From assembly GCA_023409435.1 (NCBI GenBank), contig JAEYHP010000087.1, forward strand, positions 12,961 to 76,960: a DNA stretch of 64,000 nt, read 5' to 3'. The position numbers and the translations under genes are program-made. This DNA comes from Bacillota bacterium (GTDB lineage Bacteria > Bacillota > Clostridia > Christensenellales > CAG-138). Under the pieces are notes generated by a model. That model was given only the letters and a program-made list of their open reading frames with translations, was not told where the DNA came from and did no database searches. Positions 1-64,000 of the stretch are shown here, in pieces. Each line of letters begins with the position of its first letter. The stretch's first letter is position 1.

Positions 1-427
1 GATTGGCCCGGTGAAGCTGCATAAAAGCCTGCTGCAGCCGCTCGGGCAGGGCGAGGATGCGCCTTCCCCCGGCATGAAGTATAAGCATTATGCGCCGGAG
101 GCGGAGGTCGTCGTCGTCACCGGGAAGCCGGAGCGGATTGCACGCCGCATTGCGGAGCTTTATGAAAGCTATACATTTTCGGGGAAAAGCTGTGTTATTT
201 TGGCGACAGAGCAAACCCGGCACTTTTATCACGGAAAAGAGTATGTTATAATAGGCGACAGAGAGCGCCCAAAATCGCTTTGCGAAAGCTTGTTTTCCGT
301 ATTGCGCGAACAAGGCAGAAAGGCCGACGTGCTCCTTTGCGAGGAAATCCCCGCGGAAGAAGCAGGTCTTGCGTTCATGAACCGTCTGCTGCGAGCAGCC
401 GGATTCCATACCGTACAGGCGGAATAA
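1..427 (+). CDS. L-threonylcarbamoyladenylate synthase (Sua5/YwlC/TsaC family), C-terminal part; 5' end lies outside the window
   Basis: The ORF is open to the window edge. The translation contains SPGMKYKHYAPEAEVVVV, typical of the Sua5 C-terminal domain. It is followed by ywlE-rpiB-upp, as in the Bacillus ywlC locus. Confidence 0.75.
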   Translation, partial: IGPVKLHKSLLQPLGQGEDAPSPGMKYKHYAPEAEVVVVTGKPERIARRIAELYESYTFSGKSCVILATEQTRHFYHGKEYVIIGDRERPKSLCESLFSVLREQGRKADVLLCEEIPAEEAGLAFMNRLLRAAGFHTVQAE

Positions 428-491
428 CCAATTTTTTTGGGACGCGCATACGCGCACAATTGCGGCAGCCCCGCATGAACAGGAGGATATT

Positions 492-977
492 TTGAAAACC
501 GTGCTATTCGTCTGCACTGGCAACAGTTGCCGAAGTCCCATGGCCGAAGCCATCATGGGAGAGCTGGTAGACGACCACCCACGATTGTCGGGCTCGCTTG
601 AAGCGGTGTCCGCGGGAACCATGGCGTGCGAGGGCGCCGAAATGACCCCGTACGCGCAAATGGCGCTGGAGCAGATGGGTATACGCCCGGGCCGCCACCG
701 CGCGCAGCAATTAACGCCGGAGCTTGCGGAAAAAGCGGACCTCATCCTGACGATGGAAGCGCAGCATATCGACGAAGTGGAAGCCCTGTGCCCCGAAGCG
801 CGGGACAAGGCGCACACGCTCAAGGGCTATGCCGCGGGTGTTGACGGTTTTCCGGGCGACGAAGAATACGATATACAGGATCCGTTCCGCGAGCCGCTGG
901 ATGTTTACATCGAAACGGCGGAAGAGATCCGCGAGGCCATGGAGCGCGTGCTCCGGCGGCTTGAAAAAGAAGCTTAA
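492..977 (+). CDS. Low-molecular-weight protein tyrosine/arginine phosphatase (YwlE-like)
   Basis: N-terminal P-loop VLFVCTGNSCRSPMAEA (CX5R-S). TTG start preceded by AGGAGGA. 161 aa. Confidence 0.85.
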   Translation: MKTVLFVCTGNSCRSPMAEAIMGELVDDHPRLSGSLEAVSAGTMACEGAEMTPYAQMALEQMGIRPGRHRAQQLTPELAEKADLILTMEAQHIDEVEALCPEARDKAHTLKGYAAGVDGFPGDEEYDIQDPFREPLDVYIETAEEIREAMERVLRRLEKEA

Positions 978-1035
978 GTTGGCAAAACAGAATAAGGACA
1001 TAATGTTCTTATTAAGAAATAGCAGGGAGACAAAC

Positions 1036-1482
1036 ATGAAAATTGGGTTTGGCAGCGATCATGGCGGATTTTTGCTCAAGGCAAAGCTGATCGCGCTGGC
1101 AAAGGAACTGGGTCACGAAACTGTCGATTTTGGAACGAACACGCCGGACAGCGTGGATTATCCCGATTTCTCATCTGCGGTCGCAACGGCCGTATCAAAA
1201 GGGGAACTGGACCGCGGCGTGGTGCTCTGCAACACCGGCATCGGCGCAAGCATCACCGCCAACAAAGCACAAGGCGTGCGCTGCGCGCTTTGCTCGGAAC
1301 CCCTTTCAGCCCGGCTCACCCGTGAACACAACGACGCAAACATGCTCGCGCTCGGTGCGTGCATGATCGGCGATTCCATGGCGGAGGAGATATTCCGCGT
1401 TTGGCTCACCACGCCGTTCTCTGGCGGCGAGCGCCATTGCAGGAGAGTTCAGAAAATAACAGATTTTGAGGCCCGTCAGTAA
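1036..1482 (+). CDS. rpiB: Ribose-5-phosphate isomerase B
   Basis: The internal ATG at 1036 gives MKIGFGSDHGGFLLK..., a typical RpiB/LacAB N-terminus. The ORF-track upstream extension overlaps the preceding gene. Confidence 0.9.
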   Translation: MKIGFGSDHGGFLLKAKLIALAKELGHETVDFGTNTPDSVDYPDFSSAVATAVSKGELDRGVVLCNTGIGASITANKAQGVRCALCSEPLSARLTREHNDANMLALGACMIGDSMAEEIFRVWLTTPFSGGERHCRRVQKITDFEARQ

Positions 1483-1536
1483 CCGCTGGCGGAGCCTTTT
1501 TCTTATGCTGCAATTCTAAATTTTAGGAGGAACGTT

Positions 1537-2166
1537 ATGGGTAAACTGGTCATCATCGATCATCCGCTGGTACAGCACAAGATTTCTTTGCTTCGGGACA
1601 AGCACACGGGCACCAAGGAGTTCCGCGAGCTGGTGCAGGAACTTGCCACGCTGATGGCCTATGAGGTCACGCGCGATTTGGAGCTTTGCGATACGGTGGT
1701 GGAAACGCCGGTGGCGCTTGCGCACACCAAGATACTTGCGGGCAAGAAGTTGGGCATCGTGCCGATCCTTCGCGCAGGGCTGGGCATGGTGGACGGCATG
1801 ATGAGCCTTATCCCCGCGGCCAAGGTAGGTCATATCGGGCTGTACCGCGATCCCGCGACGCTTGCGCCGGTGGACTATTACTGCAAGCTCCCGCCGGATG
1901 TGGGCGAGCGGGACATCATCATCGTGGACCCGATGCTCGCTACCGGCGGCTCGGCGGTGGAGGCTGTGCGCATCGTCAAAAAGGCGGGCTGCAAGAGCGT
2001 GCGCCTGGTGCATCTGATCGCGGCGCCCGAGGGCATCGCAGCCGTGCAGAAAGCGTATGAGGATGTTGACATCTACGTCGCCGCGGTGGACAGCCATTTG
2101 AACGATCACGGCTACATCGTGCCCGGCTTAGGCGACGCGGGAGACCGGCTGTTCGGCACGAAATAG
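1537..2166 (+). CDS. upp: Uracil phosphoribosyltransferase
   Basis: 209 aa with the PRPP-binding motif [23 protein letters not shown] upstream. Confidence 0.95.
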
Positions 2167-2421
2167 AGGGTTGCTTCCGTTTGCGGAATAAAACCACTTC
2201 GGTCGGTTTCGGAGATCTAGGAAGCGGTTGTGGAGCTTACCACAATCGCTTTTTTTGTGGTTAAGGCCCAGGTCTTTACCTAAAGGAGTTCCCGGTGCCT
2301 CTTGTTCGGGGTCTCGAGAAAGAAGTAATTCCTCCGCCTCCGTTTGGATGGATTGCAGGTCACCGATAACGTCGGTAATCTTATGAAACAACTTAAAATA
2401 AAGCTCTTTGTATTCTTCCAT
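2128..2421 (-). CDS. Small hypothetical protein divergent from the XRE regulator; the 3' limit is doubtful
   Basis: ATG at 2421 preceded by GGAGGGAGG. The N-terminal ~40 aa ([33 protein letters not shown]) look like a helical small protein. The C-terminal half looks like read-through and overlaps the upp 3' end by 39 nt. Confidence 0.35.
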
Positions 2422-2442
2422 TTTTCACACCTCCCTCCGCAT

Positions 2443-2488
2443 TATGCCAGAATTTCTGCCAAATTTCAATGGCAGAAATTCTGGCATA
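2443..2488. promoter_or_regulatory. Perfect 18-bp inverted repeat operator embedded in back-to-back divergent promoters
   Basis: TATGCCAGAATTTCTGCC (2443-2460), a 10-nt spacer AAATTTCAAT, then GGCAGAAATTCTGGCATA (2471-2488). The spacer reads TTTCAA on + and TTGAAA on -, so the -35 boxes overlap. The -10-like TATATAAT (+) and CATAAT (-) flank the arms at 17-nt spacing. Confidence 0.55.
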
Positions 2489-2511
2489 TATAATCGGCTT
2501 GAGGTGATCAG

Positions 2512-2739
2512 ATGTTTCGTGACAGAATACGGAACCTAAGGGAAGATAAGGATTGGACGCAGCAGCATATGGCCGACTTGCTGTATATAAACAGAAGAAC
2601 ATATTCCGCTTATGAGAATGGCGTAAACGCCATGTCTCCTGAAATTTTAGCTCGATTGGCCCAAATCCATCATACTAGTGTCGACTATCTTTTAGGGCTT
2701 ACAGATATGAAAAAGCCTTATCCGAGAAGGCCAGAATAA
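2512..2739 (+). CDS. XRE-family helix-turn-helix transcriptional regulator
   Basis: 75 aa. IRNLREDKDWTQQHMADLL...RTYSAYENG...VDYLLGLTD is a typical HTH_3/Cro-C1 pattern. GAGGTG RBS. Confidence 0.85.
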   Translation: MFRDRIRNLREDKDWTQQHMADLLYINRRTYSAYENGVNAMSPEILARLAQIHHTSVDYLLGLTDMKKPYPRRPE

Positions 2740-2815
2740 GGCCGTTCGTTGCAATCTATATCAATGCACAAGAGCGAGAGCCGTGTACCGGTAGTTGAGG
2801 AGAAGCCGCTCCCAA

Positions 2816-3754
2816 TTACCCCGCTATGTTTGCATAGGCGGCAAGTACCGCAAACAGCCCCACGGAAAGCAGCGTATACAGCGACAAGCAGGTGGAGGCG
2901 TAGGAGGACTGCGCCGGGTCCTTCACATAAATGGGCAGCACAAAGGGCGCGGGCAGCAGGAACACCAGCAGCAGCGCGTATTTCAGGTATTCGTCCACCT
3001 CGATGAACAGATTCACAAGCGTCAGCGCAAGCAGGCACAGGGAACCCATAATCATCAGGCGGATCACGGCGGCGACGGCGGCGTCCTTTAAATTGGCGCG
3101 GGAAAGCGAAATCTCGTAGCCGATCGCAAAGAGTATCACATACCCCGTGGGCGCGCCAAGGAAGCTCAGAATGCTGTTGAGCGTCCCGCCCAGAGGCGAA
3201 GCGGCGATCACTGCCCCAAGGCCGGTTATGCCGACGAGAAAGCCGCCGAATATGCCTAAAAATGCGGGGGAGGATACCATGGCCCGCAGCGTTTCTTTTT
3301 TTCCCATGCCGTTTTGCGCGTTGAGCAGCGAAATATATACGCTGAACACAAACACCACCTGCCCGAGGTCCGCAATGGCCATGTTGGTCAGATGCTCCGC
3401 GCCAAAAAGCATGGTGTAGAGCGCATAGCCCATCATGCCCACCTCAAAGCCGGAGGTCAGAAACGGAAGCAGCGGCTGGCGGATACGCAGAAGCTTGCCT
3501 GCAAACCTGCCCAGAACCAGACCCAGGCTGCAGCAGACGAGCATGACGAGGGCAAACACGAATATCGTTGCGTCGTACTTCGCGTTGTAAAACGCGGAGA
3601 ACACCACGGCGGGCAGCGTAAAGTTGGCGACAAACCGCTTGAAGGAGGATGCCCCTTCCGGGGAGATCAGCTTCTTTTTGCGGGCAAACACGCCCAGGGC
3701 CAAAGCCAGCAGCACGGGAAGAACGGTATTGAGCACCGGGATTACGGTATCCAT
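2816..3754 (-). CDS. AEC (auxin efflux carrier) family transporter
   Basis: 312 aa polytopic membrane protein. The N-terminus MDTVIPVLNTVLPVLLALALGVFARKKKLIS is typical of AEC/malate-permease-like proteins. AGGAGG RBS. Confidence 0.8.
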   Translation of the reverse strand: MDTVIPVLNTVLPVLLALALGVFARKKKLISPEGASSFKRFVANFTLPAVVFSAFYNAKYDATIFVFALVMLVCCSLGLVLGRFAGKLLRIRQPLLPFLTSGFEVGMMGYALYTMLFGAEHLTNMAIADLGQVVFVFSVYISLLNAQNGMGKKETLRAMVSSPAFLGIFGGFLVGITGLGAVIAASPLGGTLNSILSFLGAPTGYVILFAIGYEISLSRANLKDAAVAAVIRLMIMGSLCLLALTLVNLFIEVDEYLKYALLLVFLLPAPFVLPIYVKDPAQSSYASTCLSLYTLLSVGLFAVLAAYANIAG

Positions 3755-3906
3755 TTGCGCCTCCTGAAACGAATCATGAAAATGCCGTGCAGCAGTGCTG
3801 CTGCACGACGCTGGGTCTCAACAAAGGGTTACGTTGAGGGCTCTGCCTGCGGGCTCATCTAAGAACCCATTCCAGAAAGTGCCTAAAATAGGGTGTTTCA
3901 GACGTA

Positions 3907-3960
3907 AGGGATTCCCAAGGGATGTGTCCCTTGGGTGGGGGTTCGGGGGCAAAGCCCCTG
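3907..3960 (+). repeat. Bipartite intergenic hairpin repeat, copy A
   Basis: Hairpin 1 is CCCAAGGGA-TGTG-TCCCTTGGG. Hairpin 2 is GGGGC-AAA-GCCCC. Aligned by eye it is 42/54 identical to the reverse complement of 48141-48198, with two compensatory pair changes. Confidence 0.6.
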
Positions 3961-4025
3961 AAGAAGGGTTTGTCGATGGCTTATGCTGTGCAGCAGTGCC
4001 GCACGGCAGTTTTTTATTATTGTTT

Positions 4026-5405
4026 TTACATCTCCAGCGATCCTGTCGTGCGCGGGAAGGGCAGCACGTCGCGGATGTTGGCCATGCCGGTCAAATACAT
4101 CACCAGGCGCTCAAAGCCCAGGCCGTAGCCCGCGTGGTACACCCCGCCATAGCGCCGGAGTTCCAGGTACCAGCCGTAGGGTTCCATATCCATTTTCAGC
4201 TCTTCAATGCGCGATATGAGCACGTCCAGCCGTTCCTCGCGCTGGCTGCCGCCTATGATCTCGCCCACGCCGGGCACCAACAGGTCCATGGCGGCCACGG
4301 TCCTGCCGTCGTCGTTCTGGCGCATGTAGAATGCTTTGATCTCCTTGGGGTAGTCCGTCACGAACACGGGGCGCTTATAGATCTGCTCGGTCAGGTAGCG
4401 CTCGTGCTCGGTCTGCAGGTCGCATCCCCAGCTCACGGGGTACTGGAACTCGGCGCCGCTTTCTTCTAAAAGCTTGACGGCTTCCGTATACGTCACATGC
4501 GCAAACTCGTTGTTGAGCACGTTATCGAGCCGCTCCAATAAGCCCTTGTCGATGAAATTGTTGAAGAACGCCATTTCCTCCGGGCACTTCTCCAGCACGT
4601 CTTTTAACACATACTTGACCATGGCCTCGGCGGTTTCCATGTTGCCCGCAAGGTCGCAGAACGCCATTTCCGGCTCAATCATCCAGAACTCCGCCGCGTG
4701 GCGCGCGGTGTAGGAGTTTTCCGCCCGGAACGTCGGCCCGAACGTGTAGATATCGCCAAACGCCAGCGCGTACGCTTCGCCGTAGAGCTGGCCGCTTACG
4801 GTCAGGTTCACGCTCTGGCCAAAGAAGTCCTTGGAATAGTCGATCTGTTTCTGGTCGTCGCGGGGGAGATCATCTAAATCCAGCGTGGTCACGCGGAACA
4901 TTTCGCCCGCGCCTTCGCAGTCGCTTCCGGTAAGTATGGGGGTGTGCACATATACGAACCCATGCTGCTGGAAGAACGCGTGCACCGCAGCGGCGGCGAC
5001 GGAGCGCACACGGAACACCGCCTGAAACGTGTTGGTGCGCGGGCGCAGGTGCTGCATGGTGCGAAGGTATTCCAGACTGTGGCGCTTTTTCTGCAGCGGA
5101 TATTCCGGCGGGCACTCGCCCAGTACGGTAAGCGCAGTCGCCTGTATTTCAAAGGGCTGGGGAGCGTCCGGCGTCAAAACAAGCGTGCCTTCCGCCTTGA
5201 TGGCGCAGCCGGTGGAAAGCGCGTGGCCTAAGCTCCGCTCGTCCCGCGGGAACACCACCTGCACGGGCTTAAAGCTGGAACCGTCCACCAGTTCGATAAA
5301 GCCCGCGGTCTTTCCTTCGCGTACGGTGCGCGCCCAGCCGTAAACGGTGATCGGCCCGGCGTACTTTGCGGGGTCGCTTTGTAGAAGTTTCAATTTGTGT
5401 TTCAT
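4026..5405 (-). CDS. asnS: Asparagine--tRNA ligase
   Basis: Class II aaRS with AsnRS-like blocks ([51 protein letters not shown]). Start placed at ATG 5405 (MKHKLKLL), preceded by GGAGGAA. The upstream 83 codons look non-coding. Confidence 0.92.
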
Positions 5406-5666
5406 GGAATATTCCTCCATAGAACTGCTTTCATATTTTCGGAGCAAACGGCAATCTGGATACGCGCCGCTTGCGTTCCTTAACTTCCTTAGAGTATACC
5501 ACAGCATGGCCCAGGCAGACAGGGGGCAAGCGGCAAAAAGGGGAAAGAACAACCCATTTCTTTGGGGGTGTGGGGGATCGCAATCCCTCCACATTCCATC
5601 CGATTTGACGACATGTGCGTCAAATCGGCGGAAAAATGTCGCCATGAGCGGCATTTTAACCTACAG

Positions 5667-5711
5667 AAAACCCGCTGATAAAGTCCGCAGGACTTTATCA
5701 GCGGCCTTTTT
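5667..5711 (+). terminator. Orphan intrinsic-terminator-like hairpin (perfect 15-bp stem) in a divergent intergenic region
   Basis: CCGCTGATAAAGTCC-GCA-GGACTTTATCAGCGG, followed by CC TTTTT on the + strand and by G TTTT on the - strand. No upstream CDS on either strand ends here. Confidence 0.45.
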
Positions 5712-5762
5712 GGGGTCTGTCCGCGCCAATGCCCGCATAGCATGTATATGGAGGTGACGCGG

Positions 5763-6794
5763 ATGAAACCATATATGCCCATGCTGCTTTTGCGCACACG
5801 CTACGCGCATGCGGCGGTGGAGCTCAACAGCAGGATGATTGGGGAGGCTTCGCCGGAAGGGCATCTTGTGCTGCCTCTTGATAACGACAGGGATTACTAT
5901 ATTGGCGTGTATCCGCTGCGGGACGACGCATACAGCCTGTATCCCATGGTGCGCAAAATCCACTTCCAGGACGGCGCGCCGCAGCCCTTGCAGAGCGCGG
6001 ATGTGGAGCTTTACGCTTGGCCGGACAGCGTCTATGAGGCCGTGCTGTCCCCGGGGATACTGCCCGTGCAGCCGGTCACGGTGTTTCCCTACACGGTGGA
6101 CCAGATTTCGCTGCAGGATGGCTGCGTGGCGACGCTCTACTATGACAACGGGCTCAAATTCGCCGTGGAGAACGGCGTGCGCATACTCTACGGCACAACG
6201 CTACTGGAAGGGCGGACGGGGAGCGTGCGGCTGGTCGGAAACCGCCTGCTGTGCGTGGTGGCGGGGGAAGCGAACCTGCCGGGGGGCGACCTGCCGGGGG
6301 GATATGGCGGCATGCTGCTGATACTGGACCAGTCGTATCAGGAAAAGCTGCGCATCGCGGGGGATGCGGTGGGCATGCAGAAGGAGCACGCCGTCAGCTT
6401 TACGCGCCTATCTACGCTGCTCATGCATGAGCGTAAGGAAATCTACCGCTATTCCGGCGAGGAATATGCAAAAGAGGATCCCGCCATAGGCTTTTTTACG
6501 CATACGCCGCCCGCGCCCATGCCGGGCAGGCAGCTTGTGCGCGCGTTCTGCGAGGCCGTGCTGCTGGGGCTTTGGGACGAAGCGCTTTCCTACCTGGCCC
6601 CGGCGCTGCAAGAGGGGCTCACGCCGGATACCATGCGGCAGTTCTTTGGGGAGTTTACGGGCGTGCGGCTGCCGTTTTCCCGGCAGGACAAAGCGATCGG
6701 CATCACCTATCCGCCCAGGGACGGCGTGGTTCCCGTGCGGGTGTTTTCCTTCGCGTTTGACGGGGACAAAATAGACAACATTACCGAAGATTAG
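5763..6794 (+). CDS. Hypothetical protein (343 aa), no family recognised
   Basis: Long ORF with normal coding composition. ATG 5763 is preceded by GGAGGTG at 6-nt spacing. No motif was recognised by eye. Confidence 0.6.
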   Translation: MKPYMPMLLLRTRYAHAAVELNSRMIGEASPEGHLVLPLDNDRDYYIGVYPLRDDAYSLYPMVRKIHFQDGAPQPLQSADVELYAWPDSVYEAVLSPGILPVQPVTVFPYTVDQISLQDGCVATLYYDNGLKFAVENGVRILYGTTLLEGRTGSVRLVGNRLLCVVAGEANLPGGDLPGGYGGMLLILDQSYQEKLRIAGDAVGMQKEHAVSFTRLSTLLMHERKEIYRYSGEEYAKEDPAIGFFTHTPPAPMPGRQLVRAFCEAVLLGLWDEALSYLAPALQEGLTPDTMRQFFGEFTGVRLPFSRQDKAIGITYPPRDGVVPVRVFSFAFDGDKIDNITED

Positions 6795-6895
6795 AACAGC
6801 TTATTAATCTAATATCACAAACGGTTCACAGGCGTGACGATATGTTGCGCCTGATTCGTGTTATACTAAAGAAAAAGCTTCAAGGGGGGTTTTAG

Positions 6896-7597
6896 ATGTA
6901 TTTCCCTTTCTTCGGATTCGGATATGACAGCACGCTGTTGCTGATGATAGGCGTCCTGATACTCAGCATGATCGCACAGGGGGCCGTACGGCGTACATTC
7001 CAGAAATACAATAAGGTTCCGGCCAGCGCAAACAAATCCGCCTCGGACATCGCAAGGGAGCTGCTGCACCAGCAGGGCAGCATGGCACAGCTGACGTCCG
7101 TGGGCGGGGAACTTACGGACCATTTCAACCCCAAGACCAATATTGTGGGCCTGAGCGAGGCCGTATACAACGAGCGTTCCGTGGCCGCCATTGCCGTTGC
7201 TGCGCATGAGATCGGCCATGTCATACAGTATGAGCAGGACTATGTGCCCATCCGCATTCGCAACGCCATTTTGCCTGTCGCAAGCTTCAGCACGCAGGCG
7301 GCGCCTCTGATCGTAATCGCAGGGCTTTTGTTCAGCAGCTTCAACCTCGCGATATTCGGCGCGATCCTGTATGGCGCCATGCTGCTGTTCCAGTTTGTAA
7401 CGCTGCCGGTGGAGCTCAATGCCAGCCACCGCGCGATCGAAATGCTGCAAACGTGCGGGTATTTATCCGATGAGGAAGTGCCGCAGGCCAGGCGGGTGCT
7501 GCGCGCGGCCGCCTTTACGTATGTGCTGGCGGCGCTTGCGACGCTTGTGACATTCCTTCGGCTTATGATGTTCGCCAACCGTACCCGCAGGAGGTAA
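6896..7597 (+). CDS. Putative neutral zinc metallopeptidase (YugP/Zn_peptidase_2-like membrane protein)
   Basis: 233 aa with an N-terminal TM segment, the HEIGH zinc motif (AAHEIGHVIQ) and C-terminal TM segments. AAGGGGGG RBS. Confidence 0.8.
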   Translation: MYFPFFGFGYDSTLLLMIGVLILSMIAQGAVRRTFQKYNKVPASANKSASDIARELLHQQGSMAQLTSVGGELTDHFNPKTNIVGLSEAVYNERSVAAIAVAAHEIGHVIQYEQDYVPIRIRNAILPVASFSTQAAPLIVIAGLLFSSFNLAIFGAILYGAMLLFQFVTLPVELNASHRAIEMLQTCGYLSDEEVPQARRVLRAAAFTYVLAALATLVTFLRLMMFANRTRRR

Positions 7598-7613
7598 ACC
7601 GTGAAATTTTAAA

Positions 7614-7664
7614 AATATGCCGTTTCGTGCCGAAGATATCGGCCTGTGACGGCATATTTTTTTT
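7614..7664 (+). terminator. Rho-independent terminator after the Zn-peptidase gene
   Basis: Stem ATATGCCG / CGGCATAT enclosing an inner hairpin, followed by a T8 run. Confidence 0.6.
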
Positions 7665-7784
7665 GTAAACAGAAGGCGCATCGGCTATAATGGTGTTACT
7701 TAGGCAGCGAATGGTTATGGGAAGTTGCCGCCGGATATTTGCTGCCGGAGTAATAGAATCAGCCTATAAAAAGAGGTCGCCAGT

Positions 7785-8657
7785 ATGAACCAGGAAAGCG
7801 CTTATGTACTCTTTACGGATACCAGTGCGGATATGCCCTGGGGCAGCGCAAAGCAGCAGCAGATCGAACTTGCGCATCTGCACTACAAAATGGATGACAC
7901 CGCCTATACCTATGATCTTGGCCGCGAAACCGATCTTTCCGCTTTCTATTTCGCCATGCGCAACGGCGCCGAGGTAAGCACCATACCGGTATTGCCCGAA
8001 GCGTTTATTTCGCTGTGGGAGCCGCACCTCGCTGCCGGGCGGGACATCCTTATGCTGACGCTTTCCAAGCACCTGAGCCGCACGTTTGTCGCGGCCCAGC
8101 ATGCTCGTGAGGACCTCATTGCACGTTACCCTATGCGCCGTATCGTGGTGGTGGATACGCTTTGCTGTGCTGCGGCGCAGGGCATGCTGGTGTTCGAGGC
8201 CGCCTTCATGCGGCGCGAGGGCAGAAGCCTTGATGAAGTCGCCAAGTGGGTGGTGGAAAACCGCCGCTATGTCAACGCCCTGCTGCTGCCGCAGGATACC
8301 AGGTGGCTGCGCGCGGCCGGGCTGTACGAGGGCGGGGCGATCGGCGAGCTGATGGGCCGCCGCGTGATACTGCGGGTGGACGCGAACGGCCTGCTGTCCC
8401 CGGAAAGAAAAGCCCGCAGCGAAGAGGATGCGCTTAACGCGCTGGTGGAGGCAACGGAGCGGCTCGGGTACGCGCTCAACAAACAGGTGGTGGGCGTCAC
8501 GCATGCGGACGCGCCGGAGCTTGCAAAGGAATTGAGTGAACTTCTCCTGGCTGCCGGGTGCGCGGACGCAACTATACTGCCCATGGGCCCCATCTGCGGC
8601 TGCTACGCGGGCCCCGGCGCAGTGGGCGTCGCGTTTTTCGGCAGTAGCAGGCAATAA
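7785..8657 (+). CDS. DegV family (fatty-acid-binding) protein, paralog 1
   Basis: 290 aa with DegV-like layout (YVLFTDTSADMP..., ...GPGAVGVAFFG near the C-terminus). Confidence 0.85.
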   Translation: MNQESAYVLFTDTSADMPWGSAKQQQIELAHLHYKMDDTAYTYDLGRETDLSAFYFAMRNGAEVSTIPVLPEAFISLWEPHLAAGRDILMLTLSKHLSRTFVAAQHAREDLIARYPMRRIVVVDTLCCAAAQGMLVFEAAFMRREGRSLDEVAKWVVENRRYVNALLLPQDTRWLRAAGLYEGGAIGELMGRRVILRVDANGLLSPERKARSEEDALNALVEATERLGYALNKQVVGVTHADAPELAKELSELLLAAGCADATILPMGPICGCYAGPGAVGVAFFGSSRQ

Positions 8658-8697
8658 CGTCGACACTACATCCAAAAACGAAAAAGGAGTCCTGCCG

Positions 8698-9585
8698 ATG
8701 GAAAAGAACTTTGTCATCACTACGGAATCCAATTCCGAACTCCCGTTTTCCTGGGAGGACCGGACGGGCGTACGCGTGCTGCGCATGCCTTACATCATCA
8801 ACGGAGTGGAACTCACCTATGATCTCGGCCGGGAAACCGACATTCCCGCGTTCTATGAGAAAATGCGAAACGGCGCAAACGTCGTCACCGCTCTGCGCAA
8901 CCAAAACGAAATTATTGAATATTTTGAACCTTTTTTAAAGCAGGGCAAGGACATTTTGCACATCGCGTTTTCTTCGGCGCTTTCCGGTACGTTTCACAAC
9001 GAGGTGGCGGCAGCGGCGGAGTTAAAAGAAAAATATCCCGAACGCCGCATCGAGCTTGTGGACACGCTTGCCATATCCGCTCCGCTTGCATTGCTGGTGG
9101 AGGAAGCCACCCGTATGCAGGAGGAAGGCCATACGCTGGATGAAATCCGGGATTGGGTGGAGAATAACAAGCAGCGCGCCTGCGTGCTGTTCACGGTGGA
9201 TAACCTTGAATATCTCAAGCGCGGGGGGCGCTTAAGCGGCGCGGCCGCGTTCTTTGGCACGGTGCTTGAAATCAAGCCCGTCCTGTACGAAAGCCCGGAA
9301 GGGCAGCTGGTGCCTTTGGAAAAAATCAAGGGCCGCAAGCGCGCGCTCCGCTTTTTGGTGGATCGTATTGCCGCCACAATCGATATGCCGGGGGAGCATG
9401 AAATCATCATCTGCCATGCGGATTGCATGGACGAAGCGCTTCTGCTGGAGGAAATGATCAAAGAGGCAGTTCAACCCAAGGGCGTGCGGATACACCCAGT
9501 CGGCCCCGTTATCGGCTGCCACGCCGGGCCGGGTACGCTTGCGGTCGCCTACTTCGGCAAAAGCCGCGCGCTCATCAAGGAGTAG
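8698..9585 (+). CDS. DegV family (fatty-acid-binding) protein, paralog 2
   Basis: ATG 8698 (MEKNFVITTESNSELP) follows AAAGGAG. The C-terminus has GPGTLAVAYFG. It parallels the upstream paralog (both contain YDLGRETD). Confidence 0.85.
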   Translation: MEKNFVITTESNSELPFSWEDRTGVRVLRMPYIINGVELTYDLGRETDIPAFYEKMRNGANVVTALRNQNEIIEYFEPFLKQGKDILHIAFSSALSGTFHNEVAAAAELKEKYPERRIELVDTLAISAPLALLVEEATRMQEEGHTLDEIRDWVENNKQRACVLFTVDNLEYLKRGGRLSGAAAFFGTVLEIKPVLYESPEGQLVPLEKIKGRKRALRFLVDRIAATIDMPGEHEIIICHADCMDEALLLEEMIKEAVQPKGVRIHPVGPVIGCHAGPGTLAVAYFGKSRALIKE

Positions 9586-9720
9586 CCGGATTGTCATGTG
9601 ATAAGTGTAGGGCGGCATGTTTCATGCCGCCGCAACAAATTTCTGTTCGGCGGGATGTGAGCATCCCGCCTTACTCCGGGGTATCCTATCTTGTAAACAA
9701 AAGCGAAAAGGACTTGTTGT

Positions 9721-11337
9721 ATGAAACTTGCATTTTTCGGCGCGGCGCGCACGGTAACCGGCTCCTGCCATCTGCTTTCCTGGCAAGGCGGCAAGCTTTT
9801 AGTGGATTGCGGCATGCGCCAGGGCGAGGACGCAAAGGGGATTTACGGCGAGGATACCTTCCCGTTTGATCCCAAGGAGATCAGCGCAGTGGTGCTTACC
9901 CACGCGCATATCGACCACAGCGGGCTGTTGCCGCTGCTGGTAAAGCGCGGGTTTTCCGGCCCCATACTCTGCACGGAAGCCACGGCGCAGCTTTGCACCA
10001 TCATGCTGCCGGACAGCGCGCATATCCAGATGCAGGAAGCAGAATGGCAGACAAGGAAAAACATGCGCGCGGGCAAGCCCGCCGTGGAGCCGCTCTACGA
10101 TATCGATGACGCGCAGAATGCGCTGAAACTTTATCGCGGCATTTCCTACGACGAGGCGGTGCAGCTCTTCCCGGACGTCAAGGTCCGCTTAAAAAACATC
10201 GGCCATCTGCTCGGCTCCGCAGCCGTGGAAATCTGGGTGACGGAAGGCGATAAAACCGGCAAGGTTGTGTTTTCCGGCGATGTCGGGCGTGGGGACAGGC
10301 CCATATTGGAGGATCCGGAGAATATCGACGGCGCGGATTTTGTGGTCATGGAAGGTACATATGGCGACCGCGAGCACGAAGTCAGCACCGAAGAGGATAA
10401 GGAAGCGGAGCTGGTGGAAACGCTCCGCTGCGCGCTCGCACGCGGCGGGAACATCGTCATCCCGTCGTTCGCCGTGGGCAGGACGCAGGAGCTTTTGTAC
10501 TACCTTAAGCGCATCATGCTAAAAGGCAGGCTGCCCGCGCTTGAGCATGTGCCGGTTTATATCGACAGCCCCCTGGGCATTGAAGCCACGAAGATATACG
10601 AGCGCTGCGCCGCAGGCTATTACGACGAAGAAGCGCGGGAGATGGCAAAGAGCGGCTCGCCCTTTGATTTTCCCACCCTGCGCGTGGCGCAGACGGCGGA
10701 GGAATCGAAGTTCATCAACGACGATAAAGCCAGCAAAATCATCATCTCTTCCTCGGGCATGGCAGACGCCGGGCGTATCCGCCACCACCTCAAGCACAAC
10801 CTGTACCGTGCGGACAGCACCGTGCTGTTTGTAGGCTACCAGGCGGTGGGCACATTGGGGCGCACGCTCGTGGACGGCGCAAAAAAGGTGAAGCTGTTCG
10901 GCGAAGAGGTGAGAGTCAACGCCAACATCGTACAGATCGAAGGGTTCTCCGGCCATGCGGGGAAGTCCGAACTCGTGGCCTGGCTGAATGGTTTTTCCCG
11001 GAAGCCGCAGCAGGTGTTCCTGATACACGGTGAAGAAGAAACGCTGCTCGCTTTCCAGGGTGTGCTTCAGGTGCAGGGGTATGCCACGGTGGTTCCGCAC
11101 TTGGGAGAATGGTATGAGCTCGAACGCGCGGGCGAAGTCGCCGCCGTGACCGTACAGCCCGAGGCTGTGGATATCAAGGGCCGGGCATACGGCTACAAGC
11201 TGCAGGAGCAGCTGCGTGCGCTGCAGACGCTTGTGGACAGGAGCCTCGTCCGCCGCTCGCCGGATATGCCGCTGAAGCTGACGATATTGGAAGCCGACCT
11301 GAAAACGCTGACCGAGAAGTGGGAAGGGTTGATTTAA
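9721..11337 (+). CDS. MBL-fold metallo-hydrolase of the beta-CASP (RNA-metabolising) type
   Basis: 538 aa with the HxHxDH motif (THAHIDHSGLLP) and a beta-CASP-like middle region. This looks like the CPSF/Ysh1-like bacterial family rather than RNase J. Confidence 0.8.
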   Translation: MKLAFFGAARTVTGSCHLLSWQGGKLLVDCGMRQGEDAKGIYGEDTFPFDPKEISAVVLTHAHIDHSGLLPLLVKRGFSGPILCTEATAQLCTIMLPDSAHIQMQEAEWQTRKNMRAGKPAVEPLYDIDDAQNALKLYRGISYDEAVQLFPDVKVRLKNIGHLLGSAAVEIWVTEGDKTGKVVFSGDVGRGDRPILEDPENIDGADFVVMEGTYGDREHEVSTEEDKEAELVETLRCALARGGNIVIPSFAVGRTQELLYYLKRIMLKGRLPALEHVPVYIDSPLGIEATKIYERCAAGYYDEEAREMAKSGSPFDFPTLRVAQTAEESKFINDDKASKIIISSSGMADAGRIRHHLKHNLYRADSTVLFVGYQAVGTLGRTLVDGAKKVKLFGEEVRVNANIVQIEGFSGHAGKSELVAWLNGFSRKPQQVFLIHGEEETLLAFQGVLQVQGYATVVPHLGEWYELERAGEVAAVTVQPEAVDIKGRAYGYKLQEQLRALQTLVDRSLVRRSPDMPLKLTILEADLKTLTEKWEGLI

Positions 11338-11344
11338 AGATATG

Positions 11345-11400
11345 GGTCCTTAGGGTCGTTACGACCCTAAGCGGGGTTTGGGGCGGAGCCCCAACGTAAT
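11345..11400 (+). repeat. Bipartite intergenic hairpin repeat, copy C
   Basis: Hairpin 1 is CTTAGGGTCG-TT-ACGACCCTAAG. Then GGTTTGGGGC-GGA-GCCCCAACGTA, which shares the GGTTTGG...CCAACGTA frame with the reverse complement of 48141-48170. Confidence 0.55.
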
Positions 11401-11407
11401 CTACTTC

Positions 11408-11433
11408 AAAGCGGCATCTGCCGCTTTCTTTCC
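11408..11433 (+). terminator. Probable terminator downstream of the beta-CASP gene
   Basis: AGCGGC-ATCT-GCCGCT followed by the T-rich TTCTTTCC. The U-tract is weak. Confidence 0.45.
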
Positions 11434-11448
11434 AGGAGGAATTTATTT

Positions 11449-11946
11449 ATGCAGCCCATCCGAGCAGCCATCCTAATACTAAGCGACAAGGCCTTCCGCG
11501 GCGAGCGCGAGGACAAAAGCGGCCCCACGCTCAAAGGGATTTTGGAAACTTGCGCGGATGTCGTGTCTGTCGCCATACTGCCGGACGAAAAAGATCAGAT
11601 TGCGGACTATCTGCGCAATGCCTGCGACGGCGGAGCGGTGGATGTGCTGTTTACCAGCGGCGGCACCGGCCTTGCCCCGCGGGACGTCACGCCCGAGGCG
11701 ACGCTGAGCGTAATTGAACGTTCGGTCCCCGGCATCCCCGAGGCCATACGCGCGTACAGCATGCAAAAAACGAACCGCGCCATGCTCTCTAGAGGGATAG
11801 CGGGCGTACGCGGACGGACGCTTATCATCAACCTGCCCGGCAGCCCAAAGGCGGTGGCGGAGTGCATGGAGGTCATATTGCCCGTGCTCGCCCACGCGGT
11901 GGAAACGCTGCGCGGGGATACGTACGAGTGTGCGCGCCCACAGTAA
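11449..11946 (+). CDS. MogA/MoaB family molybdenum cofactor biosynthesis protein
   Basis: 165 aa with the SGGTGLAPRDVTPEAT motif of MoCF_biosynth domains. AGGAGGA RBS. Confidence 0.8.
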   Translation: MQPIRAAILILSDKAFRGEREDKSGPTLKGILETCADVVSVAILPDEKDQIADYLRNACDGGAVDVLFTSGGTGLAPRDVTPEATLSVIERSVPGIPEAIRAYSMQKTNRAMLSRGIAGVRGRTLIINLPGSPKAVAECMEVILPVLAHAVETLRGDTYECARPQ

Positions 11947-11951
11947 AATAA

Positions 11952-13001
11952 CTATTGCAGCAGCAGCAGATTTTCCGGAGCAAGGGAGACAGAAATGACG
12001 TCGCCCGGATTCAGCCCCTGCGCTTCAACTTTCGGAAGTTCCATGCGGATGCGGGAAAAATCCGTATCCTCTTTCGCGGTTTCAGGCCGCAGCGTTACAA
12101 TGCTACCGAATACATCCTCCACAACGCGCAGAATACGGCAGGGGAGCAAGTTCTCCCGGCCGTTTTTTTGTACATAGTGCGAGCGGATACCCACATACCT
12201 GGTTCCGGTAGGGATATCCACGGCGGCAGTAAGCGATACCCCCCAGTCCGAAGCAAGCAGGCGGCGCTCGCCCTCCGGTATGACGCGGGAATAGTTTTTG
12301 CAGCCCGAAAGCAGGGCGGCGGAAAGCGTGCGCGGCCGCGCAAACAGCTCGCGTACGGGAAGCGGTTCCTCGCTTTTGCCGTCATTGATGAGGCAGACGG
12401 TGCTGCAAAGCCTGTACACCTCGTCCCGGTTGTGGGAAACGAACAGCGTCGTGCCGGGGAAAGCTTCGAGCGTATTCTGCAGTTCCTGCTCCAATTGCCA
12501 GCGTAAATAGCTGTCCAAGGCCGAAAACGGCTCGTCCAGCAGTAAAAGCTTGGGTTCGCTTGCGAATATCCGGGCGAGCGCCACGCGCTGCTGCTGCCCG
12601 CCGGAAAGCTCTCCAGGGAATTTTTCTTCCATACCGGTCAGGTAAAAGCTTTTGATCTTTTCCTCCACCTTTTGCGCCCGTTCGGCCTTTGCCACATGGC
12701 GGATACCTGCCCCGATATTCTGACACACCGTCATATGCGGGAACAGCGCGTAGCTTTGGAACAGGTACCCCACCCGCCGCTGCTGCGGAGGCAGATCGAT
12801 GCGCGCTTTCGAATCGAATAGTACCCGGCCGTCCAGCACAATGCGGCCTTCGTCCGGCTTCACAATTCCAGCGATGCATTTGAGCGTCATGCTTTTTCCG
12901 CAACCGGACGCGCCCAAAAGCGCGAACAGTTCATTCTGCGCCGCAAACTGCACGCTCAGACGGAAACTGCCCAATCGTTTTTTGATATCGACCTCAAGCA
13001 T
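11952..13001 (-). CDS. modC: Molybdate ABC transporter ATP-binding protein
   Basis: Walker A GASGCGKS, signature LSGGQQQR, and a C-terminal TOBE-like extension. Overlaps the modB stop, in operon with modA and modB. Confidence 0.85.
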   Translation of the reverse strand: MLEVDIKKRLGSFRLSVQFAAQNELFALLGASGCGKSMTLKCIAGIVKPDEGRIVLDGRVLFDSKARIDLPPQQRRVGYLFQSYALFPHMTVCQNIGAGIRHVAKAERAQKVEEKIKSFYLTGMEEKFPGELSGGQQQRVALARIFASEPKLLLLDEPFSALDSYLRWQLEQELQNTLEAFPGTTLFVSHNRDEVYRLCSTVCLINDGKSEEPLPVRELFARPRTLSAALLSGCKNYSRVIPEGERRLLASDWGVSLTAAVDIPTGTRYVGIRSHYVQKNGRENLLPCRILRVVEDVFGSIVTLRPETAKEDTDFSRIRMELPKVEAQGLNPGDVISVSLAPENLLLLQ

Positions 13002-13674
13002 CCTGCACCGCCCGTTTCTTTGCGCGCTCCTGGTAGCCCGCCCAATAGTTCATCAGCATCAGCATCAAAAACGAAATCGCCATGATGATGGCGACCCACA
13101 GGTACGCCCTTTCCCGGTTGTTGCCCTGCACGGCGGAATAGATGGCGAGCGACATGGTCTGCGTCCTTCCCGGTATGTTGCCCGCGAGCATTGCCGTCGC
13201 GCCAAACTCGCCCAAGGCCCGGGCAAAGGCAAGCACCGTCCCCGCCGCGACGCCGGGCCAGCAGGAGGGAAGTATGATCGAAAAGAATATGCGGAGCTCC
13301 GGAATGCCCAGCGTGCGGGCCGCGTAGACGAGCGTCTGGTCCATCTGCTCAAACGCGCCGCGCGCCGTGCGGTACATCAGCGGAAACGAGACGACTGCGG
13401 AGGCGATGACGGCGCCCTCCCAGGTGAACACCACCGTTAGGGCAAGTTTTTCGAGCGTCTGGCCTAAGAGGCCGTTTTTGCCGAACAGCAGCAGCAGGAA
13501 AAAGCCGACCACCGTGGGGGGCAGCACCATGGGCAAAGTAAACAGGCCGTCGATCAGGCCCTTAAAACGCCGCAGCTTCACGACCTTCCAGGCCGCGAAC
13601 AAACCGAGAAAAAACGTCAGAACAGTAGCGGTAAGCGCCACCTTCATGGAAATGTACAGCGGGGAAAGATCCAT
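12994..13674 (-). CDS. modB: Molybdate ABC transporter permease
   Basis: 226 aa with 5-6 TM segments and an EAA-like loop (YAARTLGIPELRIFFSIILP). Sits between modA and modC. Confidence 0.85.
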   Translation of the reverse strand: MDLSPLYISMKVALTATVLTFFLGLFAAWKVVKLRRFKGLIDGLFTLPMVLPPTVVGFFLLLLFGKNGLLGQTLEKLALTVVFTWEGAVIASAVVSFPLMYRTARGAFEQMDQTLVYAARTLGIPELRIFFSIILPSCWPGVAAGTVLAFARALGEFGATAMLAGNIPGRTQTMSLAIYSAVQGNNRERAYLWVAIIMAISFLMLMLMNYWAGYQERAKKRAVQDA

Positions 13675-13790
13675 AATTGTTCCTCCCTGTGTATCGAAGT
13701 AGAAGTGCCCGGCAGTTTCCTGTCGGGCACAAGCATATCATGTTATCGTCCTTTGATAAAGCCCGCAATCAGGACAAGCCCGATTTTGAG

Positions 13791-14642
13791 TTAGCCGTTG
13801 TAGATGGCGAAGCCCGCGGCTTCGAAGGCGGCGGTGGCTTCCGGGCCGGAGAGGTAGTCTAAAAACGCCTTGGCTTCGTCCGGATGCGCCGCGTTCTTCA
13901 GTACAGCGGCGGGGTAGACGACGGGCTTGTGGCTGCCTTCCGGCGCTTCGGCAACGATCTTCACAAGATCGGTCGTGGCGGCGTCGGTCGCATAGACGAT
14001 ACCGCAGTCCACATCGCCGGATTCCACCCAGGAGAGTACATTGCGCACGTCTGTGCCGAAGTTTGCCTTGGCCTTTACCGCGTCCCAGGTGCCAAGCGTG
14101 GTGTAGATTTCCTCGGTGTACTGGCCGACAGGAACGGACGCTTCGCCTACGGCGACAAGTTTCACCTTATCGGTGGTAACGTCTTCAAAGCTTGCGATTC
14201 CCTTGTCGCTGTTCGCGGGAACGATAAGCACCACCTTGTTGACGAGCATGCTTTTGATGGTATCGTCAGCGGTAAGCCCCTTGTCCTTCAATGCCGTCAT
14301 CTGCTTCTGCGCGGCGGAAAAGAACAGGTCCGCGGGCGCGCCTTCCTCGATCTGCGTCTGCAGGGTGCCGGAGGAGCCGAAGTTGAATGTCAGCGTGACA
14401 TTGGGTGCTACGGCCTTGTAGCCGTCCCCAATCTCCGCCAGTACGTCGGTCAGGCTTGCGGCGGCGGAAACGAACAGCTCCACGGGTTCGGGTTCGGGTG
14501 TCGGCTCGGGCGTGGGTTCCGGGGTTGCGGTTGCAGCCACTGTGGGTACCGGGGTGGGTGTGGCGGCCGGCGCGGGTGCTGCGCATGCGCAAACGAACAG
14601 CATCAGTGCGAGCAGCAGGGTAAATACAGCAGTGCGTTTCAT
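13791..14642 (-). CDS. modA: Molybdate ABC transporter substrate-binding lipoprotein
   Basis: Start at ATG 14642 (MKRTAVFTLLLALMLFVCACA, a lipobox) after GGAGGA. A Pro/Thr/Glu-rich linker precedes the ModA-like body (FNFGSSGTL). Confidence 0.85.
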   Translation of the reverse strand: MKRTAVFTLLLALMLFVCACAAPAPAATPTPVPTVAATATPEPTPEPTPEPEPVELFVSAAASLTDVLAEIGDGYKAVAPNVTLTFNFGSSGTLQTQIEEGAPADLFFSAAQKQMTALKDKGLTADDTIKSMLVNKVVLIVPANSDKGIASFEDVTTDKVKLVAVGEASVPVGQYTEEIYTTLGTWDAVKAKANFGTDVRNVLSWVESGDVDCGIVYATDAATTDLVKIVAEAPEGSHKPVVYPAAVLKNAAHPDEAKAFLDYLSGPEATAAFEAAGFAIYNG

Positions 14643-14715
14643 GGATTGTCCTCCTTCTGATTTTGGAATATATCGCAAAAGCATTCGCTTTGCTTACGCA
14701 AGGAGTAATCTTGAG

Positions 14716-15735
14716 CTACTTTCTTCCGAAAAAGCAGATGGGGAAATGGCAGACTTCGCAGTTCAGACAGAAGCCGCCTTCGCCGGTATCCCGCATATCG
14801 GCCTCCTCAATGCGTTCGCCCGCGAAGATGCGGGGGAGGAATATGTCCAGGCTGGTAGTTTTTGCGTGTATGGCAGCGCTTGGGATGCCGATGAGCGGGA
14901 CATCCCCTAAGTATGCGATGGTGAGCATATTGCCCGGCTGCAAGGGCACTCCCTGGGAGACAAGCCTTGCCCCGCTTTGCCGAATGGCGGTGGGTGTCAG
15001 GTCGTCTGGGTCCACGCTCATGCCGCCGGTAAACAGCACAAGCTCTGCACCCTTTTCTATAAACCCCAAAAGCGCTTCCAATATGGGGGGCAGTTCATCC
15101 GGACACTTGACTGCGCCCAATAGTTCCGCACCAAACGCGGAAAGCTTTTGGCGCAGCACCGGTTCAAATGCGTCCGGCCTGCGGCCATAATAGATTTCGC
15201 CGCCGGTGATAATGATGCCGGTCTTGAGCGGACGATAGGGCTTTATGCAAAACAGCGGCGCATATGCTCGGGCGATGCGGACAGCCTCTTCCACGTTTTT
15301 CCGTTTGGTCACAAGCGGCACGATACGGACGCCCGCAAACTGTGCGCCGCTTTTGATGGGCATATGATCGGGCAGGCTCGCAATGGTGTAATCCGGTACA
15401 CGGTTTAGACGCAGCAGGCCCTCGCCATTCACGCGCAGCAGCCCGTCGATTTCCGCCCGCAGCACAAATTTGCCCTGGGAAGGGCCGGAATACGAGACGT
15501 TTGGGCCGATTGCCGCCTCTGTTATAAGCTGCGCCGCTTCCTCCTCGTGCACCTCGTCCGCTTCCGGGTCCCATACGAATACGTGCGCTTTTCCGATATC
15601 CATGAGCTTTTCCACATCCCCCGCCTGGAGGATATGGCCCCTCTTATAGAGAGGCCCCTGCTTCCCGTCTGCAATTGCGGTAATATCGTGGCATAATTCG
15701 TGCCCTACCGCGTCCTGTGTACGGAGCTTTTTCAT
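14716..15735 (-). CDS. Molybdopterin-binding domain protein with a C-terminal CX2CX2CX4C tail
   Basis: 339 aa with a MoCF_biosynth-like core (GGMSVDPDDLTP). The C-terminus is FCLNCEVCHFPICFFGRK. Confidence 0.65.
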   Translation of the reverse strand: MKKLRTQDAVGHELCHDITAIADGKQGPLYKRGHILQAGDVEKLMDIGKAHVFVWDPEADEVHEEEAAQLITEAAIGPNVSYSGPSQGKFVLRAEIDGLLRVNGEGLLRLNRVPDYTIASLPDHMPIKSGAQFAGVRIVPLVTKRKNVEEAVRIARAYAPLFCIKPYRPLKTGIIITGGEIYYGRRPDAFEPVLRQKLSAFGAELLGAVKCPDELPPILEALLGFIEKGAELVLFTGGMSVDPDDLTPTAIRQSGARLVSQGVPLQPGNMLTIAYLGDVPLIGIPSAAIHAKTTSLDIFLPRIFAGERIEEADMRDTGEGGFCLNCEVCHFPICFFGRK

Positions 15736-15885
15736 CGTTCCCTCTTCTTGATGTAATGCCTTGTTAGTATAATATCATTATTCTCGCTTGAGGACAACGA
15801 TATATTCTCGCAATATAAAATATTAGCGTAAGCAGAAGAGCCGCCCATATTCACGGACGGCTCTTTTATGAACGGCGGAATAGCT

Positions 15886-16905
15886 CTATGCTCTTGCAGA
15901 GGGGTTGCGCATCTCATACAATTCCTGCGCGCGAAGCGCAATATACTCGGCCAGCTCAAGCCTGCTTTCCCAATCGGCGGGAAGTTCAAACTGGCCCGCT
16001 GCGCCCAGCAGATTTCCGCAGATCGCGCCGGTGGAGTCGCTGTCCCCGTCGTGGTTGACCGCTAAAATCAGCCCGCGCGTAAAGCTTTTGGCTTTTAATG
16101 CGCAGTAGAGCGCAATGGCCAAAGCTTCCTCCGCGATCCATCCTAAGCCAAGCATGCGTATGGCGTGCTCGGCATTCAGGCTGCCGGATGCAAGCTCCAG
16201 CGCCCGCTCAATTGCGGCGGTGGTCTCCTCGTGGTTTTCATAGCGCCTGAGGTAACGCAGCGCCTCCGCAGTGGCCTGCAATATGGTGCGTTCGTTTTGC
16301 AGCAGCGCAATGATGGCGGCAAGCGCGCCCGCCGCCAGGTAGCCCGTCGGGTGCCCATGGGTGATGGCTGCCGCTTCCGCGCCGATGCGGAAGGCGTAGG
16401 CGGGATCGTTCCATAAAAACAGACCCACCGGCGCTGTGCGCATGATGCCGCCGCAGCCCTTGCTGTTGTTGACCGGGTGCGTCATGGTACCCATAGCGCC
16501 GCCCAGGAGCGCATTCAAACAGGTGGAGCCGGGAGCGCGCCGGAAGAACAGCGCCTTTTCTGCGAGTATGCCGCCATTCTTTTCATGGGGCTGTAAATCG
16601 AGTATTTCCGGATGCGAGGTCTTTCCCGTTTGCGTATACAGCCACCGCAGGTAGGAGGGATACAAGCCCGAAAGATAGGGCGTGGAGCGTTCGTGCGCCC
16701 AAAGGAGGCCGTCAAGCGTAAACAGCGTCATCTGTGTATCATCGGAAATAAGGGCCTTCTGCGTCCTGCTCTCCAATTGGAGCTCGGTAATGCCCATGCG
16801 GCCAAACCAGCTTTGGATTTGGCCCATATCCATAAACTCCACCGTGTAGCCGAGCGCATCGCCCATTGCCCCGCCCAGCAGGCAGGCTGTGAAACGGTCT
16901 TTCAT
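15886..16905 (-). CDS. ADP-ribosylglycohydrolase family protein
   Basis: 339 aa. N-terminal LLGGAMGDALGYTVEF and C-terminal HDGDSDSTGAICGNLLGA are typical ARH/DraG motifs. Confidence 0.8.
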   Translation of the reverse strand: MKDRFTACLLGGAMGDALGYTVEFMDMGQIQSWFGRMGITELQLESRTQKALISDDTQMTLFTLDGLLWAHERSTPYLSGLYPSYLRWLYTQTGKTSHPEILDLQPHEKNGGILAEKALFFRRAPGSTCLNALLGGAMGTMTHPVNNSKGCGGIMRTAPVGLFLWNDPAYAFRIGAEAAAITHGHPTGYLAAGALAAIIALLQNERTILQATAEALRYLRRYENHEETTAAIERALELASGSLNAEHAIRMLGLGWIAEEALAIALYCALKAKSFTRGLILAVNHDGDSDSTGAICGNLLGAAGQFELPADWESRLELAEYIALRAQELYEMRNPSARA

Positions 16906-17034
16906 CGAAGCCCCTCACCTGCAATATATGCTAAAATATTACATTCAATATAGCACCCGTTTTCTTTGCCTTCAATACCGTATTGGAAAATATATGAATT
17001 TCTATGCAGGTTTTATCCACAGGGACATTGCTAT

Positions 17035-17066
17035 ATAAAAAATGCCCGGCATTGGCCGGGCATTTT
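17035..17066 (-). terminator. Bidirectional-looking terminator downstream of the cotF-like gene
   Basis: ATGCCCGGC-ATTG-GCCGGGCAT, flanked by an A-run on one side and a T-run on the other. Confidence 0.65.
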
Positions 17067-17098
17067 GTAAGATAGGGGCTTTTTGTCCAGCTGCCGGG

Positions 17099-17488
17099 CT
17101 ATTTGCCCTTGCCGCCGCCGGGCGTATGGAGGGCCGTCGTATCCAGGTTGTTCCATGTGTTGCTGGAATTGCCCATGCCGCCCATACCGCCGGAGCCACC
17201 GGAACTTCCGGAGGAGGCCTGCTGCGCGTAGGTGCTCTTGATCTGATTCACCTTGTCCTGCTGAGCAGGGTTAACGGGGTAAAAGCCGCGTTTTTGCATA
17301 TCGTTGAATACGTCGAACTGAATGCTGTGCTCATCGTTGAGAATATCCAGCATCACCTTGCGTACCTGAGGGTTCGCGCACTCGTTGGAGTAGCTGTTGA
17401 ACATCCCCGTTATATGCTTTTGCGATTCGAGCGCATCGTGAAGGACTTCCTTTTCGGTAAAGCAATTGCTTCCGCTGTTGTTGTTCAT
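17099..17488 (-). CDS. Spore coat protein, CotF-like (Coat_F domain)
   Basis: 129 aa with a Coat_F-like core (EKEVLHDALESQKHITGMFNSYSNECANPQVRKVMLDILNDEH) and a Gly/Ser-rich tail. AAGGAGGAA RBS. Confidence 0.75.
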   Translation of the reverse strand: MNNNSGSNCFTEKEVLHDALESQKHITGMFNSYSNECANPQVRKVMLDILNDEHSIQFDVFNDMQKRGFYPVNPAQQDKVNQIKSTYAQQASSGSSGGSGGMGGMGNSSNTWNNLDTTALHTPGGGKGK

Positions 17489-17500
17489 AGTTGTTCCTCC

Positions 17501-17683
17501 TTAGAGTTGGCTGTACAGCTTGTCAAAGTGTTCCTGATGCTTCTGCGCAATGCTCTGCATCTTTTGCTTGACTGCTTGATCCGTTGCGGTCTCGGCGAGT
17601 TTATTGTATTTTTTCACCAACAACTCTTCAAAGCCCAACAAATCGCCTAACGCGGATAGTTCTTTGTCCGTTAAATTGCTCAT
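17501..17683 (-). CDS. Small helical protein co-transcribed with the CotF-like coat protein
   Basis: 60 aa, AAAGGAGG RBS, stop 12 nt before the cotF-like start. No family recognised. Confidence 0.5.
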   Translation of the reverse strand: MSNLTDKELSALGDLLGFEELLVKKYNKLAETATDQAVKQKMQSIAQKHQEHFDKLYSQL

Positions 17684-18114
17684 AGCGAGTAAGACCTCCT
17701 TTTGAAGTTTGATCTTAGTATTTGATGCTTGCTTACGCGCTATGCGAAAAAAGGCCAGTCAACAAAGACCACATTTGACAAATAAGAAGAATTTAATAAA
17801 CGGTCGATTAATTCTGTTTTGAATGGGGCCAGTCGACCAATACAATATAAGCAGGGATATCACATCAAAAAAAACTTTGGGGGTCCGGGGCCGCAGCCCC
17901 GGAGGCTTCCAACCGCCGAAGAGCGACATGTGCGGTGGCGGCGGAAAGTCTTGCGTCGCAAGGCTATCCTTGCAGGAACAATCGGTCCTCGGCGGGAGAC
18001 GCCTCGGACACTAGGCCTGTGGGCCGTCGCCGTCACCGTAAGGGCACAGGTTGTTCCTGTAATCCTCGAAAAAGTGTCGTAAGGCACTTTTTCGAAAAAG
18101 AAAATGGAGAGCAT

Positions 18115-18525
18115 ATGAAAAAGCTGTTGCTTCGTATTGCCGGAGTGCTTTGTATTGCGCTTGGCATGCTGGGGATTTTTCTCCCGGTGCTGCCTACCAC
18201 GCCTTTTGTTTTGCTTGCGGCAAGCTGCTTTGCCGCTTCGAGCCCCAGGCTCTATGCGTGGCTGATCAGAAACAAGCATTTTGGCCCGTTTATTGAAAAT
18301 TACCGGCATGGCTGCGGCGTGCCGAAAAAGCGTAAGCGGGAAGCCATTTTCTTTTTATGGGGCACGCTTTGCGTGTCTGCTGCCCTGTTCCGTCAGCCGC
18401 TCGTCTGGGGCATTTTATTGCTCGTGGGCATTGGCGTCACATTGCACCTGCTGCTGATCAAGACGGCGGAGGATGAAAAGGAAAAGCCCGCACGGGACCG
18501 TCCAAAAGAGAGCGGTCCCGCGTGA
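18115..18525 (+). CDS. DUF454/YbaN family inner-membrane protein
   Basis: ATG 18115 gives MKKLLLRIAGVLCIALGMLGIFLPVLPTTPFVLLAASCFA..., the typical YbaN N-terminus. Confidence 0.75.
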   Translation: MKKLLLRIAGVLCIALGMLGIFLPVLPTTPFVLLAASCFAASSPRLYAWLIRNKHFGPFIENYRHGCGVPKKRKREAIFFLWGTLCVSAALFRQPLVWGILLLVGIGVTLHLLLIKTAEDEKEKPARDRPKESGPA

Positions 18526-18540
18526 GCAGTCCATTGTCCC

Positions 18541-19887
18541 TTACTCGCTCCAGTCCGCCTGCGTCAGCAGGCGGATTTCAACTTGCCGTTGCGGTTCCAA
18601 CTCTTTGACAAACCGGAGAAACGCCGTTTCCCAGCATTCCGGCCCACTTGCGGGCTGCTCCGAATACCGGCTGTTCAGGCGTCTCAAAACGGCCGCCAGC
18701 TCTTCGTTGGTAAGCATTTGATATACTTGGGGCAACGCTTCTTCCTCAAAACACAGCGGGATAATTTCCAGCCAGTCCTCCAGGGAACGCATCTGGCTTT
18801 TCAGCAGCGCAAGCTTATCCGAAAGGAAGCGCATGTCACGCAGTTCCTCAATCAGATCGCGCAGCGCTTCATCCGCCATGGGCTTGCGTTTGCGGTAGCG
18901 TACGCCAGGCTTTTTCTGTTCCGCCTCGGGGAAGGCGGAGAATATGCCCTGCAGCGCCTCTTCCGTCCGCTGTGCGAGGAGGCGGGCGAGCAGTTCCGCT
19001 TCCGCCCGCCTAAGATATGCGCAAAGCGCGGCGTCATTTTGCAGCCCATCCACTTTCATAAGCCTTGACCCGGCCTGACGAATGAGCTCAGTGAGCTGCT
19101 CTTCGGAGCATGCTTCCATCAGCCGCCACAGCGCCGCGCGGTCGGCATTATGGATATTCAAGGGCTGGACTTCCTTTTTCAGCAGCGCCCGGCCCATAGC
19201 GTTAAAATACACCGGCTCAAACAGGTTGATAATTGCCTCATCCGGCTCCGGGCAGTACCCGCGCAGCAGGCGGGAGACGGTTTTTTGATCAAACAGCGTC
19301 AGGAAGCGGGTTTCGGGGAGTATATGCTCCAAATAGGCGCTGATGTAGGCAATGCCCTCGCCCTCCAACGGAAAAAACAGCGGATAATCTATCATGCACG
19401 GAATGTCGTGCGTGCCGTGCCAAAAATCGTACCGACGGAAGAATTGTGGCAGCGCTTCGTTGCAGGTGGCAAGATACGCCAGGTTTTGGGTTGTAAAGCC
19501 GCATTCCTGAAGCTCTGAGAAAAGCGCCTTTCCTCTTTCCAACTCTTTGCGCACTAGCGTTCGGCCTTCCAAAAACAGCGCGGAAAGAGCCTGTTCTTTG
19601 ATGAATCGAGCCGCGTCAGCAAGGCTTCCGGCTTGCTGCAGGCGCAGCCCCAGGCAGAAGCAGACGGAGCGGTACAGCGACTGTGCCGTTTCCACTGGGA
19701 TGGAACTCGAGTCCCCCATGGTATAGCGTGCGGTTTCGTCCGCAAGCAGTCTGTACAAACTAAGCTGCAGTTTGGGAAGGTCTTCGGCGTCGAGTATCCC
19801 GGCATTTGCGCCGTGGCGCAGCACGGCGTGGAAATAATCTCCGCCCGCATATGCCGCCTGCCCGGGGTGCATCAGGGAAGCCGACAT
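18541..19887 (-). CDS. Hypothetical protein (448 aa), second gene of a two-gene operon
   Basis: Long ORF with normal composition. The ATG lies 1 nt after the upstream stop (TAG C ATG). No catalytic motif recognised. Confidence 0.6.
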   Translation of the reverse strand: MSASLMHPGQAAYAGGDYFHAVLRHGANAGILDAEDLPKLQLSLYRLLADETARYTMGDSSSIPVETAQSLYRSVCFCLGLRLQQAGSLADAARFIKEQALSALFLEGRTLVRKELERGKALFSELQECGFTTQNLAYLATCNEALPQFFRRYDFWHGTHDIPCMIDYPLFFPLEGEGIAYISAYLEHILPETRFLTLFDQKTVSRLLRGYCPEPDEAIINLFEPVYFNAMGRALLKKEVQPLNIHNADRAALWRLMEACSEEQLTELIRQAGSRLMKVDGLQNDAALCAYLRRAEAELLARLLAQRTEEALQGIFSAFPEAEQKKPGVRYRKRKPMADEALRDLIEELRDMRFLSDKLALLKSQMRSLEDWLEIIPLCFEEEALPQVYQMLTNEELAAVLRRLNSRYSEQPASGPECWETAFLRFVKELEPQRQVEIRLLTQADWSE

Positions 19888-19888
19888 G

Positions 19889-20326
19889 CTACTCCTCCTC
19901 TTCTTCGTACCGGATGTCTCGGCAGAGGTCCTCGAGCAGGGTGCCGGTAAGGTACTCCACGGAACCTTCGCAGTCTCCGTCGAAATGCTCCTTCATGAAG
20001 GCGATCAGTTCGTCGTCTGTGAGGGCGTCGAGCGACTCGTTTTTAAAGTAATAAAATGCGTCCTGCAACTCCAGCAGGGTTTCCACATACGTCTCCTGAA
20101 ACAGGTAGGGCGAATCGCAGAAGGCGAACGCCAGCTTTTCTAAAATGCCCTTGCCGAACTCCACGCGTCCGGTTTCTTTTAGCGCGGCTGCACGCTTTTC
20201 CACCAGCGTTGCAATGTCCTGTTCGCTTAAAGTTAACCCATACCTTGCCGTGAGCGCGTTTACTTCGCGCAGGCCCTGCGCTTCCATGGTTTGCTGTAAC
20301 ATCAGCGGGGAAAGAAACTGTTCCAT
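19889..20326 (-). CDS. Hypothetical acidic protein (145 aa), first gene of a two-gene operon
   Basis: ORF ending in ...IRYEEEEE. Its terminal GAAGAAGAGGAGGAG codons form the Shine-Dalgarno for the next gene. Confidence 0.6.
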   Translation of the reverse strand: MEQFLSPLMLQQTMEAQGLREVNALTARYGLTLSEQDIATLVEKRAAALKETGRVEFGKGILEKLAFAFCDSPYLFQETYVETLLELQDAFYYFKNESLDALTDDELIAFMKEHFDGDCEGSVEYLTGTLLEDLCRDIRYEEEEE

Positions 20327-20414
20327 TTTGCGTCACCTCGGGCTCATTGTAGCGCCATCGGAACTTCAGTACCAGTCTTGAAAAAATGCCCGTTTTGTGG
20401 TATAGTATCAGTGT

Positions 20415-20458
20415 AAAAAGAAAAAGAACTGCGGATTTTCTGCAGTTCTTTTCTTTTT
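20415..20458 (-). terminator. Long A-rich/T-rich hairpin downstream of mntP
   Basis: AAAAAGAAAAAGAACTGC ... GCAGTTCTTTTCTTTTT, an imperfect stem with a 2-nt bulge and A/T runs on both sides. Confidence 0.5.
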
Positions 20459-20470
20459 GCTCAATCTTTT

Positions 20471-21052
20471 TTAAAAACTTATGACCCCAAGATGCTCCAG
20501 CAATATCTTTGTGCCGATCAATATCAGCACAACGCCGCCCACGATCTCGGCTTTACTTTGCAAATTGCCCCTTGCTGCATGCCCGAGCCACACGCCGATG
20601 CAGGAAAGCGTGAAAGTCGTAAGGCCGATGGAAAGCGCAGCAGGGATGATCCGCACCTCTAAAAACGCGAATGTAATGCCCACCGCCAGCGCATCTATAC
20701 TGGTGGCGATTGCGGAAAGGGTAAGCTGGTGCAAAGAGAACGCGTCCGTTCTCGGGCCGCACTCGCCTTTGCTTTCGCAGGTATTGCGGGATTCGTATAT
20801 CATTTTGCCGCCGATAAAAGCGAGCAGCCCAAAAGCGATCCAATGATCGACCGGGACGATGTAGCTTCTGAACTGCGTGCCCAAAAGAAAGCCGAGTACT
20901 GGCATCACCGCCTGGAACACGCCGTAAAACCCGCCGGTTAAAAATATGTTCTTGTACTTCAGCTCGCGCATGGCGAGCCCTTTACATACCGCGACCGCAA
21001 ATGCGTCCATGGAAAGCCCGATTGCGAGAAAGATAAGCTCCCAAATCGACAT
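20471..21052 (-). CDS. mntP: Manganese efflux pump MntP
   Basis: Start ATG 21052 (MSIWELIFLAIGLSMDAFAVAVCKG) after GGAGGA. Two DUF204-type repeats (SMDAFAV / SIDALAVG). Sits behind a Mn2+ riboswitch. Confidence 0.85.
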   Translation of the reverse strand: MSIWELIFLAIGLSMDAFAVAVCKGLAMRELKYKNIFLTGGFYGVFQAVMPVLGFLLGTQFRSYIVPVDHWIAFGLLAFIGGKMIYESRNTCESKGECGPRTDAFSLHQLTLSAIATSIDALAVGITFAFLEVRIIPAALSIGLTTFTLSCIGVWLGHAARGNLQSKAEIVGGVVLILIGTKILLEHLGVISF

Positions 21053-21094
21053 ACGTTGCGTTTCCTCCAAGCGTTCATTTGTTAATCGGGGCAA

Positions 21095-21222
21095 ATAAAA
21101 AACCCATGGGCAACATTATGTTGCCCATGAGTCTTGTTATAAAAAGGCAAACCAGGCGGTTAAGCCAGCATGTTGACTTGCCTCGCAGCCCATATAAGCT
21201 GCGTAACTACTCCCTCACGGAA
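21095..21222 (-). promoter_or_regulatory. yybP-ykoY (Mn2+) riboswitch with expression-platform terminator
   Basis: The minus strand reads GUGAGGGAGUAG...GGCAAGUCAACAUG...AACAAGACUCAU, matching the conserved GGGGAGUAG / UUGACAU / CAAGAC elements with P1 GUGAG/CUCAU. It is followed by CAUGGGCAAC-AUAAU-GUUGCCCAUG plus U6, whose left arm overlaps the P1 3' strand. Confidence 0.8.
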
Positions 21223-21232
21223 TATCCTTGTC

Positions 21233-21261
21233 AGTATAACACGGGACAGGCTCTTATTCAA
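21233..21261 (-). promoter_or_regulatory. Sigma-A-like promoter for the riboswitch-mntP unit
   Basis: TTGAAT, 17 nt, then TATACT with TG at the extended -10 position. The -35 overlaps the stop codon of the upstream YibE/F gene. Confidence 0.5.
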
Positions 21262-22483
21262 CAGGCAGATTGCCGGTAAGGGGCTGCAGCGGGCGTTCGT
21301 CCGCATGGACCCGGGCCTTTGCCTGCGCAGGAGCAGCAGCTTTTTTGTACATGGCCACGCAAATGGCCGCGGTACATGGGCAGACGAGTATGAGGCCGAG
21401 GCAGCCCACAAACGTATGCAAAATCTCCGCCGCCACCATTTTGGAGTTAAATATGCTCATCATCGGCGTGCCCTGCGCCATATACACCATCATGACGGAA
21501 ATATAGCTGCCCATGTACGCTAAGAGAAGCGTGGTGGTCTGGCTCCCCACCACCGAGCGGCCGATGGTGAGGCCGGAACGCAGCAGCGCCTTGGGGGTGA
21601 TGGCGGGGTTCGCAAGCGCCACTTCGTCGAGCGCGGAAGAAATATCGATGGCAAGGTCCAATATGGCGCCGGAGCAGGCAAGATATATGCCCGCCTGGAA
21701 GGTCGCCGTTAAATCCAGGTTTTCAAACCCCGCATACAGCAGCGATTCGGACCACTGCATCACCGCCCCGTGGATGTTGAACCACCCTCCCAGCAGGATG
21801 GCGATGAGGCATGTGAACAGCGAGCAGGCGACGGAGCCGAGGATCGCCGCGTACGCTTTTTGGGTAAAGCCCGCTACCAGTAAAAGCGTTGCGATGGTAA
21901 TGAGATTGCCGATCAAAAGCGCCAGCAGGATGGGGTCATACCCGCGCAGCATGCCGGGCACAAGTATTTTCCATATGGAAAGCAGCGCGAACGCAAAGGA
22001 GAGAAGCGTACGTATGCCGGTAAAGCCGGAAAGCAGCACGATGCCCAAGGCAAACAGGCCGATGAGTGTCAGTTCCTTATCAATGCGGTAATGCTCCACC
22101 ATGTTGGCGAACACGATGTTGTTCGCTGTATCGCGTTCCAGCAGCACCCATGCGATATCGCCGGGGAGAAACGCTTTATCGAACTCCAGCTTGCCTATAT
22201 AGAAGTTGGTGGCGGGCGTCGTCTCGCCTTTGTGGGTGCCGGACAGGATTTCGATGACGCAGCTTTGCGCGCCCTGTTTTAAAAGGCCGGTGTTGTATAC
22301 GCCTTCGTTGTTTACGGAAACCACGCGCGCGCGCACGCCTTCCGAATTCATGTAGATTTGCTTTTCAAAGCCTGTGTCCATGGCAAGCAGCAGGGCGATC
22401 ATGCCCATAAACACAAGGGTGAATATCAGCTCCTTGCGGTTAAAGCGTATGCTTAATGTACGGTTTTTCGGTTTTTGCAGCAA
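21254..22483 (-). CDS. YibE/F family membrane protein
   Basis: An N-terminal TM segment, an extracytoplasmic domain, then about 6 C-terminal TM segments, as in YibE/F proteins. The start is uncertain: I chose TTG 22483, 7 nt after AAAGGAG, while the ORF track starts at TTG 22504. Confidence 0.75.
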   Translation of the reverse strand: MLQKPKNRTLSIRFNRKELIFTLVFMGMIALLLAMDTGFEKQIYMNSEGVRARVVSVNNEGVYNTGLLKQGAQSCVIEILSGTHKGETTPATNFYIGKLEFDKAFLPGDIAWVLLERDTANNIVFANMVEHYRIDKELTLIGLFALGIVLLSGFTGIRTLLSFAFALLSIWKILVPGMLRGYDPILLALLIGNLITIATLLLVAGFTQKAYAAILGSVACSLFTCLIAILLGGWFNIHGAVMQWSESLLYAGFENLDLTATFQAGIYLACSGAILDLAIDISSALDEVALANPAITPKALLRSGLTIGRSVVGSQTTTLLLAYMGSYISVMMVYMAQGTPMMSIFNSKMVAAEILHTFVGCLGLILVCPCTAAICVAMYKKAAAPAQAKARVHADERPLQPLTGNLPVE

Positions 22484-22600
22484 TGGAATGCTCCTTTCCG
22501 ACAAGCCCGTTTAAACGGGCAATCAAAGCCGAGGAACGGCCTTGATAGGGAAAGCTTCCCCGTATCGTCAATACGGGGAAGCATATAAGTTTGCTGGAGA

Positions 22601-24148
22601 TTAGGCAGCTTTTACGCCGGTGAGCTCAACGAGCTTCTTGAAGATATCCGTGTTGTCGTAAGAACCGCCGAACAGTTCTGAGCCTGTGCCCATGGCGTAC
22701 ACGGGGACGGGGGTGCCGGTGTGCGCGTAGGAGGTCCAGCCGATGCCCGCCTTGTTGTTGATGATGTGGGTCAGCGTGACGGAGAGCGGATTATACGTGC
22801 CGTAAAGAAGTTCCGTTTCCGGGTTTACGGTGCGCTCTTCAGCGGGGAGCATAGACTGCTCAAAGCCGTTTACGAGCTTTTCGTATTCATACTCGGTGAG
22901 CACGAAGTTCTTGTTTGCTTCTACGGCGGCGTCCGCGTCATCGGGCGCGATGAGGCCGAAGTTTTCCTTGATGGCCGGGTATACGTCCGCGAACGTGAGC
23001 TCGGGGTTCTGTTCCTTCATGGAGCTTACAAGAGTGTCAAACGCCACATAAGAGATCTTCTGGCGGCTGATAATATCGAACGCCGTGTTGTAGCCGGTGG
23101 CCGCATAGCCAATGGTCATGCCGCCGGTCTCGTGGTCGCCGGTGACGATGATGAGGGTCTCTTTGGGATGTTCCGCGGCAAAGTCTATCGCGACCTGGAT
23201 TGCGTCTTCAAAGGCGTATACGTCGGCGATGGCGGCCATGGCGTCGTTCGCATGGCAGGCCCAGTCGACCTTGCCGCTTTCAGCCATCAGGAAGAAGCCG
23301 TTTTCATTGTCCAGAACGTCGATGCCCTTCTTTACGTAGTCCGCAAGCACCAGCTCGCCTTCCTCCGCGTCCATGGCATAGGGCAGCGCGCCGGAGTCCT
23401 GCGTCACGGGGGTCACCGCGTAGACCTTGCCGGAAGTGTTGTCAAGCGCCAGGATCTCTTCCTTGGTGTCGGCGATCTTGTAGCCGTTCTGCTCAATGAC
23501 ATTGTAGATATCTTCCTTGTCGCTGTCCTTGCCGGTGGGCTGGCCGGCCGTGCCGCCGCCAAAGTAATCAAAGTTACTCTGCGCAAGCTGCATCGAGATG
23601 TCATAATAGTCGTTGCGGGAGGCGATGTGCGCATAGAATGCAGCGGGGGTCGCGTGGTTGATGGTAACGGAGGAAACGACGCCGATCTTCATGCCTTTGG
23701 CCTTCAAAAGCTCAGTAATGCTCACGGGCTTCGTGGTCTTGTCCACATTCAGGCCGATGACACCGCTGTGCGTCTTTACGCCGCAGGAGATTGCGGTGGC
23801 GGTGGAAGCGGAGTCGGGGCAGAAAGAGGTGGAGTCATGCGTGGTGGCAACGCCGGCCACGGGGAACTGCGTGAAGTTCAGAAGCTCGGGCGTCACTTCG
23901 CCGGAGATATTGTCGCCGCGGAATACCTGCGCGGCATTGACCTGCACGTGGGACATACCGTCACCGATGAACACAAATACATACTTCGGGGTCTTTTTCG
24001 GTTCTTCTGTGGGTTCGGGCATGGGCGTGGCGGGCGCTGCCGTCGGGGCGGCGGTCACCTCAGGCGCCTGTACGGGCGCGGCGCAACCTGCAAGCGTTGC
24101 CGCTGCCAGAACGATGACCAGCGCGGCGGTACATAGTTTTTTCAGCAT
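22601..24148 (-). CDS. Alkaline phosphatase (lipoprotein)
   Basis: Lipobox LAGC, metal-site motif FIGDGMS, and the active-site region CPDSASTATA. 515 aa. Confidence 0.85.
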   Translation of the reverse strand: MLKKLCTAALVIVLAAATLAGCAAPVQAPEVTAAPTAAPATPMPEPTEEPKKTPKYVFVFIGDGMSHVQVNAAQVFRGDNISGEVTPELLNFTQFPVAGVATTHDSTSFCPDSASTATAISCGVKTHSGVIGLNVDKTTKPVSITELLKAKGMKIGVVSSVTINHATPAAFYAHIASRNDYYDISMQLAQSNFDYFGGGTAGQPTGKDSDKEDIYNVIEQNGYKIADTKEEILALDNTSGKVYAVTPVTQDSGALPYAMDAEEGELVLADYVKKGIDVLDNENGFFLMAESGKVDWACHANDAMAAIADVYAFEDAIQVAIDFAAEHPKETLIIVTGDHETGGMTIGYAATGYNTAFDIISRQKISYVAFDTLVSSMKEQNPELTFADVYPAIKENFGLIAPDDADAAVEANKNFVLTEYEYEKLVNGFEQSMLPAEERTVNPETELLYGTYNPLSVTLTHIINNKAGIGWTSYAHTGTPVPVYAMGTGSELFGGSYDNTDIFKKLVELTGVKAA

Positions 24149-24256
24149 GGTAATACTCCCCCTTACAAAAATAGTTACAGGGACATTGTAGGGGGCGTTT
24201 GCAAGAAACCCGTAAAGGCCCGGATAAGAAGGTGTGAAGTATGGAAAAATCTGCGT

Positions 24257-24283
24257 AAAAAAACCAGAAGCATGCTTCCGGTT
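24257..24283 (-). terminator. Rho-independent terminator ending the rpsD plus unknown-ORF unit
   Basis: On the minus strand, AACCGGAAGC-AT-GCTTCTGGTT with one mismatch, followed by T7. Confidence 0.6.
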
Positions 24284-24292
24284 TAATATATG

Positions 24293-24949
24293 CTATGCGA
24301 GCAGGCCAACGCGTTCGTTGAGAAACTTCAAAAACCAGTGCCGTGCAAACGGCTCGTGGTAAAAACGCCTGCACCAGTCATCCAATTCCTTTGGCGTGAT
24401 GCGGAAGTCCTCTTCGAATAGGTCGTCCGCCCAGACGGCGTCCTCGACGTATTGCGCCACCTCATAGGTGCTGCGGAAGATCTGCACATACAGCGTAACG
24501 CCGCCTCGGGAAAAGCATGCATTGAAGCGCGCGCAGAACGCCGAAAGCGCATGCATAAGTGGTACGCGGTCCAGTTCCCAAAACTCGTCAAGCTCGCTTA
24601 AAAAGGTGCACAGGGCGTCCTTCTGTAGCACATTGCTTTCCTGTATCCATTCCAGCAGCGCATCCGCCGGAAGCACCGGGGTATACAGGCAGCGGGCTTC
24701 CGGATGCAGCATACCGTAGAATGCTGTGGGCAGGAATACATACTGCAAAAACCCAAGCAACGCGTAAACATCCGGGTAGCCCGCCCAGTTGACGTCCGAT
24801 ATGCCGCGCCGCCGGTCCTCAATTGCCGTGTTGACAAATAAGGGATACCTCGCGCCCGAGGGCTGGAACAGGCTTCGCCACACGTCTTTTTGTGTCAGAT
24901 ACCGTTCCCAGCAGGTATGGCTGCTGTATTGTATCCCGGCCGGTTTCAT
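24293..24949 (-). CDS. Hypothetical protein (218 aa) immediately downstream of rpsD
   Basis: The ATG lies 7 nt after the rpsD stop with no separate SD or promoter. Trp/Phe/Cys-rich with no TM segment. No family recognised. Confidence 0.55.
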   Translation of the reverse strand: MKPAGIQYSSHTCWERYLTQKDVWRSLFQPSGARYPLFVNTAIEDRRRGISDVNWAGYPDVYALLGFLQYVFLPTAFYGMLHPEARCLYTPVLPADALLEWIQESNVLQKDALCTFLSELDEFWELDRVPLMHALSAFCARFNACFSRGGVTLYVQIFRSTYEVAQYVEDAVWADDLFEEDFRITPKELDDWCRRFYHEPFARHWFLKFLNERVGLLA

Positions 24950-24956
24950 ATTTTCA

Positions 24957-25550
24957 TTACCGCGAGTAAAACTCGATGACCATGCTGTCGTTGACTTCCA
25001 CAGGGATCTCTTCCCGAAGCGGCAGGCGGAGAAGTTTGCCGCTAAAGGCGTCCCGGTGCTTCTCGATATAAGGCATGCTGAACGCCTGCGTATCCAGGAA
25101 ATTCGCGTTCAGGTGTTCGTTGGAACGCGTTTTTTCCTTGAGCGCCACCGTATCGCCCACCTTGACCTGGTAAGAGGGGATGGTGATCTTCTCCCCGTTG
25201 ACGCGGATGTGGCCGTGCGTAACCAACTGGCGCGCCTGCCGGATGGAGCCGCCGATGCCGGCCCGGTATACGATATTGTCCAGGCGGCATTCGAGCATGT
25301 TCAGCAGCACGTCGCCCGTCTTGCCCTTTTTGTTCTGCGCCGCGGCAAAGTAACGCCGGAGCTGCTTTTCCAATATGCCGTAGTATGCCTTGATCTTCTG
25401 TTTTTCGGTCAACTGCATGCCGTATTCGGAAACCTTCCTGCGTTTTGCGAACGCGGGCGCGTTGGCGCGCTTCATCGCCTTGGGATGGCCGCATACGTTC
25501 ACTCCCAGCCTGCGGCATTCCTGAAAGCGCGGGCCTCTTCTGGTCGCCAT
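24957..25550 (-). CDS. rpsD: 30S ribosomal protein S4
   Basis: 197 aa. [16 protein letters not shown]...EKQLRRYF... plus an S4 RNA-binding domain ([10 protein letters not shown]...[14 protein letters not shown]). Confidence 0.95.
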
Positions 25551-25567
25551 AGGATCCTCCTTAAAAT

Positions 25568-25621
25568 GGTTAGTTACATCTAACCGACATCCTGAAATAT
25601 TGGTTAGATTCCTCTAACCGA
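25568..25621 (-). promoter_or_regulatory. rpsD 5' leader with two near-identical tandem hairpins (candidate S4 autoregulatory site)
   Basis: On the minus strand, UCGGUUAGAGGAAUCUAACCA and UCGGUUAGAUGUAACUAACCA. Each has a GGUUAG/CUAACC stem, they are 33 nt apart, and both lie between the promoter and the AAGGAGG RBS. Confidence 0.45.
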
Positions 25622-25626
25622 AAAAT

Positions 25627-25656
25627 ACTATAACAAATTCAAGCGACCTTTGTCAA
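25627..25656 (-). promoter_or_regulatory. Sigma-A-like promoter of rpsD
   Basis: TTGACA, 18 nt, then TATAGT with TG at the extended -10 position. Confidence 0.55.
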
Positions 25657-25681
25657 GCGCGAAAGACGCATGGTAGCGCCG

Positions 25682-26506
25682 CTATAACTCGAGCCGCACC
25701 GGCACGAAGCCCTGCCCACGCTTTAATTCCATGGTTTCGCGGAAACCCATGTCATAGAGCATGGCGGAGATTTCGTCAAACTGCCCGTCCAGCTTGTCGG
25801 CGACGTGCGCGTCGGAGGAGAGGATGACGGGCGCTTTCAATTCCAGCAGCCGCCTCAATAAAAACGGGGCGGGGTAGGGGTCCTTGATAAACCCCCGGGC
25901 GATGGCGCCGGTGTTTACCTCTATGATCTTTCCGGCATTTGCGATTGCCTCAATCGCGTCGAGCGCGATGCGCCGGTATGCGGGGCTTTGCGCGTCAAAA
26001 TAGCGGTTGTCCGCGTTGCGCTTCTGGAAGACGTCGAAATGCCCCACGATATCCACATTGTCGGTGGTCACATAGGAAACCAGGAGATCGTAATACGCCT
26101 GTATCATTTTCAGGGCGTCGCCGCCGAAGCTTTCGTCAATGCAGGCGCGCATCTGCTCGTGGGAATTATCCAGCGTGTGGTACCTGTCGTCCACATACAG
26201 GTAATGCAGCGAGCCTATGATATAATCGAAGCCGTCGGCGGGATAGGGGACGAGGCCGTCGTTCTCAAGCCCCAAGAAAATATCGATCCTGCCCGCATAC
26301 TGCTGTTGCAACTCCCGAATTTCTCTGCGGTAAGCAAGCGTGCCCGTAGGCGTCATGCAGCAGCAGCCGTCAAACGCTGTATAAGCATGGCCGGAAAAGC
26401 CGATGGAGCGGAACCCCAGTTCCAGAGCCTTCTCCACCATTTCGAGTGGGGTGTTCTGCCCGTCGCAATAGATGGTATGGGTGTGCAGATTGGAACGGAT
26501 GCGCAT
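25682..26506 (-). CDS. hisJ: Histidinol-phosphatase, PHP family (HisJ/HisK type)
   Basis: The N-terminal HTHTIYCDG motif of PHP hydrolases. 274 aa. It is the last gene of the his operon. Confidence 0.8.
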   Translation of the reverse strand: MRIRSNLHTHTIYCDGQNTPLEMVEKALELGFRSIGFSGHAYTAFDGCCCMTPTGTLAYRREIRELQQQYAGRIDIFLGLENDGLVPYPADGFDYIIGSLHYLYVDDRYHTLDNSHEQMRACIDESFGGDALKMIQAYYDLLVSYVTTDNVDIVGHFDVFQKRNADNRYFDAQSPAYRRIALDAIEAIANAGKIIEVNTGAIARGFIKDPYPAPFLLRRLLELKAPVILSSDAHVADKLDGQFDEISAMLYDMGFRETMELKRGQGFVPVRLEL

Positions 26507-26537
26507 GCGTTCACTCCTATCAAAAGTATTAGAAAAA

Positions 26538-27194
26538 TTATATCATGGGTTCCTGCTTGGTTTTATGGTCCACCACATGCCGTTTTTGGAGTTCTTTGAG
26601 CACTTCGCCTGGCTCAATGCCCATTTCGCACAGCAGCACCAGCATGTGGTAGGCAAGGTCGGCGGCCTCGTACACGGTCTCCTCGCGGCTGTTCTTCATG
26701 GCGCCTATGACGACCTCTGTGCATTCCTCGCCGACTTTTTTTAATATCTTCTCTTTACCCTTCTCAAATAGATATGTTGTATAGGAACCCTCTGGCATGG
26801 TTCGTTTGCGTTCGGATATCAGCCCGTAAAGGGAAGAGAACGAAAACTTTTCCGGCTTCTCCCCGTCATAGAGGGTATTGAAAAAACAGCTTTCCTCACC
26901 CGTATGGCAGGCAGGGCCGTCTTTTATGACTTCCACCGTCAGCGCGTCCAGGTCGCAATCCGCATTGATGCGCACAATATGCTGCACGTTGCCGCTCGTT
27001 TCCCCCTTGCGCCAAAGCTGCTTCCTGGAGCGGGAATAGAAGCAGGTGCGCTTTTCCTCCAAACTGATGCGCAGGCTCTCCGCGTTCATGTATGCTAACG
27101 TGAGTATCTCGCCGGTCCTATAATCCTGCACGATTGCGGGGATCAGGCCGTTTTCGTCAAACTTGAGTTCATGTAGCCACGTATCCAGTATCAT
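26538..27194 (-). CDS. hisIE: Bifunctional phosphoribosyl-AMP cyclohydrolase / phosphoribosyl-ATP pyrophosphatase
   Basis: 218 aa. HisI block (LIPAIVQDYRTGEILTLAYMN...GETSGNVQ...CH) followed by a HisE block (GSYTTYLFEKG..KILKKVGEE). Confidence 0.9.
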   Translation of the reverse strand: MILDTWLHELKFDENGLIPAIVQDYRTGEILTLAYMNAESLRISLEEKRTCFYSRSRKQLWRKGETSGNVQHIVRINADCDLDALTVEVIKDGPACHTGEESCFFNTLYDGEKPEKFSFSSLYGLISERKRTMPEGSYTTYLFEKGKEKILKKVGEECTEVVIGAMKNSREETVYEAADLAYHMLVLLCEMGIEPGEVLKELQKRHVVDHKTKQEPMI

Positions 27195-27953
27195 TTATAC
27201 CCTCATTTCCACGCCGTTGTTACGCAAATACAGTTTCAGCTCCCGAATACCGACCTCCCGGAAGTGGAATATGGAGGCCGCAAGCCCTGCGTCTACCCCG
27301 GGCACCTTCTCAAACAACTCCAGAAAATGTTCTTTGCCGCCCGCGCCGCCGCTCGCGATCACGGGGAGTTTCACCTGCGCGCAGATGGCGGAAAGAAGCG
27401 GGAGGTCAAACCCGTTTTTTATGCCGTCCGTGTCGATGCTGTTGATAACTAACTCGCCCGCGCCGTGGTCCTCGCCGTATTTCGCCCAATATAGCGCGTC
27501 CATCCCGGTATCCTCGCGCCCGCCTTTTTGAAAGACGTGGAATTCGCCGTTCACGCGCTTGACGTCCATGGATAATACTACGCACTGATCCCCGTATTTT
27601 TTCGCGGCCTCTCCAATCAGCGCCGGGTTTTTGATGGCCCCGGTGTTCACGCTGACCTTGTCCGCCCCGCATTTCAACACGCGGTCAAAATCATCCACCG
27701 TGTTGATGCTGCCGCCCACCGTCAGCGGGATGAATATCTCTTTTGCCGTACGGGTAAGCACGTCCGTAAAGAGCTTCCGCTCCTCAAAGCTTGCAGTAAT
27801 GTCGTAAAATACCAGTTCGTCCGCGCCGCTTTCGTTGTAAAACCGGGCAAGCGCCACGGGGTCTTCCACGTCTTGGATGCCTTTGAAGTTCACGCCCTTC
27901 ACCACGCGGCCCGCGCGCACGTCCAGGCAGGGGATGATGCGCTTTGTGATCAT
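27195..27953 (-). CDS. hisF: Imidazole glycerol phosphate synthase cyclase subunit
   Basis: 252 aa. The N-terminus is KRIIPCLDV, and a later block reads GAGELVINSIDTDG. Confidence 0.93.
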   Translation of the reverse strand: MITKRIIPCLDVRAGRVVKGVNFKGIQDVEDPVALARFYNESGADELVFYDITASFEERKLFTDVLTRTAKEIFIPLTVGGSINTVDDFDRVLKCGADKVSVNTGAIKNPALIGEAAKKYGDQCVVLSMDVKRVNGEFHVFQKGGREDTGMDALYWAKYGEDHGAGELVINSIDTDGIKNGFDLPLLSAICAQVKLPVIASGGAGGKEHFLELFEKVPGVDAGLAASIFHFREVGIRELKLYLRNNGVEMRV

Positions 27954-28675
27954 AGCGATTCTCCCTTCGCAATACGGATGGCGCGGGAGAGATCCAGCTT
28001 TTTCACATACAGCGCCTTGCCCAAGATCGCGCCGTATGTGCCCATATCCCGCAGCGCCGCGAGTTCATGCTCAAAGCTGATGCCGCCGGAAGCGATGATA
28101 TTCAGGCCGGTGAGTTCCCGCAGCCTGCGGTAGGCGTCCATGTTGGTGCCGCTTAGCTCCCCGTCTTTCGCAATATCCGTATAGATCACGGTAGAAACGC
28201 CCGCGTCCCGCAGGCGCTCACAGAACCCGAACGAATCGAGCCCCGTATTTTCCAGCCAGCCGGAAACGGCCATGTACCCATCCCGCGCGTCCACGCCTAC
28301 AGCGATTTTACCGCCGTAAAGCCGCACCATGGTCTCCACAAACGGGAAGTTCCGCACCGCCACCGTGCCCAGTATTATGCGGCCCACGCCAAGCTCCAGA
28401 TAGCTTTCAATGCGTTCCTGGTCTCTTATGCCGCCGCCCACCTCCACAAACAGGCCGGGAAGTCTTGCTATGGCGCGGATCACGTCAAAGTTTACGGCTT
28501 CGCCTTCCTTTGCGCCGTCCAGGTCCACCACGTGAAGGTTCGTAGCGCCCTCTTTTATAAACTGCTCCGCCGTACGAACGGGGTCGCTGCCGTATACCTG
28601 CACGTCCTCATAATCGCCCTGCCTAAGCCGCACCACCTGGCCGCCGCGGATATCGATCGCCGGGAATAGTTCCAT
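27950..28675 (-). CDS. hisA: ProFAR isomerase (1-(5-phosphoribosyl)-5-[(5-phosphoribosylamino)methylideneamino]imidazole-4-carboxamide isomerase)
   Basis: 241 aa. ELFPAIDIRGGQVVRLRQGDY...HVVDLDGAK. Confidence 0.92.
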   Translation of the reverse strand: MELFPAIDIRGGQVVRLRQGDYEDVQVYGSDPVRTAEQFIKEGATNLHVVDLDGAKEGEAVNFDVIRAIARLPGLFVEVGGGIRDQERIESYLELGVGRIILGTVAVRNFPFVETMVRLYGGKIAVGVDARDGYMAVSGWLENTGLDSFGFCERLRDAGVSTVIYTDIAKDGELSGTNMDAYRRLRELTGLNIIASGGISFEHELAALRDMGTYGAILGKALYVKKLDLSRAIRIAKGESL

Positions 28676-28687
28676 TGCCGTTTCTCC

Positions 28688-29299
28688 TTATACCTCGTAA
28701 AACGCTTTGAGTATGCCCAATCCTACGCTTCCGCTCTTTTCCGGGTGGAACTGCGTGCCGTATACGTTGCCTTTGTGCACGATACCCGGCACAAACGCGC
28801 CGTAAACGGAACCCGCCACAACGCTGTCCTCACAGCCCTTCGCATAAAAGGAGTGCACGTAATATACGTAATCCCCTTCCTTCGTGTTTGTCAAGAGCGG
28901 ATCGTCAGGCTTAACAAGACACAGGCTGTTCCAGCCGATGTGCGGCACCTTTAGATTGGCTGGAATATCCGGCGCAAGCGAATGAATGCTGCCCTTGAGG
29001 TAGCCCAGGCCCTCATGCTCGCCGTACTCATATCCGCGCTCAAAAAGCACCTGCATGCCTAAGCAAATGCCCAGCAGCGGCTTGCCGCTTTGCACCTGGC
29101 GATCCAGCACAGGAATGAGAGCATGCTCCCTGAGCTTTTCCATGGCGTCCCCGAATGCGCCCACGCCGGGCAGTATTACGCGCTCCGCCGCGTCGATTAC
29201 GTCCGGGGCCCGCGTGACGACGCTCTCTATATTCAGATGCGCAAGCGACCCGCTTAACGAAAACAGGTTGCCCACGCCGTAGTCGATGATGGCGATCAT
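28688..29299 (-). CDS. hisH: Imidazole glycerol phosphate synthase glutaminase subunit
   Basis: ATG 29299 (MIAIIDYGVGNLFS) after AAGGAG. Contains GICLGMQ (catalytic Cys) and the later FHPEKS block. The 47-codon upstream extension in the ORF track covers an intergenic palindrome. Confidence 0.92.
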   Translation of the reverse strand: MIAIIDYGVGNLFSLSGSLAHLNIESVVTRAPDVIDAAERVILPGVGAFGDAMEKLREHALIPVLDRQVQSGKPLLGICLGMQVLFERGYEYGEHEGLGYLKGSIHSLAPDIPANLKVPHIGWNSLCLVKPDDPLLTNTKEGDYVYYVHSFYAKGCEDSVVAGSVYGAFVPGIVHKGNVYGTQFHPEKSGSVGLGILKAFYEV

Positions 29300-29352
29300 A
29301 TGGCGCTCCTTTACTTCTGCGTAGAACGATAATACCGCGTAGGTTTTCTTTT

Positions 29353-29382
29353 GCTCCTTTTCTTTTGCAAAAGAAAAGGAGC
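29353..29382. repeat. Perfect 30-nt polypyrimidine/polypurine palindrome in the hisB-hisH spacer
   Basis: GCTCCTTTTCTTTTGCAAAAGAAAAGGAGC is its own reverse complement. Related in arm composition to 50332-50362. Confidence 0.6.
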
Positions 29383-29387
29383 GTTCC

Positions 29388-29978
29388 TCATTCCAAAATC
29401 CCCTTCGTGGACGGAATCTCATCCGCGTGATCTTTGTCAACAGCGGTCGCCTGCCTCAGTGCGCGGCCTAATCCTTTAAACGCGGCCTCTATGATATGGT
29501 GGGAATTTGTGCCCGCAAGCTGCTTCACATGCAGCGTCAGGCTCATGCTGCGGCAAAAGCCCAATAAGAATTCCTCCACCAGTTCCGTATCAAATTCCCC
29601 GACCTTTTGCGTGGGGATACTTAGACCGTAACTCAAATGTGCGCGTCCGCTGATATCGAGGGCTACGAGCACAAGCGCTTCGTCCATGGGCAGCAGAAAA
29701 CTCCCGTAGCGCACGATGCCGCGCTTATCCCCCAGCGCTTCCCGGAAAGCTTGACCTAAACAGATGCCGATGTCCTCCACGGAGTGGTGGCTATCCACCA
29801 CGAGATCTCCGTTGCAGGTAACATCGAGGTCAAAGCTTCCGTGGCGGGCGAAGAGCGTGAGCATATGGTCCAGAAAACCGATGCCGGTGGAGATAACGCT
29901 TTTCCCCACGCCATCCAGATAGAGGGTCAGTGAAATATCCGTTTCCGCGGTTTTGCGGGTGATAACGCTTGTTCTCAT
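29388..29978 (-). CDS. hisB: Imidazoleglycerol-phosphate dehydratase
   Basis: 196 aa. RKTAETDISL...GIGFLDHML...DSHHSVEDIGI...NSHHIIEA. Confidence 0.93.
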   Translation of the reverse strand: MRTSVITRKTAETDISLTLYLDGVGKSVISTGIGFLDHMLTLFARHGSFDLDVTCNGDLVVDSHHSVEDIGICLGQAFREALGDKRGIVRYGSFLLPMDEALVLVALDISGRAHLSYGLSIPTQKVGEFDTELVEEFLLGFCRSMSLTLHVKQLAGTNSHHIIEAAFKGLGRALRQATAVDKDHADEIPSTKGILE

Positions 29979-31046
29979 CTATCGCTCCTCCAACCATAAT
30001 TCATCTGTCGCCTGCAATAGCCGTTGCATTTGCTCTTTCGTGCCGATGGTGATGCGCACATAATCGCGGATGCGATCCTGTGAGAAATGCCGAACCAGCA
30101 CGCCCTTTTCCTTGAGCTTTTGGTAATACGTTTCGCCGCCCATGCGGCAAGGATTTGCGAACACGAAGTTTGCGTAAGACGGCAGCACTGTAAAGCCACG
30201 CTTTTTGAGTTCCCCCGCGGTGTACGCCCGAACCTCCTGTATGGCTTTTGTACAGCCCGCAAAATACTTCGTATCCGCTATGGCGGCTTCAGCCGCGAGC
30301 AGGGAGAGGCGGTTGAGGTTGTAGGGGTTGAAGGAAAATTTCATGGAATTGAGGTCGGAAATCAGCGCCTTGTTCGCTATGGCAAAGCCGATGCGCGCGC
30401 CGGCTAACGAACGGGATTTGGACATGGTCTGCACCACCACAAGGTTTTCGTACGAATGGACGAGTTTTACCGCACTCTCCGCGCCGAAATCCACATACGC
30501 CTCATCGATCACCACAACATGCTCCGGGTTGGCTTTTAGGATGCTTTCAATGGCGTCAAGGCCGATCGCCATACCGGTGGGCGCGTTGGGGTTGGCGATG
30601 AATACGGTGCCGCCCGCCGGGCGGTAATCCGCCGGGTCAAGCCGGAACTCGTCATCCAAAGGAACAATGATGGATGGCACGCCGTAGATGCGCGCGAACA
30701 CCTTGTAAAACCCGTAGGTGATGTCGGCGTAGCAGGCGGGGGTATCCGTGTCGCAGAAGGCCTGAAAGCAGAAGGCAAGGATTTCGTCCGAGCCGTTGCC
30801 CAGCAGCACCTCGCGTTCGGTTACGCCATAGTAGCCTGCGATTGCTTTCACGGCCCTTCGCGTATCCGGGTCCGGATAGAGGTTGAGCCTTTCTGTTTCC
30901 GCGCGGGAGACGGCCTCCAACACCCCAGGCGAAGGTGGGAAGGGGCTTTCATTGGTGTTCAGCTTGACATACTGCCTATTTTGGGGCTGCTCGCCAGGTA
31001 CATAGGGCTGCATTCCCGCAAAGCGTGCGCTTAAAAACTTGCTCAT
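29979..31046 (-). CDS. hisC: Histidinol-phosphate aminotransferase
   Basis: 355 aa class-II aminotransferase. NTNESPFPP near the N-terminus and the PLP-lysine block QTMSKSRSLAGARIG. Confidence 0.9.
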   Translation of the reverse strand: MSKFLSARFAGMQPYVPGEQPQNRQYVKLNTNESPFPPSPGVLEAVSRAETERLNLYPDPDTRRAVKAIAGYYGVTEREVLLGNGSDEILAFCFQAFCDTDTPACYADITYGFYKVFARIYGVPSIIVPLDDEFRLDPADYRPAGGTVFIANPNAPTGMAIGLDAIESILKANPEHVVVIDEAYVDFGAESAVKLVHSYENLVVVQTMSKSRSLAGARIGFAIANKALISDLNSMKFSFNPYNLNRLSLLAAEAAIADTKYFAGCTKAIQEVRAYTAGELKKRGFTVLPSYANFVFANPCRMGGETYYQKLKEKGVLVRHFSQDRIRDYVRITIGTKEQMQRLLQATDELWLEER

Positions 31047-32351
31047 TTATTCCTCGCCATCCTCGTCCCCGTCTTCATCGAAGTCAAACCGCATGCTGAT
31101 ACTTTTTGCATGCGCATCCAAACCCTCGTTCTGCGCAAAGAACACGATCTGTTCCTGTACCTCGCGAAGCGCCTCCTTGCTGTAGTAGACAAAGGAGGAT
31201 TTTTTGATAAAGTCGTCCACCGAAAGCGGGGAAGCGAATTTTGCCGCGCCATTGGTGGGCAGTGTGTGGTTGGGGCCTGCAAAGTAATCGCCCAGCGCTT
31301 CGGGGGCATAATGGCCCAGGAACACGCTGCCCGCGTGGCGGATGAGCGCAAGCAGCGCAAACGGGTCTTCCACGCACAGCTCCAGATGTTCAGGGGCGAT
31401 TTCGTTGCTCCATTCCGCGGCCTCCCGCAGGGAGGAGAGCACCACGATGCGCCCGTGATCCAGTATGGATTTTTCGGCGATCACGCGGCGGGGCAGCAGG
31501 TAGAGCTGCCTTGCGACCTCGCTCTGCACGGCAAGGGCAAGCTGCTCGCTGGTGGTCAGCAGTATGGCCGCCGCCATAGGATCGTGCTCGGCCTGGGAAA
31601 GCAAGTCCGCCGCCACAAAGAACGGGTCCGCGCTGTCGTCTGCAATCACCAATATCTCGCTCGGGCCCGCCACCATATCGATATCCACCAGCCCGTACAC
31701 CTGCCGCTTGGCGGTGGCCACGTACATGTTGCCAGGACCGGTGATTTTATCCACCCTCGGAATGCTCTGTGTTCCGTAGGCCAGCGCGGCGATCGCCTGC
31801 GCTCCGCCCACCTTATATACCTTGTCCACCCCCGCGATATACGCCGCTGCGAGTATGGGCGCTGCAATGGAACCGTCCGGGGCGGGCGGGGTGACCATGA
31901 CGATCTCCTTCACGCCCGCGATTTTGGCTGGTATGGCGTTCATCAGCACGGTACTTGGGTAACTTGCGGTACCGCCGGGGATGTAGATACCCACGCGATC
32001 GAGAGGCAGGATGCGCTGGCCCAAAAGCACGCCTTCCCGCTCGGACATGACAAATCCTTCCTGTTTCTGCTTCTGGTGGAAGGCGCGGATGTTTTCCGCC
32101 GCCTGCCGCATGGTGAACAGCAGCCGGGAATCGGTTTTAGAAAGCGCCGCCTTGATTTCCGCTTCCGTCACTGCAAGGGCGGATAATTCCGCATGGTCAA
32201 ATTTCAGGCAATATTTTTTAACTGCATCGTCGCCGTTTTCCTTTACGTCCGCGAGTATGTCCCTTACGGTTTGTTCCGCCTTATCGTATTCCATGCCGTA
32301 GCGGGGCCGAAGCTCCTCGGGCGTTATGCCGGAACTGTGTAAAAGCTTCAT
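31047..32351 (-). CDS. hisD: Histidinol dehydrogenase
   Basis: 434 aa. GVYIPGGTASYPSTVLM, SQAEHD, and NHTLPTNG blocks. The C-terminus is acidic. Confidence 0.93.
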   Translation of the reverse strand: MKLLHSSGITPEELRPRYGMEYDKAEQTVRDILADVKENGDDAVKKYCLKFDHAELSALAVTEAEIKAALSKTDSRLLFTMRQAAENIRAFHQKQKQEGFVMSEREGVLLGQRILPLDRVGIYIPGGTASYPSTVLMNAIPAKIAGVKEIVMVTPPAPDGSIAAPILAAAYIAGVDKVYKVGGAQAIAALAYGTQSIPRVDKITGPGNMYVATAKRQVYGLVDIDMVAGPSEILVIADDSADPFFVAADLLSQAEHDPMAAAILLTTSEQLALAVQSEVARQLYLLPRRVIAEKSILDHGRIVVLSSLREAAEWSNEIAPEHLELCVEDPFALLALIRHAGSVFLGHYAPEALGDYFAGPNHTLPTNGAAKFASPLSVDDFIKKSSFVYYSKEALREVQEQIVFFAQNEGLDAHAKSISMRFDFDEDGDEDGEE

Positions 32352-32974
32352 TCGTTTCCCACCGCCTTTTTGAGCGCATCCGCCATGCGCGTGATTTCTT
32401 CCTGCCGGAACTGGTAGCTTCGTTTGTTCGCGATCAGCCGCGCGCTGCTAACTGCGATATGTTCAAACACCCGCAGGTTGTTTTCCTTCAACGTTTTGCC
32501 CGTCTCCACAATGTCCACAATCACGTCCGAAAGGCCGAGTAGGGGCGCAAGCTCTATGGAGCCGTTCAATTTAATGATCTCAATCTCCCGGTCGCGGCTC
32601 TGGTAGTATTTCCTGGCCATATGCGGGTATTTTGTGGCCACGCGCACCACCGCGCCGAGATCGTCCTCATATTCGTTTGGCGCGGCAACAGCCAGTTCGC
32701 ATTTGCCCAGGCCCAGGTCAAGCAGCTCATATACCTCCGGCTCTGTTTCTAAAAGAACATCCTTGCCCACCACACCGATATCCGCGGCGCCCCGTTCCAC
32801 GTAGATTGCGACGTCTGCGGGCTTGATCAAAAGATAGCGCACGCCAGAACGTTCGTCCTCAAACACCAGCTTGCGGCTTTCATCTGATAGCCCGGCACAG
32901 TCGTAGCCCAGGGAGGAAAACAGCTTGTATACGCGGTCTCCCAGTCGGCCCTTGGGCAGCGCAATGTTGATCAT
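32348..32974 (-). CDS. hisG: ATP phosphoribosyltransferase, short (HisZ-dependent) form
   Basis: 208 aa. It begins INIALPKGRL and later contains the block DIVETGKTLKENNL. It lacks the C-terminal regulatory domain. Confidence 0.92.
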   Translation of the reverse strand: MINIALPKGRLGDRVYKLFSSLGYDCAGLSDESRKLVFEDERSGVRYLLIKPADVAIYVERGAADIGVVGKDVLLETEPEVYELLDLGLGKCELAVAAPNEYEDDLGAVVRVATKYPHMARKYYQSRDREIEIIKLNGSIELAPLLGLSDVIVDIVETGKTLKENNLRVFEHIAVSSARLIANKRSYQFRQEEITRMADALKKAVGNE

Positions 32975-34095
32975 AACGCCACCTCCGCAAGCTGGGTTCC
33001 CTCTATTCGGTATACCTTTGCGTTACCTATCTCGTCGGGAAGAGCGGTCAGCGCGCAGACCCGCAGGTTCTTTTTTGTGAGTTGATCAATTGCCTGGTAG
33101 AGCGCTACTAGGTCCGTATTCTCCCCGTAAAGCAATATTGCGTCGTATTTGTTCTGCGCGGGCTGCCGGAAGTAGCGGTCGATCTCATCAAATGAGATGC
33201 CAAAGCCGATGGCCGCGAGATTTTCTTTGCCCATGCGTTTGAGCAGCAGGTCGTACCGCCCGCCGGAAAGCACCGCGCGCGGCACGCTTTTGACAAATCC
33301 GCGGAACGTCAGCCCGTTGTAATAGTTCGAATCGTTCGTGATCGAAAAATCCAGCCGCAGTGCCTGCGCGTTGCCCGCCGAGGCGAATACGCTATAGAGT
33401 GTGTCCAATTCGCTGAGTGCGTCCCGCATAGCCGCGTTGACGGCCAGCGGACATGCTTCCCTAAGCGCGCTTCCCATCGGCCCGCTCACACGGATCAACT
33501 GCTCAAGCAGGGTGATTTCTTTCGCGTCAATGCCGTATTCACGCGCGATGGAGGCTAGTTCGTGCGCGTTTTTGCCCTCCAGGCAGCGTATCAGCGCTTT
33601 TTTCGCTTCCGCGGGGGCGTCGATTGCGGAAAAGAAGCCCGTCAAAAACCCCATGTGGGAGATATCCAGCACATAGTCATTTTCGATCAGCGCAAGGCTT
33701 TTTAATGCGAGGTCTATAAGCTCGATATCCGTATACGGCGTCACAGAGCCGATGTATTCGACGCCGACCTGAAATATTTCCTTGTATTCGCGTACCTCGC
33801 GGCTTTGCCGGTAGACGCTTTCGCTGTAATAGAGCCGCTCCGGGCTTTCCGCCGTGGCGCGCGTGTTTTTGACGATGCTCATGGTGACATCGGGCTTTAG
33901 CGCCATCAGCTTGCCGTTCAAATCTGTGAACGTGATGATCTGCGCACTGCTTAAAAAATCCCGGTGGTCCACGTAAAAATCGTATTCTTCAAATTTGCCC
34001 ATGCGAAAGTTCCGGTAGCCACGGCTTTCATACAAGTTCCGCAGCAAGTACGCGGTGCGTTCGCTTTTGCGCAATGAATTCAGTTTCAGTTCCAA
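32971..34095 (-). CDS. hisZ: ATP phosphoribosyltransferase regulatory subunit (HisRS paralog)
   Basis: 374 aa with a class-II aaRS-like core. TTG start after GAAGGAG. First gene of the his operon, overlapping hisG by 4 nt. Confidence 0.85.
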   Translation of the reverse strand: MELKLNSLRKSERTAYLLRNLYESRGYRNFRMGKFEEYDFYVDHRDFLSSAQIITFTDLNGKLMALKPDVTMSIVKNTRATAESPERLYYSESVYRQSREVREYKEIFQVGVEYIGSVTPYTDIELIDLALKSLALIENDYVLDISHMGFLTGFFSAIDAPAEAKKALIRCLEGKNAHELASIAREYGIDAKEITLLEQLIRVSGPMGSALREACPLAVNAAMRDALSELDTLYSVFASAGNAQALRLDFSITNDSNYYNGLTFRGFVKSVPRAVLSGGRYDLLLKRMGKENLAAIGFGISFDEIDRYFRQPAQNKYDAILLYGENTDLVALYQAIDQLTKKNLRVCALTALPDEIGNAKVYRIEGTQLAEVAL

Positions 34096-34128
34096 GCGAT
34101 ATTCTCCTTCCGTGTTTCCCTGTTGGCT

Positions 34129-34157
34129 AGTATACTCTGCTTTCGCGCGGTAGTCAA
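34129..34157 (-). promoter_or_regulatory. Sigma-A-like promoter of the his operon
   Basis: TTGACT, 17 nt, then TATACT, about 35 nt upstream of the hisZ start. Confidence 0.5.
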
Positions 34158-34218
34158 GTAGCGTGCTAAAGCGAGGAAGTAATCTTTATATATCTATCAT
34201 ACCATACGGAGCAACCCG

Positions 34219-34248
34219 CAAAAAACAAAAAACCCGCATTTCTGCGGG
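34219..34248 (-). terminator. Intrinsic terminator upstream of the his promoter (ends an unannotated unit)
   Basis: On the minus strand, CCCGCA-GAAA-UGCGGG followed by UUUUUUGUUUUUUG. Confidence 0.55.
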
Positions 34249-34418
34249 CGGAGCTGTAAAAAGGTGTACATATGTTTCGCTCCCGCGGTGGCGCCTTAGC
34301 GGTGGGAAGCGCCTAGGCCCAGGCTTGCGGGCCGTCACGGAATTTGTTTCATAACGGGAAGGGCTCCACTACGGCCGTTCTTAAGGAAAGGGGGTGGGGG
34401 AAACGCAGTTTCCCCCAC

Positions 34419-34450
34419 AATAAAAATTCACGTCGGCGCTGTAAGCGCCG
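34419..34450 (-). terminator. Terminator of the pit-DUF47 operon
   Basis: On the minus strand, UCGGCGC-UUACA-GCGCCGA, then GUGAAUUUUUAUU. It begins 13 nt after the DUF47 stop. Confidence 0.55.
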
Positions 34451-34462
34451 ATACCTGGTTTC

Positions 34463-35077
34463 TTATGTCTTCGTGATAATGATACTTTCCACGCAGTTGG
34501 CTACGTCCTCGCAGTCGTCCAGCGCGTTTTCAAGCTCGTCATACACCTTGTGGAGCTTCATCAGCGCAATGGGATCCTTCTCATGCGTGAAAAGTTCCCG
34601 CAGCGCTTCCTTGTAGCAGCGGTCGCCGACCTCCTCGATGCGGTTGATATCGATAATCAGCTCGTAGAGCCGGTTGCTCTTTTTTCCGCGGTGCAGTTCG
34701 CTCATCAGCTGTGCAAGCTCTTCGCAGGCCTTGACGATGAGGTCGGCCATGGTGCGCATGGGAGTGGTGACTTCCGTCACGTTCATCATCCACAGGTTGG
34801 CCGCCACGGAATCGATGCTGTCTATGATATCATCCGTTTCCTTTGCGATCTGGTAAATATCGTCGCGGTCGATTGGCGTAATGAACGCTACATTGAGATA
34901 TTCGCAGACGGTGTGCATGTGGGAGTCCGCGTCCTGCTCTGTCTTTTTGATGGCGGCGAACTCCTCTTCGAGCAGCCGGTTTTCATCCAGCAGCTTCTGA
35001 AGGGCCTTCGCGCCCTTTAAGCAGAAGGCGATGCCCTGCTCGAACATATCGTAGTAATTCAAATCTTTCTTTGCCAT
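34463..35077 (-). CDS. DUF47 family protein (PhoU-like, Pit accessory protein)
   Basis: 204 aa all-helical protein. MAKKDLNYYDMFEQ... is typical of YkaA/TIGR00153. It is adjacent to a PiT transporter. Confidence 0.8.
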   Translation of the reverse strand: MAKKDLNYYDMFEQGIAFCLKGAKALQKLLDENRLLEEEFAAIKKTEQDADSHMHTVCEYLNVAFITPIDRDDIYQIAKETDDIIDSIDSVAANLWMMNVTEVTTPMRTMADLIVKACEELAQLMSELHRGKKSNRLYELIIDINRIEEVGDRCYKEALRELFTHEKDPIALMKLHKVYDELENALDDCEDVANCVESIIITKT

Positions 35078-35096
35078 ACCTAATCTCCCTTAGAAT

Positions 35097-36095
35097 TTAA
35101 AATATTGCATGCAGCAACAGGGCCATGACGTATCCAATCAGCCCGCAGGCGGGGAACGTGAGTATCCAGGCGGTGACCATCTCTTTTACAATTCCCCAGT
35201 TCACGTTGCTTAACCTGCGTGCCGCGGCAGCGCCCATAATGGCGGTACCCTTAGTGTTGGTGGTGCTAAGCGGTATTCCCCATACAGTGGCTGCCAGCAT
35301 GCAGGCGGAAGCTGCGACCTCTGCGGAAAAGCCCTGGTATTTTTCGATTTTTACCATATCAAGCCCCATGGTTTTGATAATGCGGTATCCGCCGATCGAG
35401 GTGCCGACCGCCATCAGCAGCGAGCAGAACACCATGACGTACCATGGGATGAAGTTTTCCCCGCCCGGCATAGCGACGCCGCCCAGAGAAAGCGCAAACA
35501 CAAGCACGCCCATGAATTTCTGGCCGTCCTGCGCGCCGTGGCTGAACGCCATTGCCGAGGCGGAAGCGACCTGCCCGATGGAGAATATTTTGTTTGCTTT
35601 ATGACGGTTGACGTTGCGGAAGAGTTTGGCGATAAGAGAAGTGAAAAGCCCGCCGGAGAGGAACCCCAGTATAGAGGAAATGCCCAAACCAAGAAAGACC
35701 TTTTGCCATTCGGCCCAGCTGACCGAGGCGATACCGCCGCCGGCCAATGCTGCGCCGGTCAGTCCGGCAATCAGCGCGTGGCTTTCGCTGGTGGGGATGC
35801 CAAAGCGCCACGCGCCCACCGCCCAAATGACGATGGAAAGCTGCGCCGCCGCCAGTGTGATGAGCCCATCCGTTCCGGGAGTCAGCTCTATGATGTTGGA
35901 AATTGTCTTGGCCACCGCCGTACCCATGAGCAGCACGCCCAAAAGGTTGAATATCGCCGCGAGTATGACGGCCTTGCGGGGGCTCAGTACTCTGGTAGAA
36001 ACCACAGTGGTCAGTGCGTTGGGTGCATCCGTCCAGCCGTTTACAAAGATGGACGCGCATACGAGTAAAATGACGAGTATAAGGCCGGTCTGCAT
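35097..36095 (-). CDS. Inorganic phosphate transporter, PiT family
   Basis: Start ATG 36095 (MQTGLILVILLV). The PiT signature NGWTDAPNA appears near the N-terminus, with a second-half repeat (SHGAQDGQK). About 10 TM segments. Confidence 0.85.
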   Translation of the reverse strand: MQTGLILVILLVCASIFVNGWTDAPNALTTVVSTRVLSPRKAVILAAIFNLLGVLLMGTAVAKTISNIIELTPGTDGLITLAAAQLSIVIWAVGAWRFGIPTSESHALIAGLTGAALAGGGIASVSWAEWQKVFLGLGISSILGFLSGGLFTSLIAKLFRNVNRHKANKIFSIGQVASASAMAFSHGAQDGQKFMGVLVFALSLGGVAMPGGENFIPWYVMVFCSLLMAVGTSIGGYRIIKTMGLDMVKIEKYQGFSAEVAASACMLAATVWGIPLSTTNTKGTAIMGAAAARRLSNVNWGIVKEMVTAWILTFPACGLIGYVMALLLHAIF

Positions 36096-36768
36096 GCGGT
36101 TTTTTAACCTTTCTAAATGAAAAGCGTGAGGTCGGAAGCGGAAAACAATGTGCATACATGCTTGTCCCGCATCATAGAAGCCTCCGCCACTTCTTCGTGT
36201 GGAAGTCTTTCCTTTACAAAGCGCCGGTTTCTTTTAATGGTTGACCCGCAAAATGCGGGTGAATTCCATAAAACGCATGCGAAATGTAAAGGGCTTGATT
36301 TTGACTTTACATCAGTATAACATAATGCGCTTGTGCATAGGGGACTTTATGAATAAAAATCAAAACAAATTTCAGCCAAACCCGAGCAGATGCGACCAGT
36401 ATTTCCAATAATATTCAATGCATTGGTTCGTTTCGACCGGCCTGGTCTCAAGATGGGAAGCGGCACCTAAGCAAACGGAAGATTGCGCATGCAAAATCGT
36501 GCAGCAATCCCACAGCATTACGCCATAGGTAACGTTGCGAAATTTGGCGTATTTTTGCACCAAAACACGGTATATGCGCTATAGCGTACGGGCAACGCTT
36601 ATGATACCATTTTCATACTATGCACATAACCAAGATTGCCTGTTTATGGCTATTTTAAACTTAGGCGCTTTTGATTGCCGCTGCATAAAAAAACTTGAAC
36701 TGAGAGAAAAGAAGGAGTAAGAACGGTGGACGCCTGCAATATACAGAAGGAAGAGAGCGCACCAACCC

Positions 36769-38610
36769 ATGCTGCATAAGCTCAAACAGATTTTTTTGGG
36801 GCGCTCCCTCCAAAGCGCCGAGGAAACGTCCGAAAAATTCAACGTTCTGTGGGGATTGCCCATACTCTCGAGTGACGCCATCTCTTCCGTCTCCTATGCG
36901 TGCGAAGAAATTTTAATGGTGCTCATCCCGCTTTTGGGTATGGCGGCATACCAGCCGCTGCTGGGCACCGCACTCGCGATCATTGCACTGCTGTTTATCC
37001 TGGTGTTTTCCTACCGGCAGACCATAGACAATTACCCCAACGGCGGCGGTTCATACAGCGTGGCGAGCGATAATCTGGGCCGCATCCCGGGCCTTATTGC
37101 AGCGGCGTCTTTGTCTATTGACTATGTGCTCACCGTGGCGGTCAGCGCCAGTTCCGGCGTGGCGGCCATCACATCGGCTTTTCCGGAGCTTCTGCCCTAT
37201 AAGGTGGGCCTTGCGCTCATCATCATTTTGTTCCTGACGCTCGGGAACCTTCGCGGCATCCGGGAATCCTCCGTGCTGTTTGGCGTTCCCACTTATCTCT
37301 TTATCGGCACAATTCTGACCATGATATTTGTGGGCCTCTTTAAGGTGTTGGTACTCGGCATCGTGCCCGAGCCCACCGCGCCTCTTATGCAGCCCGCAGA
37401 GGATCTGACGCTGTTCCTGTTCCTCAGGGCGTTTTCTTCCGGCTGTACGGCCTTGACTGGCGTGGAGGCCGTGAGCAACGGCATTCCCAACTTTAAGGAA
37501 CCCGCGCAGAAGAATGCCAAAAAGGTGCTCACGTTCCTTGCGCTCATCGTGCTTATCATATTCGGCGGGGTCTGCGCTTTGGCTGCCGTCTACAAGGTCG
37601 CTCCCCGGGAAGGCATGACGGTAGTCGCGCAGATTGCGGCGCAGGTATTTGGCGGGAATTCGGTAATGTTCTATGTGGCGCAGGCCACAACCGCCATTAT
37701 ACTCATTATGGCCGCCAACACGGCGTTCGCGGACCTGCCGCTTCTTCTATCCCTGTTGGCGCGGGATGGTTTCATGGCCCGGCAATTTCGGCACCGCGGC
37801 GCGCGGCTGAGTTTTAGTAACGGCATCATGCTGCTCTTTATCGTGGCGAGCTTGCTGGTCGTTTTCTTCCATGCGGACACACACCAGCTGATCCCTCTCT
37901 ACGCTGTGGGCGTATTCCTTTCCTTTACGCTTTCCCAGATGGGCATGTATAAGCGATGGGTCACCCGCAAGGAAGGCAACTGGAGGCATAAGGCGTTCAT
38001 CAACGGCTTTGGCACGATCATTACGGCGGTCACCTGCATCATCATTGCGGTAAGCAAATTCACCCACGGCGCATGGATGGTGATCATCTGCATTCCCGTG
38101 CTGGTTCTTTTGATGCTGCGCATCCGCAGCCATTATGACCATGTACGCGAAAATCTGATGATCAACTGCGATCCTTCGGCGCTTTTGTTTAAGGAGCCGC
38201 CCAAGAACCATGTGCTGCTGCCGGTGGCGTCCATCAACAAATCCTTTATCAAGGCGCTCAACTATGCGCTTACCCTGAACGGGGAAATTGAGATCTATCA
38301 TGTGAGTACCGTCAAGGAAGCGACGGACAAGCTTGTGCGCCAATATAACCAGCTGGGGCTTGATATCCCGCTGGTGATCGAGGAAGCGCCCTATCGCAAC
38401 GTCAACGAGGTGCTGCTCTCCCATGTGGATCAAAAGCACGCTGCGCTGAACAAACATGAAATGCTCACGGTCGTGTTGCCGCAGTTCATCATCCCCAAGT
38501 GGTGGAACAATCCGCTGCACAACCAGACGGCGCGGTTATTGAAGAGCTCGCTGTTCAGGCGGCGCAACCTCGCGGTGGTAACGATCCCGTATATCATCAA
38601 TGAAAAATAG
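36769..38610 (+). CDS. kimA: KimA-like APC-superfamily K+/H+ symporter
   Basis: 613 aa, collinear by eye with B. subtilis KimA. Shared blocks are LSSDAISSVSY, YPNGGGSY, DYVLTVAVS, FSSGCTALTGVEA, IPLYAVGVF, and the C-terminal VLPQFI...LHNQTA. Confidence 0.8.
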   Translation: MLHKLKQIFLGRSLQSAEETSEKFNVLWGLPILSSDAISSVSYACEEILMVLIPLLGMAAYQPLLGTALAIIALLFILVFSYRQTIDNYPNGGGSYSVASDNLGRIPGLIAAASLSIDYVLTVAVSASSGVAAITSAFPELLPYKVGLALIIILFLTLGNLRGIRESSVLFGVPTYLFIGTILTMIFVGLFKVLVLGIVPEPTAPLMQPAEDLTLFLFLRAFSSGCTALTGVEAVSNGIPNFKEPAQKNAKKVLTFLALIVLIIFGGVCALAAVYKVAPREGMTVVAQIAAQVFGGNSVMFYVAQATTAIILIMAANTAFADLPLLLSLLARDGFMARQFRHRGARLSFSNGIMLLFIVASLLVVFFHADTHQLIPLYAVGVFLSFTLSQMGMYKRWVTRKEGNWRHKAFINGFGTIITAVTCIIIAVSKFTHGAWMVIICIPVLVLLMLRIRSHYDHVRENLMINCDPSALLFKEPPKNHVLLPVASINKSFIKALNYALTLNGEIEIYHVSTVKEATDKLVRQYNQLGLDIPLVIEEAPYRNVNEVLLSHVDQKHAALNKHEMLTVVLPQFIIPKWWNNPLHNQTARLLKSSLFRRRNLAVVTIPYIINEK

Positions 38611-38620
38611 AAAAGAAATA

Positions 38621-38652
38621 AAAAAGAGCGCTCCGTTCGGAGCGTTCTTTTG
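38621..38652. terminator. Bidirectional terminator between the convergent kimA-like and tauE-like genes
   Basis: AGAGCGCTCC-GTTC-GGAGCGTTCT with one mismatch, flanked by an A-run and a T-run. Confidence 0.6.
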
Positions 38653-38662
38653 TAAAATGGCT

Positions 38663-39430
38663 CTAGAGCAGGTCCACGGCCATTTTGACAAACAACAGGC
38701 CAATAACGATGAACACCGTGTAGCGGACATATTTGGCGCCGCCCTTTATCGCGAGCTTTGCGCCCAGGTAGTTGCCCGCAGAAGCGAATACCGCCGCAGG
38801 AATTGCTAAGAAAAACAGTACTTTCCCGTTCATGCTGAATACGATCATGGACGCAATGTTCGACGCGAGGTTAGCCACCTTTGCGCAGGCGGAGGATTTT
38901 AAAAGATCAAAGCCCAGAAACGCCGTAAACGCCAGGATCAAAAACGTCCCGGTCCCGGGACCAATCAGCCCGTCATAGCAGCCGATCACAAGACCTATAA
39001 TAAGCGAAGTCGCCGCGATCCGGCTTTTGCTTAACTGCCGGTCGATAGCGGGCGCGGTTCCGAAGTTGCGCTTTAGGAGCAGAAACAACGCGACTGCCGG
39101 AAGAATGGCGAGCATCACGATCCGAAGTGTATTGTCTGGGATCATCATGCTCAGGGAGCTGCCGCCGACTGCCCCGGCGAATGAGGTTGCGGCGGACAGG
39201 AGCCCGACGCGCCAGTCGATCTGCCCGGCCTTAAAGTATTTGAGCGTGGCGGTGAATGTGCCGATACTCATAGCGGTCTTGTTCGTGCCGAGCGTTTCGT
39301 GTGCAGGCAGCCCCGCCAGCAGGTATGCGGGCAGCGAAATCAACCCGCCTCCGCCTGCGATGGAATCGACAAAGCCCGCCAGGAATACCAGCGGGCAGAC
39401 AATCAGGTAGGTCGTGAGGGAAATCTCCAC
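38663..39430 (-). CDS. Sulfite exporter TauE/SafE (TSUP) family membrane protein
   Basis: Polytopic protein whose two halves each carry a G-rich motif (DSIAGGGGLISLP / GLIGPGTGTF). Start placed at GTG 39430, 8 nt after GGAGG. The ORF-track TTG 39445 has no RBS. Confidence 0.8.
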   Translation of the reverse strand: MEISLTTYLIVCPLVFLAGFVDSIAGGGGLISLPAYLLAGLPAHETLGTNKTAMSIGTFTATLKYFKAGQIDWRVGLLSAATSFAGAVGGSSLSMMIPDNTLRIVMLAILPAVALFLLLKRNFGTAPAIDRQLSKSRIAATSLIIGLVIGCYDGLIGPGTGTFLILAFTAFLGFDLLKSSACAKVANLASNIASMIVFSMNGKVLFFLAIPAAVFASAGNYLGAKLAIKGGAKYVRYTVFIVIGLLFVKMAVDLL

Positions 39431-39634
39431 GGGGAAAGCCTCCAAGTTTGGCTATTCAGGGTACCCGACGCTGCGGGTCCCGAACGGCAATATATGCTTG
39501 TCATTATACCACAAGCCGGAGGCCTTGGTTGTGTTTCTATGTCTGAGAACGTATAATTATTACAAGTCGTACTTGTTCATTAAAGCATCCATACCTCGTG
39601 TCGGGCGAATTGATTCTTCAGCATAACGCGGAGT

Positions 39635-40669
39635 ATGAGTTTAATGTGGCCATGTAAGGAGAGCTTTTTGACTAATAAAATACAAGCACCGACTATCAGG
39701 CGCATATGCAAGGTATCCTTAACGATAGTTCTATTCATCATCGTTAGCTTGACCCTGTTTCTGCTTGTTTTAAAAGCACATTATCAGGACTATTATGCCA
39801 ATTCAATAAGAGAATTTGAAATACCCGGACTAACCGATAATTTTGTTCCGCAGGGCCTTGAATGCATTGCGGAACATGACGCGTTTTTAATCAGCGGGTA
39901 TCTGTCCAATACCGGCGAGACGAGAATATATGTCGTAAATAAAGACGGTTCTTATCGTGGGATCAGTGTCAAATCAGCTGATGGCTCTTGCTTGAAAAGC
40001 CATGCGGGAGGCGTTAGTTCTTACGAAGAATATGTCTATGTTGCAGGTTGCGACGGATATGTCTATGTGTTATCGATCAAAGATGTCATGGGTGAGAAAT
40101 CCAAATCCGCTACAATTATTGGAGGCTTTCAAACAGATAATAATGCAACCTTTACCGCGATTAACGATGGCTATTTGTTTGTTGGCGAGTTTTATCACGG
40201 CTTGAAATACGCAACCAGTAAAACGCATCACATTACGACACTGGCAGGGGAAGAAAATAAAGCAATCATGTTTGCATTCGAGCTAAACGGTTCCAAGCCA
40301 CTCGGAGTTGAGCCTGAAGCAAGCCGCGCTTTTTCTATCGCAGGAAGAATTCAGGGGATGTGTGTGTCTGATGATAATAGGCTGATATTATCAGCGTCAA
40401 GCATCTTTGCAGGCTCTCAACTATATGTATATGATCTCCAGCCCGTGCTTGAAAAAGCAAGCGGCAATTTTACAGTGGATAACAAGGATATCCCTTTGTA
40501 TTACCTGGATGGTACAAATCTGATAGAGGAAAAAGAAATACTGCCTAAAGCGGAAGGCATCGTGTACAAAGATGGGAGAATCTATATTCTTTACGAATCG
40601 GCAGCAAACAGGTTTATGTATGGGAAACTGTTGAACGCACAATATCTGTACAGTATCGAGTCCCGCTAG
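39635..40669 (+). CDS. Hypothetical membrane-anchored protein, possibly beta-propeller-like, in an AT-rich islet
   Basis: 344 aa with one N-terminal TM segment (VSLTIVLFIIVSLTLFLLVL), followed by repeated beta-rich blocks (VYVAGCDGYVYVL, GYLFVGEFYHG, RLILSASS, GRIYILYES). An alternative TTG start at 39668 follows AAGGAGAG. Confidence 0.6.
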   Translation: MSLMWPCKESFLTNKIQAPTIRRICKVSLTIVLFIIVSLTLFLLVLKAHYQDYYANSIREFEIPGLTDNFVPQGLECIAEHDAFLISGYLSNTGETRIYVVNKDGSYRGISVKSADGSCLKSHAGGVSSYEEYVYVAGCDGYVYVLSIKDVMGEKSKSATIIGGFQTDNNATFTAINDGYLFVGEFYHGLKYATSKTHHITTLAGEENKAIMFAFELNGSKPLGVEPEASRAFSIAGRIQGMCVSDDNRLILSASSIFAGSQLYVYDLQPVLEKASGNFTVDNKDIPLYYLDGTNLIEEKEILPKAEGIVYKDGRIYILYESAANRFMYGKLLNAQYLYSIESR

Positions 40670-40702
40670 ATACCGCATAGGTGCCAGCTTACGGTCGCTT
40701 TG

Positions 40703-40736
40703 CAAAACAAAAGGCCGCAGCTAACGCTGATGGCCT
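40703..40736 (-). terminator. Probable terminator downstream of carB-dapF
   Basis: On the minus strand, AGGCCAUCAGC-GUUA-GCUGCGGCCU followed by UUUUGUUUUG. It lies 72 nt from the stop. Confidence 0.4.
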
Positions 40737-40807
40737 ATTGTTACATCCCAAGTCAATCGCTTTAACTTGCAAAGGTCTATTGATTCTTCTTGGAAAATTC
40801 CTGTATA

Positions 40808-43800
40808 TCAGTACTCCATATCCCCTTCGTACACCAAGCTTGCGTTACCCGTCAGATACACTGCTTCCCCGGTATACTTCACCACGAGGTCTCCGCCCAA
40901 TAGCTTTACGGTGATGTCCGCGTTCCTGTCGCAATGCCCGTTTTCCACCGCCGCCACAACTGCGGCGCAGGCGCCGGTGCCGCAGGCCCAGGTTTCGCCG
41001 TTGCCGCGCTCCCATACGCGCATTTTGAGCGTACGGCGGTTGACCACCCGCACAAACTCGGTATTGATGCGTTCCGGAAACGCGGATGCGTGCTCAAACT
41101 GGGGGCCGACGCGGCTGATATCGATCGCGTCCACCCGCTCGCAGAACACCACGCAATGCGGGTTGCCCACGTTCACCAGCGTAATGTTCCAGGACTTGCC
41201 TGCCACATGGAAGGGTGCGTCCACCACGCGCTCCCCGGGGAGTTGCGCCGGAATGTCGTTGGGGTGGAGGGAGGCTTTGCCCATATCCACCTCCACGGAG
41301 CGCACCTTCCCATCGAACAGATACAGCTTCAATTGCCGGACGCCGCCGGATGTTTCGATGGACAGGCGGTCTTTTTTTACAATGCCCTGGTCGTATAATA
41401 GCTTTCCTACGCAGCGGATGGAGTTGCCCGCCATCCTGCCTTCGCTGCCGTCCTGGTTGAACATGCGGATCTTCGCGTCCGCCACGGCGGAGTTTTCGAT
41501 GAGCGTCAGTCCTTCGCCGCCTATACCGAAGTGCCGGTCCGAATGCCGTATGGCGAGCGATTCCGGGCAGCTGAGGCTATTGTCCCGATTATCGAGCACA
41601 ATGCAGTCGTTGCCGGTCCCCTGCATCTTGTAAAAATGCAGCTTCTGCCGGGAAGCGCGCAGGTGGTTGATATCCACTAGCTCCGTGTTGCGCTCATTGA
41701 AGCGGCTCGCGATGATGGAGGCAAGCGCGTTCGCGGTATCGAGCGAGGTTAAGACCGCCACCCCAAGCTGCAGCGCGCGCCGGTGCAGGCGGATATAATC
41801 CTGTACCTCCGCTTTTTCACCGTTGCCGGTGAACACGATATAGCTGAGCTTTCCGCTTTCCAATAAGTCCAGTATGCCGTTGTCCACGCAGAGTGGGTTC
41901 ACGCGCTCCACGTCGATGCCCAAGCGCTCGATATCCCGCGCCGTGCCGGGTGTGGCGTAGAGTTGTATGGAAAGGTCGTTGAGCGTCTTTGCGAGCGGCA
42001 ATATTTCAAACCGGTCCTGCTTGTTCATGCTGATAAACACGCCGCCGCGCCGCTCATAAGCGGAGGAAGGGATGCGGAAGCCCGCGGAAAGCAGCCCCTT
42101 GTAAAGCGCTTCCTCCAATGTCTTTCCTACGCCCAGCACCTCGCCGGTGGATTTCATTTCCGGCCCCAATGCAGCGTTCACATCGTTGAGCTTTTCAAAC
42201 GAGAATACCGGCACCTTCACGGCTACATACGGCGGGGTCTTGTAGAGCCCGGTGCCGTATCCGAGGTCCTTTAAGCAGTAATCCACCATCACCTTGGTCG
42301 CAAGCTCCACCATGGGCACGCCCGTCACCTTGCTGATGTAAGGGATGGTGCGGGAGGCGCGGGGGTTGACCTCTATCACGTACAGCTCGTTGTGGTAAAT
42401 GAGGTACTGGATGTTCACAAGCCCCTTGGTGCCTAAAGCGAGCGCCAGCTTTTCCGAGCAGTCTATGATGGTCGCCAGCATGGTGTCGCTGACGTTGTAG
42501 GGCGGGTACACCGCGATAGAGTCGCCGGAATGCACGCCCGCGCGCTCGATGTGCTGCATGATACCGGGGATCAGCACGTCCCGCCCGTCCGAAATGACGT
42601 CCACCTCCAGTTCCGTGCCCATCATGTATTTGTCCACCAGCACCGGGCTGTCGATGCCCTGCGCCAATATAATGGACATGTACGCGCGCACGTCCTCCTC
42701 CGCGTAAGCGATCGTCATGTTCTGCCCGCCGATGACATAGGAAGGCCGCACCAGCACGGGGTAGCCGAGCCGCTCCGCCGCACAGAGTGCCTCCCCCATG
42801 GTGGTGACGCCGATGCCCGCCGGCCGCTTAAACCGGAAACGCTCCAAGAGCGCGTCGAACCGTTCGCGATCCTCGGCAGTGTCGATGCTTTCAGCGCTCG
42901 TGCCCAGTATGGGAATTTTCCGCTCGGAAAGGAAGCGCGTCAGTTTGATGGCCGTCTGCCCGCCAAACGCCACGACGACGCCGATGGGCTGTTCTACCTC
43001 TATGACATGCAGCACGTCCTCCTCCGTCAGCGGCTCAAAATAGAGCCGGTCGGCGGTGGAAAAATCCGTGGATACAGTCTCCGGGTTGTTGTTGATGAGC
43101 GTTACCTCGTAGCCCAAAGCGCGCAGCGTGCGCACGCAGTGGACGGAGGAGTAGTCGAACTCGATCCCCTGGCCGATACGTATAGGCCCCGAGCCCAGCA
43201 CGATGATGCGCGGTTTTTCCCCGCGCACAATCGCGCGGGATTCGCACATATCGTCGTATGTGGAGTAAAAGTAGGGGGTCCTTGCGTCGAACTCCGCGCC
43301 GCAGGTGTCCACCATTTTGTATACCGCGTTGCGGTGCTCCGGCAGCGGATGTCCCGTGAGCCGTAAGAGCGCCTTGTCCGTGTACCCGAGCCGCTTGGCG
43401 GCAAGATATGTTTCCGCGTCCAGCGGTTTTTCTGCTGCGGCAAGCTCAAAATCCGCGAGCTTCTTGAGCTTGTATAAAAACCAGCGGTCTATCTTCGTGA
43501 CCTCGAAAATCTCGTCCACCGGAACGCCTTCTTTGAGCGCGGCGAACACGGTAAACAGGCGCTGATCGTCCGCGATTTTGAGCCGCGCCCGGATATCGGT
43601 TCCCGCAAGGCTCGGGAGGTTTAACGTATCCAGCGAAATCTCCGCGCCGCGCACCGCCTTCATGATGGCCATTTCGAAGGAAGGGGCAATCGCCATGACC
43701 TCGCCCGTGGCCTTCATCTGGGTACCTAAGCGGCGGCTGGCGTGCACGAACTTGTCGAACGGCCACTTGGGCACCTTCAATACCACATAATCGAGCGTCG

Positions 43801-44842
43801 GCGCAAAGCAGGCGCATGTCTTGCCCGTGATGTCGTTTTGAATTTCGTCGAGCGTATACCCTAACGCAATTTTCGTCGCCACCTTGGCGATCGGGTAGCC
43901 CGTCGCCTTGCTCGCCAAAGCCGAGGAGCGGGACACGCGCGGGTTGACCTCGATCACCGCGTACTCAAAGCTGTTTGGATTCAGGGCGAACTGGCAGTTG
44001 CAGCCGCCTTCGATCTTGAGCGCGCGAATAATGGAAAGCGACGCGCTCCGAAGCATCTGGTATTCCTTATCGGAAAGCGTGACGGCGGGGGCGATTACGA
44101 TGCTGTCCCCCGTGTGCACGCCCACCGGGTCGAAATTCTCCATGGAACAGACGGCGATGCAGTTGTCGTTGCCGTCCCGCATGATTTCAAATTCGATCTC
44201 CTTCCAGCCGTAGATGTACTTTTCCACCAATATTTGAGTAATGGGGGAGAGCAGCAGGCCGTTCGCGGCGATTGTCTTTAATCCCTCTTCCGCGTAGGCC
44301 ACACCGCCGCCAGCACCCCCCAGCGTGAACGCCGGGCGGATGATAATGGGGTAGCCGATGCGCTCGGCGATGTTAAGGGCGGTATCGACGTCGTTTGCGA
44401 TTTCGGAGGGGATGACGGGCTGGCCGATACTTTGCATGGTATCCTTAAACAGCTGCCGGTCTTCCGCTTTGTCTATCGCCTCCGCGTTGGTGCCCAGCAG
44501 TTTTATGCCCATGCGGGTCAAGTACCCTTCTTTATGCAGCTGCATGGCAAGCGTCAGCCCCGTCTGTCCGCCCAAAGAGGCTAAAAGGCTATCCGGCCGC
44601 TCCTTTTCAATGATGCGCTTTAACGTTGTGACGGTGAGCGGCTCCAAATAGATTTCATCCGCCAGAGTCTTGTCCGTCATGATGGTTGCGGGGTTGGAGT
44701 TGACGAGCACCACGTTTACGCCCGCATCCTTTAATACACTGCACGCCTGCGCGCCCGCGTAATCGAACTCGGCCGCCTGGCCGATCACGATCGGCCCCGA
44801 GCCGATCATCAGCACTTTTTTGATGCTTTCGTTTAAAGGCAT
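40808..44842 (-). CDS. carB: Carbamoyl-phosphate synthase large subunit fused in frame to a DapF-like (diaminopimelate epimerase fold) C-terminal domain
   Basis: A single 1344-aa ORF. Residues 1 to about 1067 form a complete CarB: two ATP-grasp halves, the oligomerisation region and the MGS-like allosteric domain. The last 277 aa (40811-41641) carry DapF blocks: FYKMQGTGND, FNQDGSEGRMAGNSIRC, VGNPHCVVF and ERGNGETWACGTGACA. Confidence 0.9.
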   Translation of the reverse strand: MPLNESIKKVLMIGSGPIVIGQAAEFDYAGAQACSVLKDAGVNVVLVNSNPATIMTDKTLADEIYLEPLTVTTLKRIIEKERPDSLLASLGGQTGLTLAMQLHKEGYLTRMGIKLLGTNAEAIDKAEDRQLFKDTMQSIGQPVIPSEIANDVDTALNIAERIGYPIIIRPAFTLGGAGGGVAYAEEGLKTIAANGLLLSPITQILVEKYIYGWKEIEFEIMRDGNDNCIAVCSMENFDPVGVHTGDSIVIAPAVTLSDKEYQMLRSASLSIIRALKIEGGCNCQFALNPNSFEYAVIEVNPRVSRSSALASKATGYPIAKVATKIALGYTLDEIQNDITGKTCACFAPTLDYVVLKVPKWPFDKFVHASRRLGTQMKATGEVMAIAPSFEMAIMKAVRGAEISLDTLNLPSLAGTDIRARLKIADDQRLFTVFAALKEGVPVDEIFEVTKIDRWFLYKLKKLADFELAAAEKPLDAETYLAAKRLGYTDKALLRLTGHPLPEHRNAVYKMVDTCGAEFDARTPYFYSTYDDMCESRAIVRGEKPRIIVLGSGPIRIGQGIEFDYSSVHCVRTLRALGYEVTLINNNPETVSTDFSTADRLYFEPLTEEDVLHVIEVEQPIGVVVAFGGQTAIKLTRFLSERKIPILGTSAESIDTAEDRERFDALLERFRFKRPAGIGVTTMGEALCAAERLGYPVLVRPSYVIGGQNMTIAYAEEDVRAYMSIILAQGIDSPVLVDKYMMGTELEVDVISDGRDVLIPGIMQHIERAGVHSGDSIAVYPPYNVSDTMLATIIDCSEKLALALGTKGLVNIQYLIYHNELYVIEVNPRASRTIPYISKVTGVPMVELATKVMVDYCLKDLGYGTGLYKTPPYVAVKVPVFSFEKLNDVNAALGPEMKSTGEVLGVGKTLEEALYKGLLSAGFRIPSSAYERRGGVFISMNKQDRFEILPLAKTLNDLSIQLYATPGTARDIERLGIDVERVNPLCVDNGILDLLESGKLSYIVFTGNGEKAEVQDYIRLHRRALQLGVAVLTSLDTANALASIIASRFNERNTELVDINHLRASRQKLHFYKMQGTGNDCIVLDNRDNSLSCPESLAIRHSDRHFGIGGEGLTLIENSAVADAKIRMFNQDGSEGRMAGNSIRCVGKLLYDQGIVKKDRLSIETSGGVRQLKLYLFDGKVRSVEVDMGKASLHPNDIPAQLPGERVVDAPFHVAGKSWNITLVNVGNPHCVVFCERVDAIDISRVGPQFEHASAFPERINTEFVRVVNRRTLKMRVWERGNGETWACGTGACAAVVAAVENGHCDRNADITVKLLGGDLVVKYTGEAVYLTGNASLVYEGDMEY

Positions 44843-45912
44843 ACGTTCCCTCCCATCAGGTCAAAGAAGCGGTCGAACAAAAACCCCGTATCCTGCGGGC
44901 CTGCGCAGGCCTCCGGGTGGAACTGCACGGAGAACGCCCGCATGTCCGGGTAATCCACGCCCTCGCAGGTCAGGTCGTTCGCGTTATGCAGCCTGAGCTT
45001 CGCGCCGCAGCGCGCCAGGCTTTCGCTGATTACGGCGTAGCCGTGGTTCTGGCTGGTGATGTATACGCGTCCGGTCTCCACATCCCGCACGGGCTGGTTT
45101 GCACCGCGGTGGCCGTACTTGAGCTTTTCAGTCTTTCCTCCGCTTGCAAGCGCCAATAGCTGGTGCCCCAGGCAGATGCCGAATATCGGCACGCGTCCCA
45201 GCAGCTTTTTGATTTCGCGGATGACGCCCACATTTTCCGCCGGGTCGCCGGGGCCGTTAGATAACATCACGCCGTCGGGCCTGTGGGAAAGCAGCGTCTC
45301 CGCTGCGGTATCGTAGGGCAGCACCAGCACTTCGCAGCCCCGCTTGCACAGTTCCCGGATGATGTTGCGTTTCAATCCGCAATCGAGTAACGCCACGCGG
45401 AAGCGCTTTTCCCCCGTAGCGGGGTAGAGCCGGGGGCCGGTGCCGCTGACGGAAGCGACGGCGTTTTCAATTACAAACTCCGAAAGCCCGTCAAAGCTCT
45501 CTTTTGTCACCTCGTCCACGATGCGGGCGTTCATCACGCCGGTCTCACGTATGATTTTTGTGATCTCCCGCGTGTCTACGCCATATAGACCGGGGATACC
45601 CTGTTCCTTCAAAAACGCGTTTAACGTGCCGCCCGCACGGAAATTAGAAGGTTCCTCGCACCATTCCCGCACGATATAGGCCGTGACAAAGCTTTTGCGG
45701 CTTTCCATATCCGCCGGGATTATGCCGTAGTTGCCAATGAGCGGGAATGTCTGCAGCACGATCTGCCCATAGTAGCTCGGGTCGCTGAGCGTTTCCACAT
45801 AGCCGCACATGCCGGTGGTAAACACCAGCTCGCCGGTGGGGGAGCCTGTGGCGCCAAAGCGTTTTCCCACAAACGTTTGGCCGTTGGATAACACAAGGGT
45901 AGCAGTCTGCAT
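44833..45912 (-). CDS. carA: Carbamoyl-phosphate synthase small (glutaminase) subunit
   Basis: 359 aa. GICLGHQ catalytic Cys block and a later FHPEA block. Overlaps carB by 10 nt. Confidence 0.92.
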   Translation of the reverse strand: MQTATLVLSNGQTFVGKRFGATGSPTGELVFTTGMCGYVETLSDPSYYGQIVLQTFPLIGNYGIIPADMESRKSFVTAYIVREWCEEPSNFRAGGTLNAFLKEQGIPGLYGVDTREITKIIRETGVMNARIVDEVTKESFDGLSEFVIENAVASVSGTGPRLYPATGEKRFRVALLDCGLKRNIIRELCKRGCEVLVLPYDTAAETLLSHRPDGVMLSNGPGDPAENVGVIREIKKLLGRVPIFGICLGHQLLALASGGKTEKLKYGHRGANQPVRDVETGRVYITSQNHGYAVISESLARCGAKLRLHNANDLTCEGVDYPDMRAFSVQFHPEACAGPQDTGFLFDRFFDLMGGNVCL

Positions 45913-45985
45913 GTGTTCCTCCTTTTCCAGTCTTCTCTATCTAAAAAATCATTTTGATACGCCCGTAATATTTTTAAGGAATATA

Positions 45986-46025
45986 GAAAAAGCGGAGCGG
46001 GAAATGTTTCCCGTTCCGCTTTTTA
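45986..46025. terminator. Strong hairpin with A/T flanks between argF and carA
   Basis: AAAAA-AGCGGAGCGGGAAA-TG-TTTCCCGTTCCGCT-TTTT. The stem is about 13 bp with one G-U pair. Confidence 0.6.
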
Positions 46026-46040
46026 ATATCTTCATGGCCG

Positions 46041-46952
46041 TTACTCCGCTTTCCCAAGGAGCTTGACGAGCACGGCTTTCTGCGCGTGCAGCCGGTTTTC
46101 CGCCTCGTCGAATATCTCATTGGCGTGGGCCTCAAAAACGTCCGTTGTGATCTCCTCTTCCCGGTGCGCCGGGAGGCAATGGAGCACAATGGCGTCGGGT
46201 TTTGCCGCTCCCATCACAGCGCCGTTGATTTGGTAGCCAACAAACGCCGCCTTGCGTTTCTCCGCCTCGCCCTCCTGGCCCATGGAGGCCCAAACGTCGG
46301 TGTATAGGACGTCGGCGTTCTTCGCCGCGGCGAGCACGTTCGTGGTGCAGGTGAACGTGCCGTTCGCTTTTGCCCATTTCATGATGTCTGCATCGGGCTG
46401 GTAATCCACAGGGCAGGCGATGGCCACTTCCATGCCCATTTTGACACCGCCCACGATAAGCGAGTTTGCCATGTTGTTGCCGTCGCCGATAAAGGCCATC
46501 TTCAGGCTCTTGAACGTGCCCTTGTATTCGCGTACCGTCATCAGGTCCGCAAGCACCTGGCAGGGGTGTGCGTAATCGGTCAGGCCGTTGATGACGGGGA
46601 TGGAGCCGTACTTTGCCAAATCTTCCACTTCCTGCTGCTTATACGTGCGGATCATGATGCCGTCCAAATACCGGGAAAGCACCCTTGCCGTATCCTGCAC
46701 GGGTTCGCCGCGGCCGATCTGCAGGTCGTTTGCGGAAAGGAACAGGGCGCTGCCGCCCAGCTGATACATGCCCACCTCAAAGGAAACGCGCGTGCGCGTG
46801 GAGGATTTCTGGAATATCATGCCCAAGGTCTTGCCCGCAAGGTAGTGGTGGGCGATGCCGTTTTTGCTGTCGTACTTCAATTGGTCGGCAAGGTTTAAAA
46901 TATCCGTGATTTCCTGCGGGGTTAGGTCGGAAAGTTTGAGCAAATGCTTCAT
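46041..46952 (-). CDS. argF: Ornithine carbamoyltransferase
   Basis: 303 aa with the STRTR, HPCQ and HCLP motifs. Confidence 0.92.
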   Translation of the reverse strand: MKHLLKLSDLTPQEITDILNLADQLKYDSKNGIAHHYLAGKTLGMIFQKSSTRTRVSFEVGMYQLGGSALFLSANDLQIGRGEPVQDTARVLSRYLDGIMIRTYKQQEVEDLAKYGSIPVINGLTDYAHPCQVLADLMTVREYKGTFKSLKMAFIGDGNNMANSLIVGGVKMGMEVAIACPVDYQPDADIMKWAKANGTFTCTTNVLAAAKNADVLYTDVWASMGQEGEAEKRKAAFVGYQINGAVMGAAKPDAIVLHCLPAHREEEITTDVFEAHANEIFDEAENRLHAQKAVLVKLLGKAE

Positions 46953-48115
46953 TGTTCGATCTCCTCCTTCAGTATGGCGATGGCTTCCTTGAGCAGCGGC
47001 GTCGGGATATTGAGCGGCGGCAAAAGCCGGATTTTATTTTTTGCGGTCAGCACGATCACCCCGCGGGCTAAACAACCAAGCAAAATATCCTTTGCGGGCC
47101 GTTCCGTTTCGATGCCCAGCATCAGGCCGAGGCCGCTGACGGAAATCACACCTTTTAATGGACCCAGCGCTTCCTTCATATACGCGCTCTTTTCCTGCAC
47201 TTCCTGCATCAGCTCGTCCGTGAGGCGGGAGAGAACAGAGATTGCTCCCGCCGCGCACACCGGGTTGCCGCCGAACGTGGAACCGTGGCTGCCAGTGGTG
47301 AGCGTAAACATGGTCTTTTCCCCGAACAGCGTTGCGCCCATGGGCAAGCCCCCCGCCAGGCCTTTTGCGGTAGATACGATATCCGGCTTGATGCCGTAGT
47401 GCATATAGCAGTACAGTTCTCCCGTGCGGCCGTTGCCCGTCTGGACCTCGTCTATCACCAGCAGCACGTCCCGCTTTTCGCAAATCGCCGCGACCTCGCG
47501 CACATACTCCGGCTCCAGCACGTTTACGCCGCCCTCGCCCTGTATGAGCTCCATCATCACGGCGCAGACGTCGTCCGCCTCAAGCGCAAGCTTTATGGCG
47601 TCGATGTCGTTTGCCGCTACATGCACAAATCCCGGCGTAAACGGGCCGAAATCCTTATGGAAGCTTTCCTGCCCCGTGGCGGAAAGCGTGGTGAGTGTGC
47701 GGCCGTGGAAGCTGTTCCACAGCGTTATGATATTTGGCCGGGCGACCGCGCCGTATTTGTCGCTTGCGTACTTGCGTGCGGCTTTTATGGCGCACTCGTT
47801 CGCTTCCGCGCCCGAGTTGGAGAAGAACACCTTCTTCATCCCCGTCCGCTCACACAGCATTTGCCCCAGCTCGGACTGCGGCTCGGTGTAATAGTAGTTG
47901 GACACATGCTGCAGCTTATCCACCTGCGTTTTTACCGCGTCCGCCCATGCGTCGTCCGCGATGCCGAACGCGTTTACCGCAATGCCGCCCCCGAGGTCGA
48001 TGTATCGTTTGCCCGCCTCATCATACAGCTCCGCGCCCTTGCCGCTGATGAACGCGACGTCCTGCCGGCCGTATGTCCCCGCGATAAACGCTTGATCCAG
48101 TTCTTTGATGGTCAT
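46949..48115 (-). CDS. argD: Acetylornithine aminotransferase
   Basis: Start ATG 48115 (MTIKELDQAF) after AAGGGGG. Class-III aminotransferase blocks DEVQTGNGRTG and STAKGLAGG. The upstream 16 codons of the ORF track translate a repeat element. Confidence 0.9.
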   Translation of the reverse strand: MTIKELDQAFIAGTYGRQDVAFISGKGAELYDEAGKRYIDLGGGIAVNAFGIADDAWADAVKTQVDKLQHVSNYYYTEPQSELGQMLCERTGMKKVFFSNSGAEANECAIKAARKYASDKYGAVARPNIITLWNSFHGRTLTTLSATGQESFHKDFGPFTPGFVHVAANDIDAIKLALEADDVCAVMMELIQGEGGVNVLEPEYVREVAAICEKRDVLLVIDEVQTGNGRTGELYCYMHYGIKPDIVSTAKGLAGGLPMGATLFGEKTMFTLTTGSHGSTFGGNPVCAAGAISVLSRLTDELMQEVQEKSAYMKEALGPLKGVISVSGLGLMLGIETERPAKDILLGCLARGVIVLTAKNKIRLLPPLNIPTPLLKEAIAILKEEIEQ

Positions 48116-48140
48116 TGTGTATGCCCCCTTACCGAAAAGG

Positions 48141-48198
48141 TACGTTGGAGGCTCTGCCTCCAAACCTCTGCCAAAGGGACACGTCCCTTTGGAATCCC
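48141..48198 (-). repeat. Bipartite intergenic hairpin repeat, copy B (inverted relative to copy A), inside the arg operon
   Basis: The + strand has GGAGGC-TCT-GCCTCC (48147-48161) and CCAAAGGGAC-AC-GTCCCTTTGG (48171-48192). The reverse complement aligns with 3907-3960. Confidence 0.6.
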
Positions 48199-48219
48199 AA
48201 CGCTTCTTTAGCCGGTTGC

Positions 48220-49074
48220 TTACTTAAACATCGTCCCTACGCCTTCGTCCGTCAGCACTTCAATCAGTATGGAGTGCGGCACGCGTCCGTCTATGATGAA
48301 CACCTTCTTCACCCCGCGCCGGATCGCGTCGATGCAGCAGTCCACCTTGGGGATCATGCCGCCGGAGATAATACCCTCCCGTACAAGCTGCGGCGCTTCA
48401 CTCACCGGGATTTCGGAAATGAGCGTAGAAGGGTCGTTCATATCCCGCAGGATGCCGTGCGTATCCGTCATGGAAATAAAGCTTTCCGCTCTTAAGCATC
48501 CCGCGATGCGGGCGGCCGCGGTATCCGCGTTGATGTTGAAAGTGTTACCCTTTTCGTCGCATCCCACGGTGGAGATGACGGGGATATAGCCCTTTTCCAA
48601 TAAATCGTGTATGGGCTGCGTGTTAACGCTTACGATCTCGCCCACATAGCCCAGCTTTTCGTCGAATGGCTTTGCGTTGAGGATTCGGCAGTCCATGCCC
48701 GAAAGGCCGATCGCCTTGCCGCCGATGCTGTCGATGAGCGCAACCAGATCCTTGTTGATTTTGCCCGCGAGCACCATCTGCACGATCTCCGCCGTTTCCT
48801 TATCCGTCACGCGCAAGCCGCCGACAAACTCGCTTTTTTTGCCCACGCGCTTTAGCATATCGGAAATCTCCGGCCCGCCGCCGCGGATAAGCACCACCTT
48901 GATTCCGATGAGGGAGAGCAGCACGATATCGCCCATCACGGCCCGTTTCAATTCGTCGCTCACCATGGCGTTGCCGCCGTATTTGACCACGATGATCTTG
49001 TTGTTGTATTTCTGGATATAGGGCAGCGCCTGTATGAGCACCTCTGCCCGCTGGGCATTTGTAATGTCCTTCAT
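48220..49074 (-). CDS. argB: Acetylglutamate kinase
   Basis: 284 aa. The N-terminal block is VVKYGGNAM. The overall pattern is that of an AAK-family protein. Confidence 0.92.
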   Translation of the reverse strand: MKDITNAQRAEVLIQALPYIQKYNNKIIVVKYGGNAMVSDELKRAVMGDIVLLSLIGIKVVLIRGGGPEISDMLKRVGKKSEFVGGLRVTDKETAEIVQMVLAGKINKDLVALIDSIGGKAIGLSGMDCRILNAKPFDEKLGYVGEIVSVNTQPIHDLLEKGYIPVISTVGCDEKGNTFNINADTAAARIAGCLRAESFISMTDTHGILRDMNDPSTLISEIPVSEAPQLVREGIISGGMIPKVDCCIDAIRRGVKKVFIIDGRVPHSILIEVLTDEGVGTMFK

Positions 49075-49090
49075 GACTTACCCTTGCTCC

Positions 49091-50305
49091 TTATGAACGG
49101 TAGTCGCCGTTGATTTTCACGTAATCATACGTGAGGTCGCAGCCCCAGGCCGTGGCGGTACACTCCCCGCTGTTGAGGTGGATATAGATGTCGATTTCAT
49201 CCTGCAGCAGGATATTTTTTGCGATCTCTTCCGAAAACGGCACGCCCGCGCCGTCGTTGCACACGTCGATATATCCAACACTCGAAGCAAAGGAAACGTC
49301 CACTTTGTTGATATCCACATCCGCGCCCGCGTAGCCTATGGCGCACAGCACCCGGCCCCAGTTGGCGTCCGCGCCGAACATGGCGGCCTTAAACAGGCTG
49401 GAGCAGACGACGGATTTTGCGACCGTCCGCGCCGTAACGGTATCGTTTGCACCCGAAACCTTGCAGGTCAGGAGCTTCGTCGCGCCCTCGCCGTCCTTCG
49501 CGATGGCGCGGCAGAGGTGGGAGGTGATTTCTTTCAACGCCGCGCAGAACGCGGTATAGTCTTCGTTTTCGCTTATGATCGTGTCGTTGCCCGCCAGCCC
49601 ATTTGCAAGCACCGCCACCATGTCGTTGGTGGAAGTATCGCCGTCCACGCTCACCATGTTGAAGGTGTCGAGGATATCGCTGGAAAGCGCTTTTTGCAGC
49701 ATGGCGAGGGAGATGGCGGCGTCCGTCGTAATAAATACCAGCATGGTCGCCATGTTGGGGTGGATCATGCCCGAGCCCTTGGCGATCCCGCCAATACGGC
49801 ACTCTTTTCCGGCGACCGTGAAGGATACCGCAGTCTCCTTTACGGCGAGGTCGGTGGTCATAATGGCGCGAGCCGCTTCGAGACTATTCTCATACCCCAG
49901 CGCATCCACAAGCGCGCCCATGCCGCTTTCAATGGGACCGATGGGGAGCGGCTGGCCGATCACGCCCGTGGAGGCCACGATAATATCGGTGGTATCAAAC
50001 CCCAGCGATGCGCCCGCAAGTTCGCACATTTTCTTCGCCACAAACGGACCGTCCGCGTTACAGGTGTTCGCATTGCCGGAGTTGCAGAGTATCGCCTGCG
50101 CCACGCCGTTTTGTATGTGCTCTTTCGTCACGAGTATCGGCGCGCCCTTGACTAAATTCTGCGTGTATACGGCGGCGGCGCTCGCCGGAACGTCGCTGAC
50201 GATCAGCGCCAGGTCCTTTAACGCCTTATTCTTTCTTAATCCGCAATGGATGCCTGAAGCCTTGAAGCCTTTTGCGGCGCACACGCCGCCGGGTATTGCG
50301 TGCAT
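49091..50305 (-). CDS. argJ: Bifunctional ornithine acetyltransferase / N-acetylglutamate synthase
   Basis: 404 aa with the autoproteolysis site context PNMATMLVFITTDA. AAGGAGAG RBS. Confidence 0.92.
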   Translation of the reverse strand: MHAIPGGVCAAKGFKASGIHCGLRKNKALKDLALIVSDVPASAAAVYTQNLVKGAPILVTKEHIQNGVAQAILCNSGNANTCNADGPFVAKKMCELAGASLGFDTTDIIVASTGVIGQPLPIGPIESGMGALVDALGYENSLEAARAIMTTDLAVKETAVSFTVAGKECRIGGIAKGSGMIHPNMATMLVFITTDAAISLAMLQKALSSDILDTFNMVSVDGDTSTNDMVAVLANGLAGNDTIISENEDYTAFCAALKEITSHLCRAIAKDGEGATKLLTCKVSGANDTVTARTVAKSVVCSSLFKAAMFGADANWGRVLCAIGYAGADVDINKVDVSFASSVGYIDVCNDGAGVPFSEEIAKNILLQDEIDIYIHLNSGECTATAWGCDLTYDYVKINGDYRS

Positions 50306-50331
50306 AATTCTCTCCTTATGGTCCGAGGTAC

Positions 50332-50362
50332 GTTTCTTTTCTTTCCACGAAAGAAAAGAAAC
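50332..50362. repeat. Polypyrimidine/polypurine hairpin in the argC-argJ spacer
   Basis: GTTTCTTTTCTTTC-CAC-GAAAGAAAAGAAAC, a perfect 14-bp stem. The arm motif TTCTTTTCTTT / AAAGAAAAGAA resembles 29353-29382. Confidence 0.6.
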
Positions 50363-50395
50363 AAAAGAAAGCGGATTTCATTATCCCAATGATGC

Positions 50396-51331
50396 CTATA
50401 CGGAGAGCCCTTCCGTCTCTTCCCGCCCCAGCATCAGGTTCATGCATTGTATGGCGGCGCCCGAAGCGCCTTTACCCAAGTTGTCGTACCGGGCAAGCAA
50501 TGTCATGCGCTCCCCGCTTCCGGCCACCATCAGTTCCATGGTGTCCTTGCCTGCAAGGGCATTGGCTGCAAGCATCTGGTTTTCCGCTTCATAGGGAAGG
50601 ACGGTTATCAGTTTGCTGCCCTCATAGTGCTGCGCATAAATCTCGCTGATATCTTCCGGTCGCAGTCGCTTCTCGAGCATGCTTTGATGCAGAGGTACAT
50701 TCACCAGCATGCCCGCATAAAAATCCGCAACCACGGGAGTGAATACCGGCGGGAACGCAGTGCCCGCGTACTTTTGCATTTCGGGCAGGTGCTTGTGCGC
50801 CTGCAGCGTGGCGTATGCCCGGGGGGCGTCGAACGCCGCATCCCGCGTGCTGTCTTCGTATTCCGATATCATCTTTTTCCCGCCGCCGCTGTAGCCGGTG
50901 AGGGAGAAGCAGGCAAGCGGCGCTTCCGGGGAAAGGATACCGGCGGAAACTAGCGGATAAATGAGCGCGATAAACCCGCTTGCGTGGCAGCCCGGCACGG
51001 CCACGCGGGAACCGAAGACAACGCCCGCCCGGTGCGCTTGCGAAAGCTCCGGGAACCCGTACCGCCAGCCGTTCGCCGTGCGGTGGGCGGTGGAAGCGTC
51101 TATGATGCGTACGCGGCCGCCCTCGGAGAGCGCAACGGATTCGCGTGCCGCATCGTCCGGCAGGCACAAAAACGCGATATCGGCCTCGTGGAGCAGTTCC
51201 TTGCGCGCGTCCGGGTCCTTGCGCTTTTCTTCATCCAGGGTGAGGAGCGCAATGCCGTTTCGCGCGCTTAGCCGCTCGGATATGCGAAGGCCTGTCGTGC
51301 CTTCCCTGCCGTCGATGAATACCTGATGCAT
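50396..51331 (-). CDS. argC: N-acetyl-gamma-glutamyl-phosphate reductase (short, about 310-aa type)
   Basis: 311 aa. It contains VAVPGCHASG, with the catalytic Cys. First gene of argCJBDF. Confidence 0.9.
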   Translation of the reverse strand: MHQVFIDGREGTTGLRISERLSARNGIALLTLDEEKRKDPDARKELLHEADIAFLCLPDDAARESVALSEGGRVRIIDASTAHRTANGWRYGFPELSQAHRAGVVFGSRVAVPGCHASGFIALIYPLVSAGILSPEAPLACFSLTGYSGGGKKMISEYEDSTRDAAFDAPRAYATLQAHKHLPEMQKYAGTAFPPVFTPVVADFYAGMLVNVPLHQSMLEKRLRPEDISEIYAQHYEGSKLITVLPYEAENQMLAANALAGKDTMELMVAGSGERMTLLARYDNLGKGASGAAIQCMNLMLGREETEGLSV

Positions 51332-51363
51332 GCGCTGCCTCCTTTTTTCGTATATTACTTATA

Positions 51364-51391
51364 ATTATACATTCAACGGGTGCAATGTCAA
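51364..51391 (-). promoter_or_regulatory. Sigma-A-like promoter of the arg operon
   Basis: TTGACA, 16 nt, then TATAAT, about 35 nt upstream of the argC start. Confidence 0.5.
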
Positions 51392-51397
51392 TAATTT

Positions 51398-51415
51398 TTT
51401 GAATAAATATTTATT
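51398..51415. promoter_or_regulatory. Candidate ARG box (ArgR/AhrC operator) abutting the arg promoter
   Basis: TTTGAATAAATATTTATT differs from the consensus TNTGAATWWWWATTCANW at only one specified position. It sits 6 nt upstream of the -35. I could not confidently align a second box. Confidence 0.4.
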
Positions 51416-51444
51416 ATTGATGTATTTTATGCATCTCCCTTTAT

Positions 51445-51474
51445 GACAAAACAAAAGGCCCGGAAAACCGGACC
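51445..51474 (-). terminator. Terminator of the nitroreductase gene
   Basis: On the minus strand, GGUCCGG-UUUU-CCGGGCC immediately after the stop, followed by UUUUGUUUUG. Confidence 0.6.
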
Positions 51475-52209
51475 TTAAAGTTTCGTTTGAAATTGTTTCA
51501 AATATTCCGCTACGGAACGCGTCATCTCTTTTGCGAAATCGGAATTGTACTTGCGGGTGCAAAACGCGTTGATCCATTCCCGGAATTCCTGTGTACCGGA
51601 GTGCTTTTTCAGCATTTCCGGGAAAGCGGCGGGGTCTATGCGGCGGTAGGCGTTTTCGTGCACGATATCCTTCAACTCGCACCGTTCGGGCTTTTTGCGT
51701 GCCTTCTGCTGTGCGGTGGGGTAGCCGAACACCACCATGGCGGCAGGGAATACGTACGGCGGAAGCAAAAGCAATTCCCGATGTTCCTCGCAGCGCTCCA
51801 TGACGTCGCCGATGTAGCAGGAACCTATGCCGAAGCTTTCTGCGGCGGTCACCGCGTTCTGCGCGGCGATGTTGCAATCGGAAACCGCGATCATCAAATC
51901 CCCCACGCCGGGCAGGCGCGGGTTGCAGGAATATGCCTCGTACGCGTCGTACCACTTCTGGCAGTCCGCTAAAAAAATAAGCACCATAGGCGCTTTTGCA
52001 ATAAACGGCTGATTGTCGCAGGTAACGGCAAGACGGTCCTTGATAGACTGGTCCGTAATATCCAATATCGTATAGAGCTGCTGGTTGCCCGCGCTCGGCG
52101 CGGCTATGGCGGCTAAAAGAATCTCCCGCTTGACAGAGGAGGAAATCTCCCTGTCCTCGTATACGCGGACGGATTTGCGGTTATGGAGGCTCCTTACGAT
52201 ATCGTTCAT
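51475..52209 (-). CDS. Nitroreductase family protein
   Basis: HNRKSVRVYEDREIS near the N-terminus and SAGNQQ are typical of the nitroreductase fold. Start chosen at ATG 52209, though ATG 52221 is also possible. Confidence 0.8.
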   Translation of the reverse strand: MNDIVRSLHNRKSVRVYEDREISSSVKREILLAAIAAPSAGNQQLYTILDITDQSIKDRLAVTCDNQPFIAKAPMVLIFLADCQKWYDAYEAYSCNPRLPGVGDLMIAVSDCNIAAQNAVTAAESFGIGSCYIGDVMERCEEHRELLLLPPYVFPAAMVVFGYPTAQQKARKKPERCELKDIVHENAYRRIDPAAFPEMLKKHSGTQEFREWINAFCTRKYNSDFAKEMTRSVAEYLKQFQTKL

Positions 52210-52347
52210 GCGCTCTCCCATTCCTTTGCTTCAAGGGGTTATTATAAAGACTCTTAGAGAAAAAAGCAAGGGTGGAGGGTACAAAATTTTAGCAGGTACG
52301 GCAGTACTTTGGTATAATAACCGCAGCAGATAGAAGGATGTGATCCT

Positions 52348-52671
52348 ATGGCCGTCACTCGGTATGATAAACTCGTGCGCGACAATATCCCGGATATAAT
52401 AGTAGCCCAAGGGAGAACGCCTGTGGTTATGGCACTCTCAGATGCGGAATTCAAAGAGCGGCTTCAAAAAAAGCTGCTGGAGGAAACGCAGGAGTATCTG
52501 GAAAGTGGCGAGATTGAAGAGCTTGCAGATATTCTGGAGGTGCTTTATGCGCTTGCAGTGGAGCAGGGCGTTACGCCGGATGAACTGGAAAATATCCGCC
52601 TAAAAAAGAGGGAAAAGCGCGGCGGGTTTACAAAGCGCCTGCTGCTGAAATCTGTGGAACAGTTAGATTGA
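52348..52671 (+). CDS. MazG-like nucleoside triphosphate pyrophosphohydrolase (small all-alpha NTP-PPase)
   Basis: 107 aa. KLVRDNIPDII...LLEETQEYLES...EELADILEVLYAL shows the EExxE...D pattern of MazG/PRA-PH-like house-cleaning enzymes. Confidence 0.7.
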   Translation: MAVTRYDKLVRDNIPDIIVAQGRTPVVMALSDAEFKERLQKKLLEETQEYLESGEIEELADILEVLYALAVEQGVTPDELENIRLKKREKRGGFTKRLLLKSVEQLD

Positions 52672-52709
52672 TTAGAAACAAAAAAGAGAGCAATGCCCTC
52701 TTCTCTCCA

Positions 52710-53528
52710 TTACCCCATCTGCTCTTTTATCAGCGTGTCCAGTTCTTCCGCCAGCCCACGCCAGATCGCGTAAGATTCATGCAGGCGTTCCGGTTCCCCG
52801 CCCAAACGAAGCACTTCCAGCATCCGCTCATGGCACCGCTCAGGCTCATAAGAAAAGCCGTCCAGATATTGCTTCGTCCGCTTCCGGCTGGGAAAGAACG
52901 TTCGGTTGAGCGCAAACAGAGCCTGCAGGAAATGATCGAGCGCGATTTCCAGCGCAAAGTGGTAGAACAGCGGGTCTCTTCTGCGCAATGCCCGGCCGAA
53001 ATCCTCCTCATCATTGGTCAGCGCGCCGTGGTGAAGGCAAAGCGTTTTTGCAAGCGGCTCTGGGTATTCCTTTAACCGCTGCTGCAAAGTATGCAGGAAC
53101 CCCGTCCTGTCGGCGTGGACATGCATTGTTTTGATGGCGGCGCAGCGGCCGATTGGGTAATAAGCCCCAATCCGGTCAGGCAGCCTGCCCGCAAGGATAT
53201 CGTTCAGGTTTTGTACCGTTTCCTCCGTGGTGAAATACATCAGAAAAATTTCTACGCCGCTTACCAGCATGGCGTCGCCCGTGCCCCAGTTGCCGCCCTC
53301 GCATGCGTTGAGCTGCAGGTCGAGAAGGGCAGTACCGCTCTTTTGATAGGCCGCCATTCTTTCTTTCGGGGCGGGCATCGTTTTCACGTATACAAAGATG
53401 TCGATGTCGCTTTCGCCGGGCTTGGGGATTTCTTTTACATCCCCCGTCTGGCCGATGGCTGCGACCTCGCTCATGCAGGCGACGTCCTGTAAAAGCTTTT
53501 GCAATATTTCGTTCAGATCTTTCTTCAT
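52710..53528 (-). CDS. Nucleotidyltransferase-fold protein (DUF4037-like)
   Basis: NTase signature GQTGDV...GESDIDIFVY followed by a helical C-terminal domain. Start placed at ATG 53528 after GGGAGAG, whereas the ORF track starts at TTG 53546. Confidence 0.65.
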   Translation of the reverse strand: MKKDLNEILQKLLQDVACMSEVAAIGQTGDVKEIPKPGESDIDIFVYVKTMPAPKERMAAYQKSGTALLDLQLNACEGGNWGTGDAMLVSGVEIFLMYFTTEETVQNLNDILAGRLPDRIGAYYPIGRCAAIKTMHVHADRTGFLHTLQQRLKEYPEPLAKTLCLHHGALTNDEEDFGRALRRRDPLFYHFALEIALDHFLQALFALNRTFFPSRKRTKQYLDGFSYEPERCHERMLEVLRLGGEPERLHESYAIWRGLAEELDTLIKEQMG

Positions 53529-53627
53529 CTGCTCTCCCGGTATCAATGATGTACTTGGATATTCTCAAGACCACTATTGTACCAAATTTCTCATATATTT
53601 CAAAATAGGCGAAGTGGAAACAGAATC

Positions 53628-53654
53628 AAAAAAACCGCCGATTTTTGTCGACGG
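53628..53654 (-). terminator. Terminator downstream of ptsH
   Basis: On the minus strand, CCGUCGA-CAAAAA-UCGGCGG with one mismatch, followed by U7. Confidence 0.5.
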
Positions 53655-53696
53655 CTTGAGCAGACATATAATCTGTTGGCTTTTGTGATTTTTACG

Positions 53697-53966
53697 CTAT
53701 TCGTTCAGTCCGGTTTCGAGCAGGTTGACCAGCGCGTCCACCGCTTCTATCTCGTCCTCCCCGATGGCGGAGATCTCCACCTGCGTGCCCTTCGCCAGGC
53801 TGAGCGAAAGCACGAACACGATGGACTTGACGTTCGCTTCCTTGTTGTTGTCCAGCCGCCTCAAAGTGATGCGGGATTTAAACTTGCCTGCCATCGCCAC
53901 GAATTCTGCGGCAGGCCGCGCGTGCAGCCCTGTCTGGTTGGTGATTACCGTCTTTTTTGCATACAT
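53697..53966 (-). CDS. ptsH: Phosphocarrier protein HPr
   Basis: 89 aa with GLHARPA (His15) and NVKSI (Ser46). GGAGGAA RBS. Confidence 0.9.
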   Translation of the reverse strand: MYAKKTVITNQTGLHARPAAEFVAMAGKFKSRITLRRLDNNKEANVKSIVFVLSLSLAKGTQVEISAIGEDEIEAVDALVNLLETGLNE

Positions 53967-53986
53967 ATGCGTTCCTCCGTTACGGC

Positions 53987-55711
53987 TTATGCGCCGATTG
54001 TTCCAATTTCATTCTTTAAGTACCGCTCCACCTCGTCCGCCGTGGAGCATGTAAGCGTATAGCGGTATGCTTCCTCCGCTCTATTGAGCGTAAGCCCTGA
54101 GAGCATCCGTTTGAGCGGGGCGACCGAAGCTTTGCCCATGCTCAACCTGCGTATGCCCATGCCGATCAGCACGGCTGCTGCAAGTTTATCCCCGCCCAGT
54201 TCCCCGCATACCGCAAGGGGCTTGTTTGCGGCTGCAAAGTTTTTTGCTACGCTGCCGATCAACTGGAACAGCGCGGGGTGGTAGCTCTGGTAGTATTCCG
54301 CCACGGCGGGGTTCATGCGGTCCACCGCAAGGGTATATTGCGTCAGGTCGTTGGTGCCTATGCTTGCAAAGTCCACCTCCTGCGCAACGGCGTGCGCCAG
54401 AAGCGCGATGGACGGAATCTCTATCATAATACCGATTTTGAGCGTCTTTGTATAGGGGGTACCTTCCGTTTCCAGCTCTTCCTGCGCTTTTTTCATTGCC
54501 GCCTTTGCGCGGCGGATATCGTCCATGCTGCCCACCATGGGGAACATCAGCCACAGGTTGCCGTATACCCCCGCCCGCAGGCAGGCGCGCAGCTGCGTAT
54601 GCAATAATTCCGGCCGCTCAAAGCAGAGCCGGAGTGCCCGGTTGCCCATAAACGGGTTTGCTTCCGCCGGTATGGGGATGCATTCGGGCTGCTTATCCCC
54701 GCCGACGTCGAGCGTGCGGATGGTGACGGGTCGTTCCCCGAAGCGCTCCAGCACACGCTTATATGCATGGAACTGCTCCTCCTCGCTTGGCAGCGTGTTC
54801 CTGCCCATGAACAAAAATTCCGTACGGAACAGCCCCACGCCGTCCGTATAGGCGGAGGCTTTCAATTCCTGCTCCTCCGCGGAGCCGATGTTCAGCTCCA
54901 CCTCTATTTTCGTGCCGTCCGCCAGCTTAGTCTCATATTGCAGATAGCGTTTGGTCTCTTCGGCTTCGCGTTGGTGGCTCTCCCGCAGCGCAAGAGTCTG
55001 CGCCTGTTCGTCCGGGGAAGGCTCCAAATGGATGACGCCCTTGATAGCGTCCACCGCTACAAGGTCGCCATGCCGGATAGATTGAAGCGCGCCCGGCACG
55101 CCGAGCACCGCCGGAATTTCGAAGCTCCGCGCGATAATGGCCGTATGGCAGGTGGAACCGCCTACCTCGGTGACGATGGCGAGTATGAGCGCTTTATCCA
55201 GCGTCGCGGTATCGGAGGGGAACAGATCATGCGCCACGATGATAACAGGCTCCTCCAAACGGCTCAAATCCCGTTCCGGCAGACCCTCTATACACCGCAG
55301 CAGCCGCAGCTTCACGTCCCGCATATCCGAAACGCGCTCGCGGATGAGCGGATCGTCCACGCCCGCAAGGAGTTCCGTCAGCATGTCAAACGCTTCTTCC
55401 ACGGCCTGGGAGGGCGGCATGCGCTCTTCCCGGATGCGGAAGAGGATTTCTTCCTCCGCGCCGATGTCATTTGCGATTTCCCTGTGCGCTTCAAATATGG
55501 CAGCCTGCGCGGGGTTTTCCGATTGCATCCGCGCTTGTATGGCAGCAAGTTCATTTACCGCAACCGTGCGCGCTGCAAAAAACGCCTCAGCCGCCGCTTC
55601 CTCCGCGCCCGGCTGCAGCGGGGTGCGGTCGATCACAGGCGAAAAGGGGACATGCACGAATGCGCGCCCCAGCGCGTATCCGCCAGATACTGGGTTGCCC
55701 GTAACAAACAT
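53987..55711 (-). CDS. ptsI: Phosphoenolpyruvate-protein phosphotransferase (PTS Enzyme I)
   Basis: 574 aa. Active-site block GGSTCHTAIIARS and C-terminal block FASIGTNDLTQY. Confidence 0.95.
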   Translation of the reverse strand: MFVTGNPVSGGYALGRAFVHVPFSPVIDRTPLQPGAEEAAAEAFFAARTVAVNELAAIQARMQSENPAQAAIFEAHREIANDIGAEEEILFRIREERMPPSQAVEEAFDMLTELLAGVDDPLIRERVSDMRDVKLRLLRCIEGLPERDLSRLEEPVIIVAHDLFPSDTATLDKALILAIVTEVGGSTCHTAIIARSFEIPAVLGVPGALQSIRHGDLVAVDAIKGVIHLEPSPDEQAQTLALRESHQREAEETKRYLQYETKLADGTKIEVELNIGSAEEQELKASAYTDGVGLFRTEFLFMGRNTLPSEEEQFHAYKRVLERFGERPVTIRTLDVGGDKQPECIPIPAEANPFMGNRALRLCFERPELLHTQLRACLRAGVYGNLWLMFPMVGSMDDIRRAKAAMKKAQEELETEGTPYTKTLKIGIMIEIPSIALLAHAVAQEVDFASIGTNDLTQYTLAVDRMNPAVAEYYQSYHPALFQLIGSVAKNFAAANKPLAVCGELGGDKLAAAVLIGMGIRRLSMGKASVAPLKRMLSGLTLNRAEEAYRYTLTCSTADEVERYLKNEIGTIGA

Positions 55712-55747
55712 ACCGTTCTTCCCCTTATAAGAATTTAAACCGTCCGC

Positions 55748-56677
55748 CTAAATCTTCTCCAGACGTACACGGCCAAGAAGCTCTTGTACCGTACTTGGGT
55801 CGGCGCTTTGGCTGCCGCTCTGCATCACGCTCGCGGCGCTGACCGCGATTGCGAGGCGCGCCGTTTCTTCAAAATCCATTCCGCGCGCTTCCCCGAAGGC
55901 GAGCGCCGCCATCATGGAATCGCCCGCGCCCACCGTGCTCCTCGCCTCCACCGTCAGCCCATAGCCGCGGTAGCAGGCGTTCCCGCTTAAAAACAGCGCG
56001 CCGTCCCCGCCTAAGGATATGGCGGCAAGTGTAACGCCCCGGTCAATGAGCCGCTTGCCGGAGGCCAGGATATTGTTGATACCCGCGAGTTCTTGCCCAA
56101 TGAGCCGGGAAAGCTCATGCAGGTTGGGCTTTACGGCGTAGGGGACGGCGTCAACGGCATGGCGCAGGCTTTCCCCGTCCGCGTCCACAAACGCCTTTGC
56201 TCCGGCCTCCCGGCACAAACTTGCCCAGTCGCCGTAGAGCGTATCGGGCGCACCGGGGGGCAAGCTGCCTGAAAATACCACGATGTCATCCCTTTTCAGC
56301 CCTGAAAGGAGCCGTTCCTTCGCTTCATCGAGAGTCTTTTCCGTTACTGTCGCGCCCGGCTCGTTGATATCTGTCGTTCCGCCGCTCACACAGTCGATCA
56401 GCTTGAGGTTGGTGCGGGTGGGGTGTTCCACCATTACAAAATCCGTATCGATACCAGCGGTATGAAGCGCCGCTTCGATCCATGCGCCGGTGTTGCCGCC
56501 GAGTATGCCGACCGCCCGGCTTTTTTGCCCGAGCATGTTCAATGTCTTCGAAACGTTGATGCCCTTGCCGCCCGGGTCCATGCGTACGGATTTCAGACGG
56601 TTCACCGCTCCGGGTTGAAATGTCTCCACAACGCCTGTTTTATCCACCGCGGGGTTGAGCGTAACGGTTATGATCAT
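55748..56677 (-). CDS. fruK: 1-phosphofructokinase (PfkB/FruK-LacC family sugar-phosphate kinase)
   Basis: Start ATG 56677 (MIITVTLNPAVDKT) after AAGGAGA. PGGKGINVS and C-terminal VGAGDSMMAA motifs. Confidence 0.85.
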   Translation of the reverse strand: MIITVTLNPAVDKTGVVETFQPGAVNRLKSVRMDPGGKGINVSKTLNMLGQKSRAVGILGGNTGAWIEAALHTAGIDTDFVMVEHPTRTNLKLIDCVSGGTTDINEPGATVTEKTLDEAKERLLSGLKRDDIVVFSGSLPPGAPDTLYGDWASLCREAGAKAFVDADGESLRHAVDAVPYAVKPNLHELSRLIGQELAGINNILASGKRLIDRGVTLAAISLGGDGALFLSGNACYRGYGLTVEARSTVGAGDSMMAALAFGEARGMDFEETARLAIAVSAASVMQSGSQSADPSTVQELLGRVRLEKI

Positions 56678-56690
56678 GTATGCTTTCTCC

Positions 56691-57167
56691 TTAGTCATCC
56701 TCCATGTGTTCCATAAAACAATCGTATATAAATTTCGGGTCGGTGGAAAGCAAAAGTTTTTCCAATACGTCTTCCTGCATCATGATGTTGGCCACCCCCG
56801 CCAATATGGGCAGGTGCTCGTCTTCAAGCGCGGCGATGCCGATCAAAAGATGCGCTTTCTCGCCGTTAAACTCTATTCCATCCGGATATTGGAGCACGAT
56901 AAGCCCCGTCTTTTTAACAAATCCCCGGGCCGCGCCCACGCCGTGCGGAATGGCGACGCCCTGGCCAAGATAGGTCGTCACAACTTTTTCGCGCTCCGCC
57001 ATCGCCGCGATATACGGCTCCTCAATGCAGCCTTTTTGCAGCAGCTTTTCGCCCGCGAGGCATATGGCCTGCCATTTGTCCGTGGAGGGAAGGCCGGTAA
57101 AAATATCTCGTACGGTCAGGACGCCGTCTTCCTGCCGCGTTTCCTGCTTTTTAGAAAAAAGTCCCAC
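56691..57167 (-). CDS. mtlF: PTS EIIA component, mannitol/fructose (EIIA-2) type
   Basis: 158 aa with the phosphorylation-site block GQGVAIPHG. The GTG start overlaps the mtlR stop (TAGTG). Confidence 0.85.
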   Translation of the reverse strand: MGLFSKKQETRQEDGVLTVRDIFTGLPSTDKWQAICLAGEKLLQKGCIEEPYIAAMAEREKVVTTYLGQGVAIPHGVGAARGFVKKTGLIVLQYPDGIEFNGEKAHLLIGIAALEDEHLPILAGVANIMMQEDVLEKLLLSTDPKFIYDCFMEHMEDD

Positions 57168-59245
57168 TATTTTTGTTCCTTTCCTGTCATCATAAAATAT
57201 TCGCCTTGGAAAGCGGCCAAAAGCCGCTCAAGCGCAGCATAGGATGTTTGCCTGTCGCCGTACTGGAACGCAGGGGAGAGCCATTCCTCGTTGAGGATTC
57301 CTTGGCTGATCGCCCCCATCACGGCGATGCCCTCGCTGGGGCACTGCATCGGCGCGAGCATGACGAGTATGACGTTTACATGCAGCGGCTTGCCTTCGCA
57401 GCTCAATAAATCCTGCGCCGTGTTGCGCAATATGCCAAACCGAAGCTCCGTAACGCCTGCGGTGCGCGCGTGCAGCAGCATGCAGCCCGAAGCGTAGTCG
57501 ATTGTGCTTCCGTATTTTTCCCGCTCCAGCAGCGCCTGCTTAATACGTTCCTGTTCCTCCTGTGTGCCGCCGATCTCTTGGGCCGCAAATGCGATCAGTT
57601 CCTGTACGCGGGTAAACGTCAGGCCGTCGATCAGAAAGAAATGATCGAGCACCTGCAAAATCCCGTCGATCAGGCGCTTGACGCCGGAAAGGCGTTCCTT
57701 GATGTTGGCTGCGTTCTTCCCCCAAGGCGTCTGCCCGCGGGAGACGGTTTTGAGGTAAGCCCGCAGCCGGTCCTTGTCGCCTTCCAGCAGAAACGGGGAA
57801 ACGGTCAGGAACGCCGTTTTCAGCCCCGCAATGGGTACGGTGGATATCACGATGTCCACGCCGCGCTCCAATAAAAGCGCCTCGCTGATGTTGGTGGTGG
57901 CTAAAATATCCGTCACCAGCAGCTCCGGGAACTCTCTTCCCAGCAATGTGGCTAAAAACTGTGCGGAAACCATGCCCGCAGGGCAGCACACAACCGTTCG
58001 GAAGACGCGGTTGCGCTTGAGGTTTTTATCTTCCAGCGCCACGCCAAGGTGCATGGCGATATAGGCGATCTCTTCTTCCGGCACCGGAACCTGAAGCTCG
58101 CGCCCCAAAGGCTCCGTACAGGTTTTCGCCAGCGCGTACAGGTGCGGGTAATGGTCTTTTACGGAGTGCAGCAGCGGGTTCCGTATTTCCAAATTCAGCC
58201 GCAGCCGGTTGATGGCGGGAATCAGATGGTCGCACAGGCCGCGGTAAAACGTGGTGTTGCCTTCGAGCAAATATCCGGTTTCGCTTTCCGCAATGCGGAT
58301 GACCTCTTTGATAAGCGCCTGCGTCTGTTCGTCCGTATGTTCCGGGTACGTGATGCGCCCGTGGCTTTGCTGCAGCTGCAGCATCAGGTAATCCATTTCG
58401 TTCTCGGACAGGGGAATGCCTGAAGCGCGTTCCAGGCGGCCAAGCAGGGAAAGGATTACGGGGTATTCCGCCGTCCGGATCCAATCCCCCATGCGCTCCC
58501 TGGAGGCTTTTACGGTATGGCCTTCGCGCACGCGCTTTAGCATGCAGAACACGGTGATGAGGAATTCGCTGTAATCCTTATCCGCTTGCAGGATCCCCCT
58601 AAGGTGCTTTTCCTGTCCCGCCTGCTCCGCCGTAAGCCAAAGAAGCTCTGCGTCCAAAAACCCCATGATATCCTGCGCGGCCATGCCGTTTAATACGTCG
58701 CGGTCACTTAGCATGGCGATCACTTCCTGCCAGGGAACCGCGTCATGGAAAAGGTTCAGTATGCCGCGCCGCAAATGCCATTCGTCCGCTGTAAGGTACA
58801 CGCCCACGCCCGGCTTTCTTACGAGCGAGATGCGGTTGTGAGAAAGCCACGGCTCGCATTTGTCAAGGTCCGCGCTTACGGTGGCGTCCGTTACGCCCAA
58901 TGTGCTGGTAAACGCCAGCATTTTGACGGGCTCTGCGGCATGCAAAAGTGTGGAAAGTATAAACTGCCGCCGCTCCTCTTTAGAGCAAAGCAGCAGTTTT
59001 GTTCTGGCATTCACGGCGCGCTGCAGCTGCACCCTTTGTTGTTCCGGGCAATTTAGCCGCACACCCTGGCTGGATTTGCGCTCCACCTCTGCGCCGTATG
59101 CGCGCAGTTCGTATTTCAGCGCGCCCAATTCACGCATCACCGTGCGCCCGCTGATTTGCAGCGCCGCGGCGATTTCAGATACCGGCACAAATTCGCTTTT
59201 CTCAAGCAGCGTGCTTACGATCTGCTTCTGTCGCGAAGTGAGCAT
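57167..59245 (-). CDS. mtlR: PRD-domain transcriptional regulator, MtlR/BglG family (HTH, PRD, PRD, EIIB-like, EIIA-like)
   Basis: About 690 aa. N-terminal wHTH (LTSRQKQIVSTLLEKSEFVPVSEIAAALQISGRTV), central PRD-like regions, and a C-terminal EIIA-2-like domain. Start ATG 59245 after GGAAGGAAG. Confidence 0.8.
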   Translation of the reverse strand: MLTSRQKQIVSTLLEKSEFVPVSEIAAALQISGRTVMRELGALKYELRAYGAEVERKSSQGVRLNCPEQQRVQLQRAVNARTKLLLCSKEERRQFILSTLLHAAEPVKMLAFTSTLGVTDATVSADLDKCEPWLSHNRISLVRKPGVGVYLTADEWHLRRGILNLFHDAVPWQEVIAMLSDRDVLNGMAAQDIMGFLDAELLWLTAEQAGQEKHLRGILQADKDYSEFLITVFCMLKRVREGHTVKASRERMGDWIRTAEYPVILSLLGRLERASGIPLSENEMDYLMLQLQQSHGRITYPEHTDEQTQALIKEVIRIAESETGYLLEGNTTFYRGLCDHLIPAINRLRLNLEIRNPLLHSVKDHYPHLYALAKTCTEPLGRELQVPVPEEEIAYIAMHLGVALEDKNLKRNRVFRTVVCCPAGMVSAQFLATLLGREFPELLVTDILATTNISEALLLERGVDIVISTVPIAGLKTAFLTVSPFLLEGDKDRLRAYLKTVSRGQTPWGKNAANIKERLSGVKRLIDGILQVLDHFFLIDGLTFTRVQELIAFAAQEIGGTQEEQERIKQALLEREKYGSTIDYASGCMLLHARTAGVTELRFGILRNTAQDLLSCEGKPLHVNVILVMLAPMQCPSEGIAVMGAISQGILNEEWLSPAFQYGDRQTSYAALERLLAAFQGEYFMMTGKEQK

Positions 59246-59318
59246 GCGTTCTTCCTTCCATATAAGGCTATTTTGGGCGGACAGGAGCATTGCTCCTGCC
59301 CGCCCGGCTAAGGGGGTG

Positions 59319-60716
59319 TTATTGGGCCTTTAGCTCTGCAATTAGTTTGTCGTATTCCGTCGCGTTCATAAAATTGTTGATGGGATAGAGTTTCGCCTGC
59401 GGCGCTTTTTCACGCGCGCGGTCGCTCAGAGTGGCCTGCGTAACCACGACGGTGGCCTCCTTGGGAATATCCTCGATGGCGTAGTGCTTTACGGGCATAT
59501 CGATGCCTGCATCCCTGAGCTTTTTCTTCAGAGTCGTAGCACCCATCGCGCTCGAGCCCATGCCCGCGTCGCACGCGAATGCGATCAGGCCAGAAACGGT
59601 GCGCAGCGTTGCGGGGGTAATGCCCTTGCTTTGGGCCTTCAGGACCTTCATTTGTTCGGTCGCGGCCTCCAGGTCCACGTCATCGCCCTTTTGCTTCCGC
59701 ACGAAGGGGATTGCGACAAGCATGGCTACCCCCGCGGAAACGAGCACGCCCAGCAGCACCTTAAGCAGATCGGGCAGGGGCGACATGACGATGACCATGA
59801 TGATGCTGCCCGGCGCCGGAGGTCCATTCAGACCGGCGTTAAGCAGAGAGAACACCGCAAGGCCGGATGCGCCGCCCGCGATGGCGGAAAGCAGCAGCGC
59901 CGGGTTTGCGAGGATGTACGGGAAATAGATCTCGTGGATGCCGCCCAGGAAATGAATGATGATTGAGCCGGGGGCGGAAGCCTTCACGTTGCCCTTACCG
60001 AACAGCCAGCACGCTAAAAGTACGCCGAGGCCCGGGCCGGGGTTGGCTTCCACCAGGTACATGATGGATTTGCCGAATTCCTTTACCTGCTCCGCACCGA
60101 TCGGCCCCATAATACCATGGTTGATGGCGTTGTTCAAGAACAGCACCTTTGCGGGCTCCACAAAGAGGGAGATACCGGGCAGCACGTGGATGTTGTTGAT
60201 GAACGTCGCGCCTGCCGTCAGGACTGCGGTGATGGCCTGTATGATCGGCCCGATGACCAAGTAACCTAAAAGCGCCAGCAGCATGGCGAGAATGCCCAGG
60301 CCGAAGTTGTCGACGAGCATTTCAAAGCCTGCGCGGATCTTCCCCTCAACCGCGCGGTCAAACGTCTTCATGACCCAGCCTGCCAGAGGGCCTATGAGCA
60401 TGGCGCCCATGATCATGGTGACCTCGGTGCCGATGATGACGCCCATCGTCGCAACTGCGCCCGCTATGCCGCCGCGCAGACCGCCCACTATTTTACCGCC
60501 CGTGAAGCCGACGAGTATGGGCAACAGGAAGCGGAGGATCGGTCCTACCATACTGGCAAACCCTTCATGAGGGAACAAGCCGGCCGGGATGAAAAGTGAT
60601 GTGAGAAAGCCCCACGCGATAAATGCGCCGATGTTCGGCATAATCATGCCGCTCATGAACCGGCCGATTTTTTGTACGGTCTGCCTGCCGCTTTTGGTTT
60701 TGACTGCAGTTTCCAT
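59319..60716 (-). CDS. mtlA: PTS mannitol-family EIICB component
   Basis: 465 aa, collinear with B. subtilis MtlA (SGMIMPNIGAFIAWG, VEPAKVLFLNNAINHGI, VEANPGPGLG, IHFLGGIHEIYFPYIL). The EIIB Cys block is FACDAGMGSSAMGA. Confidence 0.9.
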   Translation of the reverse strand: METAVKTKSGRQTVQKIGRFMSGMIMPNIGAFIAWGFLTSLFIPAGLFPHEGFASMVGPILRFLLPILVGFTGGKIVGGLRGGIAGAVATMGVIIGTEVTMIMGAMLIGPLAGWVMKTFDRAVEGKIRAGFEMLVDNFGLGILAMLLALLGYLVIGPIIQAITAVLTAGATFINNIHVLPGISLFVEPAKVLFLNNAINHGIMGPIGAEQVKEFGKSIMYLVEANPGPGLGVLLACWLFGKGNVKASAPGSIIIHFLGGIHEIYFPYILANPALLLSAIAGGASGLAVFSLLNAGLNGPPAPGSIIMVIVMSPLPDLLKVLLGVLVSAGVAMLVAIPFVRKQKGDDVDLEAATEQMKVLKAQSKGITPATLRTVSGLIAFACDAGMGSSAMGATTLKKKLRDAGIDMPVKHYAIEDIPKEATVVVTQATLSDRAREKAPQAKLYPINNFMNATEYDKLIAELKAQ

Positions 60717-60979
60717 GCATACCCCTCCATATTCTTTTTTTGGGATTGAAACGGATTGCTCAAAGTGAAATTGTTGCCGGCAAACGATGAAAAGGATGAG
60801 CCCCGGGTGCCTGAAGAGTGCTCTTCATTGCGCATGGCACCGTGGATACGGGGTCCTTCGGGGATATTGGTATACTGTAATTTTCATGCATACAGCCCGA
60901 TATTACAAGGGAGAACATCCTCCCATTTTGTCAGATATGGTTCATGACAAGAATTGGCCGCTTCGCACGCTCCGTTCCA

Positions 60980-61009
60980 CAAAAAGGGCTCCCGAAAACG
61001 GGAGCCCCA
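60980..61009 (-). terminator. Terminator of the TCS-associated operon
   Basis: On the minus strand, GGGGCUCCCG-UUUU-CGGGAGCCC followed by UUUUUG. It lies about 20 nt after the stop at 61030. Confidence 0.65.
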
Positions 61010-61029
61010 AGACGACGCACAGCGGGTTT

Positions 61030-62433
61030 TTAATGTGAGTATCCTTTGTCATATATGCCCCACATTCTGGTGGGGATACGGGAGATCTTGTTGATGTCCG
61101 CCTCGTAGAACCGGTCGTCCGCCAGAAAGAGCTTTACTGTAACGTCACTGCTGCTCTCTATGGAAAGCTCCGTGCGTACAATGGGGCTCCTGTCGCCATA
61201 GGAGGAGTTTTCGTAATAATAAAGCGCAATTTCCTCATATGTGATTGTCTCCAGACCCTTGGGCTTTGCGAGATCATTTGCATTGGGGGGAAATCCGAAC
61301 CCGTATATTAGCATAAATCCGGTGATCTCTCCGGTATATGGATCAAAGTCCCCGGAAAAGAAAAGATCGGAGTCCTCCGGCAGCGTGCCATAAAGCGCAA
61401 AAGGCGTATGCGAAAAGTAGAATCCAAACTTTGTTACGACCACTGCGCAGGATTCCGGCAAATAACCAAACATATCGTATAGTATGCGCATGGAGTCTTC
61501 CGCCATCTTCTGTGCGCTGATCGCAACTTTTTGCCCTTTTGCATTGGTAAAGGAAAGGTCGGCGGGGGAGAAGGCCACGCCATCCTCCGAATAGAAGGCA
61601 AATGTCGGGCAGACAAAGCCTTCGCGCCGCATCTTTGGCAGCTTACCTTCCCCTGCGGGTTCTTCCGTCATGGTAGAATTGGTACCGTCCTGCGAAGCGT
61701 ACGTGCCCTGCATCCAGCTTGCGGGATAATGCCGGTATGGATACACGGAAACGTCTATCTGGTATTCACTCAACCGCACGGCAATGACAAGTTCCTCTTT
61801 CACGCACAAAAACTCTTTTACAGAGTGGTATCCGTCCTCCCGTGCGGAAAGCGGCGAGGGAGTCTGCAGGCCAAGATACTTTGCAAATGCATCCGCCAAC
61901 TGGCGGACGCTGGCTTTTTGGCGCAGGCTTGGGGCATACCGTTGCGATACGGAAAGTATGGTACCCTCAAACGCTTCGGAAGTAATATCAATATATCCCT
62001 GTCCAGATCGCAGGGAAAACCTGTTATAATCCGCGCGAATATTCGTGTTTTTCGCGTAGCAAACAGCAAATTCAATCGGCTGTTGCGGGTCCATATTTTC
62101 GTCTAAAAGAAACCCCTCGCCGCGTAACTCCTCGAGCTCCTGTATCATCCCTGGCCGGCTGTCGTATTCCTTAAATGAAGGCGCAAGGTAGTCGGTCCTA
62201 AGGGCGGAGGCGTCGTTTCTCTCCCCCAGATATAAAAGATCCAGCGCGGTATTGAGCGGGGCTGCGCCGAGCGTATACGTCTTAGGAAGGGACGCCGCGG
62301 GGATCACCGTAACGTCCTTTGTAACGGCCCGCTTCTCACCTTCCACCAGCACCCTAGGCAGCAACAGGCCAATGCCAAGCGTGCCAACCAGGAGCACGCC
62401 AAAAAGCAAGTAGAAAAGCGCCCTACGCTTCAT
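61030..62433 (-). CDS. Hypothetical membrane-anchored protein (467 aa) co-transcribed with a two-component system
   Basis: Start ATG 62433 (MKRRALFYLLFGVLLVGTLGIGLLLP) after GGAGGAGGAAG, overlapping the kinase stop by 11 nt. One TM segment followed by a large extracytoplasmic domain. No family recognised. Confidence 0.6.
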   Translation of the reverse strand: MKRRALFYLLFGVLLVGTLGIGLLLPRVLVEGEKRAVTKDVTVIPAASLPKTYTLGAAPLNTALDLLYLGERNDASALRTDYLAPSFKEYDSRPGMIQELEELRGEGFLLDENMDPQQPIEFAVCYAKNTNIRADYNRFSLRSGQGYIDITSEAFEGTILSVSQRYAPSLRQKASVRQLADAFAKYLGLQTPSPLSAREDGYHSVKEFLCVKEELVIAVRLSEYQIDVSVYPYRHYPASWMQGTYASQDGTNSTMTEEPAGEGKLPKMRREGFVCPTFAFYSEDGVAFSPADLSFTNAKGQKVAISAQKMAEDSMRILYDMFGYLPESCAVVVTKFGFYFSHTPFALYGTLPEDSDLFFSGDFDPYTGEITGFMLIYGFGFPPNANDLAKPKGLETITYEEIALYYYENSSYGDRSPIVRTELSIESSSDVTVKLFLADDRFYEADINKISRIPTRMWGIYDKGYSH

Positions 62434-63826
62434 ATGCTTCCTCCTCCCCATAGGGCAGCAGGAAAGAAACCGACGTTCCACTGCCCGGCTCGCTTTCAAA
62501 GGCAAGTTTTGTCTGATGGAGCTTTGCGATGGATGCGCACAGCGCAAGGCCGAGGCCCGCGCCGTTTTGCTTGCGGGCGCGGGATTTGTCCACCATGTAG
62601 AATGCCTCCGTGATCCTGCCAAGCTCTTCTTTTGGAATGCCCCTGCCGCTGTCCGTTACCGCAATGCGGTAGCCGGATTGTTCCAAAGCGCCCGTTACGC
62701 GCACACTTTGCCCCCGCTCGCTCGCTTTTGCGGCGTTTTCCACAAGGTTGATGAGCATGGTCTCCAGCAGATCCGGCTCCGCCATGACGCAGGCCTGCGC
62801 AAAGGAAAGAGAAAGCGTTACGCCGTATTTTTCAAAAATCGCCGCGCAAACTGCGTCCTCCAGGTGCAAAAAGACGTCCTCCGCCTGCACGGCGTACCGC
62901 TCAAACTCCTGCCGGTTGAGTACCATCAGCTCCAGCAGCTTGAACGAAAGCCGCTCCAGACGCCGCCCTTCCGTAAAGATATAATTGGCGGAATGGAAAT
63001 GTTTTTCTTCCTCCATGTCCTGGGAACGCAGCATATCCGCGTATCCGATAATAGAGGTGAGCGGCGTTTTCAATTCATGCGCAAAGCTCGCCACAAAATC
63101 TTCCCGTTGGCGCGCCTGCTCCTCCAACTGGTGCATATGCCCCTGCAGCGCGTCCGCCATACGGTTGAAATCCTCCGCCAGGGCGCCGATTTCATCCCGG
63201 CCCCTGATTGCGGAACGCTTTTCATAATTCCCCAGGGCGAATTCCCGTGTTGCGGCAGAAAGAACGCGCACCGGCTTTGTAAGGATGTTGCTTAACAGCA
63301 GCAGCAGCGCGCCGACAACGCCCAAGGTACCGAGCATTGTCCCCATATTTGCGCTGAGCATCTCATCCGCAAGATGAAACGGCGCGCTGATATCCTGTTC
63401 CCAATATAAAACGCCCGCGCTTACGCCAAGCTGCACGGGGGTGCTGCACAAAAGCATATATGCTTCCTCCCGCTGTACGATGCGGTAGGTGGTCCCTTCG
63501 CGCGCGGTATCAAGCAGCGGGTTTTCGGCAAGCGTCTCCGGGTAGATCTGATGCCCGTCGCTTGCATATAGCCTGGCCGAAGCAAACTCGCCTGTGCCGG
63601 CATCCTTCATAACGGAGACAAGCATGGCTTCCTCGCTGAAAAAGCCGTATTCCTCAGCGAGCGATGAGACCACTGCAGCGAGCAGCGCCATTTTGTCCAA
63701 TCCCCTTGTCTTTTCCTGCGCGAGCGCAGTCTCAAACGCGGCGGAGGTCAGCGCGTATCCCCACGCGGAAAATGCCGCGATGATTACGAGCATGGCGCTG
63801 AAGAATACCTTCCACGCGAATTTCAT
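62423..63826 (-). CDS. Sensor histidine kinase (two TM segments, HAMP, HisKA, HATPase_c)
   Basis: H-box SFAHELKTPLTSI, N-box NLVENAAKAS, G-boxes DSGRGIP and GAGLGLALC. Confidence 0.85.
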   Translation of the reverse strand: MKFAWKVFFSAMLVIIAAFSAWGYALTSAAFETALAQEKTRGLDKMALLAAVVSSLAEEYGFFSEEAMLVSVMKDAGTGEFASARLYASDGHQIYPETLAENPLLDTAREGTTYRIVQREEAYMLLCSTPVQLGVSAGVLYWEQDISAPFHLADEMLSANMGTMLGTLGVVGALLLLLSNILTKPVRVLSAATREFALGNYEKRSAIRGRDEIGALAEDFNRMADALQGHMHQLEEQARQREDFVASFAHELKTPLTSIIGYADMLRSQDMEEEKHFHSANYIFTEGRRLERLSFKLLELMVLNRQEFERYAVQAEDVFLHLEDAVCAAIFEKYGVTLSLSFAQACVMAEPDLLETMLINLVENAAKASERGQSVRVTGALEQSGYRIAVTDSGRGIPKEELGRITEAFYMVDKSRARKQNGAGLGLALCASIAKLHQTKLAFESEPGSGTSVSFLLPYGEEEAYEA

Positions 63827-64000
63827 GCGCGCGCCTCCAGCCGGTACCCTACCTTATAGACGGTTTTGAGCTTGTCCTCCCAGCCGAGTTTTTTGCGCAG
63901 GCGCTGCACATGCAGGTCCACCGTGCGGCTGTCTCCCAAAAAGCTCATGTCCCACACGCGTTCGAATATCACATCCCGAAAAAGCGCGATGTTCTTGTTC
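63823..64000 (-). CDS. OmpR-family response regulator, C-terminal part; 5' end lies outside the window
   Basis: My translation of the minus strand gives ...RVWDMSFLGDSRTVDLHVQRLRKKLGWEDKLKTVYKVGYRLEARA*, a winged-helix trans_reg_C signature. The stop overlaps the kinase start (ATGA). Confidence 0.8.
   Translation of the reverse strand, partial: NKNIALFRDVIFERVWDMSFLGDSRTVDLHVQRLRKKLGWEDKLKTVYKVGYRLEARA

What the first reader, a model, noticed from the sequence alone, without database searches (positions are those of the whole stretch)
40808..41660. carB is fused in frame to a DapF-like domain that lacks the first catalytic cysteine
**Seen in the sequence**
- A single uninterrupted 1344-aa ORF contains a complete CarB, ending ...NERNTELVDINHLRASRQK, followed directly by 277 aa with the diaminopimelate-epimerase fold.
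- The junction reads AAG CTG CAT TTT TAC AAG ATG CAG (K-L-H-F-Y-K-M-Q).
- Aligned by eye with E. coli and H. influenzae DapF (MQFSKMHGLGNDF...), the canonical Met1 position is a CTG Leu codon.
- No stop, SD sequence or alternative-frame stop occurs near the junction. This looks like a real fusion, not two adjacent genes or a single indel.
- The motif that normally carries the catalytic Cys73 (FNADGSExxxCGNGxRC) reads FNQDGSEGRMAGNSIRC here, a Cys-to-Ala change with GNG becoming GNS.
- The second catalytic Cys block is intact (ERGNGETWACGTGACA). GNDF is GNDC.

**Established knowledge**
- DapF uses a two-cysteine acid/base pair. Single-Cys relatives in the wider racemase superfamily tend to have other chemistry or to be non-catalytic.
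- E. coli ArgD also serves the DAP pathway, so a link between arginine and DAP/lysine metabolism has precedent.

**Inference**
The appended domain may be a neofunctionalised enzyme, or a ligand-sensing regulatory module on an arginine-cluster CPSase.
Basis: partly seen in the sequence, partly recalled or inferred. Interest (0 to 1): 0.75.

Follow-up and report, generated by a model that had tools for sequence, protein, structure and literature searches.

The report
CarB fused to one-cysteine DapF domain
The last gene of an arginine operon encodes a complete carbamoyl-phosphate synthetase large subunit fused end to end to a diaminopimelate-epimerase domain that keeps its whole substrate pocket but has lost one of its two catalytic cysteines. 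The feature is real, conserved and undescribed, it recurs across gut Clostridia, and its job is still unknown.

Summary
ORF 40808-44842 (-) encodes 1344 aa: a full CarB followed, with essentially no linker, by a 277-aa DapF domain (TIGR00652 267 bits, cutoff 115). The Cys73-equivalent is Ala (GCG, 41429-41431). Cys217 and all DAP-contacting residues are intact.

It is not an assembly artefact. Hundreds of in-frame relatives exist, including isolates, and NCBI names them only "carbamoyl-phosphate synthase large subunit".

Comparison of 81 loci gave these results:
- Stand-alone dapF (both Cys) usually sits directly upstream of dapL.
- A grade of carB::dapF fusions keeps both Cys and often keeps dapL downstream.
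- Cys73 was then lost at least six times (to A, G, S or F), almost only in fused genes.
- No fused gene without Cys73 has dapL directly downstream (0 of 41). Many close a complete argCJBDF-carA operon, as here.

The domain is under purifying selection (dN/dS 0.07-0.21).

My best reading (about 50%) is an epimerase-dead, ligand-binding accessory module of CPSase. The rivals are a still-active sole DapF and a new one-base enzyme. The decisive test could not be run: whether the same genome holds a canonical dapF.

The parts
40808..44842 (-). Fused carB::dapF-like ORF of 1344 aa plus stop codon
41642..44842 (-). CarB part (aa 1-1067). It has two ATP-grasp synthetase halves, the oligomerisation domain and the MGS-like allosteric domain.
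   Evidence: NF003671 1418 bits and TIGR01369 1378 bits. Pfam domains. Alignment to E. coli CarB reaches near its C-terminus.
40811..41641 (-). DapF-like domain (aa 1068-1344, 277 aa)
   Evidence: TIGR00652 267 bits. PDB DapF hits down to E=9e-67. AF2 model at pLDDT 88 superposes on ligand-bound DapF 9MRO with TM 0.89.
41639..41662 (-). Junction AAG CTG CAT TTT TAC AAG ATG CAG (K-L-H-F-Y-K-M-Q). There is essentially no linker.
41429..41431 (-). GCG Ala codon at the Cys73-equivalent column (domain residue 71)
   Evidence: Changing it to TGC/TGT needs at least two base changes.
40982..40984 (-). TGC, the retained Cys217-equivalent (domain residue 220)
41567..41569 (-). TGC Cys25 of the clade-specific C-P-E-S motif. 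It is the N-cap of helix alpha1.
41603..41605 (-). TGC Cys13 (GNDC). It replaces the Tyr/Phe of GNDY/GNDF and is specific to this lineage.
44833..45912 (-). carA (CPSase small subunit). It overlaps the carB start.
46041..51331 (-). argC-argJ-argB-argD-argF, upstream in the same direction
   Evidence: The same order is found in many related loci.
40706..40742 (-). GC-rich hairpin followed by UUUUGUUUUG, about 70-100 nt after the stop. It is a likely operon terminator.
   Evidence: RNA fold -20.2 kcal/mol, z = -2.65. The simple consensus scan did not flag it.

Best explanation
The appended domain descends from a bona fide bifunctional CarB-DapF fusion and has stopped being a two-base diaminopimelate epimerase. 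It still folds as DapF and keeps the complete DAP-type pocket. I propose that it now works as a ligand-binding accessory module of the carbamoyl-phosphate synthetase, either regulatory or structural. It would bind DAP or a closely related L-amino-acid ligand without turning it over. Through the zero-length link to CarB's C-terminal allosteric domain, and probably through DapF-type dimerisation, it could couple ligand-induced open/closed motion to CPSase activity or assembly. Under this reading the organism's real DAP epimerisation is done elsewhere: by a stand-alone dapF next to dapL, by Ddh, or by DapF2.

**Shown**
- The fusion and the loss of Cys73.
- Retention of the pocket and purifying selection.
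- Loss of the dapL neighbourhood and gain of the arg-operon position.

**Inferred**
- Ligand binding without catalysis.
- Coupling to CPSase.
- Existence of a second epimerase in the genome.
For: **1. One catalytic Cys is gone; the rest of the pocket is untouched.**
- Ala occupies the Cys73 column.
- In 175 fused relatives that lack this Cys, the other pocket residues are 96-100% conserved: N64, G74, N75, N157, H159, N190, E208, R209, C217, G218 and T/S219.
- Changes cluster on the Cys73 side only. N11 becomes D in 56 of 175 against 0 of 157 two-Cys sequences. G76 becomes S, A, C or N.

**2. DapF without its catalytic cysteines is inactive.**
- E. coli DapF(C73A,C217A) does not epimerise DAP, yet it still binds and activates RppH (PMC4227774). 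This is a precedent for a non-catalytic regulatory role of this fold.

**3. The domain is not decaying.**
- dN/dS is 0.07-0.21 in pairs that lack Cys73, against 0.04-0.17 for the CarB part of the same genes.

**4. The gene context has shifted.**
- DapL (TIGR03542, 491 bits) lies within 2.5 kb downstream of 8 of 19 fused two-Cys genes and 5 of 8 stand-alone dapF genes.
- It lies there in 0 of 41 fused genes without Cys73 (Fisher p = 3e-5, not corrected for phylogeny).
- Genes without Cys73 instead often end a full argCJBDF-carA operon.

**5. The loss is repeated and asymmetric.**
- There were at least 6 independent losses of Cys73 in the fused lineage. Cys217 was lost only in L064b.
- Among sequences with both columns readable, two-Cys sequences are 132 of about 144 of the 50%-identity representatives (the exceptions are almost all fused or partial-fused; one stand-alone has Ser73) and all 120 stand-alone relatives of L065.

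**6. One genome shows both genes side by side.**
- In the Acutalibacter MAG L064, carB is fused to a fully degenerate DapF-like domain.
- A canonical stand-alone dapF lies 670 bp downstream, and dapL follows further on.

**7. Structure.**
- The linker is essentially absent.
- The AF2 model of the allosteric plus DapF-like region folds confidently. It is closest to ligand-bound DapF.
Against: - No ligand, binding or regulatory effect was or could be measured here.
- I could not show that this genome, or any genome of the main Ala clade, has another DAP epimerase. The 64-kb window and all flanks of 10 kb on each side contain none.
- Near-perfect conservation of the pocket, including Cys217, is also what a still-working enzyme would show. 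Where a canonical dapF is demonstrably present (L064), the fused pocket has decayed. That argues the Ala-clade pocket is needed for something specific, possibly catalysis.
- In the AF2 model the junction has only pLDDT 63-73 and pTM is 0.68. No fixed docking onto the allosteric domain is predicted.
- This particular protein has Cys at position 13, two residues after the substrate-contacting N11 on the same strand. It might supply a thiol on the Cys73 side.
Confidence: 0.5

Rival explanations
1. The fused domain is still the cell's working, possibly only, diaminopimelate epimerase. The missing Cys73 base would be replaced by another group: Cys13 in this lineage, Cys76 in some relatives, Cys25 of the CPES motif, or an ordered water. 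The fusion would then simply co-express DapF with the arginine genes.
For: - Every DAP-contacting residue and Cys217 are invariant, and selection is purifying.
- No second dapF was found in the window or in any flank of 10 kb on each side of Ala-clade loci.
- Two-Cys fusions followed by dapL are evidently real DapF enzymes.
- A curated reconstruction lists [Eubacterium] siraeum as having DapL but 'missing DapF' (PMC9026213 Table S2). That would fit a DapF hidden inside a protein annotated as CarB, although I did not check which variant that species carries.
- Cys25 appears almost only where Cys73 is absent: 149 of 175 against 0 of 157.
Against: - Two-base catalysis needs a proton donor or acceptor on both faces. 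The double mutant C73A/C217A is inactive (PMC4227774). From my own recollection of the DapF mutagenesis literature, the single C73A is also inactive as an epimerase.
- The candidate substitutes are not general. Cys13 occurs in 3 of 175 and Cys76 in 31 of 175. Several Ala/Gly lineages (the Treponema group, L003/5/7, L026/41, L055/57/70/80) have no Cys25.
- Cys25 caps helix alpha1. By the strand-loop-helix topology it lies at the end of the N-domain away from the cleft. This is inferred and no distance was measured.
- Cys73 is replaced by A, G, S and F in independent lineages. That pattern looks like loss of a role, not relocation of one.
- The dapL neighbourhood is lost in all 41 loci without Cys73.
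Confidence: 0.2
2. The domain is a neofunctionalised one-base enzyme. With only Cys217 it would catalyse a reaction that needs a single acid/base on a DAP-like substrate, such as elimination, stereoselective protonation or decarboxylation, or a 1,3-proton shift. This would parallel what happened in other racemase-type folds.
For: - The loss is asymmetric: always Cys73 and almost never Cys217, in at least 6 independent events.
- The residue that replaces it is small (Ala or Gly).
- Remodelling is confined to the Cys73 side (N11D, G76 to S/A/C/N, S211N).
- There are precedents from established knowledge. trans-3-Hydroxy-L-proline dehydratase is a proline-racemase homologue with one Cys replaced, and it appears among the structural neighbours. 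Arylmalonate decarboxylase has Gly74/Cys188 in the Asp/Glu-racemase fold.
Against: - The substrate-recognition residues are unchanged from DapF. A new substrate would normally leave a mark there.
- No partner enzyme or pathway context suggests a new DAP-derived metabolite. The neighbours are ordinary arginine genes.
- With DAP itself, a lone Cys217 can only exchange the alpha-proton of the D-centre.
Confidence: 0.2
3. The feature is an artefact or a recently broken gene: a mis-assembly or frameshift joining two genes, or a decaying dapF remnant with no function.
For: MAG-derived relatives do show breaks. L001 is split into 878 + 449 aa and L064 has an N-gap. One fused domain (L064b) really is degenerate.
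Against: - The same in-frame, linker-less junction occurs in more than 70 independent loci. These include the isolates Ruminococcus sp. FC2018, Ruminococcaceae bacterium AM07-15 and Oscillospiraceae bacterium CM74B_53B.
- All 120 full-length relatives listed also carry it, including 96%- and 93%-identical 1344-aa proteins from other assemblies.
- dN/dS is 0.07-0.21.
- Ala-to-Cys needs at least 2 nucleotide changes.
Confidence: 0.03

Closest known systems
Canonical diaminopimelate epimerase DapF (TIGR00652; e.g. PDB 9MRO, 2OTN, 3EJX, 1GQZ)
   Same: - Full-length homology at about 45-50% identity to the Firmicute/cyanobacterial type.
- The same two-lobed fold (TM 0.83-0.89).
- The same DAP-contacting residues, and Cys217 is present.
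   Different: - Ala replaces the Cys73 base.
- The domain is fused to the C-terminus of CarB instead of standing alone.
- It is not next to dapL, and it is embedded in an arginine operon.
Two-Cys CarB-DapF fusions of Ruminococcus/Oscillospirales (e.g. WP_081777235.1, Ruminococcus sp. FC2018). These are database entries named only 'carbamoyl-phosphate synthase large subunit'. I found no paper on them in the library searched.
   Same: - The same linker-less junction and architecture, with carA upstream.
- They form the grade from which the window's clade emerges in the neighbour-joining tree.
   Different: - They keep both catalytic Cys and often keep dapL immediately downstream, so they look like real bifunctional enzymes.
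- The window's clade has lost Cys73 and the dapL neighbour. It has gained the CPES motif and the arg-operon position.
E. coli DapF as a catalysis-independent activator of RppH (PMC4227774; PDB 6D13)
   Same: A DapF fold acts as a protein partner or regulator with its catalytic cysteines removed. 6D13 is among the structural matches.
   Different: - There the same protein is also the working epimerase, and the partner is a separate Nudix hydrolase.
- Here the Cys is lost in nature and the partner would be the covalently attached CPSase. No interaction has been shown.
One-Cys offshoots of cofactor-independent racemase folds: trans-3-hydroxy-L-proline dehydratase (proline-racemase family; PDB 6R76, 4K7G) and arylmalonate decarboxylase (Gly74/Cys188, Asp/Glu-racemase fold)
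   Same: One member of the Cys/Cys pair has been replaced in nature by a non-thiol residue while the other is kept.
   Different: - These are different families with only 13-14% identity. Arylmalonate decarboxylase has a different fold.
- In them the substrate pocket also changed. Here it did not.
- The comparison rests on recalled knowledge and was not tested.
DapF homologues with other substrates: histidine racemase HisR/CntK (PMC11602996), O-ureidoserine racemase DcsC (PDB 7VDY), 2,4-diaminobutyrate racemase PddB (PMC8225329)
   Same: They are members of the DapF family recruited to a new role.
   Different: All of them keep both catalytic cysteines and changed their binding residues instead. 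The window's domain does the opposite.

Membership tests
DapF, diaminopimelate epimerase (TIGR00652 / PF01678) | Full-length match above the curated equivalog cutoff, with two DAP_epimerase repeats | tested here: met
   267 bits against a cutoff of 114.65, covering profile positions 2-268 of 270. PF01678 matches twice.
DapF, diaminopimelate epimerase (TIGR00652 / PF01678) | DapF fold: two pseudo-symmetric lobes, each wrapped round a central helix | tested here: met
   AF2 pLDDT 88. Foldseek TM 0.89 to 9MRO and 0.83-0.87 to 2OTN, 3EJX and 1GQZ.
DapF, diaminopimelate epimerase (TIGR00652 / PF01678) | DAP-contacting residues N11, N64, G74, N75, N157, N190, E208, R209, G218, S/T219 (H. influenzae numbering) | tested here: met
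   All are present in the window protein and 96-100% conserved in the clade, apart from N11 (D in about a third of relatives). The residue list itself comes from my own knowledge of the DapF structures.
DapF, diaminopimelate epimerase (TIGR00652 / PF01678) | Catalytic thiol/thiolate pair Cys73 + Cys217 | tested here: not met
   Ala at the Cys73 column; Cys217 present.
DapF, diaminopimelate epimerase (TIGR00652 / PF01678) | Genomic association with the DAP/lysine pathway (dapL next door in this group of Clostridia) | tested here: not met
   No dapL lies within 2.5 kb downstream in the 41 fused loci without Cys73, and the window has no dapL match at all. This compares with 8 of 19 fused two-Cys and 5 of 8 stand-alone loci.
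DapF, diaminopimelate epimerase (TIGR00652 / PF01678) | LL-DAP to meso-DAP epimerase activity | not testable with these tools
   Needs an enzyme assay or complementation.
CarB, glutamine-dependent CPSase large subunit (NF003671 / TIGR01369) | Complete architecture above the equivalog cutoff, with carA adjacent | tested here: met
   1418 bits (cutoff 599) and 1378 bits (cutoff 1027). carA at 44833-45912 overlaps the carB start.
Bifunctional CarB-DapF fusion (two-Cys type; an unnamed database family) | In-frame, linker-less CarB C-terminus joined to the DapF N-terminus | tested here: met
Bifunctional CarB-DapF fusion (two-Cys type; an unnamed database family) | DapF half competent for catalysis (both Cys) | tested here: not met
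Pseudoenzyme or allosteric ligand-sensing domain | Binds a ligand without turnover and changes the activity of the attached enzyme | not testable with these tools
   Only indirect support: loss of a catalytic residue with the pocket retained and purifying selection.
One-Cys enzymes derived from racemase folds (T3LHyp dehydratase type) | Second Cys replaced, together with an altered substrate pocket and a pathway context for the new reaction | tested here: inconclusive
   The replacement is present. The pocket is unaltered and no new pathway context is seen.

The most novel reading that the evidence does not exclude
The DapF-like domain is a new kind of allosteric sensor on carbamoyl-phosphate synthetase. 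It would be a former enzyme whose open-to-closed clamp motion on binding DAP, or lysine/ornithine-type ligands in the N11D subclade, is transmitted through a zero-length link and DapF-type dimerisation to the CarB allosteric domain. Arginine and pyrimidine precursor supply would then be tied to cell-wall and lysine precursor status in many gut Clostridia.
Probability: 0.25. Interest if true: 0.8.

Novelty: new variant of a known kind. Interest (0 to 1): 0.62.

Why it matters
- **An uncharacterised part of a central enzyme.** CPSase is a textbook allosteric enzyme. A conserved extra domain on its allosteric end is an unstudied piece of central nitrogen metabolism. It occurs in abundant gut and rumen Clostridia; one 90%-identity cluster alone holds 1391 sequences.
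- **A natural series for studying enzyme-to-non-enzyme change.** The family runs from stand-alone enzyme, to bifunctional fusion, to one-Cys domain (lost at least six times), to a fully degenerate domain. It shows how an enzyme turns into something else while fused to a partner.
- **A practical annotation problem.** Pipelines name the fused proteins only "CarB". They also name some plain 280-aa DapF proteins "carB". This can create false "missing DapF" gaps or false DapF calls in metabolic reconstructions and auxotrophy predictions. The one-Cys form should not be counted as DapF without evidence.

Tried and rejected
**Second dapF or dapL close by**
- tblastn of E. coli DapF, the domain itself and DapL against the 64-kb window found nothing.
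- The same search over flanks of 10 kb on each side of 81 loci found a second copy only in L064.

**Genome-level co-occurrence**
- I then tried to recognise a canonical DapF from the same contig by matching 'longest_contig' values. I compared the 120 full-length fused hits with the 120 stand-alone DapF hits. No values matched, so the attempt was inconclusive.
- Curated per-genome tables (PMC9026213 Table S2) show separate DapF-DapL pairs and window-like arg clusters in C. leptum, E. coprostanoligenes, Anaerotruncus, Intestinimonas and Pseudoflavonifractor. The tables do not list carB, so I could not tell whether those species carry the fusion. I did not use this as evidence.

**Exact look-up**
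- An exact look-up of the window protein's contig failed.

**Is Cys25 of the CPES motif a relocated catalytic thiol?**
- No model coordinates are available, so I could argue only from topology that it sits far from the cleft. I rejected it as the general answer because several lineages without Cys73 also lack it.

**Is L064 a pseudogene?**
- The apparent carB frameshift in L064 is a run of N, not a real frameshift. I rejected that reading.

**Literature**
- Searches for the fusion, for natural DapF variants lacking a catalytic Cys and for a DapF pseudoenzyme found nothing relevant.

**Consensus scans**
- The promoter/terminator scan gave nothing useful at the junction.
Full report
**1.

- Window 40808..44842 (-) is one uninterrupted ORF of 1344 codons.
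- Residues 1-1047 match the CarB equivalog models over their full length: NF003671 at 1418 bits and TIGR01369 at 1378 bits. Every CPSase Pfam domain is present, including the C-terminal MGS-like allosteric domain.
- Residues 1068-1344 (window 40811-41641) match the DapF equivalog TIGR00652 from profile position 2 to 268 of 270, at 267 bits against a cutoff of 114.65. They also match both PF01678 repeats.
- The domain aligns end to end with solved DapF structures (9MRO E=9e-67, 3EJX, 2OTN).
- Aligned with E. coli CarB (1073 aa), the CarB part stops 3-4 residues before Leu1068. Leu1068 aligns with Met1 of DapF. The two proteins are joined end to end with practically no linker.
- Every alignment puts Ala (GCG, 41429-41431) where DapF has the Cys73 base. 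The second catalytic Cys is present (TGC, 40982-40984).
- An AF2 model of the allosteric plus DapF-like region has mean pLDDT 88. It superposes best on ligand-bound DapF (TM 0.89 to 9MRO). The junction itself is less confident (pLDDT 63-73, pTM 0.68).

**2. It is not an accident of this assembly**

- A protein search with the domain plus 40 residues of CarB tail returned 120 top hits that all carry the tail. At the Cys73 column 111 have Ala, 8 Gly and 2 Cys, counting the window's own sequence among the 121.
- A search with the full protein returned 120 full-length proteins of 1338-1355 aa, all with PF01678.
  - These include 96%- and 93%-identical 1344-aa proteins from other assemblies.
  - One is on a 2.04-Mb contig that carries the same argC-J-B-D-F-carA-carB::dapF operon.
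  - None has Cys73, and all but one have Cys217.
- A scan of one genome per GTDB species gave 80 loci. Together with L001 they hold 72 fused genes: 39 Ala, 9 Gly, 3 Ser, 1 Phe and 20 with the canonical Cys. They also hold 10 stand-alone dapF genes, all with both Cys.
- The fused genes include isolates: Ruminococcus sp. FC2018, Ruminococcaceae bacterium AM07-15 and Oscillospiraceae bacterium CM74B_53B. NCBI and UniRef call these proteins simply 'carbamoyl-phosphate synthase large subunit'.
- No NCBIfam model is specific to the fusion. I found no paper on it in the library searched.

**3. How it arose**

- The ORF directly downstream of the two-Cys fusion in Ruminococcus sp. FC2018 is LL-diaminopimelate aminotransferase DapL (TIGR03542, 491 bits, cutoff 365).
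- DapL follows dapF within 2.5 kb in 5 of 8 stand-alone loci and in 8 of 19 two-Cys fusions. It does so in 0 of 41 fusions that lack Cys73. Fisher p = 3e-5, not corrected for shared ancestry.
- carA always precedes the fused gene. A complete argC-J-B-D-F block precedes carA in many of the non-Cys loci, as in the window, but in none of the two-Cys loci.
- In a neighbour-joining tree built with the Cys73 column masked:
  - stand-alone DapFs are basal;
  - two-Cys fusions form a grade;
  - Cys73 is lost at least six separate times: one large Ala clade that contains the window, plus L057 (Gly), L058 (Phe), L048 (Ser), L080/L064b (Gly/Ser) and L055 (Gly).
- The simplest history is this. An ancestral carA-carB-dapF-dapL neighbourhood existed. 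carB and dapF fused while DapF was a normal enzyme. Later the Cys73 base was lost repeatedly, and the window's clade moved to the end of the arginine operon.
- The tree is a simple distance tree without support values. The count of loss events is approximate.

**4. What the sequence says about present function**

- The domain is under purifying selection. dN/dS is 0.07-0.21 in six pairs without Cys73, only 1.1-2.1 times the value for the CarB part of the same genes. Two-Cys fusions give a similar ratio, 1.7-1.8 times.
- Among 175 sequences without Cys73, the following are 96-100% conserved: N64, G74, N75, N157, H159, N190, E208, R209, C217, G218 and T/S219.
- The differences from 157 two-Cys sequences near the active site lie on the Cys73 side:
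  - C73 becomes A or G;
  - N11 becomes D in 56 of 175 against 0 of 157;
  - G76 becomes S, A, C or N;
  - S211 becomes N.
- A second cluster of clade-specific residues forms a new motif, N18-x2-G21-x-I-T-C25-P-E-S28, with E49, Y107 and R198.
  - Cys25 caps helix alpha1 in the model.
  - From the strand-loop-helix topology it should lie at the end of the N-lobe away from the cleft. I could not measure this because model coordinates are not exposed.
  - Several lineages without Cys73 have no Cys25, so it cannot be a general replacement base.
- The window protein also has Cys13 (GNDC), which occurs in only 3 of 175. It sits two residues after the substrate-contacting N11 on the same strand. This is a lineage-specific caveat.
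- Locus L064 (an Acutalibacter MAG) is informative.
  - Its carB is intact apart from a run of N.
  - It is fused to a DapF-like domain whose active site is completely degenerate: N64L, C73S, G74A, N75S, H159S, E208K, C217G.
  - A canonical stand-alone dapF lies 670 bp downstream, with dapL beyond it.
  - So the appendage can be kept as a dead domain when a real DapF is present.
  - In the window's clade, by contrast, the pocket is still being selected for something.

**5. Interpretation**

- E. coli DapF with both cysteines changed to Ala does not epimerise DAP, yet it still binds and activates RppH (PMC4227774).
- The window's domain has lost one base, kept an unchanged DAP-type pocket, left the dapL neighbourhood and remained under constraint. 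The reading I favour (about 0.5) is a ligand-binding, non-epimerising accessory module of CPSase.
- A plausible mechanical route is that DapF's known open/closed clamp motion and dimerisation act on the directly attached allosteric domain. That route is inference only.
- Two rivals remain open at about 0.2 each:
  - The domain is still the cell's epimerase, with a substitute base.
  - It is a one-base enzyme with new chemistry, by analogy with trans-3-hydroxyproline dehydratase or arylmalonate decarboxylase.
- The 'still active' rival is strengthened by my failure to find any second dapF near Ala-clade genes. It is weakened by the variety of replacing residues (A, G, S, F) and by the lack of a common substitute thiol.
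- An artefact or a decaying remnant is effectively excluded.

**6. What I could not do**

- The key test is whether the same genome has a canonical dapF, ddh or dapF2. It was out of reach.
- A 'same longest contig' fingerprint comparison between fused hits and stand-alone DapF hits gave no match.
- Curated tables for cultured relatives do not list carB.
- An alternative PLP-type epimerase, DapF2, exists in some Firmicutes, and E. coli delta-dapF is viable (PMC9026213; preprint 10.1101/2024.10.14.618325). Absence of a canonical dapF would therefore not by itself prove that the fused domain is active.

**7. Verdict**

- The feature is real, widespread and conserved, and I found no description of it.
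- It is a new variant of known kinds (DapF superfamily, CarB), not a new category.
The functional suggestion is compatible with the data but unproven. The proposed ArgD/DAP link is replaced by a gene-order explanation.
- Interest is moderate to high (0.62). The family offers a clean natural series from enzyme to non-enzyme and a possible new regulatory input to CPSase. It also has immediate consequences for annotation.

Noticed in passing
Proteins P0441, P0469, P0471: Plain stand-alone two-Cys DapF proteins of 279-281 aa are named 'carbamoyl-phosphate synthase large subunit' or 'carB' by NCBI or JGI (for example Acidaminococcus sp. CAG:917). This looks like annotation transferred from the fused proteins. 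Conversely, full-length fusions are named only CarB.
   Followed up: partly
L064:2078-11283: An Acutalibacter MAG has carA, then carB fused to a fully degenerate DapF-like domain. A canonical stand-alone dapF follows (6843-7703), then two ORFs, then dapL (10099-11283). The apparent carB frameshift is a run of N at 4401-4410.
   Followed up: yes
L061, L074, L077 (Treponema sp. MAGs); L050 (Selenomonadaceae MAG); L055 (Treponema sp., Gly variant): CarB-DapF fusions without Cys73 occur in MAGs assigned outside Clostridia. The three Ala-variant Treponema MAGs (L061, L074, L077) form their own Ala subclade, with GNDF and no Cys25. This could be horizontal transfer or binning contamination. Treponemes typically use ornithine, not DAP, in their peptidoglycan (own knowledge).
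   Followed up: no
PMC9026213 Table S2: A curated reconstruction lists [Eubacterium] siraeum DSM 15702 as a lysine prototroph with DapL but 'missing DapF'. A DapF hidden in a protein annotated as CarB could explain that gap. I did not verify this.
   Followed up: no
window 39635-40669 (+): A 344-aa ORF convergent with the fused gene has no Pfam match.
   Followed up: no
window 24293-34095 (-): There is a run of about a dozen tightly packed co-directional ORFs. By its sizes it looks like a biosynthetic operon, possibly histidine. I did not scan it.
   Followed up: no
window 53987-60716 (-): A sugar-PTS cluster: Enzyme I-like PEP-utilising protein, PfkB kinase, a PRD/HTH/EIIA regulator and an EIIC-EIIB permease.
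   Followed up: no
L082:21547-24032 (-): In the 2.04-Mb contig with the same arg-car operon, pyrI, pyrB, pyrE and pyrF lie about 7.5 kb downstream of the fused gene, and no second carAB is in view. The fused CPSase may serve both arginine and pyrimidine synthesis.
   Followed up: no
Protein P0002: Its N-terminus, MCIRDR, is the translation of a sequencing-adaptor remnant. Many 449-aa and about 501-aa 'proteins' in the first search are truncated calls of the fused gene that start at internal Met codons.
   Followed up: partly
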